The position numbers were made by a program, and so were the translations under genes. Positions 1 to 64,000 of a stretch of DNA of 64,000 bases are shown here, in pieces. The stretch is taken from the NCBI GenBank assembly GCA_963727805.1, contig CAVSHF010000003.1, positions 1,568,001-1,632,000 of the forward strand. The letters are read 5' to 3'. The number at the start of each line of letters is the position of its first letter. Position 1 is the first letter of the stretch. The notes below the pieces were generated by a model, which was not told where the DNA came from, did no database searches, and saw only the letters and a list, made by a program, of their open reading frames with translations. The stretch comes from an uncultured Nitrospiraceae bacterium (GTDB lineage: Bacteria > Nitrospirota > Thermodesulfovibrionia > Thermodesulfovibrionales > Dissulfurispiraceae).

Positions 1-3000
1 TCCGAGCAACTCTATGCTCTTGACCGCGTTCTCCACGCGCCCCTCCCGGATGATCTTGCCGTCGGCAGCCAATAGCAACACAGCGCCATCTTCACAACCT
101 ACAACTACGCAGGCCGATTGAGGAAAACCGCGTATTGCCGTAACAGACTTATCAAAGTGTTTTTGCCAGACGAGGTCTCCTTTTTCGTCAAAAGCATGCA
201 GCCAGCCATTTGCCAGGCCGACCACAACCATTTTACCTTTAGCGGCATTGGATGGTAATATCGCCAAACCGCGCACGAAATTCCTTGTTTCCTTCTTATC
301 AGGGCCGAAGTATTTTATCCACTTTGGTTCACCAGTGGCCCCGTTATACACTCGTAGTTCGTTCCAATGTCCGCTCAGGCTATAGATCACATCATCGGTT
401 CCATCATTATCGATATCTGTAACCACGAGGCTGCTTAGTCCTCTTTGCATCCATGCGTGCATATTCGTATAACCAGCTTCTATAGTCCAGTACATCTGAT
501 CGGAAACATTTTTATAGTTGCGGTTTATTCCGGTGAGCGAAGGATTTCCGGTGTATGATTTCCCAACAATTAGAAGGGGACCAGGATCAGGACGTCCAGC
601 CGTTCTCACAACTGCCAAAGATGTATTGTTGCCCCAATGTGTCGCAACCCTTCCCTTGAACTGCCCGCTCAAAGTGTAGAATTCAACCGTGCTCGGTCTG
701 CCTATCGCTATTTCATCTTCTCCGCTGTTCCATAAATCACTTACCAAGATGGAATAGACTCCAGTCATTTTGAACTTGGGTCCAGGATCAGTAAACCAGG
801 GGGCTTCGTATCTGTCCCCTATCTTAAAACTCGGATCGATCTGCGCTTTGACCTTCCAAAGCTCCTTTCCGTCCGCAGTATATGCAGCCAGTGAATCGTC
901 CCTTTTGCCCACGAGTAAGCCAAAGGCTTTCGCCTGCTTAGTGGTCCGTGGTGTCTGAAGGGAAAGGACATCTCCTTGAATGTCGATCGCCCCGATGGCG
1001 GCGCCCTGACTATTCAGTTTGAGCAGATTGGTCTGCCCGCTCCGCTCCTTAGCCACCCATACAGTTGCATCAATCTCGGCCGCCGCAGTCACAGATATTC
1101 GAACTTTGAGGTCCTGCATCCATTCTGGTTTCCAGGTTTCTGCGTTGGAGACTTTTATCTCTGGAGCCGGACCAGATGCATTCTCTTGGTCCGAAGTCCT
1201 GCTCAGCGCATCAAACAGCTCACTTAGCTTTCCATGCACACTCTCTGTCTCCGAATCAACCTTCAATTGTGTTCCCCCCGCACCTAGTTTCATTGGTATT
1301 GATCCGACGACCGCATTCACCTGGTTTTGTGAGCTCAACTTCATGTCGATATAGCCAGAATTCATATCCCAAAGCAGCGTGATGGGTGAATCCGACTGAA
1401 ACACGTTATATTCGCCAATAGAAAAATGCTTAGCCCTGCTCAAAAAGAGTCTGCCCCGGTCAAAATAAGCAAAATCGGCATCAATCAGCAGCTGACCCAA
1501 CGATAGTCTGCCCAAGCTAACAAAAGCCGATTCAGTGCCGGTCACGAGGTAAGCATTCGAAGTGAGTTGCTTCAATGCCTTGGGTTTCCGCTTGTCGTAT
1601 AGCATACCGCTGATAATGATACGGTCTTCCGGTTTGAGGTCTCTTGATAAATGCTCGTAAACCAACCCTCTGTCAGCTGAATCTGAGATGACCATGTTGT
1701 CAGTGGTAAGTAGGCTTAATGTCCCATAAAACGTGGCCTGCCTGGAAGATAAATCACCATGTTTTATCGGGCCCATCAGCCAATAGCGGGTAATGTCAAA
1801 CTGTCCCGCCTGTCTGGGTACAATTTTGTCAAAGATGATGGCCTTGTTCTTTGTGTACAAAAAATATCGCTTCCAGACAGATTCGGGCATGTCGGGCACT
1901 TCCGCTTCGATGTACGCCATATTTGCCGTGGCAAAAGAGTCCTTCAAGCCAGCAGTCCTGGCAACATGCGGGTCAACCATGCCGTTATAGAGAATTGAGA
2001 TATCATTCATATAGCCGACCAGTGTCCAGGTGCCGCCGAACATGCGAAGTTTTGTAATGTTATTCAGGTGGTTCGGATTTCTTCCAAGACCATTGAAGCC
2101 GTCGAAGAGGAAATAATCGTCAGTCTTGTCCAGCCCGGCCCTGAAAGAAAGTATCTGAAACGCTTCATCCGGCGGGACCGATGTCTGTGCATCCTTCCAA
2201 TCAGTTCGAGCCAGAGGGGCCACAGTAATGGTCCCGACAAGGTCAAGCGGTGCCTTGACTTCGAGATCATCTCCCGGCCAATAAGACTGGCCAATTCTGA
2301 AGACATCAAGGTCATAAGCCAGCTGCCGTACCATCCAGATATAGCGGCCGTCGTGGAGCATGTGTGCCGCTTTGTGCATGAGGCTAATGGATAGATATCC
2401 GCCGAAGTCGTCACCAGCGTCGCTGCCGTTCATCAATACTTCGAGGCCGCGCATCATGGTCTTGGCTGTCCCTGATGTAATAAACTCATCTGCGCCGTCC
2501 ATACAGAAAAAGTCCATGACCGGTTCTATCGAAGTGGAAACCCAGCCGAGCGTATCTCTCTCAGCCCATGTGGGATCTCCTATAAACGAGCGGAAGCCAT
2601 TTCTGACATTCTCTATTCTCTTTTGCCATATCGCGTCGGGATAATACCTCGCAAAGTAGCGGCTCCCCGTGTAGATGTTCATCATGTGCCACAATGCATG
2701 CCTGTCGCCATTAGGTGCAGAGAAACTGTTATTGGGATCGAGAACTAACTGGTGCTGGAGCAGCTTGTTTGTGATGAAAAGTCTTTCCTGGTCGTTGAAG
2801 AATGGACTGTTTTCGATAAGATTCCAAACGCAGTCAAGCAGGTGAGACCTGTAGTGATCGGACTTTGCTATAGGGTCCGCAGGATCGGAAAAAGCCGAAT
2901 CAGCACGGTTTATCGCTGGGATGTTATCCGGCCTTGGCATTGCCAACCGCTTGAAAGTGTCGAGATATTCTGTCTGTCCTGTCATGTAGTAAAGTATTCC

Positions 3001-3738
3001 TGCTACGCTTATTGGGTTCCAGCCAAAGAGAGTGCCGGGCAGGTATGCGTCTAGATTTGTCTTACGCCAAGAGTCTTGCCAGCTGAATACTTTCCAGGAA
3101 TTGGAAGCAGTATTTATTACAGGGGGATGCTCCATCCCCTTGCCGAGTTTGATTTTCATAGTCCAGCCGACACTCAATGACTTGCCAGGACCAAGCATGC
3201 CAATAAAAACTTTGCCAGCTTCAGAGACGCCTTGATCATCCGAGCCCCCAAGGAAAATCACATTGTGGCCCGTGCCGTAGGGATTATGGAGCGACCGCAC
3301 CACATGTCCGCCAGGTCCTGGGTATTTAATATCGAGAATAACGTACCACTGCCGGTATAGAGTCTCGATAAATTTATTTGTGCTGCAGTTTCCGATAGCA
3401 ATGACATTGTAATTTTGCAGAACCTTTTCAGGCATAGCATTTTCATCGTCATACACTTTCAGGTCGGCGCCCGTTGAGTCTAGAATCTTATCATGCACTT
3501 CCCTTGCAATCTCTACGTATCGACCATTTTTCGGCGCTACGATGATCGCCTTGGCTGCGCCCTTTTCAACCAGCAAGGTCTTCATGTGAAGATCCCTGAG
3601 CTGACTAATCACCTTGCCGGTATCGGCAAAAGCCGGCAGACTCGAACTTAAAAGCATGACTATAGCCAGCGTTAGTGGAAACACGTGAATATGCCTTTTC
3701 ATGTCATAGAACTCGTGCCGACTCATTAAAAAAAACAT
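1..3738 (-). CDS. Large secreted protein (>1230 aa, runs off the window); heparinase II/III-like region and C-terminal beta-propeller, putatively polysaccharide-active
   Basis: Absent from the ORF track because its stop lies outside the window. Both ends read in one frame: signal peptide MKRHIHVFPLTLAIVMLLSSSLPAFA (ATG 3702; in-frame ATGs at 3726 and 3738) and C-terminal FG-GAP/PQQ-like motifs (VTDIDNDGTDDVIYS; VGCEDGAVLLLAADGK). Function is inferred. Confidence 0.75.
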   Translation of the reverse strand, partial: MFFLMSRHEFYDMKRHIHVFPLTLAIVMLLSSSLPAFADTGKVISQLRDLHMKTLLVEKGAAKAIIVAPKNGRYVEIAREVHDKILDSTGADLKVYDDENAMPEKVLQNYNVIAIGNCSTNKFIETLYRQWYVILDIKYPGPGGHVVRSLHNPYGTGHNVIFLGGSDDQGVSEAGKVFIGMLGPGKSLSVGWTMKIKLGKGMEHPPVINTASNSWKVFSWQDSWRKTNLDAYLPGTLFGWNPISVAGILYYMTGQTEYLDTFKRLAMPRPDNIPAINRADSAFSDPADPIAKSDHYRSHLLDCVWNLIENSPFFNDQERLFITNKLLQHQLVLDPNNSFSAPNGDRHALWHMMNIYTGSRYFARYYPDAIWQKRIENVRNGFRSFIGDPTWAERDTLGWVSTSIEPVMDFFCMDGADEFITSGTAKTMMRGLEVLMNGSDAGDDFGGYLSISLMHKAAHMLHDGRYIWMVRQLAYDLDVFRIGQSYWPGDDLEVKAPLDLVGTITVAPLARTDWKDAQTSVPPDEAFQILSFRAGLDKTDDYFLFDGFNGLGRNPNHLNNITKLRMFGGTWTLVGYMNDISILYNGMVDPHVARTAGLKDSFATANMAYIEAEVPDMPESVWKRYFLYTKNKAIIFDKIVPRQAGQFDITRYWLMGPIKHGDLSSRQATFYGTLSLLTTDNMVISDSADRGLVYEHLSRDLKPEDRIIISGMLYDKRKPKALKQLTSNAYLVTGTESAFVSLGRLSLGQLLIDADFAYFDRGRLFLSRAKHFSIGEYNVFQSDSPITLLWDMNSGYIDMKLSSQNQVNAVVGSIPMKLGAGGTQLKVDSETESVHGKLSELFDALSRTSDQENASGPAPEIKVSNAETWKPEWMQDLKVRISVTAAAEIDATVWVAKERSGQTNLLKLNSQGAAIGAIDIQGDVLSLQTPRTTKQAKAFGLLVGKRDDSLAAYTADGKELWKVKAQIDPSFKIGDRYEAPWFTDPGPKFKMTGVYSILVSDLWNSGEDEIAIGRPSTVEFYTLSGQFKGRVATHWGNNTSLAVVRTAGRPDPGPLLIVGKSYTGNPSLTGINRNYKNVSDQMYWTIEAGYTNMHAWMQRGLSSLVVTDIDNDGTDDVIYSLSGHWNELRVYNGATGEPKWIKYFGPDKKETRNFVRGLAILPSNAAKGKMVVVGLANGWLHAFDEKGDLVWQKHFDKSVTAIRGFPQSACVVVGCEDGAVLLLAADGKIIREGRVENAVKSIELLG

Positions 3739-3822
3739 GCTTTAATTTTAGCCGTATCATCAGGTTTTGTTTGAAGTATCTTTATGCTGCAACGAGCGCT
3801 TTCATATAAAGAAAGCATCGTG

Positions 3823-4380
3823 CTAAAGTCCTTCCCTATCAATGTCCTCAATCCTGTATTTGCTGTTGACTATCGATAGGTGAAGAACAAGCTCTTCTTT
3901 TGAAAACCTACTAGATATCCTCTTCGCTGGATTCCCTCCATAGACGGAGTACGGCGACACATTTCTAGTCACTACAGCTCCGGCTGCGATTATTGCACCT
4001 TCGCCTATTGTCACTCCCTTCAAAATGGTAGACCCCATACCCACCATCACATCGTCCTCTATGATAATCGGAAGGTTTACCCCCCCGTCTTTAACATTGA
4101 TTAGGTACTCGCCTACTCTCGACATGTTATGATCTCCTCCTAAAATCCTTACGTAAGGAGAAATGATTGCGTAGTTGCCGATTGAAAGACTTGAAGGTTC
4201 GACTATAGAAATGTGACAATGTTTGCCAATAAAGCAGTTGTGACCTATTTTCATGCACCGCTTGTCAGCAAGGTGTGCTGTCGGGTTAATTCTTGTTCCG
4301 TTACCCAATTCAAGGAATTTACTACGACAGTATAAGAGATAAGCCTTTTGTAACACATACCTAAGCATATCCAAGAGCAT
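3823..4380 (-). CDS. Hexapeptide-repeat O-acetyltransferase
   Basis: PIIIEDDVMVGMGSTILKGVTIGEGAIIAAGAVVTRNV...GGNPAK left-handed beta-helix signature. Confidence 0.9.
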   Translation of the reverse strand: MLLDMLRYVLQKAYLLYCRSKFLELGNGTRINPTAHLADKRCMKIGHNCFIGKHCHISIVEPSSLSIGNYAIISPYVRILGGDHNMSRVGEYLINVKDGGVNLPIIIEDDVMVGMGSTILKGVTIGEGAIIAAGAVVTRNVSPYSVYGGNPAKRISSRFSKEELVLHLSIVNSKYRIEDIDREGL

Positions 4381-4391
4381 AGCTGACTCAA

Positions 4392-5525
4392 TCAGTCCAT
4401 GGAACGTGAAGTATCAGCTTCATACGTCGCGGCCTTTAGCAAAATAACACTTTTATATATCTCGAGATACCCTTCGTACATTCGCTCTATCGAAAAATCG
4501 CGGGCTCGCAAGAGGGACGCACGGGAATATCGGCTCCTCAATTCGTCGTCTCCAAGAAGCATGTTAATTTTGTCGGCAAGATCGAAAGCATTACCGGACT
4601 CGAACTGCAGCCCATCTCTGCCATTGACGACGATTTCCGCAGGTCCATCAATATTGGATACAATGACAGGCAACCCGCTGGCCATGGCTTCAACAATGGC
4701 CATGCCAAAACCCTCATGACGCGATGGAAGAACAAACAGGTCGGCATCGGCTAACAGTTCAGGCACGTCGTTTCTCACCCCCAAAAGTCTGATCTCTTCT
4801 GTCGATAGGCCTAATTCAACTATCATGCGCTTCAACATCTCGTCACTCGGACCTTCTCCAGCGAAGTCGCAACGAAACCGTAGACCTCTCTTCTTCAAAA
4901 TATAGAGCGCCTCAATCAATACATCCTGTCCTTTAATACGGTGATCAAGTCTTGCACAGCAAATAATTTTATAAGGTTCATTAAGCCTATGGATAAGGGG
5001 AAACTGTGTCAGATCGACTCCATCATATACCACTTTGATTCGTTCACTTTCACCGGTTCCATTTAAGAAAACTTCCTTTACCGACTGGCTAATAGCTATG
5101 AACTGGTCTGCGCGTTTGAGAGCCAGCCATTTCGATGCTCGATCAAAAATACTACGGGAATACAGATGCATCTCATGGATGGTAAACACGATTCTGATCC
5201 GAAAAAACAAAGAAGCGAAAAATCCCAATAAGAATCCCAATTTATTGTGAACATGTACGACATCGGGTTTCGTTGCTCTCAGGCATCTTCTTAGCTTGAG
5301 CGCATAATAAAGAATGTTCCATGGACGACCGGGCAACCTTCCCAGCTCAATCACTTTGCTACCTGTCTGCTCAATATATTTAACCATTTGCCTGTCCACT
5401 ACATCATTGATTATCACAATGATCAACCGGCTGTCGACAGAGGTCATAGTCACACGACATAGCATGCAGATCAGGTTTTCTATCCCAGCTTTTTTAAGAG
5501 AAGTTAGCAAATGAAGAACTATCAT
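4392..5525 (-). CDS. Glycosyltransferase family 4
   Basis: FVLPSRHEGFGMAIVEAMASGLPVI motif; start MIVLHLL overlaps the upstream stop (ATGA). Confidence 0.92.
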   Translation of the reverse strand: MIVLHLLTSLKKAGIENLICMLCRVTMTSVDSRLIIVIINDVVDRQMVKYIEQTGSKVIELGRLPGRPWNILYYALKLRRCLRATKPDVVHVHNKLGFLLGFFASLFFRIRIVFTIHEMHLYSRSIFDRASKWLALKRADQFIAISQSVKEVFLNGTGESERIKVVYDGVDLTQFPLIHRLNEPYKIICCARLDHRIKGQDVLIEALYILKKRGLRFRCDFAGEGPSDEMLKRMIVELGLSTEEIRLLGVRNDVPELLADADLFVLPSRHEGFGMAIVEAMASGLPVIVSNIDGPAEIVVNGRDGLQFESGNAFDLADKINMLLGDDELRSRYSRASLLRARDFSIERMYEGYLEIYKSVILLKAATYEADTSRSMD

Positions 5526-6298
5526 AATCGGCCTTTTGTTGCAAGCCTCTTCCCGATCACTTTTAGTGCATACCAAGCGATGCGTCTTTTTGTCCTAGCG
5601 CAGAACGGCGCATGATGGCGATGTAGAATGCGGTATATCTCGCCGAGGAAAGATAAACCTCCATTTACTGTCTTGGTTGAAGCATGCCACCTAAAAAATG
5701 CACAAACTCCACCAATATGACAGGCATCATGAGTATTCATTATACGCAACCAAAGATCCAAATCCATGGCAAAGCTTAGATTGGTATCAAGATACCCTGC
5801 CGCTTCCACAACGCTCCTCTTGTAAAAAGAACCTGGTTGATACACGTCGTAATCCGTTTTCAAAAGATAGTCATTGCTGATGGCAGGGTATGCCTTCTTT
5901 ATCTTGATTTTTTTACCGGCGTCGTCTATGAAAACTATGTCGCCATAGGTCAGTCCAACGCATTCGTTCTCCTTAAAAACTTTTACAGATTTCTCAACTA
6001 CGTCCTGAGCCAAAACATCATCTGAATTAATCCAGCCCACTATTTCGCCTTTAGCCATCCGGAACCCTTTCTCTATGGCATCAGCCTGACCATTGTCTTT
6101 TTCACGAACAATCTTAGACACACGCGGGTTATTCTCGTATTTGTCTAAAATAAGCAGCGTGTTGTCTGTCGATTCTGCATCGAGAATTATGTACTCTATA
6201 TACGGATAAGTCTGATTTATTACGCTTTGAATGGTTTCCTCGATGTAGTCACCCTGATTATAAGAGGGGGTTATAATGCTTACCAATGGGTATTTCAT
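5522..6298 (-). CDS. Glycosyltransferase family 2
   Basis: PLVSIITPSYNQGDYIEETIQSV, WINSDD, AMDLDLWLR motifs. Confidence 0.92.
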   Translation of the reverse strand: MKYPLVSIITPSYNQGDYIEETIQSVINQTYPYIEYIILDAESTDNTLLILDKYENNPRVSKIVREKDNGQADAIEKGFRMAKGEIVGWINSDDVLAQDVVEKSVKVFKENECVGLTYGDIVFIDDAGKKIKIKKAYPAISNDYLLKTDYDVYQPGSFYKRSVVEAAGYLDTNLSFAMDLDLWLRIMNTHDACHIGGVCAFFRWHASTKTVNGGLSFLGEIYRILHRHHAPFCARTKRRIAWYALKVIGKRLATKGRL

Positions 6299-6412
6299 AA
6301 AACCGGCTGTTCTACGCACGAGTAAGCAAGTTCGAACTCAATGCAACAGATATGGTCAAATGTAGAAGTCAAGATGCCAGGTTGGACCAATTTGTTTAAC
6401 CTGACACCAATT

Positions 6413-7794
6413 TTATATAAATAGGTCATCGCTAGTGGATTCTTTTTTTGTTTGCATGCATATGGTGTATCCGGCGAGAGCCAGACAAGGGATCTGAACA
6501 CCGCTAGACATTGCACTGGAGGCTATGGTACTGATCACCGTATATATAAATTGCAGAAAAAATGCACACTGATAATAATACAATGCACTATTATTAAAAT
6601 TCCTTCGAAACGATGTTACAACCACGGAAATCACAAAGATGAGCAATATGGCAAATCCTGTGATTCCGGTATTTATCAGTATGTTGCCCCAGGTAGCATC
6701 AGCCGAGTAAATCGTAAGATTAAAGTCGTTGCTATACTTATAATCATATTTGTCTGCACGAATGCTGCCTGAATGTGGTCGCAGTTTGAGCTGGTTATAA
6801 GCAATATCGTCATGCACAAATCCATACCCCATGAGCGGATTTGCCTGCATGACCATTGCGAAACGTTCCTGAACAATAGACAGCCTTCCAGTATATGAGT
6901 CATCCTTTTTTTTCGTTCCTGGAAATTCTGTCCCACATCCCCGGTTATTAATTGCAACCCGCTCAACGTCCTACTGATCATCTTATCAAGTTCCCCAGTA
7001 CTAACCAGTACCACGAAGGCCATGAAGGTGACTATACAGGATATCGTGAATTTTGTTGGTTGCAGTTTGCCATCCTTAATTAGAATAATTATCATCGTAC
7101 AGATAATGATCATCACCCCAAAATATACGCTGCGCGTGTAAGTTCCCATGATCACGACCACCATCAGGGCGAGATAGACATATTCGGCAACGGACAATTT
7201 CTCCCCGGAAAAATAACGAACAAGATGAAGCCAAGTGAACAATAAAGCATAGGCTAAAAACCCGGGGATGCTTCTCGTTAGGCCTTCATAGTCTCTCGTC
7301 AATGATTTGAGAACGGGGAAGTGTAAGAATGATTGAACGACGAAAAGAACGACAAATAAAAAGACCACACGAAATAACAACCTGAAAAATGGCTCGACTT
7401 CATAATTCTGAGACTTGAAGAACGATACATAGACAAAGTAGGTCATATATCCTAACAAAAGCTGCCGTGCCGTCTTGACAGTTGGGATTAATGGGTAATG
7501 GTACAAAGACCAGGCAAATTCGATCAGCATCCAAACAACAAATACTATCAATATTTTTTCATAGGCCAGTTTTCCATGCCGCTTCTTGTTGGAAGTCAGC
7601 AGCAGCTGTAAATAGGCAATAAACAGCATTATGATGCCAACATCCCACAGGTCTATGCCACCGATAATGTGTTCAACGAGATCAAAACACGAAGACATAA
7701 CGACTATCGCAAGCAAAATCTTGTATTTCATGCTAACAAACAGAAATAGCATACCAACGACTAGTGCAATCAGAATGATATATGGAGTCAACAT
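6413..7794 (-). pseudogene. Polysaccharide polymerase/O-antigen ligase-like membrane protein (Wzy-like), frameshifted
   Basis: Multi-TM ORFs 6676..7794 and 6413..6856 join across an A8 run at 6906-6913; the second frame continues DDSYTGRLSIVQERFAMVMQANPLMGYG. Confidence 0.7.
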
Positions 7795-8012
7795 TGATTT
7801 GCCTGTTTATTGCATTTTGATGTGGTGAGAACTTCGGAATATATATGCAGTGTTTTGTCGATAGCACTCTGCCAGTTAAACAATTTTGCATGTTCATAAC
7901 CCGATACATCCATATTCATTCTTAGCAATTCTGTGTTCAAAACCTCATAGCGCGGAGTTAGAAATAAAAACAGTGTAACGGTGATAACGCCGCATATTAA
8001 CAAGATATACAT
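7788..8012 (-). pseudogene. Relic of a GT4 glycosyltransferase (C-terminal helix only)
   Basis: EHAKLFNWQSAIDKTLHIYSEVL resembles the GT4 terminal motif (compare ERIKLFSWERCARETLKVYQNVL at 8797..9903); only 74 aa. Confidence 0.5.
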
Positions 8013-8015
8013 TGT

Positions 8016-8744
8016 CTAAAGCAGCGAATCGGACTTTAAAAACAGACCATTGACCTGCAATTGTTGCCCGGTTTTCGGATTAAAGAACTCAGGTTCGATA
8101 TACACGAGGGTAAATCCTTTTCTTTGCAGATAAATCACAAGCTCACCTAGCAATGGTTCGTCCCTATATAATGGCACTAACGACATTTCAAGCTGGATTG
8201 CCAATATCCGCTCCAATGATTGTTCAGCGCCTTGAATCACTTTCATTCCAAACCCCTGAGTGTCAATTTTGAGAAATAATCTATTGTCAGGACGGTAATA
8301 GTCATCAATGAGAGAGTCGATGGACCTTACGCCTATTTTTTCCGTCCCAATATATGCGGATTCGGGAGCTGTTTGAACGTGTGCCGGAAGCATTTCGAGC
8401 AGAGAACTACTCCAGGAGTTCCTGGAAATGTTAATCTCAGACGTGCCGTCGCTATTGCCGATGGCACAGTTTACAGCCTCCCACTTAGGATCGGTTGCGC
8501 AACGGTTTTTAAGCTTTACATAGGCGTTACTCAGCGGTTCGAAGGAAACAATGAGGCCTTCGTAGCCAAGAGATCTCATCTGCAAGCCATACTGCCCTTC
8601 ATTAGCGCCGATATCAAAGAGAAGGTTGATCCTCAAGTCATTTAAGAATTTCATCCTGACTGCCGATGAATCATACCTGAAGTCGTAAGATGAGATAACA
8701 CACCCTGCTCTGCGTAAAGCCCTTTTCAGCAATTGTTTAACCAT
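8016..8744 (-). CDS. FkbM-family methyltransferase
   Basis: FDIGANEGQY, SFEP, LKIDTQG motifs. Confidence 0.9.
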   Translation of the reverse strand: MVKQLLKRALRRAGCVISSYDFRYDSSAVRMKFLNDLRINLLFDIGANEGQYGLQMRSLGYEGLIVSFEPLSNAYVKLKNRCATDPKWEAVNCAIGNSDGTSEINISRNSWSSSLLEMLPAHVQTAPESAYIGTEKIGVRSIDSLIDDYYRPDNRLFLKIDTQGFGMKVIQGAEQSLERILAIQLEMSLVPLYRDEPLLGELVIYLQRKGFTLVYIEPEFFNPKTGQQLQVNGLFLKSDSLL

Positions 8745-8796
8745 TAGAAAAAATCTCCCTTATCAATTTTGTTCGTTTGGCCTTGGCCTGTTGCTG

Positions 8797-9903
8797 CTAA
8801 CCCTGCAGTACGTTTTGGTAAACTTTCAACGTCTCTCGTGCGCATCTCTCCCATGAAAAGAGTTTAATGCGCTCCCGTCCCTTTTCGGCAAGCAAGGAGG
8901 CATGCTCTGGTGATGAAGCTACCCTCTCGATCGCCATACGCATGTCATATTCATTAGCAGGATCGAAGAACTCTGCCGCATCGCCAACCACTTCTGGCAA
9001 ACAACTTGAATTGGCACAGACAACAGGACAACCAAATGCCATAGCCTCCAACGGCGACAGGCCAAACCCTTCGTATAATGAGGGATATATTAACAATGCC
9101 GCAGAAGCAAATAATCCCGCCAACATATCATCGCCACCGGACACATGGACAACTCTGGTCAGTGAGAGATTTAAAGACTCCATCAGGCCTAATTCGCGCG
9201 TTGTGAATGCACCTCCGCCAAAACAGATCAAGTTAAATTCATTCCTCAAGAAAGCAGAATCAGCATATGCGTGTAATAGCTTCCCGAAATTCTTGTATCC
9301 CGCTCGTCGACCGACATACAGGATGTGAGGATTTGATACAACAGCGTGTTGACTTGCCCATCCCTTCGAGCTAATCGAATAGCCCAGATATACAACTGAA
9401 GTCTTTTCTTCGGGCACACCCAGTATCTCGATTAGATCTCGTTGGGTATTTTGAGAAATGCAAATGACATGGTCCGCACGTTTCACAGCATGCGCCTTGA
9501 TCTGCAGCATCTTATCCCCACCTGGAAAGTTGTCTGCAAACTTCTCGTGAATCATGTCGTAAACCGTTATCAACCTCTTCGCTGAACGTGGGCAAACATC
9601 AGACAAGGAGTAATAAGTTTCATGAAAAATATCCACGTTCCGCCTCGGTTTTATCAGCAAATGAGCAGTAGTCAAGTTCACCCCGTTTATAAGACGTCTC
9701 ATTCGATTTGGACGGGAAATCTTGATGCCCATCGGACATAGCTTATTACTGTTATGGAAGTATTCATTGACATATAGCGGGGCAAATATCTTGACCTCAT
9801 GTCCCCCTATACCTGCCATATGATTGGCGATTTCGTAAATATATCTGGAAACGCCACCGTATTGTTGACAACTAATAATCTGGTAGTCGAAGTATATTCT
9901 CAT
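8797..9903 (-). CDS. Glycosyltransferase family 4 (MtfB-like)
   Basis: YPSLYEGFGLSPLEAMAFGCPV motif. Confidence 0.92.
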   Translation of the reverse strand: MRIYFDYQIISCQQYGGVSRYIYEIANHMAGIGGHEVKIFAPLYVNEYFHNSNKLCPMGIKISRPNRMRRLINGVNLTTAHLLIKPRRNVDIFHETYYSLSDVCPRSAKRLITVYDMIHEKFADNFPGGDKMLQIKAHAVKRADHVICISQNTQRDLIEILGVPEEKTSVVYLGYSISSKGWASQHAVVSNPHILYVGRRAGYKNFGKLLHAYADSAFLRNEFNLICFGGGAFTTRELGLMESLNLSLTRVVHVSGGDDMLAGLFASAALLIYPSLYEGFGLSPLEAMAFGCPVVCANSSCLPEVVGDAAEFFDPANEYDMRMAIERVASSPEHASLLAEKGRERIKLFSWERCARETLKVYQNVLQG

Positions 9904-10042
9904 CTTGACCTGTAAGATATTATGGGATAATCGCAGTTTAAATAAACTCGCATCACGAGTGTCTACGCATGCACTACAGCGTTACTATTTCTGAGTTTCG
10001 CTGCTTCGTGTGTATAATTTCTTATCAACCGTCCTACCTCGT

Positions 10043-10843
10043 TTATTCTTCTGCAAGCATGCGCGCGACTGCCTCGTTATAGTCGTTGGCAGTAAGTGAC
10101 TTGTTCTTGTAGATTTTGTTTAGCAACAATATTATAAAGGGCTTTTGCGTTATTAAGGAAAACAGGGTGTTCGAGATTTTTCGGGTCGTAAAAAGATGCA
10201 TCGACTTATTATTGGAAACCAGTTTTAGAGACAATGTTTCCGCTAGTATCTCAAGGCTTTTCCTGGTGAAAAAAGATATATGCTGCCCATGATCTTTCCC
10301 GAAATACCACCATTCGTCCAGCTTTGGATTGCCTGGTGGAAGAAGCATGGTGGTAAACAATATATTGTCTGCATAACTTTTCATCCGAGAAACTTCTTCC
10401 CGGGGATCCGCCAAATGCTCTAACACTTCAAAGCTGGTTAGTAGATCGAAGCTGCCTGACCCGGCATTAACAACATCATAGCCTTGAGCGAAGAGGTTCT
10501 CACAATACCTATCGTACCAGTAGAAATTGAATCCAATGTCGCGCATCATCCTCACAAATATACCGTAGCCTCCACCATGATCGAGAAACCTGCCATGCCC
10601 GTCACAGAACAAATTTAGCAGAGCACTTGATATATCTGCCAACTGTTTGTTTCTAGCCAAAATGCCTACGTCAGAATGATTGATGGCCTTCGCATACACT
10701 TCATCCAGCCAGAAGGGTTCTTCGGTCTGGATGAATCCGCAAGATCTGCACCTGAAATAACTGACATGATATTTATTCAGCAATTTCATCTTTCCATAAT
10801 AGTGAGAAAAACAATCACAAATCTTACATAAAACATCACCCAT
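10043..10843 (-). CDS. Class I SAM-dependent methyltransferase with N-terminal CxxC pairs
   Basis: CKIC...CRSCG, FLDHGGGYG, FEVLEHL, GQHISFF. Confidence 0.82.
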   Translation of the reverse strand: MGDVLCKICDCFSHYYGKMKLLNKYHVSYFRCRSCGFIQTEEPFWLDEVYAKAINHSDVGILARNKQLADISSALLNLFCDGHGRFLDHGGGYGIFVRMMRDIGFNFYWYDRYCENLFAQGYDVVNAGSGSFDLLTSFEVLEHLADPREEVSRMKSYADNILFTTMLLPPGNPKLDEWWYFGKDHGQHISFFTRKSLEILAETLSLKLVSNNKSMHLFTTRKISNTLFSLITQKPFIILLLNKIYKNKSLTANDYNEAVARMLAEE

Positions 10844-10862
10844 GATGGACACCAAAGGCCAT

Positions 10863-12212
10863 TCAGTTTTTAACAAGTAATAGAGCTTTAGTCTGCATTT
10901 TAAACACAATCATGGTTTTCTTGGATAGTGCATTACACAGGTAGGCGGCAAAACCGTACGATATTACCGTTGCTATGGCAGCACCAACTCCACCATACTG
11001 TGGTATAAGTACTATATTTATAATGACGTTCAAAACTGCGCCCAATATTGTCTGAATAAGTGTGTATTTTAATATTCCTTCATTCACAAACCATATTGAC
11101 ATTGCACCTCCGAGAAACACAAAAATTGCGGCCCATATATGAATACTAAGAACAATTCCAGCTCCAGCGTATGTTTGGCCATATAAACAAGTAATAATAA
11201 GACTGGAAGCAAAAGTCATTGGCAGTGCAATAACATAAGCTATACGCACCAGTACGTTACAAAGTTGTTGTAATTGTCGGTAATATCTGCTCTCTGACTC
11301 CTGCTTAGCATGGGTAAGTGAAGGCCTAACTGAACTGACAATCACCGATGGTATAACATACCAGATTTCAGAGAAACGCAAAGCCGCTGAGTAAATCCCA
11401 ACTTCTCTATTCCCTGACATCTGCGCCAGCATGACCTGATCTATCCGCATATAAATCATGATGGCCAGTCCTGAAAGGATAGCCGGCCAGCTTTCACGGA
11501 GAAGCCTTCTGGCTTCATCCATCCTGGGACACCACAAGGTGGACATTGAATGTTGCCTTGCATAAAAAAGCACAAGACCGGCTCCTCCGATTATGACTTC
11601 AGCTAACGCAGCATACGCAAACGCAACAACTGACGCACGATTCACAATCAGGATAACTTTGATTACCGACAAAACGACAAAAGCCAAATTCTTGGCTACT
11701 ACTGTATATTTAGACAGGGTTTGAGACTGAAACCACAGATCGATTGCGTCGAAAGACTGAAAAATTAACCCGGTGGCAATAATTCCGACGAGCCAGCGGG
11801 TTTGGGTGTCAGCAGGACGCATTACTAAAATCGCAGCGAAGGACGCAAGGAATGCGATAGCCCCACCGCATAACTTCAATATAAACGTGGAGGAGAGGAT
11901 CTCGTATTTCCTCTCAGGCTCACGGATGATATCCCTAATAACTATTCCATCCAGACCAAGGGTAGCAAAAACCGCAAAAAGCGAGACAAAGGCGACTGCG
12001 AAATTTAGGGCTCCGAACTGCTCAGGTCCAAGATAACGAGCAACCCAAACACCGACAACGAGGCCGACCCCCATGCGGAGAATCTTATCGGCAAGCAGCC
12101 ATACCGTATTGCCAACTACCTTTTGGAGAAGGGGACGACCATCCATTCTTTTTTTTACTAAGGAAGGCACTAATATCGACAAGAGTCGTTCCGACTTGGA
12201 GATCATAAACAT
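10863..12212 (-). CDS. wzx: Polysaccharide flippase
   Basis: ARYLGPEQFG, IYMRIDQVML, GIYSAALRFSE; many TM helices. Confidence 0.92.
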   Translation of the reverse strand: MFMISKSERLLSILVPSLVKKRMDGRPLLQKVVGNTVWLLADKILRMGVGLVVGVWVARYLGPEQFGALNFAVAFVSLFAVFATLGLDGIVIRDIIREPERKYEILSSTFILKLCGGAIAFLASFAAILVMRPADTQTRWLVGIIATGLIFQSFDAIDLWFQSQTLSKYTVVAKNLAFVVLSVIKVILIVNRASVVAFAYAALAEVIIGGAGLVLFYARQHSMSTLWCPRMDEARRLLRESWPAILSGLAIMIYMRIDQVMLAQMSGNREVGIYSAALRFSEIWYVIPSVIVSSVRPSLTHAKQESESRYYRQLQQLCNVLVRIAYVIALPMTFASSLIITCLYGQTYAGAGIVLSIHIWAAIFVFLGGAMSIWFVNEGILKYTLIQTILGAVLNVIINIVLIPQYGGVGAAIATVISYGFAAYLCNALSKKTMIVFKMQTKALLLVKN

Positions 12213-12233
12213 TCAATGCAGGCGTGCAGTCAT

Positions 12234-13190
12234 TTAGAGAATAGTCTCTTCAACCATCATTCTGGCAACATCCTTCATTCTGCAGTTGGCGTACCATCCT
12301 AACGCATTTGCAGCCCGAGATGAGTTGCCGCAGCTGACCATAATCTCTGATGGTCTCAATAATGCGGAATCACTCCTCACATGCTCCCGCCAGTCGAGAT
12401 TCAGCGAGGTAAAAATCTCTGCCACAAATTCCTCGAGCGTGTGCTTTTCTCCGGTTGCAATGACAAAGTCCTGAGGTTGTTTCTGCTGAAGCATCAGCCA
12501 CATTGCTTCGACGAACTCAGATGCCCACCCCCAGTCGCGTGCGATAGATACATTACCCATATGGAGTTTCTCCCCGCTCCCAGCCGCAATCCGACGAGCG
12601 GCCCTAGCGACCTTCTGAGTGACAAACCGTTCCGGGCGCAGCGGAGATTCGTGGTTGAAAAGGATGCCCGTACAGGCAAACAGGCCGTAGGCCTCGCGAT
12701 AGTTAGCTACCTCCCAGAAGGCAGTTGCCTTGGCCACAGCATAAGGGCTGCGAGGGCGGAAGGGGGTCTCTTCGTTGGCAGGTAGGCCATCGGTATTACC
12801 GAAGCACTCGCTGGAACCGGCGTTATAAAGTTTTGTCGACCGTCCGATGAAGCGAATGGCCTCCAGCAGGTTTAGGGTGCCGACGCTAATACTTTCAAGA
12901 GTTTCGACTGGCTGTTCGAAAGAGAGGCTGACTGAGCTCTGACCTGCCAAGTTGTAGATTTCATCAGGTATTACCTTGTCAAGGACTTGTAGCACACTTC
13001 TAAAGTCGTTGAGAGCCATAGAGTGAAATGTGATTTGATCTTTGATGCCAAGACGTTTAAGGTTTGAAAAAGTGGACATTTGTGCATCACGTGATGTTCC
13101 ATATACCTCGTAGCCTTTTGACAAAAGAAGTCTTGCCAGATAGGCACCGTCCTGTCCGGATATACCGCATATTAAGGCTTTCTTACCCAT
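12234..13190 (-). CDS. GDP-mannose 4,6-dehydratase-like protein (second, shorter paralogue)
   Basis: [44 protein letters not shown]. Confidence 0.88.
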
Positions 13191-14121
13191 GCGCAGTGTG
13201 TGCTGAAACAAATTCTTTCCAGGTTTTCTTAATACCGTCTGCTAGACCTATTTCCGCTTTCCAGCCCATATTTGATATTTTTGTCACATCAAGAAGCTTT
13301 CTCAGCGTTCCATCAGGCTTGGAGGTATCAAATCTTAGCTCACCCTCATATCCGACGATATCTTTGATCAGGTGGGCCAGCGCTTTGATTGAAAGGTCCT
13401 CTCCCGTCCCGATATTGACTATTTCGTTATCATTATAATTTTGCATAAGAAAAATGCAGGCATCAGCAAGGTCGTCCACATAAAGAAATTCCCGCTTGGG
13501 CGATCCGGTCCCCCATATTTCAACAAATGGTCTGTTTTCAATGCGAGCCATATGAAATTTGCTTATCAGTGCGGGAAGCACATGAGCATTTTGAAGGTCA
13601 AAATTATCTCCGGGTTCGTAGAGGTTAGTAGGCATTATGGAAATATAATTTGTTCCATATTGTCTGTTATATGACTGGCACATTTTGAAACCTGCTATCT
13701 TTGCCACAGCATATGGTTCGTTTGTAGGTTCCAGGTAACCCGATAACAGGTATTCCTCTTTCATTGGCTGCGGACAATGTTTTGGATAAATACATGAGCT
13801 GCCAAGAAACAAAAGTTTCCTTACACCAAACAGATACGATGAATGGATTAAATTTGTCTGGATTATCAGATTACTATAAATGAACTCAGCGGGATAAGTA
13901 TTATTTGCAAGAATCCCGCCCACTTTGGCAGCTGCTAAAAATACATATTCAGGTCTATTCTCTTTAAAAAACGCTTCAACTTCAGCCTGCCTCTGTAAAT
14001 CAAGCTCTGCACTGGTACGCGTGAGCAGATTATTGAAGCCTTCAGACTGCAATTTCCGTACAATTGCCGAACCTGCAAGTCCCCGGTGTCCGGCAACATA
14101 TATTTTCGATGATTTATTCAT
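13183..14121 (-). CDS. fcl: GDP-L-fucose synthase
   Basis: [44 protein letters not shown]. Confidence 0.95.
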
Positions 14122-15199
14122 AATATCTGAATGTTTTAAACCCGCTTTTTTTACAGAACAGATCTCGCTCGGCTTCTTTTATGTCCTCTCTTACCATCTC
14201 AGCAACTAGCTCATGAAAGCCGATTTTCGCCTTCCATCCCAGCTTTTCTGCTGCTTTAGACGGATCACCAAGTAATGTCTCCACTTCTGTCGGGCGGAAA
14301 TATCTCGGATCAACCTCCACCAGGACCTCACCTTTATGATAATCGTACCCTTTTTCGCTAATACCCTTCCCTTCCCAGCTGACCCTGATCCCTATTTCAT
14401 TAAAAGCCGCTTCGACAAATTCCCGGACGGAATGCTGCTCGCCAGTGGCTATCACATAATCTTCGGGGCTATCCTGCTGAAGCATTAGCCACTGTGCCTC
14501 TATATAATCTTTTGCATGGCCCCAGTCACGCCTGGAATCCAAGCTTCCCAGGAAAAGCTTATCCTGCAAGCCGAGCTTCTTCCTCGCCACGGCCCTTGTA
14601 ATTTTCCTTGTGACAAAAGTCTCACCTCGTAACGGCGACTCATGGTTGAAAAGAATGCCGTTACAGGCGAAGAAATTGTACGCCTCACGGTAGTTCACCG
14701 TTATCCAATATGCGTAGAGTTTTGCAGCGGCATAAGGACTTCTGGGGTAAAAAGGGGTTTTCTCGGTTTGGGGAGATTCCTGGACTTTCCCGTATAATTC
14801 CGAGGTTGAGGCCTGATAGAATCGTGTCTTTTTCTGCAGACTCAATATCCTGATTGCTTCAAGAATTCTCAATGTCCCCAAGGCATCTGAATTCGCTGTG
14901 TACTCCGGCGTCTCAAAAGAAACCTTCACATGGCTCTGTGCCGCAAGGTTATAAATTTCATCAGGCTGCACTTCCTGAATGATACGAATTAGATTGGTCG
15001 AATCCGTAAGATCACCATAATGCAACACTAAATTCAATTGTTTCTCATGGGGGTCCTGGTATAAATGGTCGATCCTACCTGTATTAAACATAGACGCCCT
15101 GCGTTTAATTCCATGCACAATGTACCCTTTCTTGAGCAGGAATTCTGCCAGATATGCCCCGTCCTGGCCCGTGATACCGGTAATAAGCGCTTTTTTCAT
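14114..15199 (-). CDS. gmd: GDP-mannose 4,6-dehydratase
   Basis: [36 protein letters not shown]. Confidence 0.96.
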
Positions 15200-15238
15200 G
15201 CGACAGCTCTCCTTGTTCTCATTTGACTGTTTCGTTTA

Positions 15239-16597
15239 TCAGATAGAGCAGCTCTTCTGTCTTCTCTTGCATGAGGATCCCATCTCCCCTCGCTTCGATA
15301 TTGAGGCGAACAAAGGCTCCGTATTGGAACAGCGAATGTTAAAACGCCACTGTTCAAACTCCCTAGAAAGGCCGTCGGTGTAGTCAACGCCCGGATGCAG
15401 CGGAATGTAGTGCTGACGTATCCGTTCGATGGTTGCTTCGGGATTCGCAAGTACCCGGTTGATCTCGCCGCTGACCGGGAAAAGCCCAAGCCTATCGCCG
15501 ACAAGCTTCGACAAGGCTAACCCTGTCCTGCTCATAATCTGCAACACCAACAGCCAAGGGATCATGCCGCTGTCACAATAGGCGAAATCCCTGAAATAAT
15601 GGTGAGCGCTCATCTCTCCACCATACACAGCATCTTCCGCACGCATTCGTTCTTTGATGAATGCATGCCCTGTCTTACTCATTATCGCAACTCCGCCGGC
15701 ATTGTTCACCATGTCCACCGTATTCCAGGTAAGACGCGGGTCGTGAATGATGCGGCCGCCTGGGTACTTTGCCAGAATGGCAGATGACAAGAGCCCAACT
15801 ACATAGTAACCCTCGACAAACGTACCCTGTTCATCAAACAAGAAGCAACGGTCAAAATCCCCGTCCCAGGCAATACCGATGTCCGCCCGGCTGTCCCGCA
15901 CAGCGGCAATCGTCGCGGCACGATTCTCAGGTAGCAGAGGGTTCGGTATGCCGTTGGGAAAGTTTCCATCCGGCTGGTGATTTATCTTGATAAACGATAC
16001 CGGAAGACTCTTTTCAAGTAGGTCAATGACCCTGCCAGCGCATCCGTTTCCAGAATTCACTACAACCTTCAGCGGACGCAGGGAAGAGACGTCCACGTAG
16101 CCCAGCAGGTGGGATATATATGCAGCCTCGATGTTCAACGACACAACAGTTCCGATTCTATCGGCCGGTTCAAAACAGTTGGCTCGCACCAGTTCCTTGA
16201 TGTCATTCAGACCGGTATCTCCGCTGATCGGTCGCGCATCCTCCCGCACCAGTTTCATGCCATTATAGTCCATGGGGTTATGACTCGCCGTCACCATGAT
16301 GCCGCCGTCCAGTCGTTCGTGGAAGGTTGCAAAATAGACCTCTTCTGTTCCGCAAACCCCTATATCAAGAACATCACTGCCGCCATGCGTCAATCCGCGC
16401 ACGAGGGCATTGGCCAATGATGCGCTCGAGAGGCGGACATCACGCCCGACAACTATCCTGGAGGGTCTGAGAAACTCGGCATAGGCCCTTCCAATTCGAT
16501 AGGCGATCTCCTCATTGAGAGTATCAGGGACCCTTCCTCGAATATCGTAAGCTTTGAAGCAACTAAGGTCTCGGCTATTATTATCTTCCGTAAACAT
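15239..16597 (-). CDS. manB: Phosphomannomutase with frameshifted C-terminus
   Basis: [26 protein letters not shown]. After SNTEPL the expected tail [10 protein letters not shown]...ETVK* lies in another frame ending at 15219. Confidence 0.9.
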
Positions 16598-17990
16598 CCT
16601 CAAACCTGACAATATCGTCCTCACCAAGATAGCTGCCTGACTGCACCTCGATCAGTTCCAGCGGTATTACCCCCGGATTTTCAAGTCGATGTGTTACTCC
16701 GATCGGTATGTACGTGGACTGGTTTTCTGAAAGAAGAACAGTCTCGTCACCCCTTGTAATACGCGCAGTTCCTTTCACCACTATCCAGTGTTCCGCCCGG
16801 TGATGATGCATCTGCAAAGAAAGCGCAGCCCCAGGATTAACACTAATACGTTTTACCTGGAAACGTACGTCGCAATCTACGCATTGATATGATCCCCAGG
16901 GACGATATACTTTCCTGTGAATAACAGCTTCCTGACGATTTTGGGACTTTAACTGACTGACAATTGCCTTTACGCCCTGAACACGGTCCTTTCGTGCGAC
17001 CAACACGGCATCTGACGTTTCGACGATGATATGATCCTCAAGCCCCACCGACGCGACAAGGCGGCTTTCAGCAGAAATGAAGCAACCCTTGGACTCATGC
17101 ACTAATACATCACCTTTGAGGACATTACCGGATGCGTCCTGGTCTCCAATTTCCCAGAGGGCTGACCAGGAACCAACATCGCTCCAACCGGCGTCAAGGG
17201 GAACAACCATTGCTTCGGTCGTTTTTTCCATTACAGCGTAGTCGATTGAATCGATGGGGCAAGTCGCAAACGCTTCTCTGGAAAGGCGAGTAAAGTCCAT
17301 ATCTCGCGTGGAACCTTCATAAGCAGCGCGACAGGCGGCCACCATCGCGGGTTGGAATTTATTTAATTCAGCCAAAGAGCACTCAGCTGTAAACATGAAT
17401 ATTCCGCTGTTCCAGAAATAGTCGCCAGACTTGACATACTGCTCTGCAGTTGAGCGATCCGGTTTTTCGACAAAGGCGGCCACCGTATGGGCGTCTGCAT
17501 CAGGATCATTCCTGTCGGCTCGGATATACCCGTACCCGGTTTCAGGTCCCTTTGGAAGAATACCGAAAGTAACAAGTTTACCGGCCTCGGCATACGATCT
17601 GCCCGCTTCAACTGCCCTGTGAAATGCAGCTTTATCGGCGATCGCATGGTCGGCAGGGAGAACGAGCAGCACGGGATTTTGACCATCTTTTATAGCTTCC
17701 AAAGCGGCCAAAGCAGCGGCCGGAGCGGTATTTCTGCCAAAGGGCTCCAGAATAATCGCGGCCGGGTTAATACCTGTCTGACGCATCTGCTCTGCAACCA
17801 TAAAGCGGTGTTCCTCGTTGCAGATTATCAAAGGTGCTGCAATGCCCGCGATGCCGAGGGTTCTTAAAACGGTGTCCTGAAGCATACTGTTTTGGTTAAC
17901 CAAAGCAATGAGCTGCTTCGGATACAATTCACGAGAAAGGGGCCAAAGTCGACTACCCGTGCCGCCGGCAAGTATAACAGGGACGATCAT
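16581..17990 (-). CDS. manC: Mannose-1-phosphate guanylyltransferase/mannose-6-phosphate isomerase
   Basis: [43 protein letters not shown]. Confidence 0.96.
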
Positions 17991-18043
17991 ATTGATTGGA
18001 TTCTCCTTATCATCCTAATTCTGCAAGTTAGCAGGGCGCATTT

Positions 18044-19336
18044 CTAGGCACGGTAGATTATCCGGCCATCGCCGCGCACGACGTTCCGCGTATCAACAAC
18101 AGAAATGCCGAGCGAACCGAAATCAATGTTCCTGTATTCATCATGGGCCGTGGCAATCAGAATCAGGTCAAAGTCATGGCTAACCTCCACCGACCTCCGT
18201 CCAGCATAATGACCATATTCCCGTGACGGTCGAACAACAGGTATATACGGATCATTGTAGCTGACCTCGGCTCCCAGCTCTTCCAGCTTTTCCATCAGCC
18301 GGTAAGACGGGGACTCTCTATCGTCCTCCACGTTTGCCTTGTAAGCCAAACCGAGTATCAGGATGCGGGCGCCCTTGACCGCCTTGCCCTTGTCGTTTAG
18401 AGCCAGCATCACCTTGTTTACAACGTAATCGGGCGTTGCGGTGTTGATTTCCCCGGCCAGCTCGATGAAGCGTGTTTGGCACTCGAACTCACGGGCCTTC
18501 CACGTCAGGTAGAACGGGTCAATGGGAATGCAATGCCCGCCGAGCCCCGGTCCGGGGTAAAATGCCTGAAATCCAAAAGGCTTGGTCTTGGCCGCCTCTA
18601 TGACCTCCCAGATATCGATAGCCATCCGGTCGAAGAGGACCTTCAGTTCGTTCACCAGAGCTATGTTGACCGAACGATAGATGTTCTCAAGAAGTTTGGT
18701 TGCCTCGGCAACGCTGGGTGATGATACGGGTACTGTTCTTTCGACAATGCTTTCATAGAGTGCACTGGCCGCTTTCAGGCATTTAGGTGTGTAGCCGCCA
18801 ACGACCTTTGGGATATTTCGCACGCCGAACTTCCCATTGTTGGGGTCTTCACGCTCCGGCGAGAACGCCAGATAAAAGTCTCTACCGGCCCTAAGCCCGC
18901 TTTTTTCAAGAATAGCACGCAGTTCTCCGTCAGTCGTCCCCGGATATGTGGTGGACTCCAGGACAACAAGCTGTCCCCGGTGCAGTGTCGCGGCAATGCA
19001 GCTGCCGGAGTTGAATACATAAGTCATGTCTGGCTCCCGGTTTTTGTTCAACGGTGTCGGAACGCATATCAGGATGCAGTCCATTTCACCAAGCAGGTCA
19101 AAATCAGTCGTAGCACGAAAGCCGTCTTCAAGAGCCGTCACCAGTGCAGATGTATCGATATGCCTGATATAACTTGTACCCTGATTAAGGAGTACCACCT
19201 TGGACTCGTCGATGTCGAAGCCCATAACCGGGAAACCGGCCCTGCAAAACTCTATGACAAGGGGAAGGCCCACGTAGCCTAATCCGATGACACCGATACG
19301 GGCCTCTTTCATTCTGATTATTTCAAGAATAGCCAT
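18044..19336 (-). CDS. Nucleotide-sugar dehydrogenase (WbpA/WecC-like)
   Basis: GLGYVGLP, ESTTYPGTT, FSPER, GPGLGGHCIPIDP; GGAGG RBS before MAILE. Confidence 0.92.
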   Translation of the reverse strand: MAILEIIRMKEARIGVIGLGYVGLPLVIEFCRAGFPVMGFDIDESKVVLLNQGTSYIRHIDTSALVTALEDGFRATTDFDLLGEMDCILICVPTPLNKNREPDMTYVFNSGSCIAATLHRGQLVVLESTTYPGTTDGELRAILEKSGLRAGRDFYLAFSPEREDPNNGKFGVRNIPKVVGGYTPKCLKAASALYESIVERTVPVSSPSVAEATKLLENIYRSVNIALVNELKVLFDRMAIDIWEVIEAAKTKPFGFQAFYPGPGLGGHCIPIDPFYLTWKAREFECQTRFIELAGEINTATPDYVVNKVMLALNDKGKAVKGARILILGLAYKANVEDDRESPSYRLMEKLEELGAEVSYNDPYIPVVRPSREYGHYAGRRSVEVSHDFDLILIATAHDEYRNIDFGSLGISVVDTRNVVRGDGRIIYRA

Positions 19337-19431
19337 GCCTGAAAACGCCTCCAAATAAGTAGTTAGCGCTGATATTTTTCTTAGACGGCTCTTCATAACT
19401 GTTTTCATTAGATGTAAATATTGATGCTTGT

Positions 19432-21030
19432 CTATCGGGGGATAAACTCATTCAAAGTCGGTATGATGTCTTTGATAAAAACCTGCAGTCTTCGGTCGGC
19501 ATCGTCGACCTTTTCAGCGGAAGACATAGGGGTAATAATCCTGACCAGCGCCCCGTCCGTTCTTTTTCTCAGCAATGCATCCCACACGTTATAAATCTTC
19601 ATTTCATAAGCATTCGTCAGGACACGTCCGCGCTGATCGTACCAGAAGTATACCAATTGCCTGCTTTCCCCCTTTTCCATCAGGGCACGCATTACCGTCA
19701 CAGGCAACACACTTTTCCCTGACAACGAGATATTGGTCGTTCCGGCCTGCCTAAATATCCAGCCGCTTCCGGGCAGGCAGGTTTCCGGAGAATGGATCGA
19801 CTTACCCTTCCGCTGACTTGCATAGTACGCCACATAAACATTTATAGGCGGACTGTCAGGTTTAGAATAGTTGATGGAGGTATAATCGGTGAATTCAAGG
19901 GCATCGATAAATTCCTGCTCCAGGAACTGGCGTTTTCCTTCCCATGCTCCTACGACAAGCGGGAATTTGCTGAAGGGTCGGCTAATGGGCGTTTTTTCCC
20001 CGAAATCGACGAAAGAATGTATCGTAAGAGTAGCCACCAACAGGACAATTGCGACTATGGCCTGGGGTTGTGAAAATTTCATGTCGACATTCCTAGCTTC
20101 AGTTCTCAAATCATCTTTCTTCAGGTGTTCCGACTCTTCATTATCGCCGCCTTTGGCAGTCCCTTTCTTTTTCAGAAAACTTTCATCAGGTCGTGGCATA
20201 ATTTTGCTCAAAACCCATATCTCAGCCATTAGGATCGCGAAAGATACCATAAAAATGGCCCAACCCGAAAAATCATGAAAGAAACCCTCCGCTGCAGCAC
20301 GGCCGACCGCCTGATAGAGAAACGCCGTCAATGCAATGCGGAGCCCATTGGTCACGATAGATAAAGGAATCGACGACAAGACGATGATGATTTTTTTCCA
20401 ATATACTGCACGGTATAAATAGGCCATCAGGACGGCCATTAAGAAAAGCGGGATTAGATAACGAAGTCCACTGCATGCGTCAACAACCTGTAGTTGCGTA
20501 AACCCCAAATCTATAATGTTTCCTTCGCGGTAGCCCGACATCCCAAAAAGTTGAATCATTTTGATGCCGAGTTCTGATGAGACCAGCTTCAGGTTGAACG
20601 TAAGCTTTGTATTTAAAAAGTGAGGCAGCGGAAAGAGAAAAAGAGCGACAAAAAGCGGAAATGCCATGGTCCTTAATTTTATCCATCCCGTATGCAGCCA
20701 CAATAACCCCGCGACGACGAGCCATGAAGAAATATAAATGGAGTAAAATTCGCCAGCCAGCTCGCCGCCCCAGTATAAGAGGATGCCGGGAAGCAACAGA
20801 AGCAGTCCGCTCCAGGATGGAACCGAAGTCTCCTTCATCCATTTGTTCCTCTTCTCCCAGATCAGGTAAAGAACGACAAACGGAATGAGATAGCAATAAT
20901 TATAATCCTCTCTTGACCAATCATGCCCTATCAGCCACTCATAAGAAGAAAAATACATTACTGAAAGCAGCAGCCCATAAACAGCGGTGTACAACGCTGC
21001 TTCCGACTGCGCCATCGACTTTATTTGCAC
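19432..21030 (-). CDS. xrtD: Exosortase fused to an EpsI domain (XrtD-like)
   Basis: Catalytic-type motifs DACSGLR, NGLRI and FHDFSG; EpsI motifs IHSPETCLPGSGW and RTDGALVR; GTG start after GGGGAG. Subtype inferred from the VPxPP-type sorting signal at 52482. Confidence 0.85.
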   Translation of the reverse strand: MQIKSMAQSEAALYTAVYGLLLSVMYFSSYEWLIGHDWSREDYNYCYLIPFVVLYLIWEKRNKWMKETSVPSWSGLLLLLPGILLYWGGELAGEFYSIYISSWLVVAGLLWLHTGWIKLRTMAFPLFVALFLFPLPHFLNTKLTFNLKLVSSELGIKMIQLFGMSGYREGNIIDLGFTQLQVVDACSGLRYLIPLFLMAVLMAYLYRAVYWKKIIIVLSSIPLSIVTNGLRIALTAFLYQAVGRAAAEGFFHDFSGWAIFMVSFAILMAEIWVLSKIMPRPDESFLKKKGTAKGGDNEESEHLKKDDLRTEARNVDMKFSQPQAIVAIVLLVATLTIHSFVDFGEKTPISRPFSKFPLVVGAWEGKRQFLEQEFIDALEFTDYTSINYSKPDSPPINVYVAYYASQRKGKSIHSPETCLPGSGWIFRQAGTTNISLSGKSVLPVTVMRALMEKGESRQLVYFWYDQRGRVLTNAYEMKIYNVWDALLRKRTDGALVRIITPMSSAEKVDDADRRLQVFIKDIIPTLNEFIPR

Positions 21031-22151
21031 TGTTCTCCCCCTCTCGCCCCTTTCGGATGCTGGGATACCGGACCGGCCAGGACAGACCAAATGCGTTCAG
21101 CGGCGCGGCCGTCCCATTTTGACGGGGCGGAATAATTTACTGTTTTTTCCGGAATGGATTGGTATGCGCTCAAGATGCCTTCCTTTTTTGTACCAGCAAG
21201 AATATTCGTACCCGAGGTTAACGTAATCGGGCGCTCCGTATTTTGGCGAATTGTAATGCATGGAACACCAAGAGCGGTTGTCTCCTCCTGAAGTCCTCCG
21301 CTGTCAGTCATAACCGCCCGCGCATCCTTCCACAAGAATAAAGACTCCCGGAAACCCAGCGGCGGCAGAAGAATGACATTCTCAGAAAAGTTGATGTTGA
21401 AATAATCGATCATTTTCTTCGTGCGCGGATGGACTGGAAAAATAATCGGCTGTTTGACGGCAATCTCATTCAATGCAGAAGTAATACCCTGGAATATTTC
21501 TCTATTGTCTACGTTGGAAGGCCTGTGTAAAGTCAAAAATATATATGGATTTTTCTCTTTCTTCAATCTGCAAACTGAATATTGCTCAGGGTTTTCGGAC
21601 TTGAGAATCTCAAGTTGATGGAAGAGGTTATCGACCATTACGTTGCCTACAAAATGAATTCGCTCGGCAGGCTTCCCTTCATGGATTAAATTTTCGGTAC
21701 CGCTCTCCTCGGTGACGAAGAAACAGTCCGTTATGCTATCTGTCACCATGCGGTTAATCTCTTCAGGCATACAAAGATCGAAACTTCTCAGCCCCGCTTC
21801 GACGTGGGCCACTTTGATCATGAGTTTCTTAGCCGTAATACTGCAGGCTATCGTGGAATTTACATCTCCAACGACTATGACCCAGTCCGGCCTTTCCCGT
21901 AAACATACCTCCTCGAAGGCAACCATGATCTTTGCGGTCTGAACGGCATGAGAGCCCGAACCGGCTTCAAGGAAAAAATCCGGATGCGCAATTTCCAAAT
22001 CTTCAAAAAAAGATGAAGACATTTCATAATCATAATGCTGCCCGGTATGCACGATCCGGCAGTCCAAACCCTCAATTTGTTTTGCGGCCCTGTGGATCGG
22101 CGCTATTTTCATGAAGTTCGGACGGGCACCCGCAATCAGCAGTACCTTCAT
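21021..22151 (-). CDS. wecB: UDP-N-acetylglucosamine 2-epimerase (non-hydrolysing)
   Basis: GARPNFMK, HTGQHYD, HVEAGLRS, TDSGGLQEE. Confidence 0.95.
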   Translation of the reverse strand: MKVLLIAGARPNFMKIAPIHRAAKQIEGLDCRIVHTGQHYDYEMSSSFFEDLEIAHPDFFLEAGSGSHAVQTAKIMVAFEEVCLRERPDWVIVVGDVNSTIACSITAKKLMIKVAHVEAGLRSFDLCMPEEINRMVTDSITDCFFVTEESGTENLIHEGKPAERIHFVGNVMVDNLFHQLEILKSENPEQYSVCRLKKEKNPYIFLTLHRPSNVDNREIFQGITSALNEIAVKQPIIFPVHPRTKKMIDYFNINFSENVILLPPLGFRESLFLWKDARAVMTDSGGLQEETTALGVPCITIRQNTERPITLTSGTNILAGTKKEGILSAYQSIPEKTVNYSAPSKWDGRAAERIWSVLAGPVSQHPKGARGGEQCK

Positions 22152-22912
22152 ATCGTCTTACTCCGCAAGCCGCTCATATAGCTAAGTTTGGCTGAGAGAA
22201 CCAATATCGCAAACAGAGGCAGCCATTTCTGTCTTTTGATCCTTTTGGGTTCTGCAAGAAGTCTGTAAAGCCATTCTGCCCAGTACTTACGCCAAATCGC
22301 CGGTGCACGCTTGACCGTCCCGCCTATCGTGTCCAATGTGCCGCCAATGCCCTGGACGACTCTCACATGCTCAAGGGCAGCCTTATGTTCCGCGAACCAT
22401 TTTTCCTGTTTTGGCGAACCCAGGGCGACAAAGAGAATTTCCGCCCGCGATTCGTTGATCTGCCTGATCAGTTGCGGCATTTCAGCTTTGCCGACATACC
22501 CGTTCGCCCTGCCCACAATTAAAAGCCGCGGATACCGTGCCGCAAGTATCTCTGCCGATTTTCTATTGACATCCTCGCTTGCCCCGTATACAAATATCCG
22601 GTAACCTTCTTTCTCGGCCAGACCGCATATGTCAAATATAAATTCCGACCCTGGAACCCGTTCTAGTTTGGCGCTTTGCAGGATTCTGGCAGCCAGTACC
22701 ATCCCTATACCATCTGGAAGCAGGAGATCCGCGTCTCTGAATACATCGTAAAGCTCGGGATCTTTCGGCACGGAAAAGTTCTTTTCGGGATTTGATGCAA
22801 ATACGGAATTCGGCCGGTTTCCATCTTTAAGAAAATCCCTGACTCGCCCGATTGCTTCATCGCGGGTCACAGGATCAACCCATATATCCAGGATTCTAAG
22901 TCTTTCTTTCAT
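22148..22912 (-). CDS. WecB/TagA/CpsF-family glycosyltransferase
   Basis: NPEK, PDGIG, RVPGSE, VALGSPKQEKW, EWLYRLLAEPKR. Confidence 0.93.
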   Translation of the reverse strand: MKERLRILDIWVDPVTRDEAIGRVRDFLKDGNRPNSVFASNPEKNFSVPKDPELYDVFRDADLLLPDGIGMVLAARILQSAKLERVPGSEFIFDICGLAEKEGYRIFVYGASEDVNRKSAEILAARYPRLLIVGRANGYVGKAEMPQLIRQINESRAEILFVALGSPKQEKWFAEHKAALEHVRVVQGIGGTLDTIGGTVKRAPAIWRKYWAEWLYRLLAEPKRIKRQKWLPLFAILVLSAKLSYMSGLRSKTI

Positions 22913-23706
22913 AGCAATGACCTCTTTGCCAGAAGTTCCTGCACATGCTTTGGCTTGTTAATGCTTATGGCAGTCAAGAACGAGACATCATTGGGATATC
23001 CTCTTTTACTATGACTCAGAACACCGCTCTTGACCCTGACGCCATAAGACGGGGAATACCAGCCAAACAATGGATGCTCACACCCGGAAAAATAATTGAA
23101 ACTTGAATCTTCGAGAAGCCGGAGATATACCTGCGCATCCTTATGGTCTATCAACCACGATCCATCTGCTTGTTCCGCAGTCATTGCATGTGGGTGCAGA
23201 TGATAATTCAGCTCAAAATCGTGCAGGCCGTTTCCGTCAAAACTGTCCCGTATTAAGAAAAGGTCCCCCTCGGAAAAAAAGATTTTCCGGATATGTTTGA
23301 CGGGATCTCTCAGACGCCCATATCCGTTATGGGAACCCTCCAATACAAGACCTTCATCCAATCTGGTAGCCCCCGAAAGGCAGGCTGTGTAGGGGCAGCG
23401 CCAAATAACTTCCGTTTCCTGCACCGCCTGATCCTCTTTGTCTATGTTTACCGTATTGTGTGCCCGCGTGCCCTTGAAATATCTTCTGAACTCGGACACA
23501 CCATTATAACGGTAGGTTCCCGGGTCCGCGAGCAGCAAGTTGCCGTTTACAGAAAGTGTTACCGACAGCGCATCGGCGTGTCCGTGATTGTAAAGGGGTG
23601 ACATGCCCAACGGGCCGTGATCAAACGTAAAAAGGATCTCTGGGCTCCTGATGACAGTATATCCAGCCTCCGGAAAGCTTTTATACATGATGGCACCAAG
23701 TTTCAT
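22909..23706 (-). CDS. Heparinase II/III-like protein, C-terminal half
   Basis: HGHADALS, DPGTYRY, AHNTV motifs; probably one gene with 23681..24718. Confidence 0.8.
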   Translation of the reverse strand: MKLGAIMYKSFPEAGYTVIRSPEILFTFDHGPLGMSPLYNHGHADALSVTLSVNGNLLLADPGTYRYNGVSEFRRYFKGTRAHNTVNIDKEDQAVQETEVIWRCPYTACLSGATRLDEGLVLEGSHNGYGRLRDPVKHIRKIFFSEGDLFLIRDSFDGNGLHDFELNYHLHPHAMTAEQADGSWLIDHKDAQVYLRLLEDSSFNYFSGCEHPLFGWYSPSYGVRVKSGVLSHSKRGYPNDVSFLTAISINKPKHVQELLAKRSLL

Positions 23707-24718
23707 AATACATACGCGGATGAATACCTGGAGCTACGGCCATGCCGTCATCGCTGTCGCCGATGGCTGGTAATTGGCCACGGTCGTCACGGAAAGCCTC
23801 CAGGAATTGCTCTCCAAGAATAAGGCGCGGTATAAAATCTTTACATTCGTAGATCCCGTTCTTTTTTAGGAACCCGACAGCCAGCCAGTACAGATCAAGC
23901 ACGAACCGGTGATACGTCAATGACTGTTCTGCCGGACCTCCGTCATTGAGGATTTGGTGAGGGAGTTCATCGGACAACAACTTAAGTCCCCTGCTTATCC
24001 AGTTACGGCCGGCGGACACAGAACGAAAGATGCTTCCAGCAAAGATAAGGCCTATGCATTCACAAATAGTGTGGTTACCCAATGACGAGTAAAGGGACAA
24101 GCGGTTTGCAACCAACCAGGCATGCCTGTAAAGCGTTTCGAGAATCTCCAGGCGCTGCTCGGCTGCCAGGTCATTAAGGATTTTCAAGGCATAAAAAAAT
24201 ACAGGAATCCTCAAGCCGCATTCCATCGCTGACATGTAGTGCGGACCTGACAAAAACGGATTGTTTCGCACCCACTGAAAAAGCGTCTTTTGGGCTGCAC
24301 CTCGTGCGCTCTTTGAAGCAGGGCAGAAAAGCATTGCCGTGACATGCTGAAGCCTCGCCGGCTCCCAAACAGTCCGGATATCCGGAGATAAAGAGCTGCA
24401 TCTGATGTCGCCAAAATATTTTCCACGCGTCTCCTTTTCAAAATGATCGATGGCCTCTCTATCTCCTCCAATTGTAAAAACATCTCCAGCGAAAAGCTTT
24501 TGCAGCACACTGTCATCTATGTAGAAAGAAAAATCCGGCAATTGAAGCCGCTCAATTTCCCGCGCATCGATTCTCGGCACATCGATTAAATGTTTGTTGG
24601 CAAAAGCACGCCTCATTTGTGCAATGAGTATACTTTGACGCACCCTGTATGCAACTTCGCAAACAGACGCCCTGCGTATGCGCAACAAATAAGATTTCAG
24701 ATTCCTACCTGGTAACAT
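23681..24718 (-). CDS. Heparinase II/III-like protein, N-terminal half
   Basis: DIRTVWEPARLQH, GNHTICE, DGGPAEQSLTYH, IGDSDDG. Confidence 0.8.
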   Translation of the reverse strand: MLPGRNLKSYLLRIRRASVCEVAYRVRQSILIAQMRRAFANKHLIDVPRIDAREIERLQLPDFSFYIDDSVLQKLFAGDVFTIGGDREAIDHFEKETRGKYFGDIRCSSLSPDIRTVWEPARLQHVTAMLFCPASKSARGAAQKTLFQWVRNNPFLSGPHYMSAMECGLRIPVFFYALKILNDLAAEQRLEILETLYRHAWLVANRLSLYSSLGNHTICECIGLIFAGSIFRSVSAGRNWISRGLKLLSDELPHQILNDGGPAEQSLTYHRFVLDLYWLAVGFLKKNGIYECKDFIPRLILGEQFLEAFRDDRGQLPAIGDSDDGMAVAPGIHPRMYYETWCHHV

Positions 24719-24722
24719 CTGT

Positions 24723-26930
24723 TCAGATGACTACAGTTTCAGATTGAATAATACGGTCTGTCGAGAACGTCGATGAAGGTTGTAATAGCACTATACTTTT
24801 CCCAGTTCGAAGTGATTCTAATACGGCAAAGGTGACTCGTGAGGTGCTGTGCAATTCCACAAACGGGATAAGCTCCGATTTCCCGCTCATGACGACATCA
24901 ATGAAAAGACGGATTTCATTATTCTGCCCTTTGTCCTGGGACAACAGCTTCCTCTCTTTTTTCTTCCCTCGTGCATAAATGGAAAGTGTCCGAAAATCGT
25001 CGAGGACTGAGGTCGTTCCATTGGAGAAGACTTCAACCCGCTCTTTAGGCATACTTTTGTCCCCATTGGCAAAATAGGAAATCGTGCCGATCGAACCATT
25101 TTCATAGGTTAGGGTTATCACAAGTGTGTCATCCAGATTGCCTGCTGCCCTCATCGAAGCGGCATACACGGATACCGGCAAAGACCCGTTAAGATATGTA
25201 AGGAAATCGACAAAATGACATACCTCACCGATTATCCGGCCGCCTCCCGTTTGCATATCCTGTATCCATGAATCGGCCGGTATGGCGCCGGCATTGACCC
25301 GGTAGAGGATTGACATGGGGGACATACCAAGCTCCCGCTTCAGCACCACGGCGAGCGGAGCAAAACGCCTGTTGAATCCGACGACGAGCAGTGATGGGGT
25401 GTTTGCGGATGTATAAACGTCCGTGATTTCATGCAGTTCATCTTCGGTCAGGCATAGGGGCTTCTCTACAAAAACATGCTTGCCCTCCTTCAGGGCCTTC
25501 ACCACAAACCCCGCGTGTGAATCGTGTCTGGAAGCCACAAAGACTGTACTTATCTCAGGGTTTTCCAGGATATCCAGAGCATTCGTTGAACACATTTCAA
25601 AACCGAATCGGTCCCCTACCGATCTTGCCGTGACGCCAGTGGTCGTCACTACACCCTTAAGTGAAATACGCGGGTCTTTCGGTATGTTGGGCAGCAGGTG
25701 GCTTTGTGCGTAGGAGCCCGCACCGATAAAACCAATGCCAATCGAGACCGGTGCATTGCGGTCAGTCCGCGGTTTCAGTGTGATCTTTGCCCGGCTAAAA
25801 TCGCTACCCTTATCATATTCGATAAGCATGCCTATATAGAATTCTGACTTGGACATCATCATTTCATAAGCATTGGCTGCTAAATCCAATTTAAACATAT
25901 GGGTGGTCAGGTACCCGACATCTATCTTTTTTGAATATATCAATTCCTGGAAGGCTTCCATGTTGCGCTGTTCCGTCCATCGTACATAAGCCGCAGGATA
26001 ATCAATTCCTTTGTCCTCATACTGCGGATCATAGCGCCCCGGACCGTACGAGCATGACATTTTTACCTGCAACTCTTTCCTGTAAAAGTATGGATCGCGA
26101 TCAAATCCTGTGGGCACTGCGCCGACGATGACAATCGTACCTCTTTTTCGCACGATTGCGCCTGCGAAGTTTATAGGGTCGAGGGTATTTGAGGCAGCCG
26201 TTATGATTACAGAGTCGCATCCAATCCCTCTGGTGAACTGGGATATTGTATTTTCAATGCCTTCAGTATTTCTAAGCAAGGCAAGATCTGCACAGTTTCT
26301 TTCAGCGATTTCTACCATTACGGGATCGATATCGATGCCGATGACCCTGACGCCCGCTGCCCGCAAAAGCAGCGATGAAAGTTGTCCCAGGAGTCCAAGT
26401 CCGACAACTGCACAAGTTTCCCCGAGCCTGATGTCGGCCTGTCTTACCCCTTGAATGGCAATCGCCCCCAGTGTATTGTATACCGCCTGCTTGAGATCAG
26501 TTCCATGATTCAGCTTGACGCTCAGGTTAACCGGTACACTCACGATCTCGGCATGTGCGGCGCTGAGGCCGCCGCATGCAACCATATCTCCCGGCACCAA
26601 ACCACTTACATCGGCAGCAACTTCTATGACCTCGCCCGCGCACGAATACCCTAAAGGAGAGTAAGCATCCAATTTCTTCATAACAGCGCGGTAGGTTTGG
26701 ACTGGTCCCTGCGTTTTGAGTGTATCAAGGACCTGTTTGACTTGCTGGGGGCGTTCCTTCGCTTTGCCAATAAGACTCTTTCTCGCTGCCTGCACAGTAC
26801 TGCCTTCGGTTCCGGCACTGATCAGAGAATAGTGGTTCCTGACCATTATATGCCCTTTTGACAAAACTGGTACTGGCACTTCCAATATTTCCATTTTCCC
26901 GTCCATTAACCGTTGCGTCAGCTGATTCAT
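24723..26930 (-). CDS. Bi-domain oxidoreductase (MDR-type dehydrogenase + Gfo/Idh/MocA)
   Basis: SLISAGTE, PLGYSCAG, SCSYGPGRYD, VFVEKP, GFNRRF, GEVCHF. Confidence 0.92.
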   Translation of the reverse strand: MNQLTQRLMDGKMEILEVPVPVLSKGHIMVRNHYSLISAGTEGSTVQAARKSLIGKAKERPQQVKQVLDTLKTQGPVQTYRAVMKKLDAYSPLGYSCAGEVIEVAADVSGLVPGDMVACGGLSAAHAEIVSVPVNLSVKLNHGTDLKQAVYNTLGAIAIQGVRQADIRLGETCAVVGLGLLGQLSSLLLRAAGVRVIGIDIDPVMVEIAERNCADLALLRNTEGIENTISQFTRGIGCDSVIITAASNTLDPINFAGAIVRKRGTIVIVGAVPTGFDRDPYFYRKELQVKMSCSYGPGRYDPQYEDKGIDYPAAYVRWTEQRNMEAFQELIYSKKIDVGYLTTHMFKLDLAANAYEMMMSKSEFYIGMLIEYDKGSDFSRAKITLKPRTDRNAPVSIGIGFIGAGSYAQSHLLPNIPKDPRISLKGVVTTTGVTARSVGDRFGFEMCSTNALDILENPEISTVFVASRHDSHAGFVVKALKEGKHVFVEKPLCLTEDELHEITDVYTSANTPSLLVVGFNRRFAPLAVVLKRELGMSPMSILYRVNAGAIPADSWIQDMQTGGGRIIGEVCHFVDFLTYLNGSLPVSVYAASMRAAGNLDDTLVITLTYENGSIGTISYFANGDKSMPKERVEVFSNGTTSVLDDFRTLSIYARGKKKERKLLSQDKGQNNEIRLFIDVVMSGKSELIPFVELHSTSRVTFAVLESLRTGKSIVLLQPSSTFSTDRIIQSETVVI

Positions 26931-26944
26931 AAGCGGCTCCCTGA

Positions 26945-27622
26945 TTAATCCTTCCCTGAAAAAAAGGAATACAAATAAAACCAGACTATCTTTGCAAATT
27001 CCAGCATCATCGGACGTATGTCCGCCCTGTCTATATGCCCCATATCAGTCATTCCGGGTTCATAGCTCGTCGGAACGTACGAAATATAGCGGGCTTGCTC
27101 GCCAAAGGTTCTCTCGCAAATCATTTTGATCCGCTTCATATGATATGGAGAACTGACCATAATGGCGGATTTCAATTTTAGGGCGTTAATCATTTTTTCA
27201 GCATATAAGACTTCAAGGTGTGTTTTTTCATAGTACCTGGGATACCCCTCCGCGCCACTTGAGGATGTATTTTTAATGACATCAGAGAGTTGAGGAGAGA
27301 TGCCCCCGGTTGAAATAACCTGCTGCAGGCCAGGCATAATGAGGAACCTGGCGTAGCCTTCATTAAAAAGAAAATAGGCCTCTTTTTCCCTGGCTGCTGG
27401 GTTGGGACCTAAAAAAAGAATGATTGCATCAGACTTAACCGGTTTGTCGGCACAAGCAAGGAAGCGGGGGACATAATACACACCAGTCATCATCAGAAGT
27501 AGGACTAAAGCAAATAGTACGGCCATCGACTTATTTCTTACATCCATATGCCATTGTTCAGTCTTGTCTGAAGCAGCCAGAGAGACCGAGTTCTTGTTTT
27601 GCAGCACACTCACGTTAGTCAC
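26945..27622 (-). CDS. YdcF/DUF218-family protein
   Basis: N-terminal TM, KSDAIILFLG, VSSPYHMKR, EFAK. Confidence 0.8.
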   Translation of the reverse strand: MTNVSVLQNKNSVSLAASDKTEQWHMDVRNKSMAVLFALVLLLMMTGVYYVPRFLACADKPVKSDAIILFLGPNPAAREKEAYFLFNEGYARFLIMPGLQQVISTGGISPQLSDVIKNTSSSGAEGYPRYYEKTHLEVLYAEKMINALKLKSAIMVSSPYHMKRIKMICERTFGEQARYISYVPTSYEPGMTDMGHIDRADIRPMMLEFAKIVWFYLYSFFSGKD

Positions 27623-27657
27623 ATCCCTTTCCTATACCGATGATTTGAGACCTCCAA

Positions 27658-27802
27658 CTATTCGACCGTCACTGATTTGGCCAGATTGTGCGGCTGGTCC
27701 ATGTCACTCCCTTTAAGGACCGCGATATTCCAGCTTCTCCAGACCGCCAAAGATTATCGGTGATGCCTCTCGCTGTCTTATATAGCCTGCGATGCCACAC
27801 AT
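27658..27802 (-). pseudogene. glmS: glmS relic: first ~28 and last ~21 codons joined by an internal deletion
   Basis: AAAGGAG RBS, then MCGIAGYIRQREASPIIFGGLEKLEYRG; overlapping frame AVLKGSDMDQPHNLAKSVTVE* matches the GlmS C-terminus. Confidence 0.88.
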
Positions 27803-28010
27803 AGTGCGTTCTCCTTTGATTATTGCCGGATCCCGCTCCAGCGTGAAAGACAGGTATTGTAAGAGTAATGGTGACTTAAAAAGGTTATAGCTCCGCTCTC
27901 TGAGCTACATGGTCCCTTTTCTTATGAACGACCTATGTAATTCACCAGTTACTCCGGTATGATTTGACTTGCTTCAGGCTTCGATATGACCCGGGCGGAA
28001 GCGGTCGGTA

Positions 28011-29018
28011 CTACTTAGCCGCTTTGATCTCTTCGTTCAGCAGGATTTCCACTGCGGCTTTTTCCCGGAGCTTTTTGGCCTGGACGTCTGCTGCCTGCCT
28101 TGCTTGTTCCTGCATCAAGTACTGCCGTATACGCTCTTTGACACTTTCATATGCCAGAATACTCGCCGGCTTTATATCGACCACTTTGAACAAATGATAC
28201 CCATAGTCCGTCTCAACAATCCCACTTATCTCTCCTGATTTCAAACTCAAGACTACACTTTCCAGTTGCTTGTCTAGTTGTCCCGATTTAATATATCCCA
28301 AGTCACCGCCGTTAGTTCTGGTGGGTCCATCAGATCGCTCCCGGGCGAGGGCAGCGAAATCCTGGCCATTCTTCAGGTCCTTTAAAATCTGTTCAACCTT
28401 CCGATGCGCCTCCTGCTTATGGCTTGCATCTGATTTGGGATCTAACTGAACAAGAATGTGGCTGGCCCTAACCTCTAACGGGTGTTTAAAAAGGTCTACA
28501 TGCCCCTCATAATAAGAAACCATATCATTGTCCGTAACAGCCGTCTTTGAAGCAAATTGCCTCTCAATGTACTGCTGCACTGAACTATTCTTTTCCAATC
28601 GGGAGCGCAAGATCTCCTCGGAGATATTCCTCCTTTTCAGATCATTTGTATATTCCGACTCGCTCGCAAACTGTTGCTTTAACGCTTTAATCTCCTGTTC
28701 CACAGCTTTTTCATCGGGCTTAATCCCCGATTTGCGGCTTTCCTGATACAGGAGCTCAACGCGCACCATACTTTCTAGCACTTCATTCTGAATAGACGTT
28801 ACCTGCCTACATGACAGTGGCTTCCCCAACCCCAGGAGTTTCGTCTGTATCATCAGCACATTTCCTTCGAATTCTCCACGGGTAATTGGCGTTCCGTTTA
28901 CTATTGCAACCTTGTCAGACGCCTCGGTTTGCTTCACTTCGCCCTGGACCGGTATTACCATGACCATAAGGCAGACAACCATTATCAAAAAATATAGAGA
29001 CAAAACTTTACCCATCAT
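28011..29018 (-). CDS. SurA/PrsA-like parvulin peptidyl-prolyl isomerase
   Basis: VAIVNGTPIT, VRASHIL, FAALARERSD, GGDLG, ETDYGYHLFK. Confidence 0.92.
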   Translation of the reverse strand: MMGKVLSLYFLIMVVCLMVMVIPVQGEVKQTEASDKVAIVNGTPITRGEFEGNVLMIQTKLLGLGKPLSCRQVTSIQNEVLESMVRVELLYQESRKSGIKPDEKAVEQEIKALKQQFASESEYTNDLKRRNISEEILRSRLEKNSSVQQYIERQFASKTAVTDNDMVSYYEGHVDLFKHPLEVRASHILVQLDPKSDASHKQEAHRKVEQILKDLKNGQDFAALARERSDGPTRTNGGDLGYIKSGQLDKQLESVVLSLKSGEISGIVETDYGYHLFKVVDIKPASILAYESVKERIRQYLMQEQARQAADVQAKKLREKAAVEILLNEEIKAAK

Positions 29019-29020
29019 TA

Positions 29021-29719
29021 TTATTTCCTCACACTATTTTTCTTAATTTTCTGTTGATCGATTTCGTCCTGGTATTGGTCGGTAAGCTTTTCCAGCTCAA
29101 CCTTCTTGATTTGTGTCAGGGGTTCATTTTGCAAAAGCATTGTCCCTAGTCCCTTCTTTCGGTATTTTGTCAGAAGTTCATCCGAAATGATGATCAGCTT
29201 CGCATTATTTGACGTGCACTGGCCGAGATCCTTGGTCGTCTGTTGCTGCTGCACCTGAAGTGTCTGTTTCTCTCCAGTTACTTTCTTCAGTGAACTGTCC
29301 AGCTCCTTGTTGTTTTGGACAGCTTGTGAATATTTACTTTCCTTCTCCTGAAACTCCTTCTTCAAACGAGCATCTTCCTTGTCAGCTTCCGCTATTTTTT
29401 TATCTAGTTTCTCCACCGTCGCCTTGAATTTACCCACCTGCCCTCCAAGGGCAATCTTCTCTTTCTGGAGCTTATCCAAGTCGCTTTGGTACTGCTGCTC
29501 CATAGACGCTACGGTCTGGTTCTTTTCCTCGGCCATCTTCTTCTGTATAAAAGCGATTTTCTTATTAGCCTCTGCAATTTTGCCCTGGAAAATCTTCTGT
29601 TCCTTCTGAACTTGAAAATAGCAGATCCCCAATCCAATGATCAGGCCTATCGCCAGCGCAACTGCCGGAACTATAATTTTCTGTATTTGAGGAAGCTTAA
29701 TCATCAGCCCTTCTAGCAC
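29021..29719 (-). CDS. Membrane-anchored coiled-coil protein
   Basis: N-terminal TM, K/E/Q-rich heptads, in operon between the porin and the PPIase. Confidence 0.75.
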   Translation of the reverse strand: MLEGLMIKLPQIQKIIVPAVALAIGLIIGLGICYFQVQKEQKIFQGKIAEANKKIAFIQKKMAEEKNQTVASMEQQYQSDLDKLQKEKIALGGQVGKFKATVEKLDKKIAEADKEDARLKKEFQEKESKYSQAVQNNKELDSSLKKVTGEKQTLQVQQQQTTKDLGQCTSNNAKLIIISDELLTKYRKKGLGTMLLQNEPLTQIKKVELEKLTDQYQDEIDQQKIKKNSVRK

Positions 29720-31498
29720 CTAAAATCTTGCATTAATATCCAATTGGAGCACATCAATTGCAAGCGGGGGCCCGGCAATCTGGTCCGCAGTCAGCCATCG
29801 GAGTCTCAGCCAGGTGTTCTTTGCCACCCCGAATTGTCCCCCAAGAACCCAGCCCTTAGCATTGGTTCCACCGAGATGGAAATCGGTATCAGTAAACGCA
29901 TCAACGACAGCGTCACCCCCCAAGTACTTATAGTTAAGGCTGGCATTCCACTGGCCGAACTTCTCAATTAGAGGATATCCGACAGTTAAGCCGATTTGAT
30001 AACCAACTGTCTTGTCCGGAACACCAGAGCCTGCTAGCTGCGCAATTGCAGCATTATTAAACCCAAGGTTTTTCACATAGTCTCCCATGAGGACGATATG
30101 AACCGGGTCCCAAAAACCGACATCAATATCTCCATTAATGTTCAACTCCTTGAACTGCGAAGCAAGACCCACACTTAAACTGTTGTTCGGATCAATAAAG
30201 AACAGTGTATTCCCAGTCTGCTGATACAGAGGGGCCGACCAATTTGTTGTCCCGGCCACATCGGTAGTATTGGGGACTCCGATAATGTTGCTGAAATAGT
30301 AGTAGGCTGCGGCGATCGTGCCGCCAATGCCTTTCCGGTTTTTTTGCTCCAGTCCGAGCTGTCCCGCTAATAGCCATTTGTCATGCTGGGTGAAATCATT
30401 CTGCTGCAGTGGAAACGCGCCGACGGTAAGGAAAGGCGTCAATGAGTCGGAAATCGGTTTCCTTAATTTGACGGCAAGTCCCTCGAAGTTCAAATCTGGA
30501 GCCCAGACTAGATCTGATGAATAAAAGAGGTTCGGTATCCGTCCGCCGTACACAGAAAGAGACTCATCCGGATGCCATCTGAGATATGCAAGGTCGAATA
30601 AAACATTGTCCTTATTCAGGTAAGTACCCATTATATCATTTGTCGAAACAGGTGTTGACGTATTTCCGGTGGAGAGACGAACAACTGCTTCAAGCTGATC
30701 GTTGATATCTACTCCAACGCCAACGCGGACTCGGTACTTGAAACGGTCCGTGTTATTCGTAGTGTTTCTGAGATTTTGGGTGACAGCGCCTTGACTGATT
30801 GACGGCATCTCACTGTCGTTATTCTTATCAAAAAGATCTTTCTCATAGCGCAGGCGAACATCGCCGCCAAAGCGTATCCGTTTGGCCCACTCAGGAGCAG
30901 CCGCAGCAAGTCCTGCTTTCTGTACTTCTATGGGCAACTCTTCATGGACCTGTTGTTCCACCTGATTATGAACACCCTGCTTTATTTTCTCAGTGACATC
31001 TACAGCGATCTGCTCGACCTGTTCCCTGTTATTTACATCCGGAGTAATAACATAGTCTCTTCCTCCACTCGTCCTACTCCCTTGTTGCTTTGTGAACTGT
31101 GCAGCTTCATCCGCACCAATAATTTTTTTACTTTCGAGCAAAGCCACAAGAGCTGCGAAATCCTCAGACGTAGAGACAGCTCCATTCTGTCCGCTGGCAC
31201 GAGCCAATGATCGATCAGAAAAACGTGCAGCCTCATCTGCACTGATGACATTCTTTCTCTTCAAGATATCAACTAAGGCAGCGATATCCGGACCGGACGG
31301 TATTTGCCTGTTATCGGGGCCCAGCCTTGACATGTCTGCATTACGTGCAGGGATTGAATCTTGCTTGCCCGTCGTCAAACCCGGCATGCTTGCACACCCG
31401 AACAAACTTATAAGTAAGAACGCTAGAATCCCCGTAGAGACATATCTTTTTGTGCCCGTCAATAATGCTATTTTTATTCTGTCGTCACCTAGATTCAT
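29720..31498 (-). CDS. Putative outer-membrane porin (Porin_5-like) with lipoprotein-like N-terminus
   Basis: LFGC lipobox; IRFGGDVRLRYE, DTDFHLGGTNAKG; C-terminal LQLDINARF. Confidence 0.8.
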   Translation of the reverse strand: MNLGDDRIKIALLTGTKRYVSTGILAFLLISLFGCASMPGLTTGKQDSIPARNADMSRLGPDNRQIPSGPDIAALVDILKRKNVISADEAARFSDRSLARASGQNGAVSTSEDFAALVALLESKKIIGADEAAQFTKQQGSRTSGGRDYVITPDVNNREQVEQIAVDVTEKIKQGVHNQVEQQVHEELPIEVQKAGLAAAAPEWAKRIRFGGDVRLRYEKDLFDKNNDSEMPSISQGAVTQNLRNTTNNTDRFKYRVRVGVGVDINDQLEAVVRLSTGNTSTPVSTNDIMGTYLNKDNVLFDLAYLRWHPDESLSVYGGRIPNLFYSSDLVWAPDLNFEGLAVKLRKPISDSLTPFLTVGAFPLQQNDFTQHDKWLLAGQLGLEQKNRKGIGGTIAAAYYYFSNIIGVPNTTDVAGTTNWSAPLYQQTGNTLFFIDPNNSLSVGLASQFKELNINGDIDVGFWDPVHIVLMGDYVKNLGFNNAAIAQLAGSGVPDKTVGYQIGLTVGYPLIEKFGQWNASLNYKYLGGDAVVDAFTDTDFHLGGTNAKGWVLGGQFGVAKNTWLRLRWLTADQIAGPPLAIDVLQLDINARF

Positions 31499-31600
31499 GA
31501 TATACACTTCCAACCTCTTCAGCCCTGGATTATTTGAAAAACAAGTGATGTTGCCGTTGTTGGTTACAAATTATCTTACCATGGCGTTGCTCGATAATTG

Positions 31601-31640
31601 ATTACAAGGGTGTTACAATTTATTTAAAAATTGATGAAAT
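31601..31640 (-). promoter_or_regulatory. Pho-box-like heptamer array upstream of the porin gene
   Basis: ATTTCAT-n4-TTTTAAA-n4-TTGTAAC-n4-TTGTAAT; the nearest -10 (TAAGAT, 31573-31578) is 22 bp away, so this site is weaker than the others. Confidence 0.4.
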
Positions 31641-31798
31641 GAAACTGGAACGCAAAATATATGCTTTATTATGCAATAGGGTAAAATTTCAGGATTAATT
31701 CTTGAGTGTACACCGTTCCGTTATCTGTGTCTGGCGTCTATCGTTGTTAGCTTTACTGCCTTAAACTATGATTGTTTGCAGCCCGCTTCTAAAGCAAA

Positions 31799-32494
31799 TC
31801 AACCCTGTGAGCTAATCTTAATGCTCATAGTCCGCGGCATCCCATCTGGTGGCGGTTCGCTGATTCTAATATTAGAGAGAGACAACTTGACCGCTTCGTC
31901 CAATCTATTGTTGCCAGAAGAGCCTATAATCTTGGAGCCGACTATGGAGCCATTGCTGTCCACACTTATCCTGACTACGGTTTGCAGCTTTCCTTTCGGT
32001 ATCCCGCCCTCCTCATCAAGCTGTTTCATAACCTTTTTCCTGACTTCCATCTCCACCATCTTTGTATACCCCGCGAATTTGCTCAGCAGGGAAAGCCTTC
32101 CCATGCCGTCACCCCCCGCAAGAATGCTCCTACCGCCTTTCTTGCCGGCAAGTCCGAAAGCGTCGCCCCCAGCCTTTCCCTCTGCATCGAGACCAAGTTT
32201 GTCCCCGGCGGGCGTGTTATCATTTTCCGGACCTTTAGGCTGGTCCTGCGGTGCTTCGATAGTCTGTTCAATTTTCTTCTCAACCTGCTTGATCTCCTCC
32301 GGCGGTTTTTCCTTTACCGTAACAGGAGGAGGAGGCTTCAATAAGGTCACAGTGGTGACTGAACTCTTTTTATGCGGTCCGTCTTCGGACAAGACCACCT
32401 TCACGATATAAACCGCGGCCACCACGAACACAATCATCAGTGCAATGAGGCCCCATGATTGGGGAGCAGACTTTTTATTTGCTGTGTCCGCCAT
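31799..32494 (-). CDS. TonB-family energy transducer
   Basis: N-terminal TM, Pro/Lys/Glu linker, SSGNNRLDEAV TonB-C motif. Confidence 0.85.
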   Translation of the reverse strand: MADTANKKSAPQSWGLIALMIVFVVAAVYIVKVVLSEDGPHKKSSVTTVTLLKPPPPVTVKEKPPEEIKQVEKKIEQTIEAPQDQPKGPENDNTPAGDKLGLDAEGKAGGDAFGLAGKKGGRSILAGGDGMGRLSLLSKFAGYTKMVEMEVRKKVMKQLDEEGGIPKGKLQTVVRISVDSNGSIVGSKIIGSSGNNRLDEAVKLSLSNIRISEPPPDGMPRTMSIKISSQG

Positions 32495-32504
32495 GGCCCC
32501 CGTG

Positions 32505-32921
32505 TTATTTGACGAGCTTCTGCGTCACGAGCCCGAGCTGGCTGATCTCAAGCTTCTGCAGGATATCCAGGACCTCTATGACGCTTTTGTACGATATCTT
32601 TTCATCACCCCGGACCACTACCGGGAAATTAGGGTCCGCTGCCTTATACTGCCGGAGCCTGGCCTCAAGTTCTCCCAGGGTCACCGCAAAACTATCCAGG
32701 TAAATTGTCCCCTCGGCGGTAATCGTTATCGCCTTGGTGGTCGGCTTTATCTTACTGACAGCCGCGCTTGCCTTGGGAAGATTGACACTGATCCCTTGTA
32801 CAGACGCCGTCACGACGATCATGAACACCAGCAGGAGGTTCCAAGCAAGGTCTAGCATGGGCACTACATTGATCTGATCGTACACTTCATGGTCGCCATA
32901 GGGATTTTTTCTCTGGCGCAT
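32505..32921 (-). CDS. exbD: Biopolymer transporter ExbD
   Basis: INVVPMLDL..LLLVFMI, VNLPKA, VVVRGD. Confidence 0.9.
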   Translation of the reverse strand: MRQRKNPYGDHEVYDQINVVPMLDLAWNLLLVFMIVVTASVQGISVNLPKASAAVSKIKPTTKAITITAEGTIYLDSFAVTLGELEARLRQYKAADPNFPVVVRGDEKISYKSVIEVLDILQKLEISQLGLVTQKLVK

Positions 32922-32925
32922 AGCT

Positions 32926-34722
32926 TTAGTCCTCTTCCATCTTGAGGATGAAATCATCCATAAAAACATTCACGTCGGCATTCATATCTTTTATTTTGCT
33001 TGTAATGTAACTGCTGGCAAACAGTGCCGGGATAGCAACCAGGAGGCCCGCCATCGTGCAGGCAAGTGCGGAGGCGACGCCCGGTGCAATGGCCGTAAGA
33101 TTCGCTTCTCCGGCTTCCGCCAGCCCTGCAAAGGTGTTCATAACTCCCCAGACCGTACCCAGCAGACCGAGAAACGGCGCACCTGCGACGCTCATATTCA
33201 AAATGACCATACCTGCTGACAGCTTTCTGCTTTCATACATGGCCTCCTTCTCGAGGGCTGCCTTGAAACTGTTCATAACCCTGTCGGAAAGCCCGTCTCC
33301 TACTTTGCATTGTCCACCTTTCCTCTTCATGCAAATATTCAATTCCTCGCAACCTGCTTTATAGACCCTATAGAGCGACGATGTTGTAAAATCCTCCTCT
33401 TTTTCGAACAGGGCCATAGGATTCTCAAGACTGCGAAAGGACTCTGAAAAAACTTCGTTTCCCTTTCTGGACTGTCGGAGCATTACGACCTTCTGCTTCA
33501 AAATATACAGGGACGTACACCCCATTAGGAACAGGAACCCTATTATCAGCCATCCATCGAGAGTGATAGTCCGGATAATGACCTTCATGAGCTGGATAGT
33601 CAGTGATTCGCCGCCGCTTCCACCACCGGACTCTTCCTCAAGAACTGAGGTTAGGACGCCGTCAGGTCCCTGGCTCTGGACCGCCTCTTTCAGCCAGGCG
33701 GCCGATCTGACGGTATTAGATAACTCAACCTCATCTAGGTCGCCTGTGAAAATATTGCCGCCTTTCGCGGATGCACCGATAATAATGTCGGCGGAGGGCG
33801 CCGGGACAGTCGCCTTGATCTTGAGTGATGCAGCCTCATTACCGTCGATATACAAGGTGACTTGCTTGTCCGGTTCAACTGTCACTGCAAGATTATACCA
33901 GCGCGTGGGTTTTAATGCCGACGTTTTCGGGGTAGTCATCACATGCCCTTTCCCCGTGCTGAGCGAACAATATGCCTTTGCCTCGTCAAGGCCGATCACT
34001 ATGGAATGGCTCCCATCGTCCCAAGAAAAAATATGATCATTGCCTAAGGACTGGTTGAAACGGATCCAGGAGGAGAAGGTAAACCCTTTGGCAAAATTAA
34101 GTGATGTCGCCCTTGCAATCGTCATCTGCTGGCCTGAACCCCCAAACTGGGCGCCGTTGCCTACTACCGCCGGCAGACCTAGCTTGCCCGAAAAAGAAGC
34201 CGCATGGTTGCCATAAGCCGTCGCATCCTTTGGATTGCCGTCTTTCTCCCCAAAGTGGTAGACTGCCACTTGGTTGACATCATACGTGCCGCCACTCTCC
34301 TGACCATCCGGTGCAGCAGGGTTGCCGTAATACATCCAGATGGAATCCTGATTAGCCCCACCGGTTATCCGGGGAACCTTGACCCATACCAGCGCAATCT
34401 CCTCCTTAGCATCGAACTTCTCTATGTGATACTTAAGAGGGGACTTGTCGTCGGCGCTGACAAACCGCAGATCCGCCCCGTCAGACTTGGCATTGGAAAA
34501 TGTGAAATTGCCCGTATGCAAACGTACGAGCACCGGCACGTCGGTGAGGTTTTCCTTGATATCGGCAGCCTTGGGCGAGGCATCAAACTGGACCTTCTTC
34601 CGTTGTTTCCACTTTCCGTCCCACCAGGCATGCGCACTCGGAACTGGCACACTCATGAAGAAGACTAATCCCATGATCGCCACTACAATCTTTGTTAAAA
34701 AATTTCGCCCGTTTATTTGCAC
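32926..34722 (-). CDS. DUF2341 + LamG-like + MotA/TolQ/ExbB fusion protein
   Basis: WWDGKWKQRK, DGADLRFV, IWMYYGN (DUF2341); FTGDLDEV (LamG); APFLGLLGTVWGVM...IAPGVASAL (ExbB). Confidence 0.88.
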   Translation of the reverse strand: MQINGRNFLTKIVVAIMGLVFFMSVPVPSAHAWWDGKWKQRKKVQFDASPKAADIKENLTDVPVLVRLHTGNFTFSNAKSDGADLRFVSADDKSPLKYHIEKFDAKEEIALVWVKVPRITGGANQDSIWMYYGNPAAPDGQESGGTYDVNQVAVYHFGEKDGNPKDATAYGNHAASFSGKLGLPAVVGNGAQFGGSGQQMTIARATSLNFAKGFTFSSWIRFNQSLGNDHIFSWDDGSHSIVIGLDEAKAYCSLSTGKGHVMTTPKTSALKPTRWYNLAVTVEPDKQVTLYIDGNEAASLKIKATVPAPSADIIIGASAKGGNIFTGDLDEVELSNTVRSAAWLKEAVQSQGPDGVLTSVLEEESGGGSGGESLTIQLMKVIIRTITLDGWLIIGFLFLMGCTSLYILKQKVVMLRQSRKGNEVFSESFRSLENPMALFEKEEDFTTSSLYRVYKAGCEELNICMKRKGGQCKVGDGLSDRVMNSFKAALEKEAMYESRKLSAGMVILNMSVAGAPFLGLLGTVWGVMNTFAGLAEAGEANLTAIAPGVASALACTMAGLLVAIPALFASSYITSKIKDMNADVNVFMDDFILKMEED

Positions 34723-34783
34723 GATCTTTCTTTCTGCCTCCCTTGCCTAAAATACAGAATAGCAAACACTAAATGAATGGCTT

Positions 34784-34818
34784 ATTTTACAACTTCATTT
34801 GTTACAGCAATATTACGC
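34784..34818 (-). promoter_or_regulatory. Pho-box-like promoter of the exbB-exbD-tonB genes
   Basis: GCGTAAT-ATTG-CTGTAAC-n11-TAAAAT. Confidence 0.55.
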
Positions 34819-35030
34819 AACCCTGACTTCCACAAACCCTTGCATTACTTACCTAACAAATACCGCGTTCTATTTGTTCTATATAGTTTGTAAGATAATG
34901 TGTCTGCTTAGTTCAATAACTCGGGCAACAATAACTGAAGCCGGATCAACTAAGGCAGGAAGAGTTATAAGACACGTATTCAGAATGAGCGTCTTCAAGA
35001 GAATTCCCCCGGCAATTGCGGATTGTCAGG

Positions 35031-38000
35031 TTAGAATTGAGATTGCGAGCCCGAATCCTGACTGTCCAGAATAAAATCGATGACCTTTACGTCAAGCCAC
35101 TTCATCAGTGTATCATCTATCATCTGGTCTGTCTGTGCCTTTCTTCCGCCAATAGCACCGCTTGCATCACTCATTGCCTGACTGCTCTGGGTCGCGCTAT
35201 TCGTACCCGACAGAGCACCGATTGAAGTCGATGCCGATGCTGTCTGTGGCACTCCGGCAACGATACCGGAGGCGACAATGTTGCTTGCATTCACTACACC
35301 GACTTCAGCCCCTATAAAAATATTTCCTCCGGCAATCCCAGCCTCTCCGGCATCGATTATGCCTTTAGCATAAAGATGGATATCACCGGGCAAAGCGTAT
35401 CCGTAGGTCACAGCCCTGATTCCGCTTCCAATGGAAGGAGCAGAAAACTTACCGTTACTGGGTGGAGACGCGCTGACCGTAGTCTTCGACCCTCTGCCAG
35501 CATTGATGCTTCCGGTGTCGCTCCATACTGTTATATCGCCGCCGTCAAAAGTCATCAGCCGCGATTCCTGAACGTTGACATCCTTAACGGCAAATATGTT
35601 GATAGCGCCTCCGCTGCCAGTAGCAATACCGTTTGTCGGGCTTATTGTGGCGGTTGCGCTGGGTATGGCTGTCTTGCCCAGGTTCAGGGTGCCGGCGGCA
35701 AGAATATAGATATCGGAAGCGGTGATCGAAGTCATGATCTGGGATGACGTCATATCGATGTTGCCACTGCCCGACAAAGCCCCTTGGAAGAATGGGCCTA
35801 TGATCGCGGCCCTGGCTGTATCAATATAGCTGACATCCTTTGTCTGGCTATAGTTGTCTATGGCGCTACGCAGTGTGCTAAAGAAGCTGCTCACGTCGGT
35901 TATATTCTTATTTAATGAATATCCCGCCGCAAGGATAAGATACCCGTTATCCGCCGGAAGAGCATTATTGGTGCCGTTTCCGTTCATTTGGATCCCGTTT
36001 TGCAATGACCCCAGATCGATTGATCCTCCAGCCTCTACCATGAAGCCCCCAGGTCCGCTCTGAAGAATACCCGATGCTGCCAAAGAATTTGCGCTGTTCT
36101 GATTTGCCAAGGCGTGAGGAATTGCAATATTGCCATTTGCTCTAATCCAAGATACGTCTTGATTACTAATGTTCTGGCCCGTATACACAAAATTGTTGAT
36201 ATCCCCACCGGCGGTTATCTCCGCCTGTTTAGGCAAATAAAGGTCCAGGTACTGAATGTTTCCGCCTGCACTGATCAATATTGGCTGATCATCGTTCTGG
36301 TGCAGGATATACCCTATATTCGCAATTTGGTCCCTAGCCTTATAATAGCCATGGGCTGTTTCGTCACCAGTGAACTGACCAATATAAGTATCGTTGCCTT
36401 CCGCGTTGAAAAGCACGCTGGCGTATGTAGGATTAATGTGAGTTTCAACTTGGTACGATGCCGTAATGAAGGTGCCGTACCAATAACTGGGAGGGAGATC
36501 GGACATCACAATTTTAGTCTGATAAAGTGTTGAACCGGTGATAGTGCCACCGGCAGAAAGGTTCAGGTTCCCCAAAGGTGACGACGCAAGCAATAATGAA
36601 TCAGTTAACAGATATATATTGCCGCCCATTGCGTCTATCTTCACGCTGGCGGGCAGGACACTCTCGACTTGTGTTGCTAGATAGTTTGAACCACCCAGAG
36701 TTTGTCCGCGGTACGCAACATCATAAATAGGCGAATGAGCAGTATACGTCACATCGTTGCCAGCCATCAGACTAATGCTCGAATCCTCAGAGTACGTGCA
36801 ACCTATAACAGCAGATCTCGATATAGTAGTACCCAATACCTTAGGAACGTCCAGTTTGTTGCTGGCAAGGGTCGGATTCACCACAGCCCCCACAAGGGCA
36901 TCCCCTGCCGCAGTTACGGAAAATTTGCTGCCCAGGAGTTCGATCTGTGGGGTCTCAGCGGGAAGAAACTGGTTCAATCGTCCGAAGTTCCCCTTGGCAC
37001 TGAGCTGTCCCTGCCCATTAGCGTTCACAAACCGGCCAGTGATATCCCCGCCAGAATATACTACGAGGTTGCCAACACCGAATGTCCCTGTCTGGGCCAG
37101 GAAATCCCCTCCGGTAAAGATTCGGACATTGCCCCCAGCCATAGTTACAATGCCTGCCGTGCCGTTAACATAGTCGGCAGTGAATTTAGTATCATACCCC
37201 GCTAACAAAATACTGTTTTGGATATTTGTGCCACCGCGAGCTAGACTTTGTTGTTTTACAGGCACGGTGAATATTGTGAAATCGTCCCATTGGTAATTGC
37301 TGGAACTGCCGATGGCTGTCGCCCATTGGCTATGTACTTGGTCATATGTTCCCGCATTGCCTCCCACACTTATATTGATATCGCCACCGCTCTGATACCT
37401 CCAGTAGTATTGTGCGGCACTGCTAAGGTAAGAGACTGACAGGTTAGTGCCTCTGCTTGTTGCCGACGCGAGCAGCGTGCAGCCGTTCGGGTTGCCGCAG
37501 TTTATGGCAGCGATTGGTCTGGGAACATCACTATTAGTTTCTTGTATGACGGGTAAATTCCGCAATATGCCATTCTGCAGATTGTCCATCTTCGGATCAC
37601 TGGCGTCAACGCCGATGAGTACAGATGTGTCCAGCAATTCGCCGGTTGTGCGGATGGCTCCCAGAGTGGGAGCACTACCGATGGCGGCGATGCCAGTCTG
37701 CAATTGCAGGTCACGCCCAACATTGATATTGATAGCGCCTGTAGCTGTCTGGATAGCCCCGGTAACTACAAGGTCTCGTCCCACATCGCCCTGGATTGCA
37801 CCGCTGAAGGAAGCCAAATTATAAACCATGTTGAAAGCAGTGGTCTGTCCATTGGTAATGATAGAATTCGGATCAATCATATACCCAGGAGTATTGCCCA
37901 CGGTTTGTCCGCTGCCTGGGTTGATCGGATCGATAACCGTGTCGCGAGCAGACGAGAAACGGATAGGGGCGTTTTCAGTATAGACTACAGTATTATTGGC

Positions 38001-41000
38001 AATGGTCAGGTCCCCGTTGAGCAAGTTTCCAGCTGCTCTTGTTGTTACGGCCATATAGTTTGCGCTTTTGATGTCGGCTCCTGCCACCAGGTTAAAACCC
38101 CATGTCCTGACTAAAGGGTTAGAGACAATAGGAGCATCATTATTAATATTAGTATATGTATAAGCATCAATGAGATTCTGCTGAATATTGAGGTTCCCGG
38201 CTGCACGGAGGGTCAGCACGCCGGGGGCAGGGGCAGTGGCGCTGCCATACTTGATGTTCGACAAATCAATAATTCTATCTACAGCAATGTCGCCCTGAGT
38301 GTTAATAACTTCGATTTCGGGAAGAATATAGAAAGGATTAGTAGTGGGCACTGCACTCGTGTAATTAGTATAGAATGTTGACGCATTAGAAAGCCACGTG
38401 CTAAAAACAGTCCAGTTAGAGGAGATAGAAAAGTTACCGCTAGAATCTACCAAGTTCAAGTTAGCAACATTATAACTCTCAACGGCCTCAATATTGACCG
38501 CTTTTGCGCCCTTGATGTTCCCGCCATTCAGCTTTATATTCACATTACCGGTATCAGTACGTTGTGCCCTAATATTTACAGTTCCAACAGAAACTCCAGT
38601 TGGTCCGCCACCAACATTAATCGTCCCACCGTTGATATTGACAAAGCCCTGAGAAGAGCTCAGGGTAACGGTACCGCCCAGTGAGCCTTCAGCTGTAGAA
38701 GAGGCGTTGACCAAACCACCTGACTGAATATTTAGATCGTTCATAGCATAAAGTTCAACGTTGCCACCGCTAGCTGAAGATGCATCGATAGTGCCGCTTA
38801 CATTAATGTACCCAGTGAGATTGCCATTTGCATCCTTTGCGGCACCATCTGCCGTCAATTTGACATTGTTCGCAGTCAGCGTCTGATTGGCTACATCAAT
38901 GTTCCCTGTGCGTGTCCTAATGCCAACAGATTCTGTAAACTTGCCGACGCTGAGCATAGTGATGAGATTCGCCATTTCTGGATCCCCAATCACAGACGTA
39001 TCGATCGTAAAAGATCCGCCTTTTCCTCCATTAGGTGCTCCGTTTAATGACCCTGCAAGAGTAACTCCACCAATAGGCGCCGACACGATGATAGACCCGG
39101 AGTCGCCCTGGGCGCCTGCTGCAACGTCGATCACGGACCCCGAGTCCAGAGCAATGGAACCACTGTCGGTCTGCATGGTGACCTGACCTCCAGGAGCATT
39201 GTCGGTTCCTACCGTATCAGACGTATGGCCACTTGTGCCGCCAGCAAGTATCGCAGCCTTCCCGCCAAGGTGAATGTTGCCCATTGCATTGAAATCGACT
39301 GTGCCACCATTCGATTGTATGACCGTTCCGATATTTAAAGACATACCGTAGAATTTCAGCTCACCTCCGGAAGTAGGGCCCGTACCAGCTGCTGCGCCAG
39401 AGGGGGAAGCATTGATTGCTATATTACCGACGGGGTTCAGTACCGAACTGGCAGTATTCTGCCCGCAATGTCCCCCGCTATCGCAAAAGTAATTGTCGCC
39501 GGTATATACCACAAAATTGGTCGGCACGATAAGGTTCGTAGAAATCTTTTCAGTGCCCGTCCAGGTTTGCACGCTGCCCTGTGTGTACGATTGTGCACTT
39601 GCAGTCACAACGCGGGCTGCTGCGATATTGAGATCGGCGTTCCCCGTCGTCAGACTTCCTTTCCCAGTTAAGACCAAGTCTCCATTGCTATTGAGTGCGA
39701 TCGATTTAAAATGGGCAAACAACAAATCACTGCTTATTACGCCTGTAGTTACAGGATTGTACGCAACGCCACCGATTGAGATAGTATCAACAGCGTCGGC
39801 TGTGAATGTACCCGAATTGCTCGTATTGAGCATCTTCGCCGACGCTGTCCCCGAATTTCTTATATTGACAGCGGCAGCAGATAGCGTTACATTCGCAGCG
39901 CTTGCGCTTCCGGAAGGCCCTGCAGCCCAGTCAAAGTCGTCAATTACTGTCGCGTCTAGCGTAATACTACGCAATGTAGTGCCGTTTGTAGCCGAAAGAC
40001 TTGTCCCTTGAGGCCCCCAATTGTCCTGAAAATATATTCCGGTTGGCACCGCAGTGCCGGCCACAGCATTCAAAGAATTGCTTTGGAGGGTAATATCCGT
40101 AAATCCGAGCTGCATAAGCGTATTCCATAAATTACCGTCCAGGTAAAGACCGCCTAATGCAGGATTATTGCCCCCAACATATATAGCGGAACTCGCAATA
40201 GTAATGGCGCCGCTGATGGTACTCAGCTGCCCATTTATTATAAGATTGCCGGTATTGATGCCAAAGGTCTGGTCGGCTTGCAGCTTGGCGCCCGCATCAA
40301 TCTGTGTAATTCCACGCGACGATGTTATCAGGTCTATTTCTCCCGTACCATTCGTCTTGGCAATGAGCTGAGCACCGCCCTGCACTTCTATCTGTTGTTG
40401 CGCAGCTAGTTTTATGACCCCGGCCTGCAGCAACGACCCCGCAAGGATTGTTACATACTTGGTATTCTTCCCGTTATTATTAGTCGGATCGCTGGCATCA
40501 ATATACCCTAAATCTATTTCCTGGAACCCGTTTTCTGAAAGACTCTTGTCAGACACGATCATGTATTGCTTCGAGCCCGGCACAGAGGGGTCATCCGGGA
40601 TACGGCTGTCGTTGAAATGAAAATCCGCAGGCAGTGATGAAGAAAAATTCGCTGAAGGCTCAACATAGACACTGCCATTACTTGAGCTGAGTGTAATTTT
40701 CCCGCCGCTAAAGCCTGCAAGAGGAGCTGCAGATAAGGCGCCATTTATAATAACCGTCTTCGCATTAGTGCCAAATGTGATGCTTCCTCCATCGCCCGAA
40801 ACCAGAGGGTTAGCGCCCGATGTCAAAGAATTGGTAGATGTTGCCGAAGGCGGCACAAGATAATTTCCCTCCTGGGCCAGCACATCAGCAGCTGACCTCA
40901 CACTGAAAACGACAGGCTTAGTGCTGACTATCGACGTATCAGCTATGCTGGTCTGCCCGACGATAAGGGGATACCCGTTCGTTGATACAGCGCCATTTAC

Positions 41001-44000
41001 CGGCAACGTTGAACCCGACTGGACTTCCAGTATATACGCTCCGGGCAAAAAGGCATAACGAGCATTTTGAGCAGAACCAAGAGGGATCATAGAGTAGTAA
41101 CCAGCAGCGAGTCCTCCAACACCTGATGGGAAATAGACCTCCGTTCCCGGCTGCTGAAACCCATTGTCCTTAAAAACAACATAGCGGTTGGTCTTAAGTA
41201 AAGGATCGTTAGTCCCGTTGAGGCCGGCCTGGAACTGAGCAGCATAGAGCGACCCGCCACCCTGCACGTCGACCTTTGCATCAGACATTATAATGGTTTT
41301 TCCTGCATTGAAAGTGACGCCTTTGGAGATCTGTTGGTACGGCGTTGCATTGCCGGAGCAGTTGCCGCCGTCACTGCAAAGAATTGCGTTGATAAGTGTA
41401 GGATCCATTTGGTACTGTGTAGCTTCTCTGGAAATATCACTGGCAGGCTTATATGGATCGACCCAGGCCCACTGACCATTGGAATCAACGACACCGTATT
41501 GGATCGGGATGATGCCGCTTGTCGTTAACAGAGAGCCAGCTCCAAGATAGATCATCTGGTCCGTGCCGGCGTTAAGCGTGATAGTCCCCATAGGGGCAGC
41601 CAGAGTTCCTCCCTCTATATCGATCCCGCCCTTGTCGGAGGTAACAGTCAGAGCTCCGGCGGCCGAATAGATAGGTCCTCCAACCGGCGTTTTGCTGGGC
41701 ATTATCTTGATGTCATTTGCGGCCTCGATAGTAAAGATTGAGTACACGCCTGGACACCATGTGATCGTCCCTGCCGCGGTACGCTCATACACATCGCCGG
41801 GATATATACGGTCGGCGGACAACGTCAGACTGCCGCCGGTGAATAATTGCCCAATCGTAGAAACACCCGAAGGCAATCCGACATAATTTACTGAGTTCAA
41901 GCGAATGTCCCGTGCCGCATCAAGCATGACATTACGAAAACCGCTGAACTGTACGCTGCCGATGACATCAATCCATCCAGTACTGGTGAGAGAAATGTCA
42001 GCTGTTGGGGAAGCTGTTGTCATATTCAATGTTGTCGGCAGATCCGTATTGGCCAAGACTATCCACGGTGCCTGAAGCGCTACGCTGCCCGCTCCCTCGA
42101 TAACATGGGCGTCGAGCGTCAGCTTCCTTCCCACAGTTGCACTCATGGCGTTTAGTGTCAGCGTGCCACGACTGACAAGAGAGATATCATCAAAGCCGGA
42201 TGTTGTATATCGCTGCATATCGATGCCACTTACGTCCATGTCGGTAAGATTAGTGATAGAGAGTTTTCCGCCCTGCAAGCCTGCCATCTTAGGATGAGCA
42301 TTAATTGTAGCTGTCAAATTGGCCGCACCGCTCGAATCGTATGTCAGATAAATGCTGCCAGGTTGTCCGGCATTCGTATATTTATAATAGTAAGAAGCAT
42401 TCGCATTCTGGGAGGACTGTGCAATAACATTCTGGACCGGACTCGATCCTGAGATATCAATGAACGACCCGTCGCTCATTGTCAGTGTCCCAGTCGTAAT
42501 GGAAACCGTTCCACCGTTAACCGGGATATAGTTTACGGGAAACCCCTTCAGCGGGGATGACCGATCAGGCTGGTTGTACCCCCCGGCCAATATACTGGCG
42601 CTGCTTCCAATCCGAAGGCTTCCGTTCACTGTCATAGTGATGTTTCCACTCAGCGATTCCAGAGTACCGTCAATATCTAGGTTATCAGGTGAAGCAAGTG
42701 TAATTGTTGAAGGTATGCTTGACGACGCTGGAGTGGGAGTTGTGCGTATAACAACTCCTGAAGAAACCGTTAGTTTCGCAGCAGGATTTCCCAATTTCCC
42801 GTATGCTCGCAGATGGTTCTGATATTGCGATCCGGTCGCAGGATCAAAATAAGAACCGTCAGGGTCCTTAGAAGCAGTCGCGCTAAAGGAGGACTGACCG
42901 GCCATATATGCGGTACTATCGTCAAGTCCATTAAGTCGAATGAGGTCTGGACGGCCGGCGCTACCAACAGACTGTCCGGTACCGAAGGCCGAGCCGCTCT
43001 GCCCGGTAGACAACGGATTATTCAGTCTCACCATGGATGGGGCAATGGTCGTGTTAGGATCTATAATAACAAATCCACCTGCATTAAGCGTGATCCTGGT
43101 AAAGCCCGCATCATCAAACCGGTTACCGGCAAGAAAGAATGTTACTGCGTTTGGATCCTGCATGTCCTGAGGAAGCGGCAAATACGCGCCAAAATCAGAC
43201 CGCTCAGCAGGCGTTGTTGTTGTCACCTCAATATTATGAGATTGCAGCGTTATAGATCCTCCCAAATACTTTCCTGTTGTATCGGCCAAGGCGTATCCAC
43301 GCAGATCGCCGTCAAGCATTAAAGTGTATCCCTGGATGGCCAAGTTTCCTGCATTGCCGCCAGTTACCTTGTACTTGGGGCTTATAATGTAGCCACCGCT
43401 AACATCAACAACAGCCCCGCTCTCTATAAAGACTCCTGCGCCAGCATCTGTTTCGTCCTTGATAGCTATGTTCCCACCGCTGATCTGTCCGGAACTCACG
43501 ATAGCTTTGTTTCCGTTTCCGGCCGGACTGTTATCGATCTTTTGCCCGGATACATCCAGAACGCTCCTCCCGCCGAGAATGATTCGCTGATCAGGCGGAT
43601 TGCTCGCACCATTCTCCCCAATGATCAAAGAAATAGAACCGGAGGGGACTGTAATGTCCCCTTGGTGTTCAATCCTGCGGGCTTCGGCTGAAAAACTACC
43701 GCCAGGCTGCAGATTAATACTTACGTTCGGCGCTGTCATGATGGTCGATAACGCCAGAAGATTAATCGTCCCGAGTTTAGCTTCGTTCAGAGTCCCAGCG
43801 GAAATTATGGTGGTACCTGAACTCAGTTGTGCAGCGATCGACGTTTCTGAAGCATCCGGAACAATGGAAATCGAAGTTGGCGCATATACTGAAGTCAGAC
43901 TCTGACTACCGATCGTCAATGTTCCAGAATGAGGAACCTCAAGTCCGCGAATCCATGAACACATCAAATCGTCATTGTCTGAAATCGGAGATGTTGAGGG

Positions 44001-46196
44001 ATTATTCGTACTCGCAGTCCAGTCTGTCCAGTTATTCTGATGGAAACCGCGAGTTGTTCCACCGATAAGCTGGCCTTCCAGCACAACATTCTTTGCATTA
44101 AATTCAACACTGCCAGCATCCCCACCCTGCGTATATGAAGGCACATACGTTCCTAGCGCTGATGAGCCCCCGTAATATATTCCCGTCCAGGATTCAGCGA
44201 CATCAAATGATACTCCTTTGTGCGTTACGTTGTACGGTCCAAGCACAGCGGTATATTCGAGATTTGCAGGGGCTGATGCAATATCGTATAGCTTCCCGCC
44301 CGATAACAACATCGTTTTATTAACATACCCCCCCTGATAATTAATAGCTCCAGCGGCAAAATTGAGTTTTGCTCCGGGATAGACAATAATTGAACCATCG
44401 GCCACTGTTGCGTTTATATCACCTAACTGCTTTTTATAATAATAATGGTATGACAAATCTGTTGGGTCCTGGTACATCTGCTTTGTCCATGCCCCACCTA
44501 TGCTCCGCTGCAGGGCTGTCCTGTCGAGGGTCAAAATCACCTGTTCGAGATTGCCGATGGATGAACCGTTCACCAGAGTTGTAGTAATCGGCTGCCCAAG
44601 CAAGATACCACTCTTTTGCGTGTATGCATCCGCAAGTTCGACCGAGGTGAGCTTGTAACTCTCGATAGCCGCAACAGGGAGGCTCGCAACAACACCGCTC
44701 ACATCGATAACGCTGCCTGATTCCATTATGATTTGTTGCTTTGCATTAAGAGTCACCTGACCAGCCGGCGCCGTAATAGTTCCAGAAAGATCGATTTCCA
44801 AGGGGGTAGGTTCGACATCCGCAGAGGACTTCCTCGCCCCAATGTACACCGTTGGTTGAATATCAGAAGAATCGGTTACAGTGCCCCCTGATGCGTCGAC
44901 AGAAAGATCGATTGTGCTGTCACTTCCGGTAAGCACTTTCCCGGTCCCCTGGAGCTCGACTTGGCCTTTATGATTCTGGTATGCGGTTATCGCCCGGATG
45001 ACGCCCCACTGCTCAATGTTATTGCCGTACATGCCGACAAAGCCGCCAGGGGCGTATAAGCCGCTCATGCTACCGTCCGCCAGTTGCGTGCTGGACCAAT
45101 TCACCGCCTTTCCAAACAACGGATCATTATTGGGAGGTGGGGATGTGAAATTATCGTTGACTGAAACGTTAAAGATATTACTCGATGCAGAAGTGTGTTG
45201 CAACGAGTAAACATAATTATCGTTGAAAGCCAAAGTTACACTACTGCCTGCCGCCAAACCGATCTGGCCGAGGGGTGCATTTATGACACCTCCATTCTCG
45301 ACGTATGGGGCGATCAGGAACACATACCCACCGGATGCCTGTATATTCCCGTAATTCGATACCGCGGCATTATAGTAAGCACCGGGGGTAAGACTGCCAG
45401 TTATGCTGTCGGTGCCCTGAGGCTTAAGAACAGAGTAAGTGATACCCTGGTAAGAGTAAGGATTTTGCATGGCAATATCGGACCAATCTGATCCAGCTGC
45501 TCCGGTCCCGTCTTCAACATAGAATGGAAATGAAGTGCCTGATGCAAGTTTATTAAGTCCGTTCATATTGGAAAGAAAATCTATATTCCTGATATTCAGG
45601 GCCGAGGCCACAAGGCTGTAAACGTTTACCTGCGAGCCGGGTCCAAAGAGGATTCCGTTTTGGTTGATGAGGTATATCTGCCCGTCAGCGTTGAGCTTGC
45701 CCCAAATTTGACTGGGATTATTATCCCAAATTCGGTTTAAACAGGCCCAATTCGAATGCGGAGCACCCGAAATATTACCTGGTGCAGCGTTATCCCGCTG
45801 GTAAAAATTAACAGACGAGTTGCTGCCTATATTGAAAGACTGCCAATCAATGATGGCTGTAGGCTGATACTGATAAATGTTGAATTGGCTGCTTCCATTC
45901 GGATCCGGACTCTGATTAAAGGAAGGTGTCGCGCCTATTATAACTCCATCTGCTGTGCTCCCATTAAGTTTCGACTTCAATAATGGAATCTGATTCGGTG
46001 AGACAGCATTAAGATTTCTGGCACTCGCATTGTAAGAGGCATTGGACCCGTAAACACCGGGGATAGTCACCCTGCTAGAAGCAGGTCCGGCCTGGCACAA
46101 AAAAGGGAACAAAAGCACGCCTAAAAAAACCGAAGCCCCGACCACAGAGATACTAAGGCACAGAGAAAGAAAAATAAACTTAACAAATTTATTCAT
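35031..46196 (-). CDS. Filamentous-haemagglutinin-like TpsA exoprotein (~3720 aa) with DUF3739-like C-terminus
   Basis: TPS domain (IIDWQSFNIG, NPSQIWGKLNADGQIYLINQNGILFG), beta-helix repeats, C-terminal GGDITVWSDTGSINAGRGSKT...IIDAGEAGI. Start moved to MNKF (RBS AAGGAAGG) because the track start lies inside the leader terminator. Confidence 0.9.
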   Translation of the reverse strand: MNKFVKFIFLSLCLSISVVGASVFLGVLLFPFLCQAGPASSRVTIPGVYGSNASYNASARNLNAVSPNQIPLLKSKLNGSTADGVIIGATPSFNQSPDPNGSSQFNIYQYQPTAIIDWQSFNIGSNSSVNFYQRDNAAPGNISGAPHSNWACLNRIWDNNPSQIWGKLNADGQIYLINQNGILFGPGSQVNVYSLVASALNIRNIDFLSNMNGLNKLASGTSFPFYVEDGTGAAGSDWSDIAMQNPYSYQGITYSVLKPQGTDSITGSLTPGAYYNAAVSNYGNIQASGGYVFLIAPYVENGGVINAPLGQIGLAAGSSVTLAFNDNYVYSLQHTSASSNIFNVSVNDNFTSPPPNNDPLFGKAVNWSSTQLADGSMSGLYAPGGFVGMYGNNIEQWGVIRAITAYQNHKGQVELQGTGKVLTGSDSTIDLSVDASGGTVTDSSDIQPTVYIGARKSSADVEPTPLEIDLSGTITAPAGQVTLNAKQQIIMESGSVIDVSGVVASLPVAAIESYKLTSVELADAYTQKSGILLGQPITTTLVNGSSIGNLEQVILTLDRTALQRSIGGAWTKQMYQDPTDLSYHYYYKKQLGDINATVADGSIIVYPGAKLNFAAGAINYQGGYVNKTMLLSGGKLYDIASAPANLEYTAVLGPYNVTHKGVSFDVAESWTGIYYGGSSALGTYVPSYTQGGDAGSVEFNAKNVVLEGQLIGGTTRGFHQNNWTDWTASTNNPSTSPISDNDDLMCSWIRGLEVPHSGTLTIGSQSLTSVYAPTSISIVPDASETSIAAQLSSGTTIISAGTLNEAKLGTINLLALSTIMTAPNVSINLQPGGSFSAEARRIEHQGDITVPSGSISLIIGENGASNPPDQRIILGGRSVLDVSGQKIDNSPAGNGNKAIVSSGQISGGNIAIKDETDAGAGVFIESGAVVDVSGGYIISPKYKVTGGNAGNLAIQGYTLMLDGDLRGYALADTTGKYLGGSITLQSHNIEVTTTTPAERSDFGAYLPLPQDMQDPNAVTFFLAGNRFDDAGFTRITLNAGGFVIIDPNTTIAPSMVRLNNPLSTGQSGSAFGTGQSVGSAGRPDLIRLNGLDDSTAYMAGQSSFSATASKDPDGSYFDPATGSQYQNHLRAYGKLGNPAAKLTVSSGVVIRTTPTPASSSIPSTITLASPDNLDIDGTLESLSGNITMTVNGSLRIGSSASILAGGYNQPDRSSPLKGFPVNYIPVNGGTVSITTGTLTMSDGSFIDISGSSPVQNVIAQSSQNANASYYYKYTNAGQPGSIYLTYDSSGAANLTATINAHPKMAGLQGGKLSITNLTDMDVSGIDMQRYTTSGFDDISLVSRGTLTLNAMSATVGRKLTLDAHVIEGAGSVALQAPWIVLANTDLPTTLNMTTASPTADISLTSTGWIDVIGSVQFSGFRNVMLDAARDIRLNSVNYVGLPSGVSTIGQLFTGGSLTLSADRIYPGDVYERTAAGTITWCPGVYSIFTIEAANDIKIMPSKTPVGGPIYSAAGALTVTSDKGGIDIEGGTLAAPMGTITLNAGTDQMIYLGAGSLLTTSGIIPIQYGVVDSNGQWAWVDPYKPASDISREATQYQMDPTLINAILCSDGGNCSGNATPYQQISKGVTFNAGKTIIMSDAKVDVQGGGSLYAAQFQAGLNGTNDPLLKTNRYVVFKDNGFQQPGTEVYFPSGVGGLAAGYYSMIPLGSAQNARYAFLPGAYILEVQSGSTLPVNGAVSTNGYPLIVGQTSIADTSIVSTKPVVFSVRSAADVLAQEGNYLVPPSATSTNSLTSGANPLVSGDGGSITFGTNAKTVIINGALSAAPLAGFSGGKITLSSSNGSVYVEPSANFSSSLPADFHFNDSRIPDDPSVPGSKQYMIVSDKSLSENGFQEIDLGYIDASDPTNNNGKNTKYVTILAGSLLQAGVIKLAAQQQIEVQGGAQLIAKTNGTGEIDLITSSRGITQIDAGAKLQADQTFGINTGNLIINGQLSTISGAITIASSAIYVGGNNPALGGLYLDGNLWNTLMQLGFTDITLQSNSLNAVAGTAVPTGIYFQDNWGPQGTSLSATNGTTLRSITLDATVIDDFDWAAGPSGSASAANVTLSAAAVNIRNSGTASAKMLNTSNSGTFTADAVDTISIGGVAYNPVTTGVISSDLLFAHFKSIALNSNGDLVLTGKGSLTTGNADLNIAAARVVTASAQSYTQGSVQTWTGTEKISTNLIVPTNFVVYTGDNYFCDSGGHCGQNTASSVLNPVGNIAINASPSGAAAGTGPTSGGELKFYGMSLNIGTVIQSNGGTVDFNAMGNIHLGGKAAILAGGTSGHTSDTVGTDNAPGGQVTMQTDSGSIALDSGSVIDVAAGAQGDSGSIIVSAPIGGVTLAGSLNGAPNGGKGGSFTIDTSVIGDPEMANLITMLSVGKFTESVGIRTRTGNIDVANQTLTANNVKLTADGAAKDANGNLTGYINVSGTIDASSASGGNVELYAMNDLNIQSGGLVNASSTAEGSLGGTVTLSSSQGFVNINGGTINVGGGPTGVSVGTVNIRAQRTDTGNVNIKLNGGNIKGAKAVNIEAVESYNVANLNLVDSSGNFSISSNWTVFSTWLSNASTFYTNYTSAVPTTNPFYILPEIEVINTQGDIAVDRIIDLSNIKYGSATAPAPGVLTLRAAGNLNIQQNLIDAYTYTNINNDAPIVSNPLVRTWGFNLVAGADIKSANYMAVTTRAAGNLLNGDLTIANNTVVYTENAPIRFSSARDTVIDPINPGSGQTVGNTPGYMIDPNSIITNGQTTAFNMVYNLASFSGAIQGDVGRDLVVTGAIQTATGAININVGRDLQLQTGIAAIGSAPTLGAIRTTGELLDTSVLIGVDASDPKMDNLQNGILRNLPVIQETNSDVPRPIAAINCGNPNGCTLLASATSRGTNLSVSYLSSAAQYYWRYQSGGDINISVGGNAGTYDQVHSQWATAIGSSSNYQWDDFTIFTVPVKQQSLARGGTNIQNSILLAGYDTKFTADYVNGTAGIVTMAGGNVRIFTGGDFLAQTGTFGVGNLVVYSGGDITGRFVNANGQGQLSAKGNFGRLNQFLPAETPQIELLGSKFSVTAAGDALVGAVVNPTLASNKLDVPKVLGTTISRSAVIGCTYSEDSSISLMAGNDVTYTAHSPIYDVAYRGQTLGGSNYLATQVESVLPASVKIDAMGGNIYLLTDSLLLASSPLGNLNLSAGGTITGSTLYQTKIVMSDLPPSYWYGTFITASYQVETHINPTYASVLFNAEGNDTYIGQFTGDETAHGYYKARDQIANIGYILHQNDDQPILISAGGNIQYLDLYLPKQAEITAGGDINNFVYTGQNISNQDVSWIRANGNIAIPHALANQNSANSLAASGILQSGPGGFMVEAGGSIDLGSLQNGIQMNGNGTNNALPADNGYLILAAGYSLNKNITDVSSFFSTLRSAIDNYSQTKDVSYIDTARAAIIGPFFQGALSGSGNIDMTSSQIMTSITASDIYILAAGTLNLGKTAIPSATATISPTNGIATGSGGAINIFAVKDVNVQESRLMTFDGGDITVWSDTGSINAGRGSKTTVSASPPSNGKFSAPSIGSGIRAVTYGYALPGDIHLYAKGIIDAGEAGIAGGNIFIGAEVGVVNASNIVASGIVAGVPQTASASTSIGALSGTNSATQSSQAMSDASGAIGGRKAQTDQMIDDTLMKWLDVKVIDFILDSQDSGSQSQF

Positions 46197-46269
46197 TAAA
46201 AGGACCTTCCTTCTATAATCTTTCATCATTTTTTCCCGGTATATCTGCGATGAGTACCGATACCCGCAC

Positions 46270-46360
46270 AAAAAAGCCCGAATCAGGACAACAAACTGGC
46301 CTTGTCGATCCGGGCTTTCTGGTCCCATAACACACATATATGTTGGTCAGCAAAGTTCCC
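46270..46360 (-). promoter_or_regulatory. Attenuator-like RNA motif, copy A (antiterminator overlapping an intrinsic terminator)
   Basis: GGGAACTTTGCTGACC...GGGACCAGAAAGCCCGGATC...GATTCGGGCTTTTTT; homologous to 53489-53581 and 53432-53485. Confidence 0.7.
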
Positions 46361-46376
46361 TCTGATAACTTATTTA

Positions 46377-46422
46377 ATTATACCATTTACTCTGTTAAAT
46401 TATTGTTATAAAAATGTTACAA
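46377..46422 (-). promoter_or_regulatory. Pho-box-like promoter of tpsA
   Basis: TTGTAAC-n4-TTATAAC-n4-ATTTAAC-n11-TATAAT (extended TGn -10). Confidence 0.65.
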
Positions 46423-46695
46423 TTTTTAGCCCAACAAGTCATCATTCATGTTGTAAACGTTTTAGGTTAATCTATCTCACAAAGACTAGCATGATGCGAT
46501 AAATATTTTTTTGTTCAGTGATGCACATTCAGATCATTATTAACAGGGAGTTGATTCGCTGAAGTTCGCAAATATTTATGTCAACCCCAATAAAAATGGG
46601 AAGAAAAGTGTATCCGACGGAAACTTTCGTAAAGGCTTTTGTAACGATATACCACAAGATCTTATTGCGATGCTAGATCTGAGATTATATATCGG

Positions 46696-48360
46696 TTAAA
46701 GAAGACCCTTCACTTTAAAATATACCCTCTCGTCACCACTCCTTATCCTTCCTGAGGACTTCAGTGCCACAGCCCAGTCCAATTCATATTCCACGTGCTT
46801 CGTCACTGAGCCCCGCATTCCCGCACCAGTGCCCTGGAGTTCGACAGTCCTCGTCTGACTGGGAAGAGGTTGTAGTGTTGTTAGTCTAATGATGTCATAG
46901 AAGATATACGGGGTCATTTGAACTGTTTTTGCGATTTTTGAACCCTCAAACGGGGCCGGAAAGGATACTTCGACCGTACCATGTAGAGCATTATCCCCCA
47001 TAGCCTCGTTTTCCATGTATCCTCGGACACTTTCCATACCCCCTGAGCTATATTGTTCATTGTCGATAAGCGGTCCATCGGCAATCTGTCCGTCCAGTTT
47101 CATGAATAGACCCATGCCCAAGGGCAATTTCTGCATTCGCTGGATACCAGCAGTGACATAAAGGTAATTTGCCCTCGCTAGGTAGCGCTTGGTTTCGAAC
47201 TCCGACTCGCGTGAATTCACCTGCCTGAGGTTCAGGTTCAGCCCAGCGCTAAATTGCGACACGCCGCCCAATTCGTCAGGTAATGAGCTATTGTACGAAG
47301 CAGAAAGGGGTGAATACGTCACCGGCGTCTCAGTTATCTGGCCGGTTACCGGATTTGCAAATCCAAAGGACTGCTTGAAATGCTTGTAATCGAGACCCAA
47401 TGATATATTGTGTGTATATAGCTTGTACTGGGGAAGCGGGACCACATAACGAACCCCGAAAATCTGTCCTTTTCCGACTACCGCAAACCCTTCCCCGAAT
47501 GCAGTGTTGCTATCGGACCAGATGCCGTAAAAAACCAACTGATTGTCAACATTCCACGGTGCCGGAAGAACGTAAGAAAAACTCCATGCCTTCGTTTGAT
47601 TCAGATTCAGTGGCGCGGTCTGGTACTGAATCGAAATTGAATGCTCCTTCTGCCATAAATTATCGTAGCGGATCATAGCGTTCAACCGCAATTCAGTCGT
47701 ATCATGACTGGCTCGGTTATTGATTTCAAGATAACCGTGCAGTGGCAGGTGATCCTCAACCTTCAACTCCGCATCAATGGTCCCGAATTCCTGTCCGGGA
47801 GATATGGCGGGGTCAACCTTGAAATCCTGGTTCCTGTTAAGCCTACCTACCTCTTCATTGACCCTCGGCAGATAGAGTATCTCTCCAGGAGTGAAAGCCG
47901 GCAGGTCATGCATGATCTTTTCCTTTGTGAAATAGCGGTTGCCCGTGACTTTTACATTGCCTATCCGCGTCTCGATTACTTCTAGTTTAACAATGCCCTC
48001 CTTGAGAGTCTGAGCCGGTATATTCACCATAACAGCAGGATACCCTGCCTCGTGATAAAGTTTCTCGATGGCATCACGCGCTTTCTCCACGTCAGATGCC
48101 GTCTTTCCCATACCGATGAAAGGAGCTGCAGCACCCAACACCTTGCCCTTAGGTAAAATAGTGTTTCCGGTGATATCAAAGTCCTTGATCTCGAAATCCG
48201 TTTCCAAGTTAGCCGCCGCGCATACGCTCGCCATGGTGGCAAGAAGTGTCACGATGTAAATCCAACCACACAGGCAAGTAGACACTGAGACACTGAGAAA
48301 GAAGAAAAACTTAGTAGGCTTATTCATTGGAGAAGCCTTATCTTTAATCTTAAATCTCAT
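46696..48360 (-). CDS. ShlB/FhaC/HecB-family TpsB transporter
   Basis: POTRA (YHEAGYPAVMVNIPAQ), GGMESVRGY motif, beta-barrel C-terminus. Confidence 0.92.
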   Translation of the reverse strand: MRFKIKDKASPMNKPTKFFFFLSVSVSTCLCGWIYIVTLLATMASVCAAANLETDFEIKDFDITGNTILPKGKVLGAAAPFIGMGKTASDVEKARDAIEKLYHEAGYPAVMVNIPAQTLKEGIVKLEVIETRIGNVKVTGNRYFTKEKIMHDLPAFTPGEILYLPRVNEEVGRLNRNQDFKVDPAISPGQEFGTIDAELKVEDHLPLHGYLEINNRASHDTTELRLNAMIRYDNLWQKEHSISIQYQTAPLNLNQTKAWSFSYVLPAPWNVDNQLVFYGIWSDSNTAFGEGFAVVGKGQIFGVRYVVPLPQYKLYTHNISLGLDYKHFKQSFGFANPVTGQITETPVTYSPLSASYNSSLPDELGGVSQFSAGLNLNLRQVNSRESEFETKRYLARANYLYVTAGIQRMQKLPLGMGLFMKLDGQIADGPLIDNEQYSSGGMESVRGYMENEAMGDNALHGTVEVSFPAPFEGSKIAKTVQMTPYIFYDIIRLTTLQPLPSQTRTVELQGTGAGMRGSVTKHVEYELDWAVALKSSGRIRSGDERVYFKVKGLL

Positions 48361-48395
48361 TATATTTTCTATCTTTCCTCCGCATTGTTATTGCC

Positions 48396-48472
48396 GTCAT
48401 TCCCGAAGATGGTGACAGGAAATCCATTCTTATCAAGGTTAGGTGGCTACATACCTTCGCGGGTATGATGAC
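48396..48472. repeat. Degenerate REP-like palindromic element
   Basis: GTCATTCCCG...GGAAATCC...CGCGGGTATGATGAC resembles GTCATTCCCG/CGGGAATGAC-type intergenic palindromes; single copy in the window. Confidence 0.3.
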
Positions 48473-48495
48473 ATGTTCTAACTAGTGTCTGTAGC

Positions 48496-49485
48496 CTACT
48501 TTGCTTTGTCTTTCTCTGTGTCTGCGTTTATTTGTGATGAGTCGCCCTTTTGGTCCTCGGCCTGCTTCGCCTCTGTCTCCCGCTTACTGTCTTCAATCTT
48601 ATCGACCGTAACATCGCATGTCAGGGGTTCACGGCCGAAGGGGTTACGGTAATCCACAGTGATCAATGCATCATTCACAGACGTAATGCGGCCCACTAGT
48701 TGGCCCGTGCGTATAAGTGTACCCACTTTAGCATCAATTTTGATTTGAATTTCGTTTTCTGTCTCCAGGACTGAACCGGGGCCAAACGGTGTCTGCTCGA
48801 TAGTGCCTGGTACTGCTGAAAACCGCACAACCACTTCCTTATCAGTAACCGCCTCCACCCTTCCCGGGAATTTAGGGTCGATTATCACAGGTTGTCCAAC
48901 TTCAGCGGATTTACCTATCCGTTTCTCGTATTCTTCCAGAGGTATTTTCAATTCCCTTGGCCTCTTACGAACCCTGCTCAACTGGGCGACATAATTCTCT
49001 TCCGCCCTCCACGCTAAATCATCTGCTGTCAATTCCACGTGGCGGGTCTCGCCCACGTTCATGCCGACCACAACTGCCGCCAGGCGGCTGATTATCTCGT
49101 CCTCAAGAAGCAAGTCCTGTCCCCTTTGCTCTGGCGTGTGGAGATTGCTTGCCATGACCGATACAGGACCGCTTTCCCTCGTCGGCACAAACAGAGCTGA
49201 CTTGGGTTGATTCTCCGCGAGAGTGTCAGTGGAAGCTACAGCTTCCCCGTTCTTCAGCTTGCAAAGGTAACGGATGTCCGCAACGTCACCGGCCTGGATG
49301 ATCTTCACAGTGTCGGACTTTACAGTCTCGGGTTTGAAACTGTCTGTCTTTACGCTTGCCGTGGTGCCACAACCAGCCAGGAAAAGCATCAAACACAGAG
49401 ACATAATTGTGACTAGAGTTGAAAGTCGCGTGTTACGCGTGAAGACAATGCCCCAAAAACAACGTGCATCAAAAAAAGTAATCAT
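48496..49485 (-). CDS. FKBP/SlyD-like peptidyl-prolyl isomerase lipoprotein
   Basis: FLAGC lipobox; GDVADIRY, VGMNVGETRHVEL, ITVDYRNPFGREPLTCDVTV. Confidence 0.75.
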   Translation of the reverse strand: MITFFDARCFWGIVFTRNTRLSTLVTIMSLCLMLFLAGCGTTASVKTDSFKPETVKSDTVKIIQAGDVADIRYLCKLKNGEAVASTDTLAENQPKSALFVPTRESGPVSVMASNLHTPEQRGQDLLLEDEIISRLAAVVVGMNVGETRHVELTADDLAWRAEENYVAQLSRVRKRPRELKIPLEEYEKRIGKSAEVGQPVIIDPKFPGRVEAVTDKEVVVRFSAVPGTIEQTPFGPGSVLETENEIQIKIDAKVGTLIRTGQLVGRITSVNDALITVDYRNPFGREPLTCDVTVDKIEDSKRETEAKQAEDQKGDSSQINADTEKDKAK

Positions 49486-49927
49486 TAGATCCCTCCTTCA
49501 TTTAAATACCAAAGTCCGTACCAAAAAGGCACAATCTAACCTCAGAGACGCTTAATATGAAGAAAAATGAAAAGACCCAGTTGGCGTAACTTTTGTTTTG
49601 GTGACCTTGTTTTGCTAAGAAGTCCTCGGCAGCTTTCCGGTTTCCTCGCTCGCCACCTGCTGAAACAAAGTATCCATCTGTCAAGAATTCTCCCTACCTC
49701 TGCGCCTTCTTCACTTCTGCTTGCCTCCAAAATATTTCTCTTGACAGGATGCACTTGAAATTTCTCACAACCTGCCGAGGTGCCAATTTCGACCGAGTTG
49801 AGCATAAGACGTGCATATTCCTTGTCACACTTAAAATCTTCTATCTCAATCTCGTATCTCTTTCCCCTTCACGGCCACATAGGTCCACACCCAAATAGCT
49901 CACTTTACAGTCGTAGCAGTTATTACC

Positions 49928-50185
49928 CTAATGGGAACCAGGATCAAAATGGCCTTTCACACCTGTGCGATTGTCGATATCGATCGCCTTGTTATCGCGT
50001 AAGTTTCTGTCCCCTTTCTTATTTCTGACGTTTTTTTCTCCTGAACAACTTATTATTGCATTCAATTCCTCTGACTGTTCGACCCTTCCAAGGCTTCCCT
50101 GGCTGAAATTGATCTTGATGTAGCCGCTGAATTCTCCCTGCATAAGCTTTCGTATCGTCTCGATAAGCTCCTTCATCCTACTCAT
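49928..50185 (-). CDS. Small protein (85 aa); N-terminal ~40 aa YezD/DUF2292-like; paralogue of 53598..53732
   Basis: GGGGAGG RBS; MSRMKELIETIRKLMQGEFSGYIKINFSQGSLGRVEQSEEL. Confidence 0.7.
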   Translation of the reverse strand: MSRMKELIETIRKLMQGEFSGYIKINFSQGSLGRVEQSEELNAIISCSGEKNVRNKKGDRNLRDNKAIDIDNRTGVKGHFDPGSH

Positions 50186-50406
50186 ATACTTCCTCCCCAA
50201 TGTAGCATAGCGCAAGAAACATGACGCCACGCCAGTAGCTAAGTTCGAGAGCCTAAAAGCCATCTGAAATCACAAAGGGCAATGTGCAAATCTCTGAGGA
50301 AGCAAAGAGTTCTTCCATATCCCTATACCCTGTTATTACCCTATGATCCTGGCCCTGCCACAATGAAGTAGATCAAAGGAATGCAGTCCAAACAATCAAG
50401 TTTTCT

Positions 50407-50441
50407 ATCTTAACAATTTGTTTGTTACATCAATATTACGA
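50407..50441 (-). promoter_or_regulatory. Pho-box-like promoter
   Basis: TCGTAAT-ATTG-ATGTAAC-n11-TAAGAT; nearly identical to the site at 34801-34818. Confidence 0.55.
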
Positions 50442-50854
50442 CAACATCAAGTATTCAACATCTTTCATTCAATACCTAGCAAAACACAAGAAAACATTTA
50501 GAAACACAGATAAAGGAACCCACTCACCCGGATTAAAGAAGCTGTCCGATAATTGAAGGACCGGCGTTTAGCTGCTCATGGTGGCTTAATTACCCAATGC
50601 ACCAAATACTGCTTCGCGGGGTAATTAATGCCGGTTTTGTATCCGCTGCGATACAAGCAATTACCCGCATTCATGTAGTCCATATTGTTCCGATTGAAGC
50701 CGCCATATCGGGTTGGAACCACTGTGAGGCTTACGGTCAGATCATCAAAAATTCATCAGTGCCGCCAGAGCAGATCTTTCCGAGAAGGGAATACAGACCG
50801 CTGACATAAGGCAAATGATAATTATGAAATGTTGCTTCAGTGTTACTACTGTAG

Positions 50855-50884
50855 AAAAAGGCAGGGCCTCATCAGAGGCCCTGC
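50855..50884 (-). terminator. Intrinsic terminator after the PstS-like gene
   Basis: GCAGGGCCTC-TGAT-GAGGCCCTGC followed by CTTTTT. Confidence 0.85.
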
Positions 50885-50939
50885 ATGGAATCAACTCATG
50901 TGACAGACTACAAAATCAAAATCAGTGTTTCTTCCCCTT

Positions 50940-52442
50940 TTAATTATAGGGAAACGGTGCCACTGCGGGACAATTAACAATCGGAAGACGAAAAACAGGC
51001 ATGCCACAGCCAGTCCTCCAATACGTCATCTGGCAATTTGTTGCATATGACGGGTCATTTTGGTTACCTGGATCAGCTGCAAAGGAAAGCATGGCCTGCT
51101 GATAGGCATCCGGAGCAGCAGGTGTATAGAAATTCTCAACTGTCCAGAAGTTGTAGGTGCCATCCAAGACGTGAGTCTTGACATCATTTGTCGTAGTGGG
51201 CACGCAGTATCCATTTGCAGGGGGTGTTCCGGCTCCACAGTCCGAATTCTTAGCACAAGAGCCCCCGTTGAAGGCATGGTTCCCAGCGCACCATCTTGGA
51301 AGGCCATACCCAGCATCAGCCGATACACCGTTTAGTGAAAGCCTGATAATATTTGGATATGTGGAAGCATTACCGTTAAAATCTGTCTCCGCGGCAACCA
51401 GCTGATCGGCATCAGAATAGCCGATAGCTAACGGCTGGTTTGCTACGGTACCCCATGTCCATGTACCGCTAGTTACACCATTTACGCAGTTAAGCAAATC
51501 GGGGCTGCCATCGTTGAACCAATAGGCGTAACCCGCAGTCGGCAGTGCAGGCACCGGGGATAGCTCGGTAGAAGCTGCAATCAGAGGTGCCTTCATCTGT
51601 GTGGCAGCTATAGTGGCATGAGTGCCTGAACCGGCATGGCGCATACATACTTGCATGTTCTGACCGGCAGCGTACTTGTCGGTGACGGCTCCGCTGTTTC
51701 CGCCCATGTCGTCCCATAACTCTATCTGACCAGAGAAGATCAGATTCACTTCTGCAGTCGTGATATTACTGATCGGGTTGCCATTGCGTAACAATACATT
51801 CTTATTTGCAAAGAAGGCAAAAGGAACGACTACCGGGTGGGCATCATTAGCGCCATAGCCATTTACTGAACCGACTCCAGCAAAATTACGAGTAATCGGC
51901 ACCGGCACGCCATGAGACTTGTCGCCTAACGGCCCATACTGTGAGCCAGAAGATGTCTGGGTAAAGCAACCTTGCTCCACGTCAGACGCACCTATGGTTA
52001 CCTTCTCGCAACGCAGGGAGGTACCTGCTGTAGTCGGATCTGCCATTGCGCGAAAGCCAGGCAAGCATGCTGCACCTACCGTACCATTCGCTGCTATAGC
52101 ATGATCAATTTGGGAATTATTAGCAGAACAGTTAAGATTGCCGGCGGGATCACTAGCTATAGCGCAAAGGCCGTCATAAGAAGCCTTCGAAGCTATACCG
52201 ATATAGTCACCCGCAGCATTGTAGGCAACACAATGTTTAGAGTCATAACACTTCGTGGTGACGCCAGCAGGGCCGCATGTTGTTGCTAGAAAAGGCCCGG
52301 CTTGATCCTTCCAGAAATTAAACTGGGCGGAAGCGCCGTAAATAAACTGGGCAGGGTCACATACCGCCGCCATGGCTGAGCCGGCAAGGCCAAACAGCAT
52401 GGCTCCTGCAGCAATCGATGCAATTATCTTTCTGATTGTCAT
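50940..52442 (-). CDS. Secreted Cys-rich PstS-like (periplasmic binding fold) protein
   Basis: Signal peptide; IGASDV, VVVPFAFFAN, NITTAEVNLIFSGQIELWDD, RHAGSGT (compare PstS RxxGSGT), AIGY; 18 Cys. Confidence 0.7.
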   Translation of the reverse strand: MTIRKIIASIAAGAMLFGLAGSAMAAVCDPAQFIYGASAQFNFWKDQAGPFLATTCGPAGVTTKCYDSKHCVAYNAAGDYIGIASKASYDGLCAIASDPAGNLNCSANNSQIDHAIAANGTVGAACLPGFRAMADPTTAGTSLRCEKVTIGASDVEQGCFTQTSSGSQYGPLGDKSHGVPVPITRNFAGVGSVNGYGANDAHPVVVPFAFFANKNVLLRNGNPISNITTAEVNLIFSGQIELWDDMGGNSGAVTDKYAAGQNMQVCMRHAGSGTHATIAATQMKAPLIAASTELSPVPALPTAGYAYWFNDGSPDLLNCVNGVTSGTWTWGTVANQPLAIGYSDADQLVAAETDFNGNASTYPNIIRLSLNGVSADAGYGLPRWCAGNHAFNGGSCAKNSDCGAGTPPANGYCVPTTTNDVKTHVLDGTYNFWTVENFYTPAAPDAYQQAMLSFAADPGNQNDPSYATNCQMTYWRTGCGMPVFRLPIVNCPAVAPFPYN

Positions 52443-52481
52443 GATATTTTCTCCTTTGATTTTTTATTACCGCTTATTGTC

Positions 52482-53222
52482 CTAAACTGCCATCTTCCTG
52501 CGGATACCGAGCAGACCCAGGAGGCTCGATCCCATCAGCAGGATTGAGGGCGGAACCGGTGTAGCTGTAATAGGATCCAGCTCGGTATGGCCGTCAGCAT
52601 ACGTCCTGAGGTCAACAGCAACCACTGTTTGAGTAAGGGAGCCCCTACCCGCAGGGGCAGAGGGATAATAGTACAGCACTTGGTCAATATAAGAGGTTCC
52701 GATCTTAGCCTCGATGGTTCCCGTTGTGACAGAGCCAGTCATTGTACCTGTACTGCTCCCAGAGAGATCAGCCTGAGTCCAATAAGAATCAGCATTTGAT
52801 TGTGCCAAAGTAGCGTAGGTAAAAGCGCCAGACGTTACGTTGGTGGCAAGAGCCGCATAGGTAGGAGCTATAGCCTGTGTAGCGTTCAGCATACCAACCT
52901 TAATAGTCCCAGGATTAACAACCTGAGTTGCAGCGCCACTCAAATATAACGGATAGCCAAGAGCAGGCTGTGAAAAATAGGCAACAGAATAGCCACTGAG
53001 GCTGCCAAGTCCTAATACGCTTGAAACATTGTTAGTGAAAACCTGATTGCCCGTATCGGTCGTCCTTGAAATAGCTCCAAGGTCAACTGCATACTCATTC
53101 CCTACGCCGCCGGTCTGATAAAGTACCTCGATAAGGTCACCCGTTGCAAACGCAGCCATCGCCTGTCCGCTGAAAGCAAACATAAGCACGGCTACTGCAA
53201 GAAGCATTATGATTTTTTTCAT
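52482..53222 (-). CDS. PEP-CTERM/VPLPA-CTERM-type sorted surface protein
   Basis: Signal peptide; Thr/Gly/Ala-rich body; C-terminal TPVPPSILLMGSSLLGLLGIRRK sorting signal. Confidence 0.9.
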   Translation of the reverse strand: MKKIIMLLAVAVLMFAFSGQAMAAFATGDLIEVLYQTGGVGNEYAVDLGAISRTTDTGNQVFTNNVSSVLGLGSLSGYSVAYFSQPALGYPLYLSGAATQVVNPGTIKVGMLNATQAIAPTYAALATNVTSGAFTYATLAQSNADSYWTQADLSGSSTGTMTGSVTTGTIEAKIGTSYIDQVLYYYPSAPAGRGSLTQTVVAVDLRTYADGHTELDPITATPVPPSILLMGSSLLGLLGIRRKMAV

Positions 53223-53257
53223 TTTGTTCTCCTGAGTTATTGTGGATTATTTCTTAC

Positions 53258-53335
53258 CCTCAGGCAACCCGGCCATCCACTCGCATGGATCCGTAGGCTT
53301 TCCGTCATCCGGTCACCCGGACTTTGGCCTTATAC
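53258..53335 (-). ncRNA. Cyclic di-GMP-I (GEMM-I) riboswitch
   Basis: AAGGCCAAAGTCCGG-GTGA-CCGGATGACGGAAAGCCTACGGATCC...GGATGGCCGGGTTGCC, ~40 nt upstream of the start codon; G at the G20-equivalent position. Confidence 0.88.
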
Positions 53336-53431
53336 TGGAGGCTGGATGCCGGCTAACCCGTCATCCTACCTTAATTTGCTCCAATCAAGCGAAACCTGTC
53401 ACCTCCCCTTTTTTTTGTAATTCCCAAGCTT

Positions 53432-53485
53432 AAAAAGCTCTTATATCCGGGCTTTCTGTTACCTTCACAGGTCAGCCAAGTACCC
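53432..53485 (-). promoter_or_regulatory. Attenuator-like RNA motif, copy C (compact; terminator weak or absent)
   Basis: GGGTACTTGGCTGACCT-GTGA-AGGTAACAGAAAGCCCGGAT. Confidence 0.6.
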
Positions 53486-53488
53486 TAT

Positions 53489-53581
53489 AAAAAAAGCCCG
53501 AATCGATAAGAAAAGACTTCTTTTCTCGATCCGGGCTTTCTGGTGCCGAAGCAAATAAAACTGTCGGTCAGCAAAGGACCC
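53489..53581 (-). promoter_or_regulatory. Attenuator-like RNA motif, copy B, with intrinsic terminator
   Basis: GGGTCCTTTGCTGACCGA...TCGGCACCAGAAAGCCCGGATCGAGAAAAG-AAGT-CTTTTCTTATCGATTCGGGCTTTTTTT. Confidence 0.72.
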
Positions 53582-53597
53582 TAATGATGCTGCTTCG

Positions 53598-53732
53598 TTA
53601 CTTCCTTAGTATCTCTTCAAACTTCTCAACTCTCTGAATGGCCCCGCCTGCAAAATTAATTTTTATGTATCCAGTGAACTTCTTGTCCATTAGGTCCTTG
53701 ATAATATCCATGATTTTTTGTAACCTCTCCAT
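53598..53732 (-). CDS. Small protein (44 aa, below the track cut-off), YezD/DUF2292-like
   Basis: MERLQKIMDIIKDLMDKKFTGYIKINFAGGAIQRVEKFEEILRK; shares F.GYIKINF..G...RVE..EE with 49928..50185. Confidence 0.78.
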   Translation of the reverse strand: MERLQKIMDIIKDLMDKKFTGYIKINFAGGAIQRVEKFEEILRK

Positions 53733-53799
53733 CGCTTTCCGTTATTCTCTACTCTGGATATTCCGTTGAACCTTCCCGATTTCATCGCTTCTTGCCCAA

Positions 53800-53844
53800 A
53801 TCATAACAGTTGAATGTTACAGCTTGATGACAGTAAAATTACAA
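53800..53844 (-). promoter_or_regulatory. Pho-box-like promoter of the leader/PEP-CTERM operon
   Basis: TTGTAAT-TTTA-CTGTCAT-CAAG-CTGTAAC-n10-TATGAT (canonical Pho-box geometry). Confidence 0.72.
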
Positions 53845-53851
53845 TCAGGTT

Positions 53852-54190
53852 AGTATTGTTTATCCGTTTTATTTCAGAGACTTGTATCTTCTTAACTTAG
53901 GTACTTAGGTTTGCAATTTAACAATCGAGTGATCCACACAGCTATTGGTATTAAGATAACGTGGGCTAAAGAAATGCCCGAGGGACAATGCTCCGTTTCG
54001 ACAGTAATTGACATGCAATTTTTGCGCTCATTTCGTTGACTAATTTCTCTTAATAGACAGACCAACCGGAAGCGTACGGCGCTTCCGCTATCGTTTTAAC
54101 GTCGCTGTCATTCATTTGTCAATATCCCGTCATCAATTGACCGATATGCTTATAAAAGTCTGTCCCCCTGGCCTCCCCGTCTTTTTTTTA
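53852..54190 (+). repeat. Non-coding direct repeat, copy 1 (~340 bp)
   Basis: Aligns by eye with 57414-57763 (shared GTGATCCACACAGCTATTGG, CAATTTTTGCGCTCATT, GCTTCCGCTATCGTTTTAACG, CCGTCATCAATTG). Confidence 0.9.
54094..54150 (+). promoter_or_regulatory. Four-unit Pho-box-like promoter (repeat copy 1)
   Basis: TTTTAAC-n4-CTGTCAT-n4-TTGTCAA-n4-CCGTCAT-n11-TATGCT. Confidence 0.7.
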
Positions 54191-54603
54191 TGTTAAATGC
54201 TGAAGATGTGGAGATAAAAGACTATCTATATGGCTTTTTTGTTACAAGCCTTGAGCTTCCGGCTCATCTTGTCTGGACAAACTACTGGATGCGGGCAGAT
54301 GCACAGAACATGTTTAAGGAACTGAAGGACGATTTCGGTGCTGACAATTTCAATATACAGATTTTCTGCGTCACTGAGCCACTGAAAGGGCAAGGAACTG
54401 CGTCATGATAGCCGATAACCTGATGAGTCTTTCCAGGCAGTCGGTCTTGTGCAATAGCGTATTCTCCAGCCTTTTCGAGGTATGCGCCGACTGCAGTGGT
54501 TTGAAAAACTCCGGTGCAAATCATAAGGATTGTGATCTGCCTGCGTCCTCCCCTTCGCATCGCTAATGACAATTATGGATTAGAAGAGCGTGAATAATCC
54601 TAG
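54190..54603 (+). mobile_element. Degraded IS1380-like transposase 3' remnant
   Basis: YGFFVTSLELPAHLVWTNYWMRADAQNMFKELKDDFGADNFN...IADNLMSL with frameshifts; possible right end GTGAATAATCCTAG. Confidence 0.6.
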
Positions 54604-54711
54604 ACCGGCCCCTGAAGCTTAAGGAAGCTGGGACCTTCACGACAGCAAGAGTCTCTTAGTCCGCGTGTCCAGGCCATCTCCGACGATGCAGCCTTCGGCT
54701 CGTTTCTGCGT

Positions 54712-56940
54712 TCAGCGTTGGCTCGCGTCCCCATGCACTTCCCAGAGCTGGAAGAAGGGAGACTGGAGGGCGACAGGCGTGAAATAGCGCGGTGGCGCTT
54801 CGTGTCGGAGAAAGAGTATATTAAACACCGATGCGGCGATCTGCTCATCCATTACGGCGCCAAATTGCATAGGTTGCAGTATTTCCAAATGGCTGCCGGG
54901 TGTTCCGTAGCTGCGACGAACAATTTTATCGTTGTCTATGATGAGAAGCTCAGTCACTCTGAAAGCCTTGCCCCGAGCCGTCCCTTCCCCCGACGTAAGG
55001 TTTACTCGCAACCCCTCTTCGGACAGTAGCTCATCGTTCTCCTGCCGGATTCCCTGAAACGACTCGTATGCCGGGTGCCGTCCCTCCTCTGGCCTGCCCT
55101 GCCACGTCCCGGCCCAGTACCACGTATATGCGCTTCGCGTCAGAGAATAATCAAGGAACAGGTATAGGGGTCGGCTTGTCGAGGGATAGAGGTAGTTCAG
55201 CCATTCGTCCGTGGTTCTGAGGTCACCCTCCGGGCTCAACGCTGTCGATGCCAGGATGGTCCTCCCCTTTTCCGGTCCGGCGCCCAGAACTTCCTTGATG
55301 AGTGCGAACCCCTTTTTCCGGTCACCCCCCACGGCCCGGTAGATCCGTTCCATACCGTCCATTCCGTGAGTGGCATAGAACTTCATGAAATTGGCTGATA
55401 GACGGAAGTTGCTCGTGGCCAAGGGGAGCCAAAGATAGACGCTAAGCCCCGGACTCATGATCGCCCCATCCGCTAAGGTGGCTCGGTCCGCCCAGTACAG
55501 GAGCGGATATCCTTGGTCCCAAGACGCCCAAAGGATCGCATCGGCGGGTGTCTTTTCTCCGGCCAACTTCATTCCCGCCGCCACCGCAGGATGCACGCTC
55601 GGGTGGAGTAGTGTCCGAGGAAAGGCAGCATGATAGAGCAGCACTCCGATCAAGACTGTGGCAATCGCTCCTACCGCCTTCCTACCTTTATCCGTAAACT
55701 GGGAGGCGACCACATGAACCAGGTAACCCAAACCGAGAGCCATCATCGGTGTGAGAAAAATGATGAAACGCACGCCGCGGAAATAGGAAGACAATCCAAT
55801 GATAAGCGGAGAGACAAAAATCGATAACTCCTTCGGATACTTTCGGATTAAAAGAACGAGCCCAACAAAAGAAGCCACCAACAGCAACACGTTGCCCGAG
55901 GCAAAATGGGCGAACTCGGTAAACGGTAACCTCTTCATCTCTGAAACATCGAATCCGATTGTAGGGAAGAAATCTTCCCCACTCCCCGAGAATAGAAACC
56001 GGGTATATCCAGCAAGAACTTGAAACCCCGATAGCAGCTGCCGCCCTGCTAGCAAAGCCGCAATTGTGATAATTGATGCGAGTAAGCCGAAAAACACCGC
56101 TGCTTCCCTGCGGTGTGGCCGGTAAAAGAGAGCCAATGCCACACAAAACGGCGGCAAACAGAGAAGAGTGCCGTTGGCAATCGTTTCTCCCCAAGCCCAG
56201 AGGAGGAGCAAATAGGATACCCCCCATCCGGCAAAATCTAGGTACCTTTTCCGGGATTGTATAGTTCCGAAACGGAGGGCAAAGTAACATGCTGACACTG
56301 ATAGCAAAACCTCGAGCCCGTCGGGGCGGAAAAAGGCGAAGTTGGTACGGTAAGTGTAAAAGGGTGCCAACAGAGTCGCTAAAGCGGCCACCAGCCCGGC
56401 TATAGGCCCACCGAATCTCCTTCCTGCAAAATAGACGGGGAAGGCGACAAGGATACCGATCATAGGCGCTAGCAGGGCACCGATCCAAGTATAGGCGGCA
56501 CCGGTAATCTTGGCGACCGCAGCCGAGAGGACAGAGAGTAGTGGTGGAAGCAGGGGCCGCACTACCAAATGGTCTGGCACTCCTCGCTTATCGTCCGTCT
56601 TACCATAAGTTCCGGCGATCAGATCACGACCCAGCCGTAGGTAGTGATATCCATCGCTCTCGAAAAGCATGGGTTGGCCCTGAAAGAAAGTTTGCTGAGG
56701 CTTCGTGCGCCAGACTTGGAGCGTTTCGATGCGGACATAGAAGCCAACGGCGAGCACTAGTGCCAATAAAACCGCTGAAACGCTCCAGATGTGAAAGACA
56801 CCGGGCTTTCCGCTGGTTTCGTTCCATGCCTGATTCTGGTTGGGTCCTGCGGGCGGCTCAGACGCTGCATTGGGGCGCGCACGCGAATGAGAGACTTGAA
56901 GGGGTGGGGCGCCACGCAATCTTTTCTTTCGCGATGCCAT
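54712..56940 (-). CDS. STT3/PglB/AglB-like oligosaccharyltransferase
   Basis: Multi-TM N-terminal region with FESDGYHYLR; SWDQGY (WWDxG variant) followed by RATLADG. Confidence 0.82.
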   Translation of the reverse strand: MASRKKRLRGAPPLQVSHSRARPNAASEPPAGPNQNQAWNETSGKPGVFHIWSVSAVLLALVLAVGFYVRIETLQVWRTKPQQTFFQGQPMLFESDGYHYLRLGRDLIAGTYGKTDDKRGVPDHLVVRPLLPPLLSVLSAAVAKITGAAYTWIGALLAPMIGILVAFPVYFAGRRFGGPIAGLVAALATLLAPFYTYRTNFAFFRPDGLEVLLSVSACYFALRFGTIQSRKRYLDFAGWGVSYLLLLWAWGETIANGTLLCLPPFCVALALFYRPHRREAAVFFGLLASIITIAALLAGRQLLSGFQVLAGYTRFLFSGSGEDFFPTIGFDVSEMKRLPFTEFAHFASGNVLLLVASFVGLVLLIRKYPKELSIFVSPLIIGLSSYFRGVRFIIFLTPMMALGLGYLVHVVASQFTDKGRKAVGAIATVLIGVLLYHAAFPRTLLHPSVHPAVAAGMKLAGEKTPADAILWASWDQGYPLLYWADRATLADGAIMSPGLSVYLWLPLATSNFRLSANFMKFYATHGMDGMERIYRAVGGDRKKGFALIKEVLGAGPEKGRTILASTALSPEGDLRTTDEWLNYLYPSTSRPLYLFLDYSLTRSAYTWYWAGTWQGRPEEGRHPAYESFQGIRQENDELLSEEGLRVNLTSGEGTARGKAFRVTELLIIDNDKIVRRSYGTPGSHLEILQPMQFGAVMDEQIAASVFNILFLRHEAPPRYFTPVALQSPFFQLWEVHGDASQR

Positions 56941-56982
56941 CTGAACGCCTTTCAACAGTAATATGCTTTTTTGCGGCTAGCC

Positions 56983-57012
56983 ATAATAACACCTGAATTG
57001 AGCGCGCGTCAA
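56983..57012 (-). promoter_or_regulatory. Putative sigma70 promoter of the STT3 gene
   Basis: TTGACG-n18-TATTAT with TGn extension. Confidence 0.45.
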
Positions 57013-57641
57013 TGCAATTTTCAAGATTGTGGGGAAGAACTGGAAACTATCCGCGTAGTGTTTGTCCCGCCCGACCGCCTGATTTCGATCTTTAACAACT
57101 AGCAGTACTGTCTTCGCCACGTAATAGCTTTTCTTCAACATTTATCGTACAAACCACCACTGCTACAACACCTGTGGAATTAAGCAATATCAGTCGTCGA
57201 ATTAAGCAAAACGTGGTAAAATTTTCATAATGTACTCGATCCTGACAGCAGTTATTTAAGCATAACATGTCGTAACACCGCATTTTTTGCGAATAAGTTA
57301 TCGTGATTTTCAGTGCGATATATTTATCTGATTTATACGTCTTTTACTTGCGAATGAATCAGAGAAATTAGGCATAAGTGATATCAAGGATGCTAATCCT
57401 GGCCAAAATCGGCAGTATGAGTTATCTGTTTTATTTTTTGAACCTTTAGGTATTTAGGGTTGCTATTTAACAATCGGGTGATCCACACAGCTATTGGAAT
57501 TAAGATAACTCGGGCTGAAGAAATGCCCGAGGGGACGTGCTGTTACGGTCGTAATTGACATACAATTTTTGCGCTCATTACGTTGATTAATTCCTCATTA
57601 GCAGATAGATCATTCGGAAGCGTCCGCTGCTTCCGCTATCG

Positions 57642-57698
57642 TTTTAACGTTATTGTCATTCATGTGTCATTATTCCGTCATCAATTGGACGCTATGCT
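57642..57698 (+). promoter_or_regulatory. Four-unit Pho-box-like promoter (repeat copy 2)
   Basis: TTTTAAC-n4-TTGTCAT-n4-GTGTCAT-n4-CCGTCAT-n11-TATGCT. Confidence 0.7.
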
Positions 57699-57703
57699 TA
57701 TAG

Positions 57704-57762
57704 AAGTTTGTCCCCCTTCCAAAGGCGGGGAGGCCCACCCCCGGGCTTCCCCGTCTTCTTTT
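57704..57762 (+). ncRNA. Candidate ~58-nt sRNA (C/U-rich seed + terminator)
   Basis: Begins ~6 nt after the -10 box: AAGTTTGTCCCCCTTCC, then hairpin AAGGCGGGGAGGCCC-ACCCCC-GGGCTTCCCCGTCTT and CTTTT; no ORF. Confidence 0.5.
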
Positions 57763-57918
57763 ATCACTTCATTCAAACGAAAGACATATTACTGTCAAGC
57801 TAGGTCACACCGCGATATTGCGCACACTGACATCGCCTCAACATTCCAAAACATGTTTGGCTGGCAAACCGATAATCTATTGCTTTTTAAAATCTGTCAT
57901 ATCTGAATCGGCTGGTCA

Positions 57919-59796
57919 TTAATACGTGCTTATTCTTCTATCTCTGATTATTGAAGAACCTTTCTGCATCTTTGCCAAATTCTTAACCTCTGTGGCTATA
58001 GAAGCCAGTTGCGCATATGAATCAATCTTGCCAGCTTCCGTGCTTACAATTCCGATTGAAAGCGACAAAAGATCGAATTTCTCTGTTTCTCCTTTTCTGT
58101 TTTTTGAAGTGTAAGCTCCCTTTTCAAAATCTTCCATCCCATGGAATTCCGGCAAACTTGATGCAAATTTATGGATTATCTTCTCCGATACAGTTACCGA
58201 AATTGATGGGCGGGTCAAAAGTATAAAGTCATCACCTCCGATATGCCCGACGAAGTTAAACCTGTCGTTATCAACGGCACTCATAGCGTCATTGATAATA
58301 CCGGCTAGACATCGGATTACCATATCTCCTTTTTCGAATCCGTAGTGGTCGTTATAAGGCTTGAAATTGTCCAGGTCTATATAGCACGCATCGAATTGCA
58401 TGTTTTGGGACAGCCTCTTTTCAATCTCTTTTTGAATAGACACATTTCCCGGAAGTCCGGTAAGCGGGTTGCAGTTCTTTGCGGTACTGATGCTGCGTTC
58501 CGTCATGGCCTCCAGAAGGTCGCTAACCGCCACCGTTCCGCGATATCGACCATGTGTCGTCACGATAAGATCGTCATATAGAAAAACCGCCTCCCGTGCA
58601 TTGACCCTCTGTGCCACGTGTTCGAGCGAAGCGTTCTCATCGACCAGCAGAAAACGCCGTTCCATCACGGCGCCTATATTCTTGTACGAATTGAGGTACA
58701 TGCCATATCCGAATCTTCCCAGTATCTGCTGCTCAGTGAACCTTGTCCTGTGCAGCATCCCGAGCACGGTGCCTTTTACAACAACAGGCAGGCCCCTGAG
58801 TCCTGTATCTCCCGAGAACCTGCCGACTGCTTTCGCAAATGGATCCGCAGGGTATATGGGATCAACTTTGCGGCAGATGTCGCCGATTACATTGAAATGA
58901 CGACCGGTGTTGTTGTCGCATCTGTTGCAGTTCGTTTTTGAACGGCCGACCGTTGTAAAAAGATTTTCATTGACAGCAAGAGAGGGGGATGGTTTACCCA
59001 GGAGGTATCCCTGCAGCAATTCAAAGCCCATATTAATAACGACATCCAACTCTTCCTGAAGCTCTACACCCAGAGCAATGACTTCGATGCCAATCCTGTG
59101 ACATGCAGTGGCGATGGATTCCAGGAGGTTAAACTTTATGGTACTCCTATCAATGTCGGCTATAAAGTGCCGGTCTATCTTTACAAAATCCGGCTTTAGC
59201 GCAGAGAGTATCTTTAACCCGCCCAGCCCAGCCCCAAAATCATCAATGGCTATTTTGTACCCTTGCGCCCGATAGTGGGCGATCGCATCCTTGAAAAGAG
59301 TGTAATTTTCTACGGCCGTTTCTTCAGACAGTTCAAGAACGATCTTCTCCTTAGGCATCCCCCACTGTTCAGCAATCTCATCTGTGATGCCGACTTTGTA
59401 TTGCGAGCACATCAGCGTCTCCGGGCAAATGTTGATGAACAGGTATGATTGTTTCTCTTTAAGCCCCAGCAATGCCGCTTCACGAATTGCATTGCGCCTG
59501 CAGTGCAGGTCGAGGGATGATATCACGTTAGTCTCTTTGGCCTTTCGGAATAGATCGGCGGTATTGCCGAAAGGATTATTATATCCCGATTGTATACGAC
59601 TAAGTGCCTCGTATCCATACACTGAGCCGTCAGTCGCAGAAAGTATAGGCTGGAAGTAGATAGCAAATGCTTCACTGTCGATTAATTCGTATATTACTTC
59701 TTTGTAAAGATTGAATTCGCTTTGTGCATGGGATTTACTAGAACCTATCTCAAAATTAAAATGATGTATCATAAAGGATGCGTTTGAGTGATGCAC
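57919..59796 (-). CDS. EAL-CBS-GGDEF(GGDDF) protein; 5' end interrupted by IS5 (original start 60588)
   Basis: FQPI, GYEALSR, IDDFGAG, QGYL; CBS pair; NPLTGLPGN, DLDNFKPYNDHYG, HIGGDDF. Confidence 0.9.
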   Translation of the reverse strand: MHHSNASFMIHHFNFEIGSSKSHAQSEFNLYKEVIYELIDSEAFAIYFQPILSATDGSVYGYEALSRIQSGYNNPFGNTADLFRKAKETNVISSLDLHCRRNAIREAALLGLKEKQSYLFINICPETLMCSQYKVGITDEIAEQWGMPKEKIVLELSEETAVENYTLFKDAIAHYRAQGYKIAIDDFGAGLGGLKILSALKPDFVKIDRHFIADIDRSTIKFNLLESIATACHRIGIEVIALGVELQEELDVVINMGFELLQGYLLGKPSPSLAVNENLFTTVGRSKTNCNRCDNNTGRHFNVIGDICRKVDPIYPADPFAKAVGRFSGDTGLRGLPVVVKGTVLGMLHRTRFTEQQILGRFGYGMYLNSYKNIGAVMERRFLLVDENASLEHVAQRVNAREAVFLYDDLIVTTHGRYRGTVAVSDLLEAMTERSISTAKNCNPLTGLPGNVSIQKEIEKRLSQNMQFDACYIDLDNFKPYNDHYGFEKGDMVIRCLAGIINDAMSAVDNDRFNFVGHIGGDDFILLTRPSISVTVSEKIIHKFASSLPEFHGMEDFEKGAYTSKNRKGETEKFDLLSLSIGIVSTEAGKIDSYAQLASIATEVKNLAKMQKGSSIIRDRRISTY

Positions 59797-60559
59797 AATG
59801 GGAATTGATACGTGAGCACTTTCCTGAGGAGAACATTCCAGATGGCCGTGCTGGTCGAAAACCTGTTCCTACGCGCAAAGTTTTGGAGGCTGTTCTGTGG
59901 ATATTGAATACTGGAGCGCAATGGCACATGTTGCCACAGAGCTTTCCGAATTACAAAACAGTTCATCGTCGTTTTCAGCAGTGGTGTAGAAGCGAAGTGC
60001 TTCGCAATGTCCTGACAAGCCTCGCCAATACGCTGAGAGAGCAAGGAGAAATTGATGAACGAGAAAGATTTATAGATGCCACCTTTGCCTCTGCCAAAGG
60101 CGGTGATGCCGACATTGGCAAAACGAAGCGCGGCAAGGGCGTGAAGATCATGGGAATCGTTGACAGGCATAGACTTCCGCTTGCCGTTTGTACTCATGCG
60201 GCGAATCATCATGAAGTGACATTGGTTCAACTGACGTTTGATTTTTATATGATGGAAGCAAAGCCTGAGAAGCTTATTGGCGACAAGGCCTATGACAGTG
60301 ATGACCTTGACGATGATCTTGGCAAACAAGGAATCGATATGATCGCGCCTCATAAAAGCAACCGAGTGAAAGACCCGACGCAGGACGGAAGAAAACTTCG
60401 TCGATATAAGAGACGCTGGATAGTTGAACGTTTCTGGGCCTGGCTTCAATGGCATCGTCGTCTCCTTGTTCGCTGGGAATACTACCCCGAGAATTTCCTC
60501 GGTCTTGTACAGCTTGCGTCTATATGCATACTACTCAAACGATTTTGAGATAGGTTCTA
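59739..60559 (+). mobile_element. IS5-family insertion sequence with TA target duplication
   Basis: Perfect inverted termini TAGAACCTATCTCAAAAT / ATTTTGAGATAGGTTCTA; removing the element restores the host reading frame. Confidence 0.93.
59778..60548 (+). CDS. IS5-family transposase
   Basis: LSDAQWELI, TGAQWHMLP, IDAT, GDKAYDS, YKRRWIVERFWAWL. Confidence 0.95.
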   Translation: MRLSDAQWELIREHFPEENIPDGRAGRKPVPTRKVLEAVLWILNTGAQWHMLPQSFPNYKTVHRRFQQWCRSEVLRNVLTSLANTLREQGEIDERERFIDATFASAKGGDADIGKTKRGKGVKIMGIVDRHRLPLAVCTHAANHHEVTLVQLTFDFYMMEAKPEKLIGDKAYDSDDLDDDLGKQGIDMIAPHKSNRVKDPTQDGRKLRRYKRRWIVERFWAWLQWHRRLLVRWEYYPENFLGLVQLASICILLKRF

Positions 60560-61296
60560 ATATAGTCTTTGATAAATCTAGTCTTCATTGCAGACTTCTC
60601 TTGCGTCTTTTCGCGTTGAGATGACCGTCCCGGAAAGTCTACTAACATGGATGACCCCCAATGAGTTCGCTAATGTCCTGTACATGCCTCAGTTGATATT
60701 GCTAGCTTCTACATTATGGAAGCCGCTTCTGAACAAATGGCTTTGCTTGTTACATGTTCTGAACAAATTTCGTGAATTCCCAGACAATGTTCTCGGTGAA
60801 ACGAAAACATCCCTGCGCAATGTACCTCCCCTAAAAAATGTGTACCGCCAAATTATCCTAATACAAATTAGACCACGCAAACTTTACCTCAGCATGAATA
60901 CCAGATTGCAATATGGTTACATCACTGCATTTTGTGACGGTCGTCTCAAGTTCGGCGATTGCTACACCTGAATTTTGATTGTTAAAGCTCATGCCTCATG
61001 TCAGAGGCATAAAAAAGTGTATATGCTAAAGAAGTTGTATACGTTGGATTATATAATTAAAACTGCCCGCGGGTCGCGAGGATAGCCGAGGCATGCTGTT
61101 CTTATGAAAGCGTGATCAAGCTGCCAGTATGTCGTTCTTGATAAGAAAACCTTCTTCACACGAATACCATCCGTAATACAGGTGGCGTACATCGAGGCTT
61201 ATTAGGTATTGAAAATAGTAGAAATCGGAAAGTGTGTGTGTGGACAGTCTCATGGGCTTCAGATAATTAATGATTATACTTAGAAGCGATCTCCTT

Positions 61297-61620
61297 TCAG
61301 CCCGCCGTAAGCTTGAGTCCTATGATGCCAACCATTATCAGGCAGATGAAAGTAAGCTGTGAGAGCTTATAGGGTTCTCCAAGAAAGAACATCCCGATCA
61401 GGTTGGTCCCCGCAACGGCAATGCCAACCCATATCGCATATGTCGAACCCGTTGGGAGCTGCCTCAGGGCAAGAGAGAGGAAGAAGGCCGCCCCCAGGCC
61501 GCACAGGGCATAAGACAGGATAAATGGAAACAATTTTGTGAAGCCTTCAGTGCCCTTGAGGCTGTAAATCCAGCCAATCTCAAATGCGCCTGCTATGACA
61601 ATATACATCCACGCCATCAT
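61297..61620 (-). CDS. SMR/DMT-family exporter (SugE/Gdx-like)
   Basis: MAW..I.IAGAFEIGW..SLK.TEGFTK, YAIWVGI; four TM helices. Confidence 0.88.
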   Translation of the reverse strand: MMAWMYIVIAGAFEIGWIYSLKGTEGFTKLFPFILSYALCGLGAAFFLSLALRQLPTGSTYAIWVGIAVAGTNLIGMFFLGEPYKLSQLTFICLIMVGIIGLKLTAG

Positions 61621-61783
61621 TTCACCTCGTTCCATTAATATCGACCAATCCTGACGGATATTGTATCAGTCATCTGTTACGTATAGATGAAGCTGATATT
61701 ACAGTTATATTAATTGTCCTATATTCTAGGCATCTTCTCTTGCACCCTCCTGTTGTCGAGGGACTTGCCATATTTGCCTTATC

Positions 61784-61839
61784 TTTTAACTGTCCTGTCA
61801 CAATAATTTAACATGAGCGTAACATTCCATTGATACTCT
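61784..61839 (+). promoter_or_regulatory. Pho-box-like promoter of the cytochrome gene
   Basis: TTTTAAC-n4-CTGTCAC-n4-ATTTAAC-n4-GCGTAAC-n10-TACTCT. Confidence 0.6.
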
Positions 61840-61905
61840 GTAAATAATTGTTGAAATGCCTCTTTGAAGGCTTACACTGTAACCATAATATGCTTGGAGG
61901 AAAGT

Positions 61906-62430
61906 ATGAAAAAGAATTTACTGGTAGTCTTAACCGCAGCAGTTGCAGTGTTCTTTGCCTGTTCTGCATACGCTATTCACGACTTAATTATCGATGGCAC
62001 CAAGTTCCCCTTGGCAGGCCCCGATGCCGGCAAGCTGTACAACTTCATTACTCTGTCAAAACCCAATTATAAGCTATGGAGTCTTGGCCCCGGCAAAAAC
62101 GAATTTACTTCTGCCAAAGAACCGCATGGCGCCTTTGTCACCGCCCGCGCGAACAATATTGCGATTGATTCATTAAAAAAGAATGAAGGCATGGCTGACG
62201 GCTCGATAATCGTCATGGAGAACTATAATCCTGATAAAAACCTTCAAGGATGCACTGTGATGTATAAGATAAAGGGCTATAACCCGGAAGCTGGCGATTG
62301 GTTCTGGGTGAAATACTCAGCCCCTAACGGATATATTGTCGCATCCGGAAAGGTAGAAGCTTGCATCAGCTGTCACTCTGCTCAAAAGGATAATGACTAC
62401 ATATTTTCCGGTGAGGTGAAACACAATTAA
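61906..62430 (+). CDS. Cytochrome P460/c'-beta family protein
   Basis: GGAGG RBS, signal peptide, DGSIIVMENY, VMYK, GDWFW, C-terminal CISCH. Confidence 0.88.
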   Translation: MKKNLLVVLTAAVAVFFACSAYAIHDLIIDGTKFPLAGPDAGKLYNFITLSKPNYKLWSLGPGKNEFTSAKEPHGAFVTARANNIAIDSLKKNEGMADGSIIVMENYNPDKNLQGCTVMYKIKGYNPEAGDWFWVKYSAPNGYIVASGKVEACISCHSAQKDNDYIFSGEVKHN

Positions 62431-62481
62431 TTGGCAGCGAAATTGAATTGACGGTCGGCATTCGTGTGTAGCCTCTCTCTT

Positions 62482-62519
62482 AAACTGGGAGGACCGAGCT
62501 TCGGTCCTCCCAGTTTTTT
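62482..62519 (+). terminator. Intrinsic terminator
   Basis: AAACTGGGAGGACCGA-GCT-TCGGTCCTCCCAGTTT followed by further Ts. Confidence 0.9.
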
Positions 62520-62524
62520 GTCTT

Positions 62525-62581
62525 CTGTAATCAAAGTGTAATATGACCTTAATAATCCGTTAACAACATTTCATCTATTAT
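62525..62581 (+). promoter_or_regulatory. Pho-box-like promoter
   Basis: CTGTAAT-n4-GTGTAAT-n4-CCTTAAT-n4-CGTTAAC-n11-TATTAT. Confidence 0.6.
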
Positions 62582-63545
62582 GAATGCGATGCCAATGAAG
62601 AAGATCCTGTTCATGTGCGGTTCAATGAATCAAACAACACAAATGCACCAGATTTCCCAGCACCTGACTCAGCATGAGTGTTGGTTCACGCCTTTTTATG
62701 GTGACGGCATTGTCAAACATTTGACCAGTTACGGGATGCTCGATTTCACCATCATGGGCGGACGTTTCAGGAAGGAAACCGAAGAATATCTGAGCAAAGC
62801 CGGCTGCCCTGTCGACCTGGAAGGCAAGATGAACAACTACGATCTTGTGTTTACCTGCTCGGACCTGATCGTCCAGAGGAACATTAAAAATAAGAAAATC
62901 ATCCTTGTCCAGGAAGGCATGACCGACCCTGAAAATATAATGTTCTATATGTCGAAATGGTTCAAGCTACCGCGCTATCTCGCCAGCACATCAACCACCG
63001 GATTGTCACATCAATATGAAAAATTCTGTGTAGCCTCTGAGGGCTACCGGGAGCTTTTTATACGAAAGGGTGTTAAGCCTGAGAAGATAGAGGTGACAGG
63101 CATACCCAATTTCGATCATGTAGAAAGGTACCGCACCAACGACTTTCCTTATCGGAATTACGTGTTTGTTGCAACATCAGATGCGCGGGAGACCTTTAAA
63201 TACGATAACAGGAAAAAGTTTCTGCGGAAATCTTTGATGATAGCCGGAGACAGGCCTTTAATCTTCAAACTCCATCCCAATGAGAATATAAAGCGCTCGA
63301 CAAATGAAATAGAAAGCTTAATTCCTCATGCATTGGTCCTTACCGACGGCAATGCACATCATATGGTGGCCAATTGCGACGTACTTATCACACAGTACTC
63401 TTCCCTTACGTTTACCGGAATTGCTCTAAGGAAAGAGGTACATTCGTACTTTGACATAGAAATGCTAAAGCGTCTCGTCCCGGTTCAGAACGGCGGAAGC
63501 TCCGCCCGAAATATTGCAGAGTCATGCAGGGGATACCTTGACTGA
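62580..63545 (+). CDS. Hypothetical protein, GT-B/UDP-GlcNAc 2-epimerase-like fold
   Basis: GVKPEKIEVTGIPNFD, IFKLHPNE, CDVLITQYSS; true start may be 62589 or 62595. Confidence 0.75.
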   Translation: MNAMPMKKILFMCGSMNQTTQMHQISQHLTQHECWFTPFYGDGIVKHLTSYGMLDFTIMGGRFRKETEEYLSKAGCPVDLEGKMNNYDLVFTCSDLIVQRNIKNKKIILVQEGMTDPENIMFYMSKWFKLPRYLASTSTTGLSHQYEKFCVASEGYRELFIRKGVKPEKIEVTGIPNFDHVERYRTNDFPYRNYVFVATSDARETFKYDNRKKFLRKSLMIAGDRPLIFKLHPNENIKRSTNEIESLIPHALVLTDGNAHHMVANCDVLITQYSSLTFTGIALRKEVHSYFDIEMLKRLVPVQNGGSSARNIAESCRGYLD

Positions 63546-64000
63546 GCATCACGGACGTAATATTGTGACCATCATCCAGACAAGGGTGGGGTCGACACGC
63601 CTGCCTGAAAAAGTCCTGAAACCACTTGGCGGCAAGCCCTTGTTTGTGAGGATGATCGAGCGGATCCGGTGCGCCTCATTGACAGGCAATGTCATGGTGG
63701 CCACTACAAACTTAGAAGAGGACGATGCTATCGAACGAATCTGTAGAAAAGAATATATTACCTGCTTCAGAGGCCATCCTCTGGATCTGCTGGACCGGCA
63801 TTACCAAGCCGCCCTCAGTCATCATGCAGATGTCGTGGTAAAGATACCATCTGACTGTCCACTCATCGACCCATGCATAATTGACAGAGTTATCGGTTTT
63901 TACTTCCGGAACCGGGACAATTTCGATTATGTGAGCAACCTGCATCCGGCGAGTTACCCTGATGGCAACGATGTCGAGGTAATCTCGATGTCAGCGTTGC
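63538..64000 (+). CDS. SpsF-like cytidylyltransferase (partial, runs off the window)
   Basis: TTG start overlapping the upstream stop; IIQTRVGSTRLPEKVL, VVATT, FRGHPLDLLDRHY, SDCPLIDP, YPDGNDVE. Confidence 0.85.
   Translation, partial: MTEHHGRNIVTIIQTRVGSTRLPEKVLKPLGGKPLFVRMIERIRCASLTGNVMVATTNLEEDDAIERICRKEYITCFRGHPLDLLDRHYQAALSHHADVVVKIPSDCPLIDPCIIDRVIGFYFRNRDNFDYVSNLHPASYPDGNDVEVISMSAL

What the first reader, a model, noticed from the sequence alone, without database searches (positions are those of the whole stretch)
53432..53581. Unrecognised RNA motif in three copies with mutually exclusive antiterminator and terminator folds
Seen: consensus aGGGwmCTTkGCTGACC-[variable hairpin]-GGnAmCAGAAAGCCCGGAT at 53489-53581, 53432-53485 and 46270-46360. 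The 5' GGG..CUUU.CUG can pair with CAGAAAGCCC. That same AAAGCCC is the 5' arm of a terminator (AAAGCCCGGAUC...GAUUCGGGCUUUUUU) in copies A and B. The inner hairpins differ in sequence but keep pairing (ACCU-GUGA-AGGU; CCGA...UCGG; AACAU...GUGUU), as do the terminator tips (GACAA/UUGUC; GAAAAG/CUUUUC). I do not recognise a known riboswitch or RAT family. Inference: a new attenuator class, bound by a protein or a ligand, controlling surface-protein operons.
Basis: partly seen in the sequence, partly recalled or inferred. Interest (0 to 1): 0.88.

Follow-up and report, generated by a model that had tools for sequence, protein, structure and literature searches.

The report
New leader RNA switch, surface proteins
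A short folded RNA that matches no catalogued family sits in front of genes for secreted and cell-surface proteins in several groups of anaerobic bacteria, overlaps a transcription stop signal, and probably acts as an on/off switch, perhaps worked by a tiny protein encoded next to it.

Summary
On the minus strand the window carries three copies of a 42-54 nt imperfect hairpin (GGGyaCUUUGCUGACC-variable-GGnACCAGAAAGCCC). In two copies the 3' strand is also the 5' arm of an intrinsic terminator. The middle copy has no U-tract terminator. The genome holds seven copies.

No Rfam 15 family matches the motif, in the window or in 60 related loci. Covariance models found it in four further genome samples whose record titles read Nitrospirota, Smithella, Desulfatiglandaceae and Geobacteraceae. 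That gave 118 distinct sequences:
- 96.8% of pair cells are canonical, and 8 of 12 pairs show compensatory changes.
- 89 of 118 have the overlapping terminator.
- Downstream genes encode PEP-CTERM (exosortase-sorted) proteins, TpsA adhesins, cytochromes c7 and alkaline phosphatases.
- A c-di-GMP-I aptamer often follows.

An uncharacterised 44-aa protein is encoded just upstream of one copy in most genomes. It tracks the motif: 50 of 54 protein-positive genomes have the motif, and 50 of 64 motif-positive genomes have the protein.

Best reading: a new antiterminator/terminator attenuator that defaults to termination. The switch architecture is well supported. The effector is not shown. The small protein is the leading candidate and a small-molecule ligand is the main rival.

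The parts
53529..53582 (-). Motif copy A (long type): P1 in three segments (GGG/CCC, CUUU/AAAG, CUG/CAG) with bulges YA and G, internal loop A / nAC, and P2 (CC/GG) with an extended hairpin
   Evidence: R2 score 56.3 bits
53489..53540 (-). Intrinsic terminator of copy A. Its 5' arm (GAAAGCCCGGAUCGAG...) is the 3' strand of P1. Ends in a U7 tract
   Evidence: full leader -36.4 kcal/mol, z -4.7, terminator formed
53445..53486 (-). Motif copy B (short type: 6-nt P2 loop, G at position 11 giving a GxA mismatch, UAAC on the 3' side)
   Evidence: best R2 score of all copies, 60.1 bits. The same subtype is the second copy in G003, G032, G095 and Smithella-titled loci
53423..53444 (-). Weak hairpin AGCUU-UUU-AAGCU after copy B, with no U tract. 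Relatives have a longer GAGCYU...AGGCUC hairpin here
   Evidence: read by eye
53395..53412 (-). Shine-Dalgarno-like AAGGGGAGGUGACAGG with no credible ORF behind it. Conserved as AAGGAGGUGAUAGGGA in relatives. May pair with GCCUCCAG at 53335-53342
   Evidence: read by eye; not tested
53260..53338 (-). c-di-GMP-I (GEMM-I) riboswitch aptamer
   Evidence: RF01051, 52.1 bits against gathering score 35, E 2.6e-7, full-length match
53220..53265 (-). Expression platform of the c-di-GMP-I riboswitch. Hairpin CCUGAG...CUCAGG overlaps the SD (CUCAGGAG) of the downstream gene; start codon at 53220-53222
   Evidence: read by eye
52482..53222 (-). 246-aa secreted protein with a signal peptide and a PEP-CTERM-type C-terminus (..TPVPPSILLMGSSLLGLLGIRRK..)
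   Evidence: PF07589, E 0.042, residues 220-243, below cutoff; XDP1 C-terminus, E 0.041
53598..53732 (-). Small ORF of 44 aa (..FTGYIKINFAGGAIQRVEKFEEILRK). Its stop codon lies 15 nt before copy A. Candidate trans-acting factor
53800..53821 (-). Promoter-like TGTAACA-N8-TTATGAT upstream of the small ORF. The same architecture precedes other regulon members
   Evidence: read by eye; not tested
46308..46361 (-). Motif copy C (long type)
   Evidence: 56.2 bits
46270..46319 (-). Intrinsic terminator of copy C, overlapping P1's 3' strand
   Evidence: -35.0 kcal/mol, z -3.3
46377..46385 (-). Extended -10 promoter element TGGTATAAT, 15 nt upstream of copy C
   Evidence: read by eye. Comparable TGnTAnAAT lies upstream of copy D
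35031..46196 (-). TpsA-type giant exoprotein, 3721 aa, the gene behind copy C
   Evidence: TPS domain E 4.9e-20; DUF3739 E 1.1e-21
46696..48360 (-). TpsB (ShlB/FhaC-type) transporter, upstream of copy C
   Evidence: ShlB E 1.5e-16; POTRA_2 E 3.1e-14
49928..50185 (-). Second paralogue of the small protein (..EFSGYIKINFSQGSLGRVEQSEEL..), in the same gene row
   Evidence: (G000:C3:1618063-1618194, E 1.1e-14)
19435..21090 (-). Exosortase XrtD with fused EpsI domain, inside an exopolysaccharide gene cluster. The sorting enzyme for the PEP-CTERM-type cargo
   Evidence: TIGR04152, 599.6 bits, cutoff 400

Best explanation
The element is a cis-acting transcription-attenuation switch in the 5' leader of genes for secreted and surface proteins.

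As RNA polymerase leaves the promoter it transcribes an imperfect hairpin. P1 is GGG/CCC + CUUU/AAAG + CUG/CAG, interrupted by a YA bulge, an invariant bulged G and a 1x3 internal loop. P1 is capped by a P2 of variable length. The 3' strand of P1 (GAAAGCCC) is also the 5' arm of a strong intrinsic terminator that follows. The two folds exclude each other, and the terminator is much the more stable, so the default is termination. A trans-acting factor that locks the hairpin keeps the terminator from forming and lets transcription run into the gene (ON switch).

I take the most likely factor to be the conserved 44-aa protein encoded immediately upstream of one motif copy. This gene order recalls hutP-terminator-hutH or glcT-RAT-ptsG (both recalled). 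In many leaders the switch is followed by a c-di-GMP-I riboswitch, so expression would need both inputs.

Shown: the conserved hairpin, its covariation, the terminator overlap, the gene set, and the co-occurrence and adjacency of the small protein. Inferred: that a factor binds, that it is this protein, and that binding turns genes on. My confidence in the switch architecture alone is about 0.85. The 0.45 given is for the whole statement including the protein as effector.
For: Structure:
- 124 matches, 118 distinct. 96.8% of pair cells are canonical and 8 of 12 pairs have changes on both sides.
- Covariation score is 0.141 against 0.084 +/- 0.003 in shuffles (0 of 500 reach it) and 0.035-0.071 with partners slid.
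- Pair 14-67 reads UA 105, CG 8, AU 1, UG 2, none unpaired.
- The P2 extension has 5 of 5 pairs with double changes in 44 sequences.

Terminator:
- 89 of 118 copies have a hairpin that starts inside P1's 3' strand and ends in a U-rich tail.
- In 98 leaders with a U4 run, the full-length minimum-energy fold pairs that strand with the terminator in 68, with P1 in 18, and with neither in 12.
- Median energy is -11.4 kcal/mol for the hairpin alone and -31.6 for the full leader.

Context:
- Promoter-like elements lie 10-20 nt upstream.
- Downstream ORFs: 56 of 118 have a PEP-CTERM-like C-terminus by regex, 23 are cut by the locus end, 26 are other, 13 have none.
- Pfam on 44 of the downstream proteins gives TPS domain 6, PEP-CTERM 11, cytochrome c7 2, alkaline phosphatase 2.

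Small protein, protein-positive genomes that also carry the motif (motif lists):
- 7 of 8 (strong matches)
- 5 of 5
- 6 of 6
- 32 of 35
- Total 50 of 54.
Its gene ends 6-200 nt upstream of a motif copy in loci titled Nitrospirota, Smithella and Geobacteraceae. In G153 one copy also precedes a paralogue (L170). The AlphaFold model is confident (pLDDT 88): a helix plus a beta-hairpin. The conserved Y, K, N, R and F alternate along the strands, so they probably lie on one face. That last point is inference from the sequence pattern.

Known antiterminator proteins were not found in this 100%-complete genome: CAT_RBD 0 and HutP 0, with both controls ringing.
Against: - 14 of 64 motif-positive genomes show no small protein. 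One of them, G033, is 98% complete in 5 contigs and has two motif hits.
- Because the protein gene sits next to a motif copy, much of the co-occurrence could simply reflect one inherited locus.
- The protein has no recognisable RNA-binding family or fold: Pfam and NCBIfam give nothing, the best PDB Foldseek match has E 1.9, and the Atlas gives nothing. Its most conserved stretch, EKFEE, is acidic.
- No binding, termination or expression data exist.
- The covariation counts come from alignments fitted to the model and from related sequences, so they overstate independence.
- Pairs 8-72 and 11-69 are mismatched in 15 and 19 of 118 sequences.
- Copy B and its kin lack a terminator, so not every copy can work by this mechanism.
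Confidence: 0.45

Rival explanations
1. It is a true riboswitch. The hairpin's bulged G and 1x3 internal loop form a pocket for a small molecule or ion, and ligand binding locks P1 against the terminator. With the c-di-GMP-I aptamer behind it, the leader would be a two-ligand AND gate. The small ORF would then be just the first gene of the ancestral locus.
For: - The motif occurs without the small protein in 14 of 64 motif-positive genomes, including the near-complete G033.
- The controlled genes are many and functionally varied: adhesins, exosortase cargo, cytochromes, phosphatases. Second-messenger riboswitches such as GEMM show the same pattern (recalled).
- The motif is often in series with a known second-messenger riboswitch: 12 of 40 loci at gathering score, 6 of a further 20 within 300 nt downstream, and the window itself.
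- Small hairpin-with-internal-loop aptamers that overlap terminators are known, for example the HMP-PP riboswitch (PMC6478431, title and abstract seen in the listing).
- Unpaired G12 is kept in 79 of 80 sequences and A64 in 73 of 80.
Against: - The distribution is patchy and follows one gene system, not a core metabolite: 11 of 151, 9 of 121, 10 of 121, 34 of 121 genomes.
- The fold is a single, simple hairpin whose conserved bases are mostly in helices.
- The near-constant small gene right upstream has no role in this model.
- No candidate ligand follows from the gene set.
Confidence: 0.25
2. There is no dedicated effector. The hairpin and terminator form a fixed or globally tuned attenuator (dependent on polymerase speed, NusA/NusG or temperature), or a 5' stabilising stem-loop. 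It sets a low basal level for costly secreted proteins. The real regulation is done by the promoter and the c-di-GMP riboswitch.
For: - The terminator wins thermodynamically in 68 of 98 leaders.
- A shared promoter-like architecture (TGTAAC..N..TAnnAT) suggests control at initiation (by eye).
- Much of the conservation in AAAGCCC/GGGCUUU could be explained by the terminator itself.
Against: - The CUG-A-CC / GG-nAC-CAG core and the bulged G lie outside the terminator, yet are conserved in loci whose record titles span two phyla.
- A 5' strand that precisely mimics the terminator's 3' arm is the signature of a switch.
- Copies without a terminator keep the hairpin.
Confidence: 0.12
3. The short terminated transcripts (about 90-100 nt, several near-identical copies per genome) are themselves the product. 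They would be a family of small RNAs acting in trans, for example as a sponge for an RNA-binding protein, with read-through incidental.
For: - There are 7 copies in this genome and up to 12 in others, each with its own promoter-like element and strong terminator.
- The conserved part is the hairpin, not the sequence after it.
Against: Copies are consistently on the same strand as, and 50-500 nt upstream of, a gene for a secreted protein. By the script's start-codon rule 105 of 118 have such an ORF within 700 nt. None was seen standing alone between convergent genes, though I did not test this systematically.
Confidence: 0.08
4. It is a dispersed repeat (a miniature mobile element or REP-like sequence) carrying a terminator, with no regulatory role.
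For: There are multiple copies per genome. Copies A and D share an identical terminator sequence.
Against: - Copy number is low.
- Orientation to the downstream gene is fixed.
- There are no flanking repeats or target duplications in the alignment of copies.
- Compensatory changes occur.
- The motif is conserved in loci whose record titles span two phyla.
Confidence: 0.03

Closest known systems
RAT hairpin / terminator systems read by CAT-PRD antiterminators (BglG, SacY, LicT, GlcT)
   Same: An imperfect hairpin with conserved internal loops whose 3' part overlaps the 5' arm of an intrinsic terminator. Binding of a protein to the hairpin gives read-through. The regulator gene can lie directly upstream of the hairpin (glcT-ptsG; recalled).
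   Different: No CAT_RBD protein is found in this genome. The candidate protein is 44 aa and belongs to no known family. The regulon is secreted and surface proteins, not sugar uptake. The hosts carry titles of Nitrospirota and Desulfobacterota-type lineages. Sequence likeness to RAT was not tested, because no model was on hand.
HutP and the hut operon of Bacillus subtilis
   Same: The first gene of the transcription unit encodes a small RNA-binding antiterminator. It acts on the terminator region between itself and the structural genes (recalled).
   Different: No HutP family protein is found here. HutP reads UAG repeats, not a bulged hairpin (recalled).
Transcriptional ON riboswitches with very small aptamers that overlap the terminator (e.g. 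HMP-PP/thiS; Na+, Li+ classes)
   Same: A short hairpin with an internal loop competes directly with a terminator stem (PMC6478431, PMC9337991, PMC9646797; titles and abstracts seen in the listing).
   Different: None of these Rfam families matches. The gene set here points to no metabolite or ion. A conserved small protein gene accompanies the motif.
c-di-GMP-I (GEMM-I) riboswitches and tandem riboswitch logic gates
   Same: It controls the same kind of genes (surface proteins, cytochromes). It is physically in series with GEMM-I in many leaders, like the two-input gates reviewed in PMC9481103 (passages read).
   Different: The motif is not a GEMM-I aptamer. cmscan places GEMM-I 100-300 nt further downstream and finds nothing at the motif. 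That review lists no such partner in the passages I read.
PrsR / sigma-54 'PEP-CTERM box' DNA sites upstream of PEP-CTERM genes (Haft et al. 2006, PMC1569441)
   Same: A dedicated cis element shared by the many single-gene PEP-CTERM operons of a genome.
   Different: That element is a DNA enhancer plus a -24/-12 promoter, reported only in Proteobacteria. The paper states that other PEP-CTERM upstream regions remain unexplained (passages read). The present element is an RNA hairpin/terminator.

Membership tests
Any Rfam 15 family (4227 models) | cmscan score at or above the family's gathering score over the motif | tested here: not met
   Window at gathering threshold: only c-di-GMP-I at 53260-53338. 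Scans to E<=10 around both sites: the best overlaps are E 2-7 and far below gathering. 40 related loci at gathering threshold and 20 more at E<=0.05: only c-di-GMP-I clan matches, none on the motif.
c-di-GMP-I riboswitch (RF01051) | Match to the covariance model | tested here: not met
   Not met for the motif. It is met for the separate element at 53260-53338 (52.1 bits, gathering score 35), which is a neighbour and not the finding.
RAT / CAT-PRD antitermination | Imperfect hairpin whose 3' part overlaps the 5' arm of an intrinsic terminator | tested here: met
   (89 of 118)
RAT / CAT-PRD antitermination | A CAT_RBD (PF03123) protein encoded in the genome | tested here: not met
   0 matches in G000 (100% complete). 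The control rings in 4 of 14 genomes.
RAT / CAT-PRD antitermination | RAT consensus sequence | not tested
   The consensus is only recalled. No model or sequence from a tool was available.
ANTAR target RNAs | Two adjacent short hairpins with hexaloops, the second overlapping the terminator (recalled) | tested here: not met
   The motif is a single long bulged hairpin. Its terminal loop varies from 5 nt to a 25-nt inserted hairpin.
ANTAR target RNAs | An ANTAR (PF03861) protein in the genome | tested here: inconclusive
   0 matches, but the control rang in none of the 14 genomes.
HutP-type antitermination | A HutP (PF09021) protein in the genome | tested here: not met
   0 matches. The control rings in Bacillus subtilis.
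Riboswitch (as a kind) | Conserved structured sensor with covariation, coupled to an overlapping expression platform | tested here: met
Riboswitch (as a kind) | Direct binding of a small-molecule or ion ligand | not testable with these tools
   Needs in-line probing, ITC or transcription assays.
Intrinsic (Rho-independent) terminator | G+C-rich hairpin followed by a U tract | tested here: met
   Met for copies A, C and D. Not met for copy B, which has no U tract. Across relatives 89 of 118 meet it.

The most novel reading that the evidence does not exclude
The hairpin is the aptamer of a new riboswitch class for an as yet unrecognised signalling molecule. Together with the GEMM-I aptamer behind it, it forms a natural two-messenger AND gate. 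That gate would decide when Geobacter-, Smithella- and Nitrospirota-type bacteria export their exosortase cargo, adhesins and extracellular cytochromes. An equally open and nearly as novel alternative is that the 44-aa protein founds a new family of antiterminator proteins, which to my recollection would be unusually small for one.
Probability: 0.22. Interest if true: 0.9.

Novelty: new variant of a known kind. Interest (0 to 1): 0.72.

Why it matters
PEP-CTERM/exosortase cargo, two-partner-secretion adhesins and extracellular cytochromes shape biofilms and, in Geobacter-type bacteria, contact with minerals and electrodes. Outside the Proteobacteria their regulation has been an acknowledged gap since the system was described (PMC1569441, passages read).

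This element gives that gap a concrete, testable handle:
- a roughly 50-nt RNA that matches no Rfam family, present in 1-12 copies per genome in lineages titled Nitrospirota, Smithella, Desulfatiglandaceae and Geobacteraceae;
- wired in series with cyclic-dinucleotide riboswitches;
- accompanied by an uncharacterised small-protein family with at least 1240 cluster representatives.

Whichever effector proves right, a new RNA-binding mini-protein or a new ligand, it would add a regulatory class. It would also add a second input to c-di-GMP control of surface proteins. If cultured, genetically tractable Geobacter relatives carry the motif, bench tests become feasible. I did not identify which species carry it.

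Tried and rejected
- **RHH protein behind copy D as the general factor.** Found only in G000 and G003, 2 of 151 genomes. Rejected.
- **XrtD exosortase as the sole correlate.** XrtD-like matches above 360 bits occur in 7 of 151 genomes, and 6 of those have the motif. But 5 motif-positive genomes lack such a match. So the motif is linked to, but not confined to, XrtD systems.
- **Naming the small protein.**
  - Pfam and NCBIfam gave nothing relevant. In one search, 4 of 12 members weakly hit PSMalpha, which I take as noise.
  - Foldseek against PDB gave a best E of 1.9.
  - The ESM Atlas gave only unnamed clusters at 0.76.
- **Collection-wide pattern scan of genome contigs.** The pattern was too loose. 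Of the 80 loci fetched, the model gave 19 matches at E<=0.1, and I judged about a dozen real by their flanks. It served only to find other lineages.
- **RNA evidence.** No RNA holder was listed among the public runs.
- **Earlier scan notes.** None touch this motif. The word search gave only GEMM-I leaders before PEP-CTERM genes.
- **Literature.**
  - Seven full-text searches found no description of this motif.
  - Passages of four papers were read: PMC1569441, PMC9481103, PMC3495685 and PMC11109978.
  - The supplement of PMC11109978, which analysed a Geobacter genome, could not be read. It may list the motif among unnamed candidates.
- **VPLPA-CTERM label.** NCBIfam gave no VPLPA-CTERM hit for the window's 246-aa cargo protein at E<=1. 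I therefore call the cargo PEP-CTERM-type only.
- **Dropped rows.**
  - From I left out three weak small-protein matches (G008, G010, G031; E 8.6e-5 to 1e-3). With them the count is 7 of 11.
  - L021 and a 16-nt hit in L007 were dropped from the seed as doubtful.
Full report
**What is in the window**

- Copy A runs 53582->53529 and copy C runs 46361->46308. Both are 54 nt.
- Copy B runs 53486->53445 and is 42 nt, because its inner hairpin is reduced to a 6-nt loop.
- The shared sequence is AGGG-ya-CUUU-G-CUG-A-CC [variable] GG-nAC-CAG-AAAG-CCC-GGAU.
- The 14-mer CAGAAAGCCCGGAT occurs three times exactly. At up to two mismatches 0.58 matches are expected, and 1 of 100 shuffles reached 3.
- In the whole 3.89 Mb genome a gapped pattern hits four times on one strand, and its backwards control hits none.

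It has GGG/CCC, CUUU/AAAG and CUG/CAG segments, a two-base bulge and a bulged G, and it encloses the inner hairpin. With 50 more bases, copies A, C and the out-of-window copy D fold into a strong terminator. That terminator uses GAAAGCCC as its 5' arm and ends in a U tract (-35 to -41.5 kcal/mol, z -3.3 to -4.9).

Copy B is different. It is followed by a weak AGCUU/AAGCU hairpin and no U tract, and its fold is no better than shuffled sequence (z 0.18).

**What lies around it**

All genes here are on the minus strand.
- Copy C sits 15 nt behind an extended -10 element (TGGTATAAT). It precedes a 3721-aa TpsA-type exoprotein (TPS domain E 4.9e-20), and its TpsB partner lies upstream.
- Copies A and B lie in one leader.
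  - Upstream is a promoter-like TGTAACA..TTATGAT and a 44-codon ORF whose stop is 15 nt before copy A.
  - Downstream of copy B come a Shine-Dalgarno-like AAGGGGAGGUGA with no ORF, then a full c-di-GMP-I aptamer at 53260-53338 (RF01051, 52.1 bits against a gathering score of 35).
  - The aptamer's 3' flank can sequester the ribosome-binding site of a 246-aa secreted protein with a PEP-CTERM-type C-terminus.
- The same gene row holds a PstS-like binding protein and a second paralogue of the small protein.
- Further along is an exopolysaccharide cluster with an XrtD exosortase (TIGR04152, 599.6 bits, cutoff 400).
- The genome has seven motif copies in all. The other four precede an RHH-domain protein (copy D), two PEP-CTERM proteins and a repeat-rich secreted protein.

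**Is it a known RNA?**

It is not. cmscan against all 4227 Rfam 15 families finds nothing at the motif. This holds for the window at gathering thresholds and for both sites at E up to 10 (the best overlaps are E 2-7 and far below gathering). It also holds for 40 related loci at gathering thresholds and 20 more at E<=0.05. In those 60 loci the only matches are c-di-GMP-I-clan aptamers.

Seven full-text literature searches found no description. I also read passages of PMC1569441, PMC9481103, PMC3495685 and PMC11109978.
- The 2006 PEP-CTERM paper describes a DNA enhancer plus a sigma-54 site in Proteobacteria only. It says other PEP-CTERM upstream regions are unexplained.
- One caveat remains. 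The supplement of a 2024 survey that included a Geobacter genome could not be read, so an unnamed listing there cannot be excluded.

**Relatives**

I built two models and searched five genome samples.
- A second model was built from 44 sequences. It found:

| Genome sample | Genomes with the motif |
|---|---|
| The same 151 relatives | 11 of 151 |
| Even sample of the phylum | 7 of 151, six of them in one other family (6 of 27) |
| Relatives of a Desulfatiglandaceae-titled genome | 9 of 121 |
| Relatives of a Smithella-titled genome | 10 of 121 |
| Relatives of a Geobacteraceae-titled genome | 34 of 121 |

Lineage labels come from the record titles for loci that the model confirmed. Copy number runs from 1 to 12 per genome. 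These are samples, so 'not found' is not 'absent'.

**Structure support**

On 124 matches, 118 of them distinct:
- 96.8% of pair cells are canonical.
- 8 of 12 modelled pairs show changes on both sides.
- The covariation score is 0.141, against 0.084 +/- 0.003 in 500 shuffles (none reach it) and 0.035-0.071 when partners are slid by 1-3 columns.

The clearest pair is 14-67: UA 105, CG 8, AU 1, UG 2, never unpaired. The two P2 base pairs are never unpaired (CG/UA/AU/UG). The five pairs of the P2 extension all carry double changes in the 44-sequence set.

Against this, pairs 8-72 and 11-69 are mismatched in 15 and 19 of 118. The alignment was fitted to the model and the sequences are related, so these figures are supportive, not a formal test. 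R-scape was not available.

Nearly invariant unpaired bases, counted on 80 sequences, are G12 (79 of 80), A16 (66) and A64 (73). The terminal loop is freely replaced by a hairpin, so recognition must lie in the bulged lower stem.

**The switch**

A script found a hairpin that begins inside P1's 3' strand and ends in a U-rich tail in 89 of 118 copies. Of the 28 without one, at least ten are the second, short copy of a tandem pair. A few others have terminators that the script missed, by eye.

In 98 leaders with a U4 run, the minimum-energy fold of the whole leader pairs the shared strand with the terminator in 68, with P1 in 18, and with neither in 12. Median energy is -11.4 kcal/mol for the hairpin alone and -31.6 for the leader.

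So the two folds exclude each other and termination is the thermodynamic default. That argues for an ON switch needing something to hold the hairpin. The direction is an inference.

**The regulon**

Downstream ORFs of the 118 copies, by the script's regex:
- 56 end in a PEP-CTERM-like tail
- 23 are cut by the locus end
- 26 are other
- 13 have none

Pfam on 44 of the 58 distinct downstream proteins listed (short ORFs left out) gave, as strongest family:

| Pfam family | Proteins |
|---|---|
| PEP-CTERM (mostly below cutoff) | 11 |
| TPS domain | 6 |
| Cytochrome c7 | 2 |
| Alkaline phosphatase | 2 |
| Laminin_G_3/DUF2341, RCC1, class-V aminotransferase with a TAT signal, ParA-like, V4R, PAS, weak HTH | 1 each |
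| No family | 16 |

Most of these are exported proteins.

A c-di-GMP-I-clan aptamer follows the motif on the same strand in 12 of 40 loci at gathering score. In a further 20 loci it lies within 300 nt downstream in 6, at 630 nt in one more, and upstream in one.

Earlier notes of this scan had already found GEMM-I leaders before PEP-CTERM genes in other phyla. That fits the context but says nothing about this motif.

**The small protein**

The 44-aa ORF belongs to a conserved family with core F-T-G-Y-I-K-I/V-N-F-x-x-G-x-I-G-R-I/V-E-K-F-E-E-I-L.
- At least 1240 cluster representatives reach E<=1e-3. Among the 120 listed, almost all named ones are 'hypothetical protein' and none has a Pfam domain.
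- Its predicted fold is a helix plus a beta-hairpin (pLDDT 88). It has no informative structural or family match.

It tracks the motif, as shown by comparing the genome lists (motif; protein):

| Sample | Protein-positive genomes with the motif | Motif-positive genomes with the protein |
|---|---|---|
| Own relatives (matches at E<=1e-13; three weak ones left out) | 7 of 8 | 7 of 11 |
| Desulfatiglandaceae-titled | 5 of 5 | 5 of 9 |
| Smithella-titled | 6 of 6 | 6 of 10 |
| Geobacteraceae-titled | 32 of 35 | 32 of 34 |
| Total | 50 of 54 | 50 of 64 |

In most genomes its stop codon lies 6-200 nt upstream of a motif copy (coordinates).

This gene order, regulator then hairpin/terminator then target, is that of hutP or glcT (recalled). 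The known antiterminator families CAT_RBD and HutP are not found in this complete genome, with both controls ringing. ANTAR is inconclusive because its control was silent.

Against the protein as effector:
- Adjacency alone could produce the co-occurrence.
- 14 motif-positive genomes lack the protein, one of them 98% complete.
- Nothing marks it as RNA-binding.

**Verdict**

The element is a new family of antiterminator/terminator leader RNA. It controls exosortase cargo, TpsA adhesins and other exported proteins, often in series with a c-di-GMP-I riboswitch.
- The switch architecture is well supported (about 0.85).
- The effector is open. I put the adjacent small protein first (about 0.45 for the whole model) and a small-molecule ligand second (0.25). 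A factor-less attenuator, a trans-acting small RNA and a mere repeat are minor rivals.
- In kind it is a familiar mechanism. In sequence, regulon, partner protein and tandem wiring it matches nothing catalogued, hence 'new variant of a known kind'.

Noticed in passing
Its 3' flank (CCUGAG...CUCAGG) can hide the Shine-Dalgarno of the PEP-CTERM gene, so this one probably acts on translation. The upstream motif acts on transcription.
   Followed up: partly
window 53395-53412 (-); also L007, L008, L009, L010, L043, L080: A perfect Shine-Dalgarno-like AAGGAGGUGAUAGGGA is conserved 60-110 nt upstream of the c-di-GMP-I aptamer, with no credible ORF behind it. It may pair with a conserved GCCUYCAG just 5' of the aptamer (window 53335-53342), or act as a ribosome-binding stabiliser.
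   Followed up: no
window 53800-53821 (-), 50407-50429 (-), 46377-46400 (-); L019, L014, L032, L215, L216: Regulon members share a promoter-like architecture: (CATAAT..)TGTAAC(A), then 8-11 nt, then a TAnnAT-like -10 that is often extended (TGn). The spacing is too short for a normal -35, which suggests a dedicated transcription factor or sigma factor for the same gene set. A loose regex found GTAAC-like words upstream of 40 of 118 copies.
   Followed up: partly
window 53445-53486 (-) and second copies in G003, G032, G095, G106 and Smithella-titled loci: The second copy of tandem pairs is a conserved subtype: short loop, G or C at position 11 making a mismatch, UAAC on the 3' side. In the Nitrospirota-titled loci it has lost the terminator. 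In the Smithella-titled loci it keeps one. A conserved GAGCYU...AGGCUC hairpin follows it.
   Followed up: partly
window 49928-50185 (-) and 53598-53732 (-): There are two paralogues of the small protein per genome, about 3.5 kb apart in the same gene row: small protein, leader, PEP-CTERM protein, PstS-like protein, paralogue. This order is kept in G000 and in the Smithella-titled G151.
   Followed up: partly
window 54712-56955 (-), 57919-59796 (-), 59778-60548 (+): An STT3/PglB-like oligosaccharyltransferase and an EAL-CBS-GGDEF protein lie just upstream of the leader. An IS5-family transposase ORF abuts the 5' end of the EAL-GGDEF gene.
   Followed up: no
L229, L238, L239, L008, L011, L043, L155, L174: Many of the cyclic-dinucleotide aptamers behind the motif score best as the variant family c-di-GMP-I-GGC (RF03167), not RF01051. 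Which ligand these read was not examined.
   Followed up: no
L182, L183, L239 (handles G258, G260, G552): In some Desulfobacterota-type genomes the motif precedes secreted alkaline phosphatases (Pfam E about 1e-59 for L182 and L183; L239 by eye). The window's operon holds a PstS-like binding protein. A link to phosphate was considered but not pursued.
   Followed up: no
G000:C3:1554435-1554963 (-), 13 kb before the window (L001/L005): Copy D shares copy A's terminator sequence exactly but has a different, compensated inner hairpin. It precedes a 130-aa RHH-domain protein that is found only in G000 and G003.
   Followed up: yes

Follow-up and report, generated by a model that had tools for sequence, protein, structure and literature searches.

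The window, a 64,000-nt stretch of DNA, carries on its minus strand a cluster of genes for secreted and outer-membrane proteins, together with two small paralogous ORFs and a series of RNA elements. Listed in the direction of transcription, these features are:

53800..53838, minus strand: promoter-like conserved box TTTTACTGTCATCAAGCTGTAACATTCAACTGTTATGAT, located ~70-105 nt upstream of the small ORF by alignment of 10 upstream regions
53598..53732, minus strand: short paralogue, a 44-aa cytoplasmic protein with an ATG start and a TAA stop at 53600-53598
53533..53581, minus strand: motif copy B1, bulged hairpin GGGUCCUUUGCUGAC-[P2]-CACCAGAAAGCCC, proposed antiterminator (model R1, 58.7 bits, E 3e-14)
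53489..53541, minus strand: intrinsic terminator of copy B1, a long hairpin and a run of 7 U, from sequence and folding
53449..53485, minus strand: motif copy B2, a tandem short form with a GUGA tetraloop on P2 (R1, 52.5 bits)
53260..53338, minus strand: c-di-GMP-I riboswitch aptamer (Rfam RF01051, 52.1 bits against a gathering score of 35)
52482..53222, minus strand: secreted protein of 246 aa whose C-terminus carries a PEP-CTERM-like sorting signal (TPVP, hydrophobic helix, RRK)
50940..52442, minus strand: 500-aa secreted PBP-like protein (PF12849, E 8e-8), taken as the cluster control gene
49928..50185, minus strand: long paralogue of 85 aa, which shares the N-terminal domain and adds a basic, probably disordered tail
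48496..49485, minus strand: FKBP-like lipoprotein (weak family matches only)
46696..48360, minus strand: TpsB, a ShlB/FhaC-type outer-membrane transporter (PF03865, E 1.5e-16; POTRA_2, E 3e-14)
46377..46385, minus strand: putative extended −10 promoter element TGGTATAAT before copy A, from sequence
46312..46360, minus strand: motif copy A, in the tpsA leader (R1, 51.7 bits)
46270..46320, minus strand: intrinsic terminator of copy A, from sequence
35031..46196, minus strand: giant TpsA, with an in-frame ATG at 46196 and a signal-peptide-like N-terminus after it

The box upstream of the small ORF contains a TATGAT −10-like hexamer and three CTGT repeats, and both this box and the extended −10 element at 46377..46385 are putative promoters by their sequence. 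A sigma-54 promoter was considered for a conserved GG...GC stretch and rejected, as its spacing, measured by eye, is 8 rather than 12. The c-di-GMP-I aptamer lies directly upstream of the first structural gene, an arrangement repeated in 12 of 19 related loci. Translation of TpsA probably starts at the ATG at 46196; the ATG of the listed TpsA ORF, at 46337, falls inside the RNA motif. The sorting signal of the 246-aa protein scored against PF07589 with an E of 0.042, below the cut-off.

By its conservation, the 44-aa ORF is a genuine gene. Database searches returned 37 protein clusters with 61-100% identity to its product and 104 tblastn-confirmed matches in species genomes, 77 of which were retained for locus analysis. 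A HMMER search of 1.84 billion representatives yielded 288 matches with E ≤ 1e-3 and 175 with E ≤ 1e-10; the 288 are clusters at 50% identity, and the relatives of the 44-aa protein come from Nitrospirota and Desulfobacterota. Cultured carriers include Geobacter argillaceus, Geomesophilobacter sediminis and Desulfosarcina alkanivorans. Differences among 17 aligned genes are concentrated at third codon positions (3345 versus 1539 at first and 969 at second positions), and codons 19-44 show 1445 synonymous versus 801 non-synonymous codon differences. Judged from these alignments, the family is under strong purifying selection at the protein level. Conservation of the peptide spans 25 residues across the two phyla, and the family has an invariant core, FTGYIK(I/V)NF..G...(R)(V/I)EKFEEILKK, in which the acidic-rich EKFEEILKK is the most invariant stretch. 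Overall, the family is basic, with a median pI of 9.5 and values above 8 in 86% of 176 members. The exact 44-aa sequence is already present in a protein collection, and its relatives carry only the label 'hypothetical protein'. With 288 clusters in two phyla and no Pfam or NCBIfam model, the family appears to be undescribed in the libraries and papers searched.

A paralogue at 49928-50185, pointed out in an earlier note made from the sequence alone, is indeed present. The N-terminal 44 aa of this long form are 43% identical to the short protein, it matches the family profile with an E of 2.2e-19, and a GGAGG lies 7 nt upstream of its ATG. In two relatives, P0176 (360 aa) and P0180 (353 aa), the long-paralogue domain shares one frame with a hydrophobic segment and an FKBP-like domain, and in P0152 and P0155 with a C-terminal hydrophobic segment. 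In 46 of the 77 loci, a homologue of the 246-aa protein follows the small ORF; the PBP-like protein and the FKBP-like lipoprotein have homologues in 49 and 22 of them, respectively. Since the other conserved cluster products have signal peptides or are outer-membrane proteins, as read from their N-terminal sequences, the two paralogues would be the sole cluster-specific cytoplasmic candidates.

AlphaFold2 modelled the 44-aa protein with a pLDDT of 85.8, placing a helix at residues 2-16 and strands at 22-28 and 31-38, and thereby reproduced the helix plus beta-hairpin previously recognised as a sequence pattern. The protein was further predicted to form a symmetric homodimer, which scored 0.47 versus 0.00 for the best of three controls; among proteins of solved structure, 20 of the 30 found as pairs of one chain attain this mark, as does 1 of the 23 found as single chains. 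All contacts agreed across three homodimer runs, with a partner pLDDT of at least 77. In the predicted dimer, the interface takes up much of conserved strand 1 and the edge strands remain free.

We then compared the family with known proteins. Pfam hmmscan assigned neither the 44-aa nor the 85-aa protein to any family at E ≤ 1, and NCBIfam gave nothing for the small protein at E ≤ 10. The resemblance to DUF2292/YezD (PF10055) proposed in the earlier note stood as to architecture and failed as to family membership. AlphaFold2 gave one DUF2292 member the same helix and hairpin (H4-26, E31-38, E41-49), so that both proteins are small, with a predicted helix and, after it, a hairpin of two strands joined by a two-residue turn, and a weak DUF2292 profile alignment falls in the same register as the pattern first noticed. 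However, hmmscan gave no PF10055 match at or above the 22-bit cut-off, none of the 33 candidates scored in a six-frame search of the whole genome reached E ≤ 10, and the profile comparison that the earlier note had suggested was insignificant, as hhalign of the family alignments A2 and A5 against 15 DUF2292 members (A4) resulted in P values of 0.071 and 0.056 and probabilities of 0.8-1.0%. DUF2292 is moreover carried by other genomes, 15 of the 151 in the phylum sample and none of the 6 with the 44-aa family. A simple architecture common to the two predicted folds does not establish homology, and our search of the DUF2292/YezD literature found nothing on function among the papers listed.

Other leads were likewise discarded. 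A short similar stretch had suggested a relation to Hfq/Sm-like proteins (PF17209), but P was 0.39 when A5 was compared by hhalign with 10 Hfq domains of relatives (A7); EntV, with an E of 0.51 in a sequence search of solved structures, was considered a chance match. Foldseek retrieved no PDB match with E < 1 for the 44-aa model, a query of 44 residues having little power, and a wide VIA-align search, similarly weak with such a query, went no higher than a Z of 3.5 (MinE topological specificity domain, GnsA), and no match was set apart from the rest. Neither program matched a DNA-binding fold, and the best ESM Atlas scores, 0.76, fell on clusters without names and were uninformative. No known RNA binder emerged among the structural or sequence relatives by Foldseek, VIA-align or the Hfq comparison, which counts against an RNA-binding reading.

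Beginning 16 bases after the stop of the small ORF, the RNA motif has the form of a bulged hairpin, GGGUaCUUuGCUGAC-[variable hairpin]-ACCAGAAAGCCC. This distance had been stated before and is exact, with the gap spanning 53597-53582 and the first conserved G at 53581. The covariance model, whose training set consists of motif copies out of the same 77 loci, matches copy B1 over 53530-53583. Across the alignment, 89.3% of the cells of its 14 pairs are paired, versus 53-56% when partners are slid by one column; the covariation score of 0.166 exceeds those of all 500 shuffles, and two P1 pairs show compensatory U-A to C-G changes. Covariation in the aligned copies thus supports the fold: the hairpin is compact, its bulges are conserved, its distal stem covaries freely and its P1 overlaps the terminator. 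In copy B1, AGAAAGCCC is at once the 3' strand of the motif and the 5' strand of the terminator, which renders the two structures mutually exclusive. The terminator dominates both the minimum-energy and the centroid folds of this copy (−28.8 versus −15.7 kcal/mol for the motif). The same holds for the energies of copy A, −25.4 kcal/mol for the terminator and −11.0 kcal/mol for the motif, and because the terminators are far more stable, the hairpin would need a stabiliser. Copy A is 78% identical to copy B over 60 nt, which bears out the earlier claim that the terminator-overlapping element beside the ORF recurs at tpsA. No clear terminator follows copy B2 in the window.

With filters off, a model scan of 45900-54800 returned three motif copies only and none upstream of the long paralogue. 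Weak motif copies upstream of the long paralogue do occur in relatives. The host genome holds 7 copies in total, located before sorting-signal protein genes and the giant TpsA; at least 4 other genes have a copy in front with the small ORF not nearby, and at least 5 of the 7 copies have no such ORF upstream. In Rfam 15, only c-di-GMP-I was matched, at a different site (53260-53338), and the intervals 53446-53583 and 46309-46362 gave nothing meaningful even at E ≤ 10 on 391 nt. Among papers on PEP-CTERM proteins and riboswitches, passages of PMC10599522 contain nothing relevant to the motif, and a search for work joining exosortase with antitermination found none. The attenuator, absent from Rfam 15, therefore appears to be undescribed in the libraries and papers searched. 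It precedes exosortase-substrate genes as well as a giant gene of two-partner secretion, and it is arranged in series with c-di-GMP riboswitches.

We next asked whether the protein travels with the RNA. The motif is held by 62 of the 77 protein loci, and no motif was found at the other 15 within the DNA examined (up to ~8 kb). A same-strand copy lies downstream of the small ORF within 700 nt in 50 of the 77 loci, within 150 nt in 42 and within 20 nt in 21, the stop codon of these last being mostly 4-11 nt before the motif; over all loci, the distance ranges from 0 up to 470 nt. This adjacency is a consequence of how the operon is arranged, the leader of the following gene being where the motif resides. 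Among 151 Nitrospirota genomes, 7 have the motif and 6 the protein, all 6 among the 7, and 3 of 151 Desulfobacterota genomes have the motif, the same 3 that have the protein; related genomes in these counts are not independent observations. In all, the motif was found in 21 of 23 protein-bearing genomes tested and not in two protein-bearing MAGs. Conversely, among the matches listed, 9 of 12 further genomes found by the RNA pattern alone have the protein, and one of the three lacking it has a contig that breaks off 20 nt before the motif begins. Chance matches in unrelated phyla made up most of the first 80 loci of this genome-wide DNA pattern scan, and the analysis was restricted to loci that the covariance model confirmed. 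The gene cluster is carried by 9 of the 10 motif-bearing genomes among the 302 sampled, the tenth being a single weak match. However, the control gene has an identical presence/absence profile in the 151-genome sample, in the same 6 genomes, so that co-occurrence operates at the level of the cluster and does not single out the small protein. The association of ORF family and motif, which the earlier note proposed as a check, is strong, but by itself it does not mark the small protein as the partner of the motif.

We tentatively propose, with rather less than even confidence, that the 44-aa protein is a cluster-specific, HutP-like antiterminator acting on the motif, layered on the c-di-GMP riboswitch. 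The proposal builds on the conservation of the gene, on an RNA structure that shares a strand with the terminator, on the fold energies and on the linkage in genomes; that the protein binds RNA, in which direction it acts, and that it acts in trans is what we infer. The short and long paralogues would form a pair of small, basic, cytoplasmic, dimer-forming proteins specific to a mobile surface-protein gene cluster, which comprises the PEP-CTERM-like protein, the PBP-like protein, the FKBP-like lipoprotein and TpsB/TpsA. From the conserved promoter, the small gene would be transcribed first, and its mRNA would then enter the bulged hairpin, whose 3' strand is the 5' half of the much stabler terminator. 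Given this difference in stability, transcription would by default end right after the small gene. The bulged hairpin would most likely be bound and stabilised, as antiterminator, by the protein dimer, and the polymerase would then pass the second motif copy and the c-di-GMP-I riboswitch and reach the structural genes. Motif copies elsewhere, in the tpsA leader and before other sorting-signal protein genes, would be targets of the protein in trans. Should it prove to be the factor of the motif, the protein would constitute a minimal antiterminator accessible by peptide synthesis, and the biofilm-matrix genes would integrate a second signal with c-di-GMP at transcription elongation. Against the antiterminator reading stand the cluster-level co-occurrence, the adjacency that operon order explains, the 15 loci and two MAGs in which no motif was found, the Desulfobacterales loci where a secreted-protein gene directly follows the small gene, the location of much of conserved strand 1 in the predicted dimer interface, and the acidic-rich EKFEEILKK, which is not typical of an RNA-binding surface. 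A small bulged hairpin over a terminator, present in tandem, also resembles a ligand-sensing ON riboswitch.

A wider version of the scheme is speculative and, in our judgement, decidedly improbable. It envisages a self-contained, horizontally mobile module of elongation control. In it, the 44-residue dimer, which would rank among the smallest antiterminator proteins yet proposed and has its gene right before its own RNA target, would open the bulged-hairpin antiterminator at all exosortase-substrate and TpsA genes. The long paralogue, sometimes joined to the periplasmic FKBP-like lipoprotein, would form heterodimers with the short form and so titrate it, and the state of the envelope or of secretion would thereby gate read-through, upstream of and in series with the c-di-GMP riboswitch.

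Among the closest known systems is HutP of the Bacillus subtilis hut operon, a hexameric protein of ~148 aa that requires histidine and binds spaced UAG triplets. The likeness lies in a regulator gene that comes first in the operon, an intrinsic terminator before the structural genes and a proposed read-through via a protein on RNA. As expected of an antiterminator system, the candidate regulator lies upstream in the same transcription unit, with the 16-nt gap described above and a distance of at most 150 nt in the 42 loci. It differs in being 44 aa long and a predicted dimer, and its target would be a bulged hairpin; Pfam, Foldseek and VIA-align revealed no sequence or fold relation to HutP, within the limited power of a 44-residue query. 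The CAT domain of BglG/SacY/LicT is a small, dimeric, beta-rich module that stabilises an imperfect RAT hairpin overlapping the 5' half of a terminator, the same hairpin-versus-terminator logic as proposed here. CAT domains, which are members of a different fold family, come joined to PTS-regulated PRD domains, whereas the 44-aa protein stands alone, with a helix and one hairpin and no Pfam match. Haft et al. are said to have described, in 2006, a sigma-54 site upstream of PEP-CTERM genes with PrsK/PrsR/PrsT. That site, too, is a dedicated cis element before many exosortase-substrate genes, with a distribution matching dedicated regulators, but it is a DNA promoter site acting at initiation, whereas the motif is an RNA hairpin-terminator pair at elongation with another candidate regulator.

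A serious rival to the antiterminator reading, possible although on the unlikely side, is that the motif is a ligand-sensing ON riboswitch or a protein-independent attenuator. The hairpin would then be stabilised by a metabolite or second messenger, and the small protein would merely be the first gene of the operon, with another role in the surface cluster. The build of the motif fits this well, from the compact hairpin with conserved bulges to the freely covarying distal stem and the P1 overlapping the terminator. Tandem ON riboswitches such as c-di-GMP-I (RF01051) likewise set a closing helix against a terminator, come in tandem copies and serve biofilm or surface genes, and the tandem copies of the motif, like its position in series with the c-di-GMP-I riboswitch in 12 of 19 loci, would be typical behaviour. 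The lone copies before at least 4 other host genes and the co-occurrence that a control cluster gene shares equally are also consistent with it. However, restriction of the motif to genomes with one cluster in the sample (9 of 10) is not what one would usually expect of a common-metabolite sensor, its most conserved nucleotides lie in helices constrained by terminator mimicry, which leaves little obvious ligand pocket, and it matched no Rfam family. Were it a riboswitch, it would represent a new orphan class linked to surface-protein production.

Less probable still, and in our view improbable, the paralogues might be protein-protein signalling or adaptor modules that bypass the RNA motif. The long form would be tethered to or work with the membrane or periplasmic FKBP-like lipoprotein and the short one would be free, and they would couple envelope or secretion status to expression via a protein partner or DNA, or escort secreted products in the cytoplasm. 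The shared frames of P0176 and P0180 with an FKBP-like domain, and of P0152 and P0155 with a C-terminal hydrophobic segment, point in this direction, as do the acidic nature of the invariant, exposed EKFEEILKK and the free edge strands of the predicted symmetric dimer. Similarly, in several Desulfobacterales a secreted-protein gene directly follows the small gene, co-operonic with it where no motif lies between. On the other hand, the P0176 and P0180 'fusions' may be two genes sharing a frame, as a lipobox within a protein is atypical. Such a role also sits poorly with a family that is basic overall, no protein partner was identified, no DNA-binding fold was matched, and the cluster-specific RNA motif would be left without a cluster-specific factor.

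Finally, it is very improbable that the ORF encodes a leader peptide without function of its own in translation-coupled attenuation, the ribosome at the stop covering the 5' strand of the antiterminator and deciding between hairpin and terminator: the 16-nt distance in the window and the 0-20 nt in the 21 loci, where a terminating ribosome would occlude GGGUAC, suit this mechanism, but other loci have distances of 100-470 nt, the long paralogue has no motif near it in the filter-off scan, and the peptide, rather than being unconstrained beside a regulatory structure, is conserved over 25 residues in two phyla with a confident predicted fold. The motif copies that lack an ORF, at least 5 of 7 in the host genome, agree with the objection raised in the earlier note that this mechanism fails for copy A.

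As a minor observation that was given no weight as evidence, residue 22 of the small protein changes from Y to H together with variants of the RNA 5' strand in 8 Geobacteraceae-type loci, which are kin and probably record one event.

The reading frame at 53598-53732 (minus strand) encodes a protein of 44 residues, MERLQKIMDIIKDLMDKKFTGYIKINFAGGAIQRVEKFEEILRK, and is a real gene. A word-indexed search retrieved 37 clusters of relatives (34-73 aa, 61-100% identity), annotated as 'hypothetical protein' at most, and scanning a single genome for each species yielded 104 confirmed matches, out of which 77 loci were kept. These originate from Nitrospirota, Syntrophales/Smithella, Syntrophobacteraceae, Desulfobacterales (including Desulfosarcina), and Geobacteraceae. 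With HMMER, a search of 1.84 billion representatives produced 288 proteins at the E<=1e-3 level, 175 of which reached E<=1e-10; of the 150 matches listed, nearly all are 36-123 aa long. The N-terminal helix is variable, and the core FTGYIK(I/V)NF(S/T)QGx(I/V)GR(I/V)EKFEEILKK is near-invariant across phyla. Among 17 genes, codon differences fall mostly on third positions (3345 vs 1539 and 969 at the others), and codons 19-44 show 1445 synonymous vs 801 non-synonymous differences. The family is basic, with a median pI of 9.5 and values above 8 in 86% of 176 members. The paralogue proposed at 49928-50185 (minus strand) also exists; it is 85 aa long, matches the family profile with E 2.2e-19, has a GGAGG box 7 nt 5' of its ATG, and is 43% identical to the small protein over residues 1-44.

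The stop codon of the small ORF (TAA, 53600-53598) is separated from a conserved downstream element, starting with GGG at 53581, by the 16 nt that the earlier note had counted. This element, or motif, belongs to the following set of features.

57919-59796, minus strand: EAL-GGDEF-CBS protein, upstream of the cluster
53800-53838, minus strand: conserved promoter-like box, about 70-105 nt upstream of the small ORF
53481-53582: motif copy B (B1), behind the small ORF; B2, a further copy in tandem, is a short form with no clear terminator
53260-53338, minus strand: c-di-GMP-I riboswitch, 52.1 bits vs a gathering score of 35
46261-46361: motif copy A, in the tpsA leader
19432-21090: EpsH exosortase fused to DUF3485

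Copies A and B share 78% identity over 60 nt, which bears out the claim that the element behind the small ORF recurs in the tpsA leader. Across related loci it reads GGGUaCUUuGCUGAC, a variable hairpin, and then (A)ACCAGAAAGCCC. A 14-pair structure imposed on 67 copies left 89.3% of cells paired, vs 53-56% with partners slid one column, and its covariation score (0.166) exceeded those of all 500 shuffles. The distal stem covaries freely. In the conserved stem, two pairs show double changes from U-A to C-G; the invariance of this stem is partly a selection effect, since the 67 copies were chosen by sequence pattern. The 3' strand of the motif, AGAAAGCCC, runs on into a long hairpin and a U run, that is, an intrinsic terminator. 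Folding energies of terminator vs motif were -28.8 vs -15.7 kcal/mol for B1 and -25.4 vs -11.0 kcal/mol for copy A, and when the whole leader is folded, the terminator is the predominant structure predicted. Because the terminator is predicted to be far more stable, termination should be the default state, and the motif would need a stabilizer for read-through.

Besides B1, B2, and A in the window, the genome holds four further copies, and all seven map to a single contig, at 1.547-1.697 Mb. Each of the four carries a terminator, and they lie upstream of two sorting-signal proteins (signal peptide plus a C-terminal TPIP, hydrophobic, basic signal), another signal-peptide protein, and a 130-aa cytoplasmic protein. 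The latter, at locus L079 of this same genome (contig C3, motif-terminator copy at about 1554911-1554964, minus strand), has no Pfam match; its N-terminus looks ribbon-helix-helix-like by eye, and it could be another regulator inside the motif regulon. Copy A is located 3' of an extended -10 box and 5' of the in-frame ATG at 46196, the likely TpsA start, behind which a signal-peptide-like sequence is encoded. The ATG at 46337, from which the mechanically called 3768-aa TpsA ORF begins, falls inside the RNA motif; both ATGs are on the minus strand.

The c-di-GMP-I riboswitch lies 3' of B1 and B2 and 5' of the first structural gene, thus placing two different RNA switches in series in the leader. 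In 12 of 19 related loci, too, the motif is followed by a member of this riboswitch clan, in some of them with the GGC or UAU variants as the best-scoring match. Between terminator and riboswitch there is a purine box, AAGGGGAGGUGA (about 53398-53410, minus strand), which in many relatives reads AAGGAGGUGAU, a near-perfect anti-16S-tail complement; neither here nor in related loci does a start codon occur at normal distance from it, and a CCUCC follows about 50 nt beyond. The promoter-like box, common to relatives of two phyla, combines a TATGAT hexamer with three copies of CTGT(N)A at 12-13 nt spacing, and could serve as a binding site for a response regulator.

The gene order is widely kept: small protein, motif(s), riboswitch, 246-aa PEP-CTERM-like protein, 500-aa PBP-like protein, long paralogue, FKBP-like lipoprotein, TpsB, and TpsA. 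Of the 77 loci, 46 encode a homologue of the 246-aa protein and 49 one of the 500-aa protein; for the FKBP-like protein and TpsB the numbers are 22 and 11, both limited by locus length. As a whole, the window forms an exosortase-polysaccharide island with many sugar enzymes, and the EAL-GGDEF-CBS protein fits c-di-GMP control of this island. Three motif-controlled secreted proteins (52482-53222, minus strand; 701-1333, minus strand, of locus L082; 1623-2300, plus strand, of locus L083) end in T(A)TP(I/V)P, a hydrophobic helix, and R/K-rich residues, a PEP-CTERM-like variant below the Pfam cut-off (E 0.042).

We examined the association between protein and RNA that the earlier note had named as a check. 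A motif match (E<=0.01) was present at 62 of the 77 protein loci; on the same strand, it lay within 700 nt downstream of the small-ORF stop at 50, within 150 nt at 42, and within 20 nt at 21. Among 151 Nitrospirota genomes the motif occurred in seven and the protein in six of these, the seventh having one weak match, and among 151 Desulfobacterota genomes both occurred in the same three. All five genomes reached via chosen loci (four named isolates and Smithella sp. SCADC) carry the motif, as do, elsewhere, 8 of 10 genomes with a motif-free protein locus, the other two being MAGs with none; overall, it is found in 21 of 23 protein-bearing genomes. From the RNA side, a pattern scan with a covariance-model filter added at least 12 genomes, the protein being present in 9 of 12 among the matches listed. 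In one of the three protein-negative genomes the contig ends 20 nt upstream of a motif preceding 246-aa and 500-aa homologues, and the small gene may simply be unassembled. The association holds at the level of the cluster: the 500-aa PBP-like gene, used as a control, had an identical profile (the same 6 of 151 Nitrospirota genomes), so protein and RNA co-occur through joint movement of the entire cluster, and presence or absence cannot single out the small protein. Inspection of N-termini and Pfam matches assigned the other conserved cluster products as signal-peptide-bearing or outer-membrane proteins, which by elimination would leave the two paralogues as the only cluster-specific proteins able to meet nascent RNA.

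At eight Geobacteraceae-type loci (L025, L026, L042, L058, L063, L064, L066, and L072), H replaces Y at protein position 22, and the 5' strand of the adjoining motif is CCUUG, CCAUG, CUUGACC, or CUUAGCC in place of CUUUGCUG. This is probably one clade-level event, and so only a lead for protein-RNA co-variation. A MAG labelled Pedobacter (genome G314, locus L129) carries both motif (38.8 bits) and small protein (E 2.7e-21) on short contigs, the explanation being a mis-binned contig or else acquisition by Bacteroidota through horizontal transfer.

AlphaFold2 modelled the small protein from a 53-row alignment with pLDDT 85.8, as a helix (residues 2-16) and two strands (22-28 and 31-38), the helix plus beta-hairpin read earlier from the sequence pattern. 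Folding of two copies scored 0.47 vs 0.00 for the best of three controls, above a mark attained by 20 of 30 proteins whose solved structure is a pair of one chain, and by 1 of 23 whose structure is a single chain. All contacts were the same in the three runs, with partner pLDDT of at least 77 and strand 1 against strand 1, residue 24 facing 24, which supports a putative symmetric dimer. The likeness to YezD/DUF2292 extends to a very simple shared architecture, also evident in the AlphaFold2 model of one DUF2292 member; membership is not supported. PF10055 gave zero matches at E<=10 in six frames of the whole genome, and hhalign against a profile of 15 genuine members from the same phylum was insignificant (P 0.071 and 0.056, probability <1%), the first alignment reproducing the register of the original comparison. 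A resemblance to Hfq was likewise rejected (P 0.39). Searches with the small protein retrieved no family in Pfam or NCBIfam. Further leads failed as well, giving nothing at E <1 in Foldseek, a top Z of 3.5 in VIA-align wide, E 0.51 against sequences of solved structures, and 0.76 in the ESM Atlas.

Antitermination is how HutP controls the Bacillus hut operon and how CAT domains work on their RAT hairpins, and the same logic would apply here. The small gene would be transcribed first, its transcript ending at the terminator; once accumulated, the dimer would stabilize the bulged hairpin, letting RNA polymerase reach the c-di-GMP riboswitch and, beyond it, the structural genes, and the same protein would open the other motif copies in trans. 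That the small protein is an antiterminator acting on the motif is the best-supported model, held tentatively at somewhat under even chances. The invariant exposed stretch of the protein is acidic, conserved strand 1 lies largely within the predicted dimer interface, and some loci have no intervening motif, all of which weigh against the model. So does the motif itself, which resembles a small ON riboswitch to an equal degree and, as one would, occurs in tandem copies. Pure leader-peptide attenuation at the small ORF is unlikely, given a stop-to-motif distance from 0 to >400 nt across loci, at least five of seven motif copies in the genome without the ORF, and a peptide that is conserved and predicted to fold. 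Association and architecture survive from the initial interpretation, and DUF2292 membership does not. We rate the system as a form of terminator-antiterminator control, in which the putative effector is either a ligand or a dedicated small protein. The protein family and the motif are absent from Pfam, NCBIfam, and Rfam 15, a sensitive Rfam scan of 391 nt included, and the portions of the literature consulted contained no description of either.

Among relatives of the long paralogue, P0152 and P0155 end in a hydrophobic segment, and in P0176 and P0180 its domain precedes, in a single frame, a hydrophobic or lipobox stretch plus an FKBP-like domain. These one-frame forms may be two genes sharing a frame; alternatively, they are truly tethered to the membrane, which hints that the short form has a membrane-linked partner.
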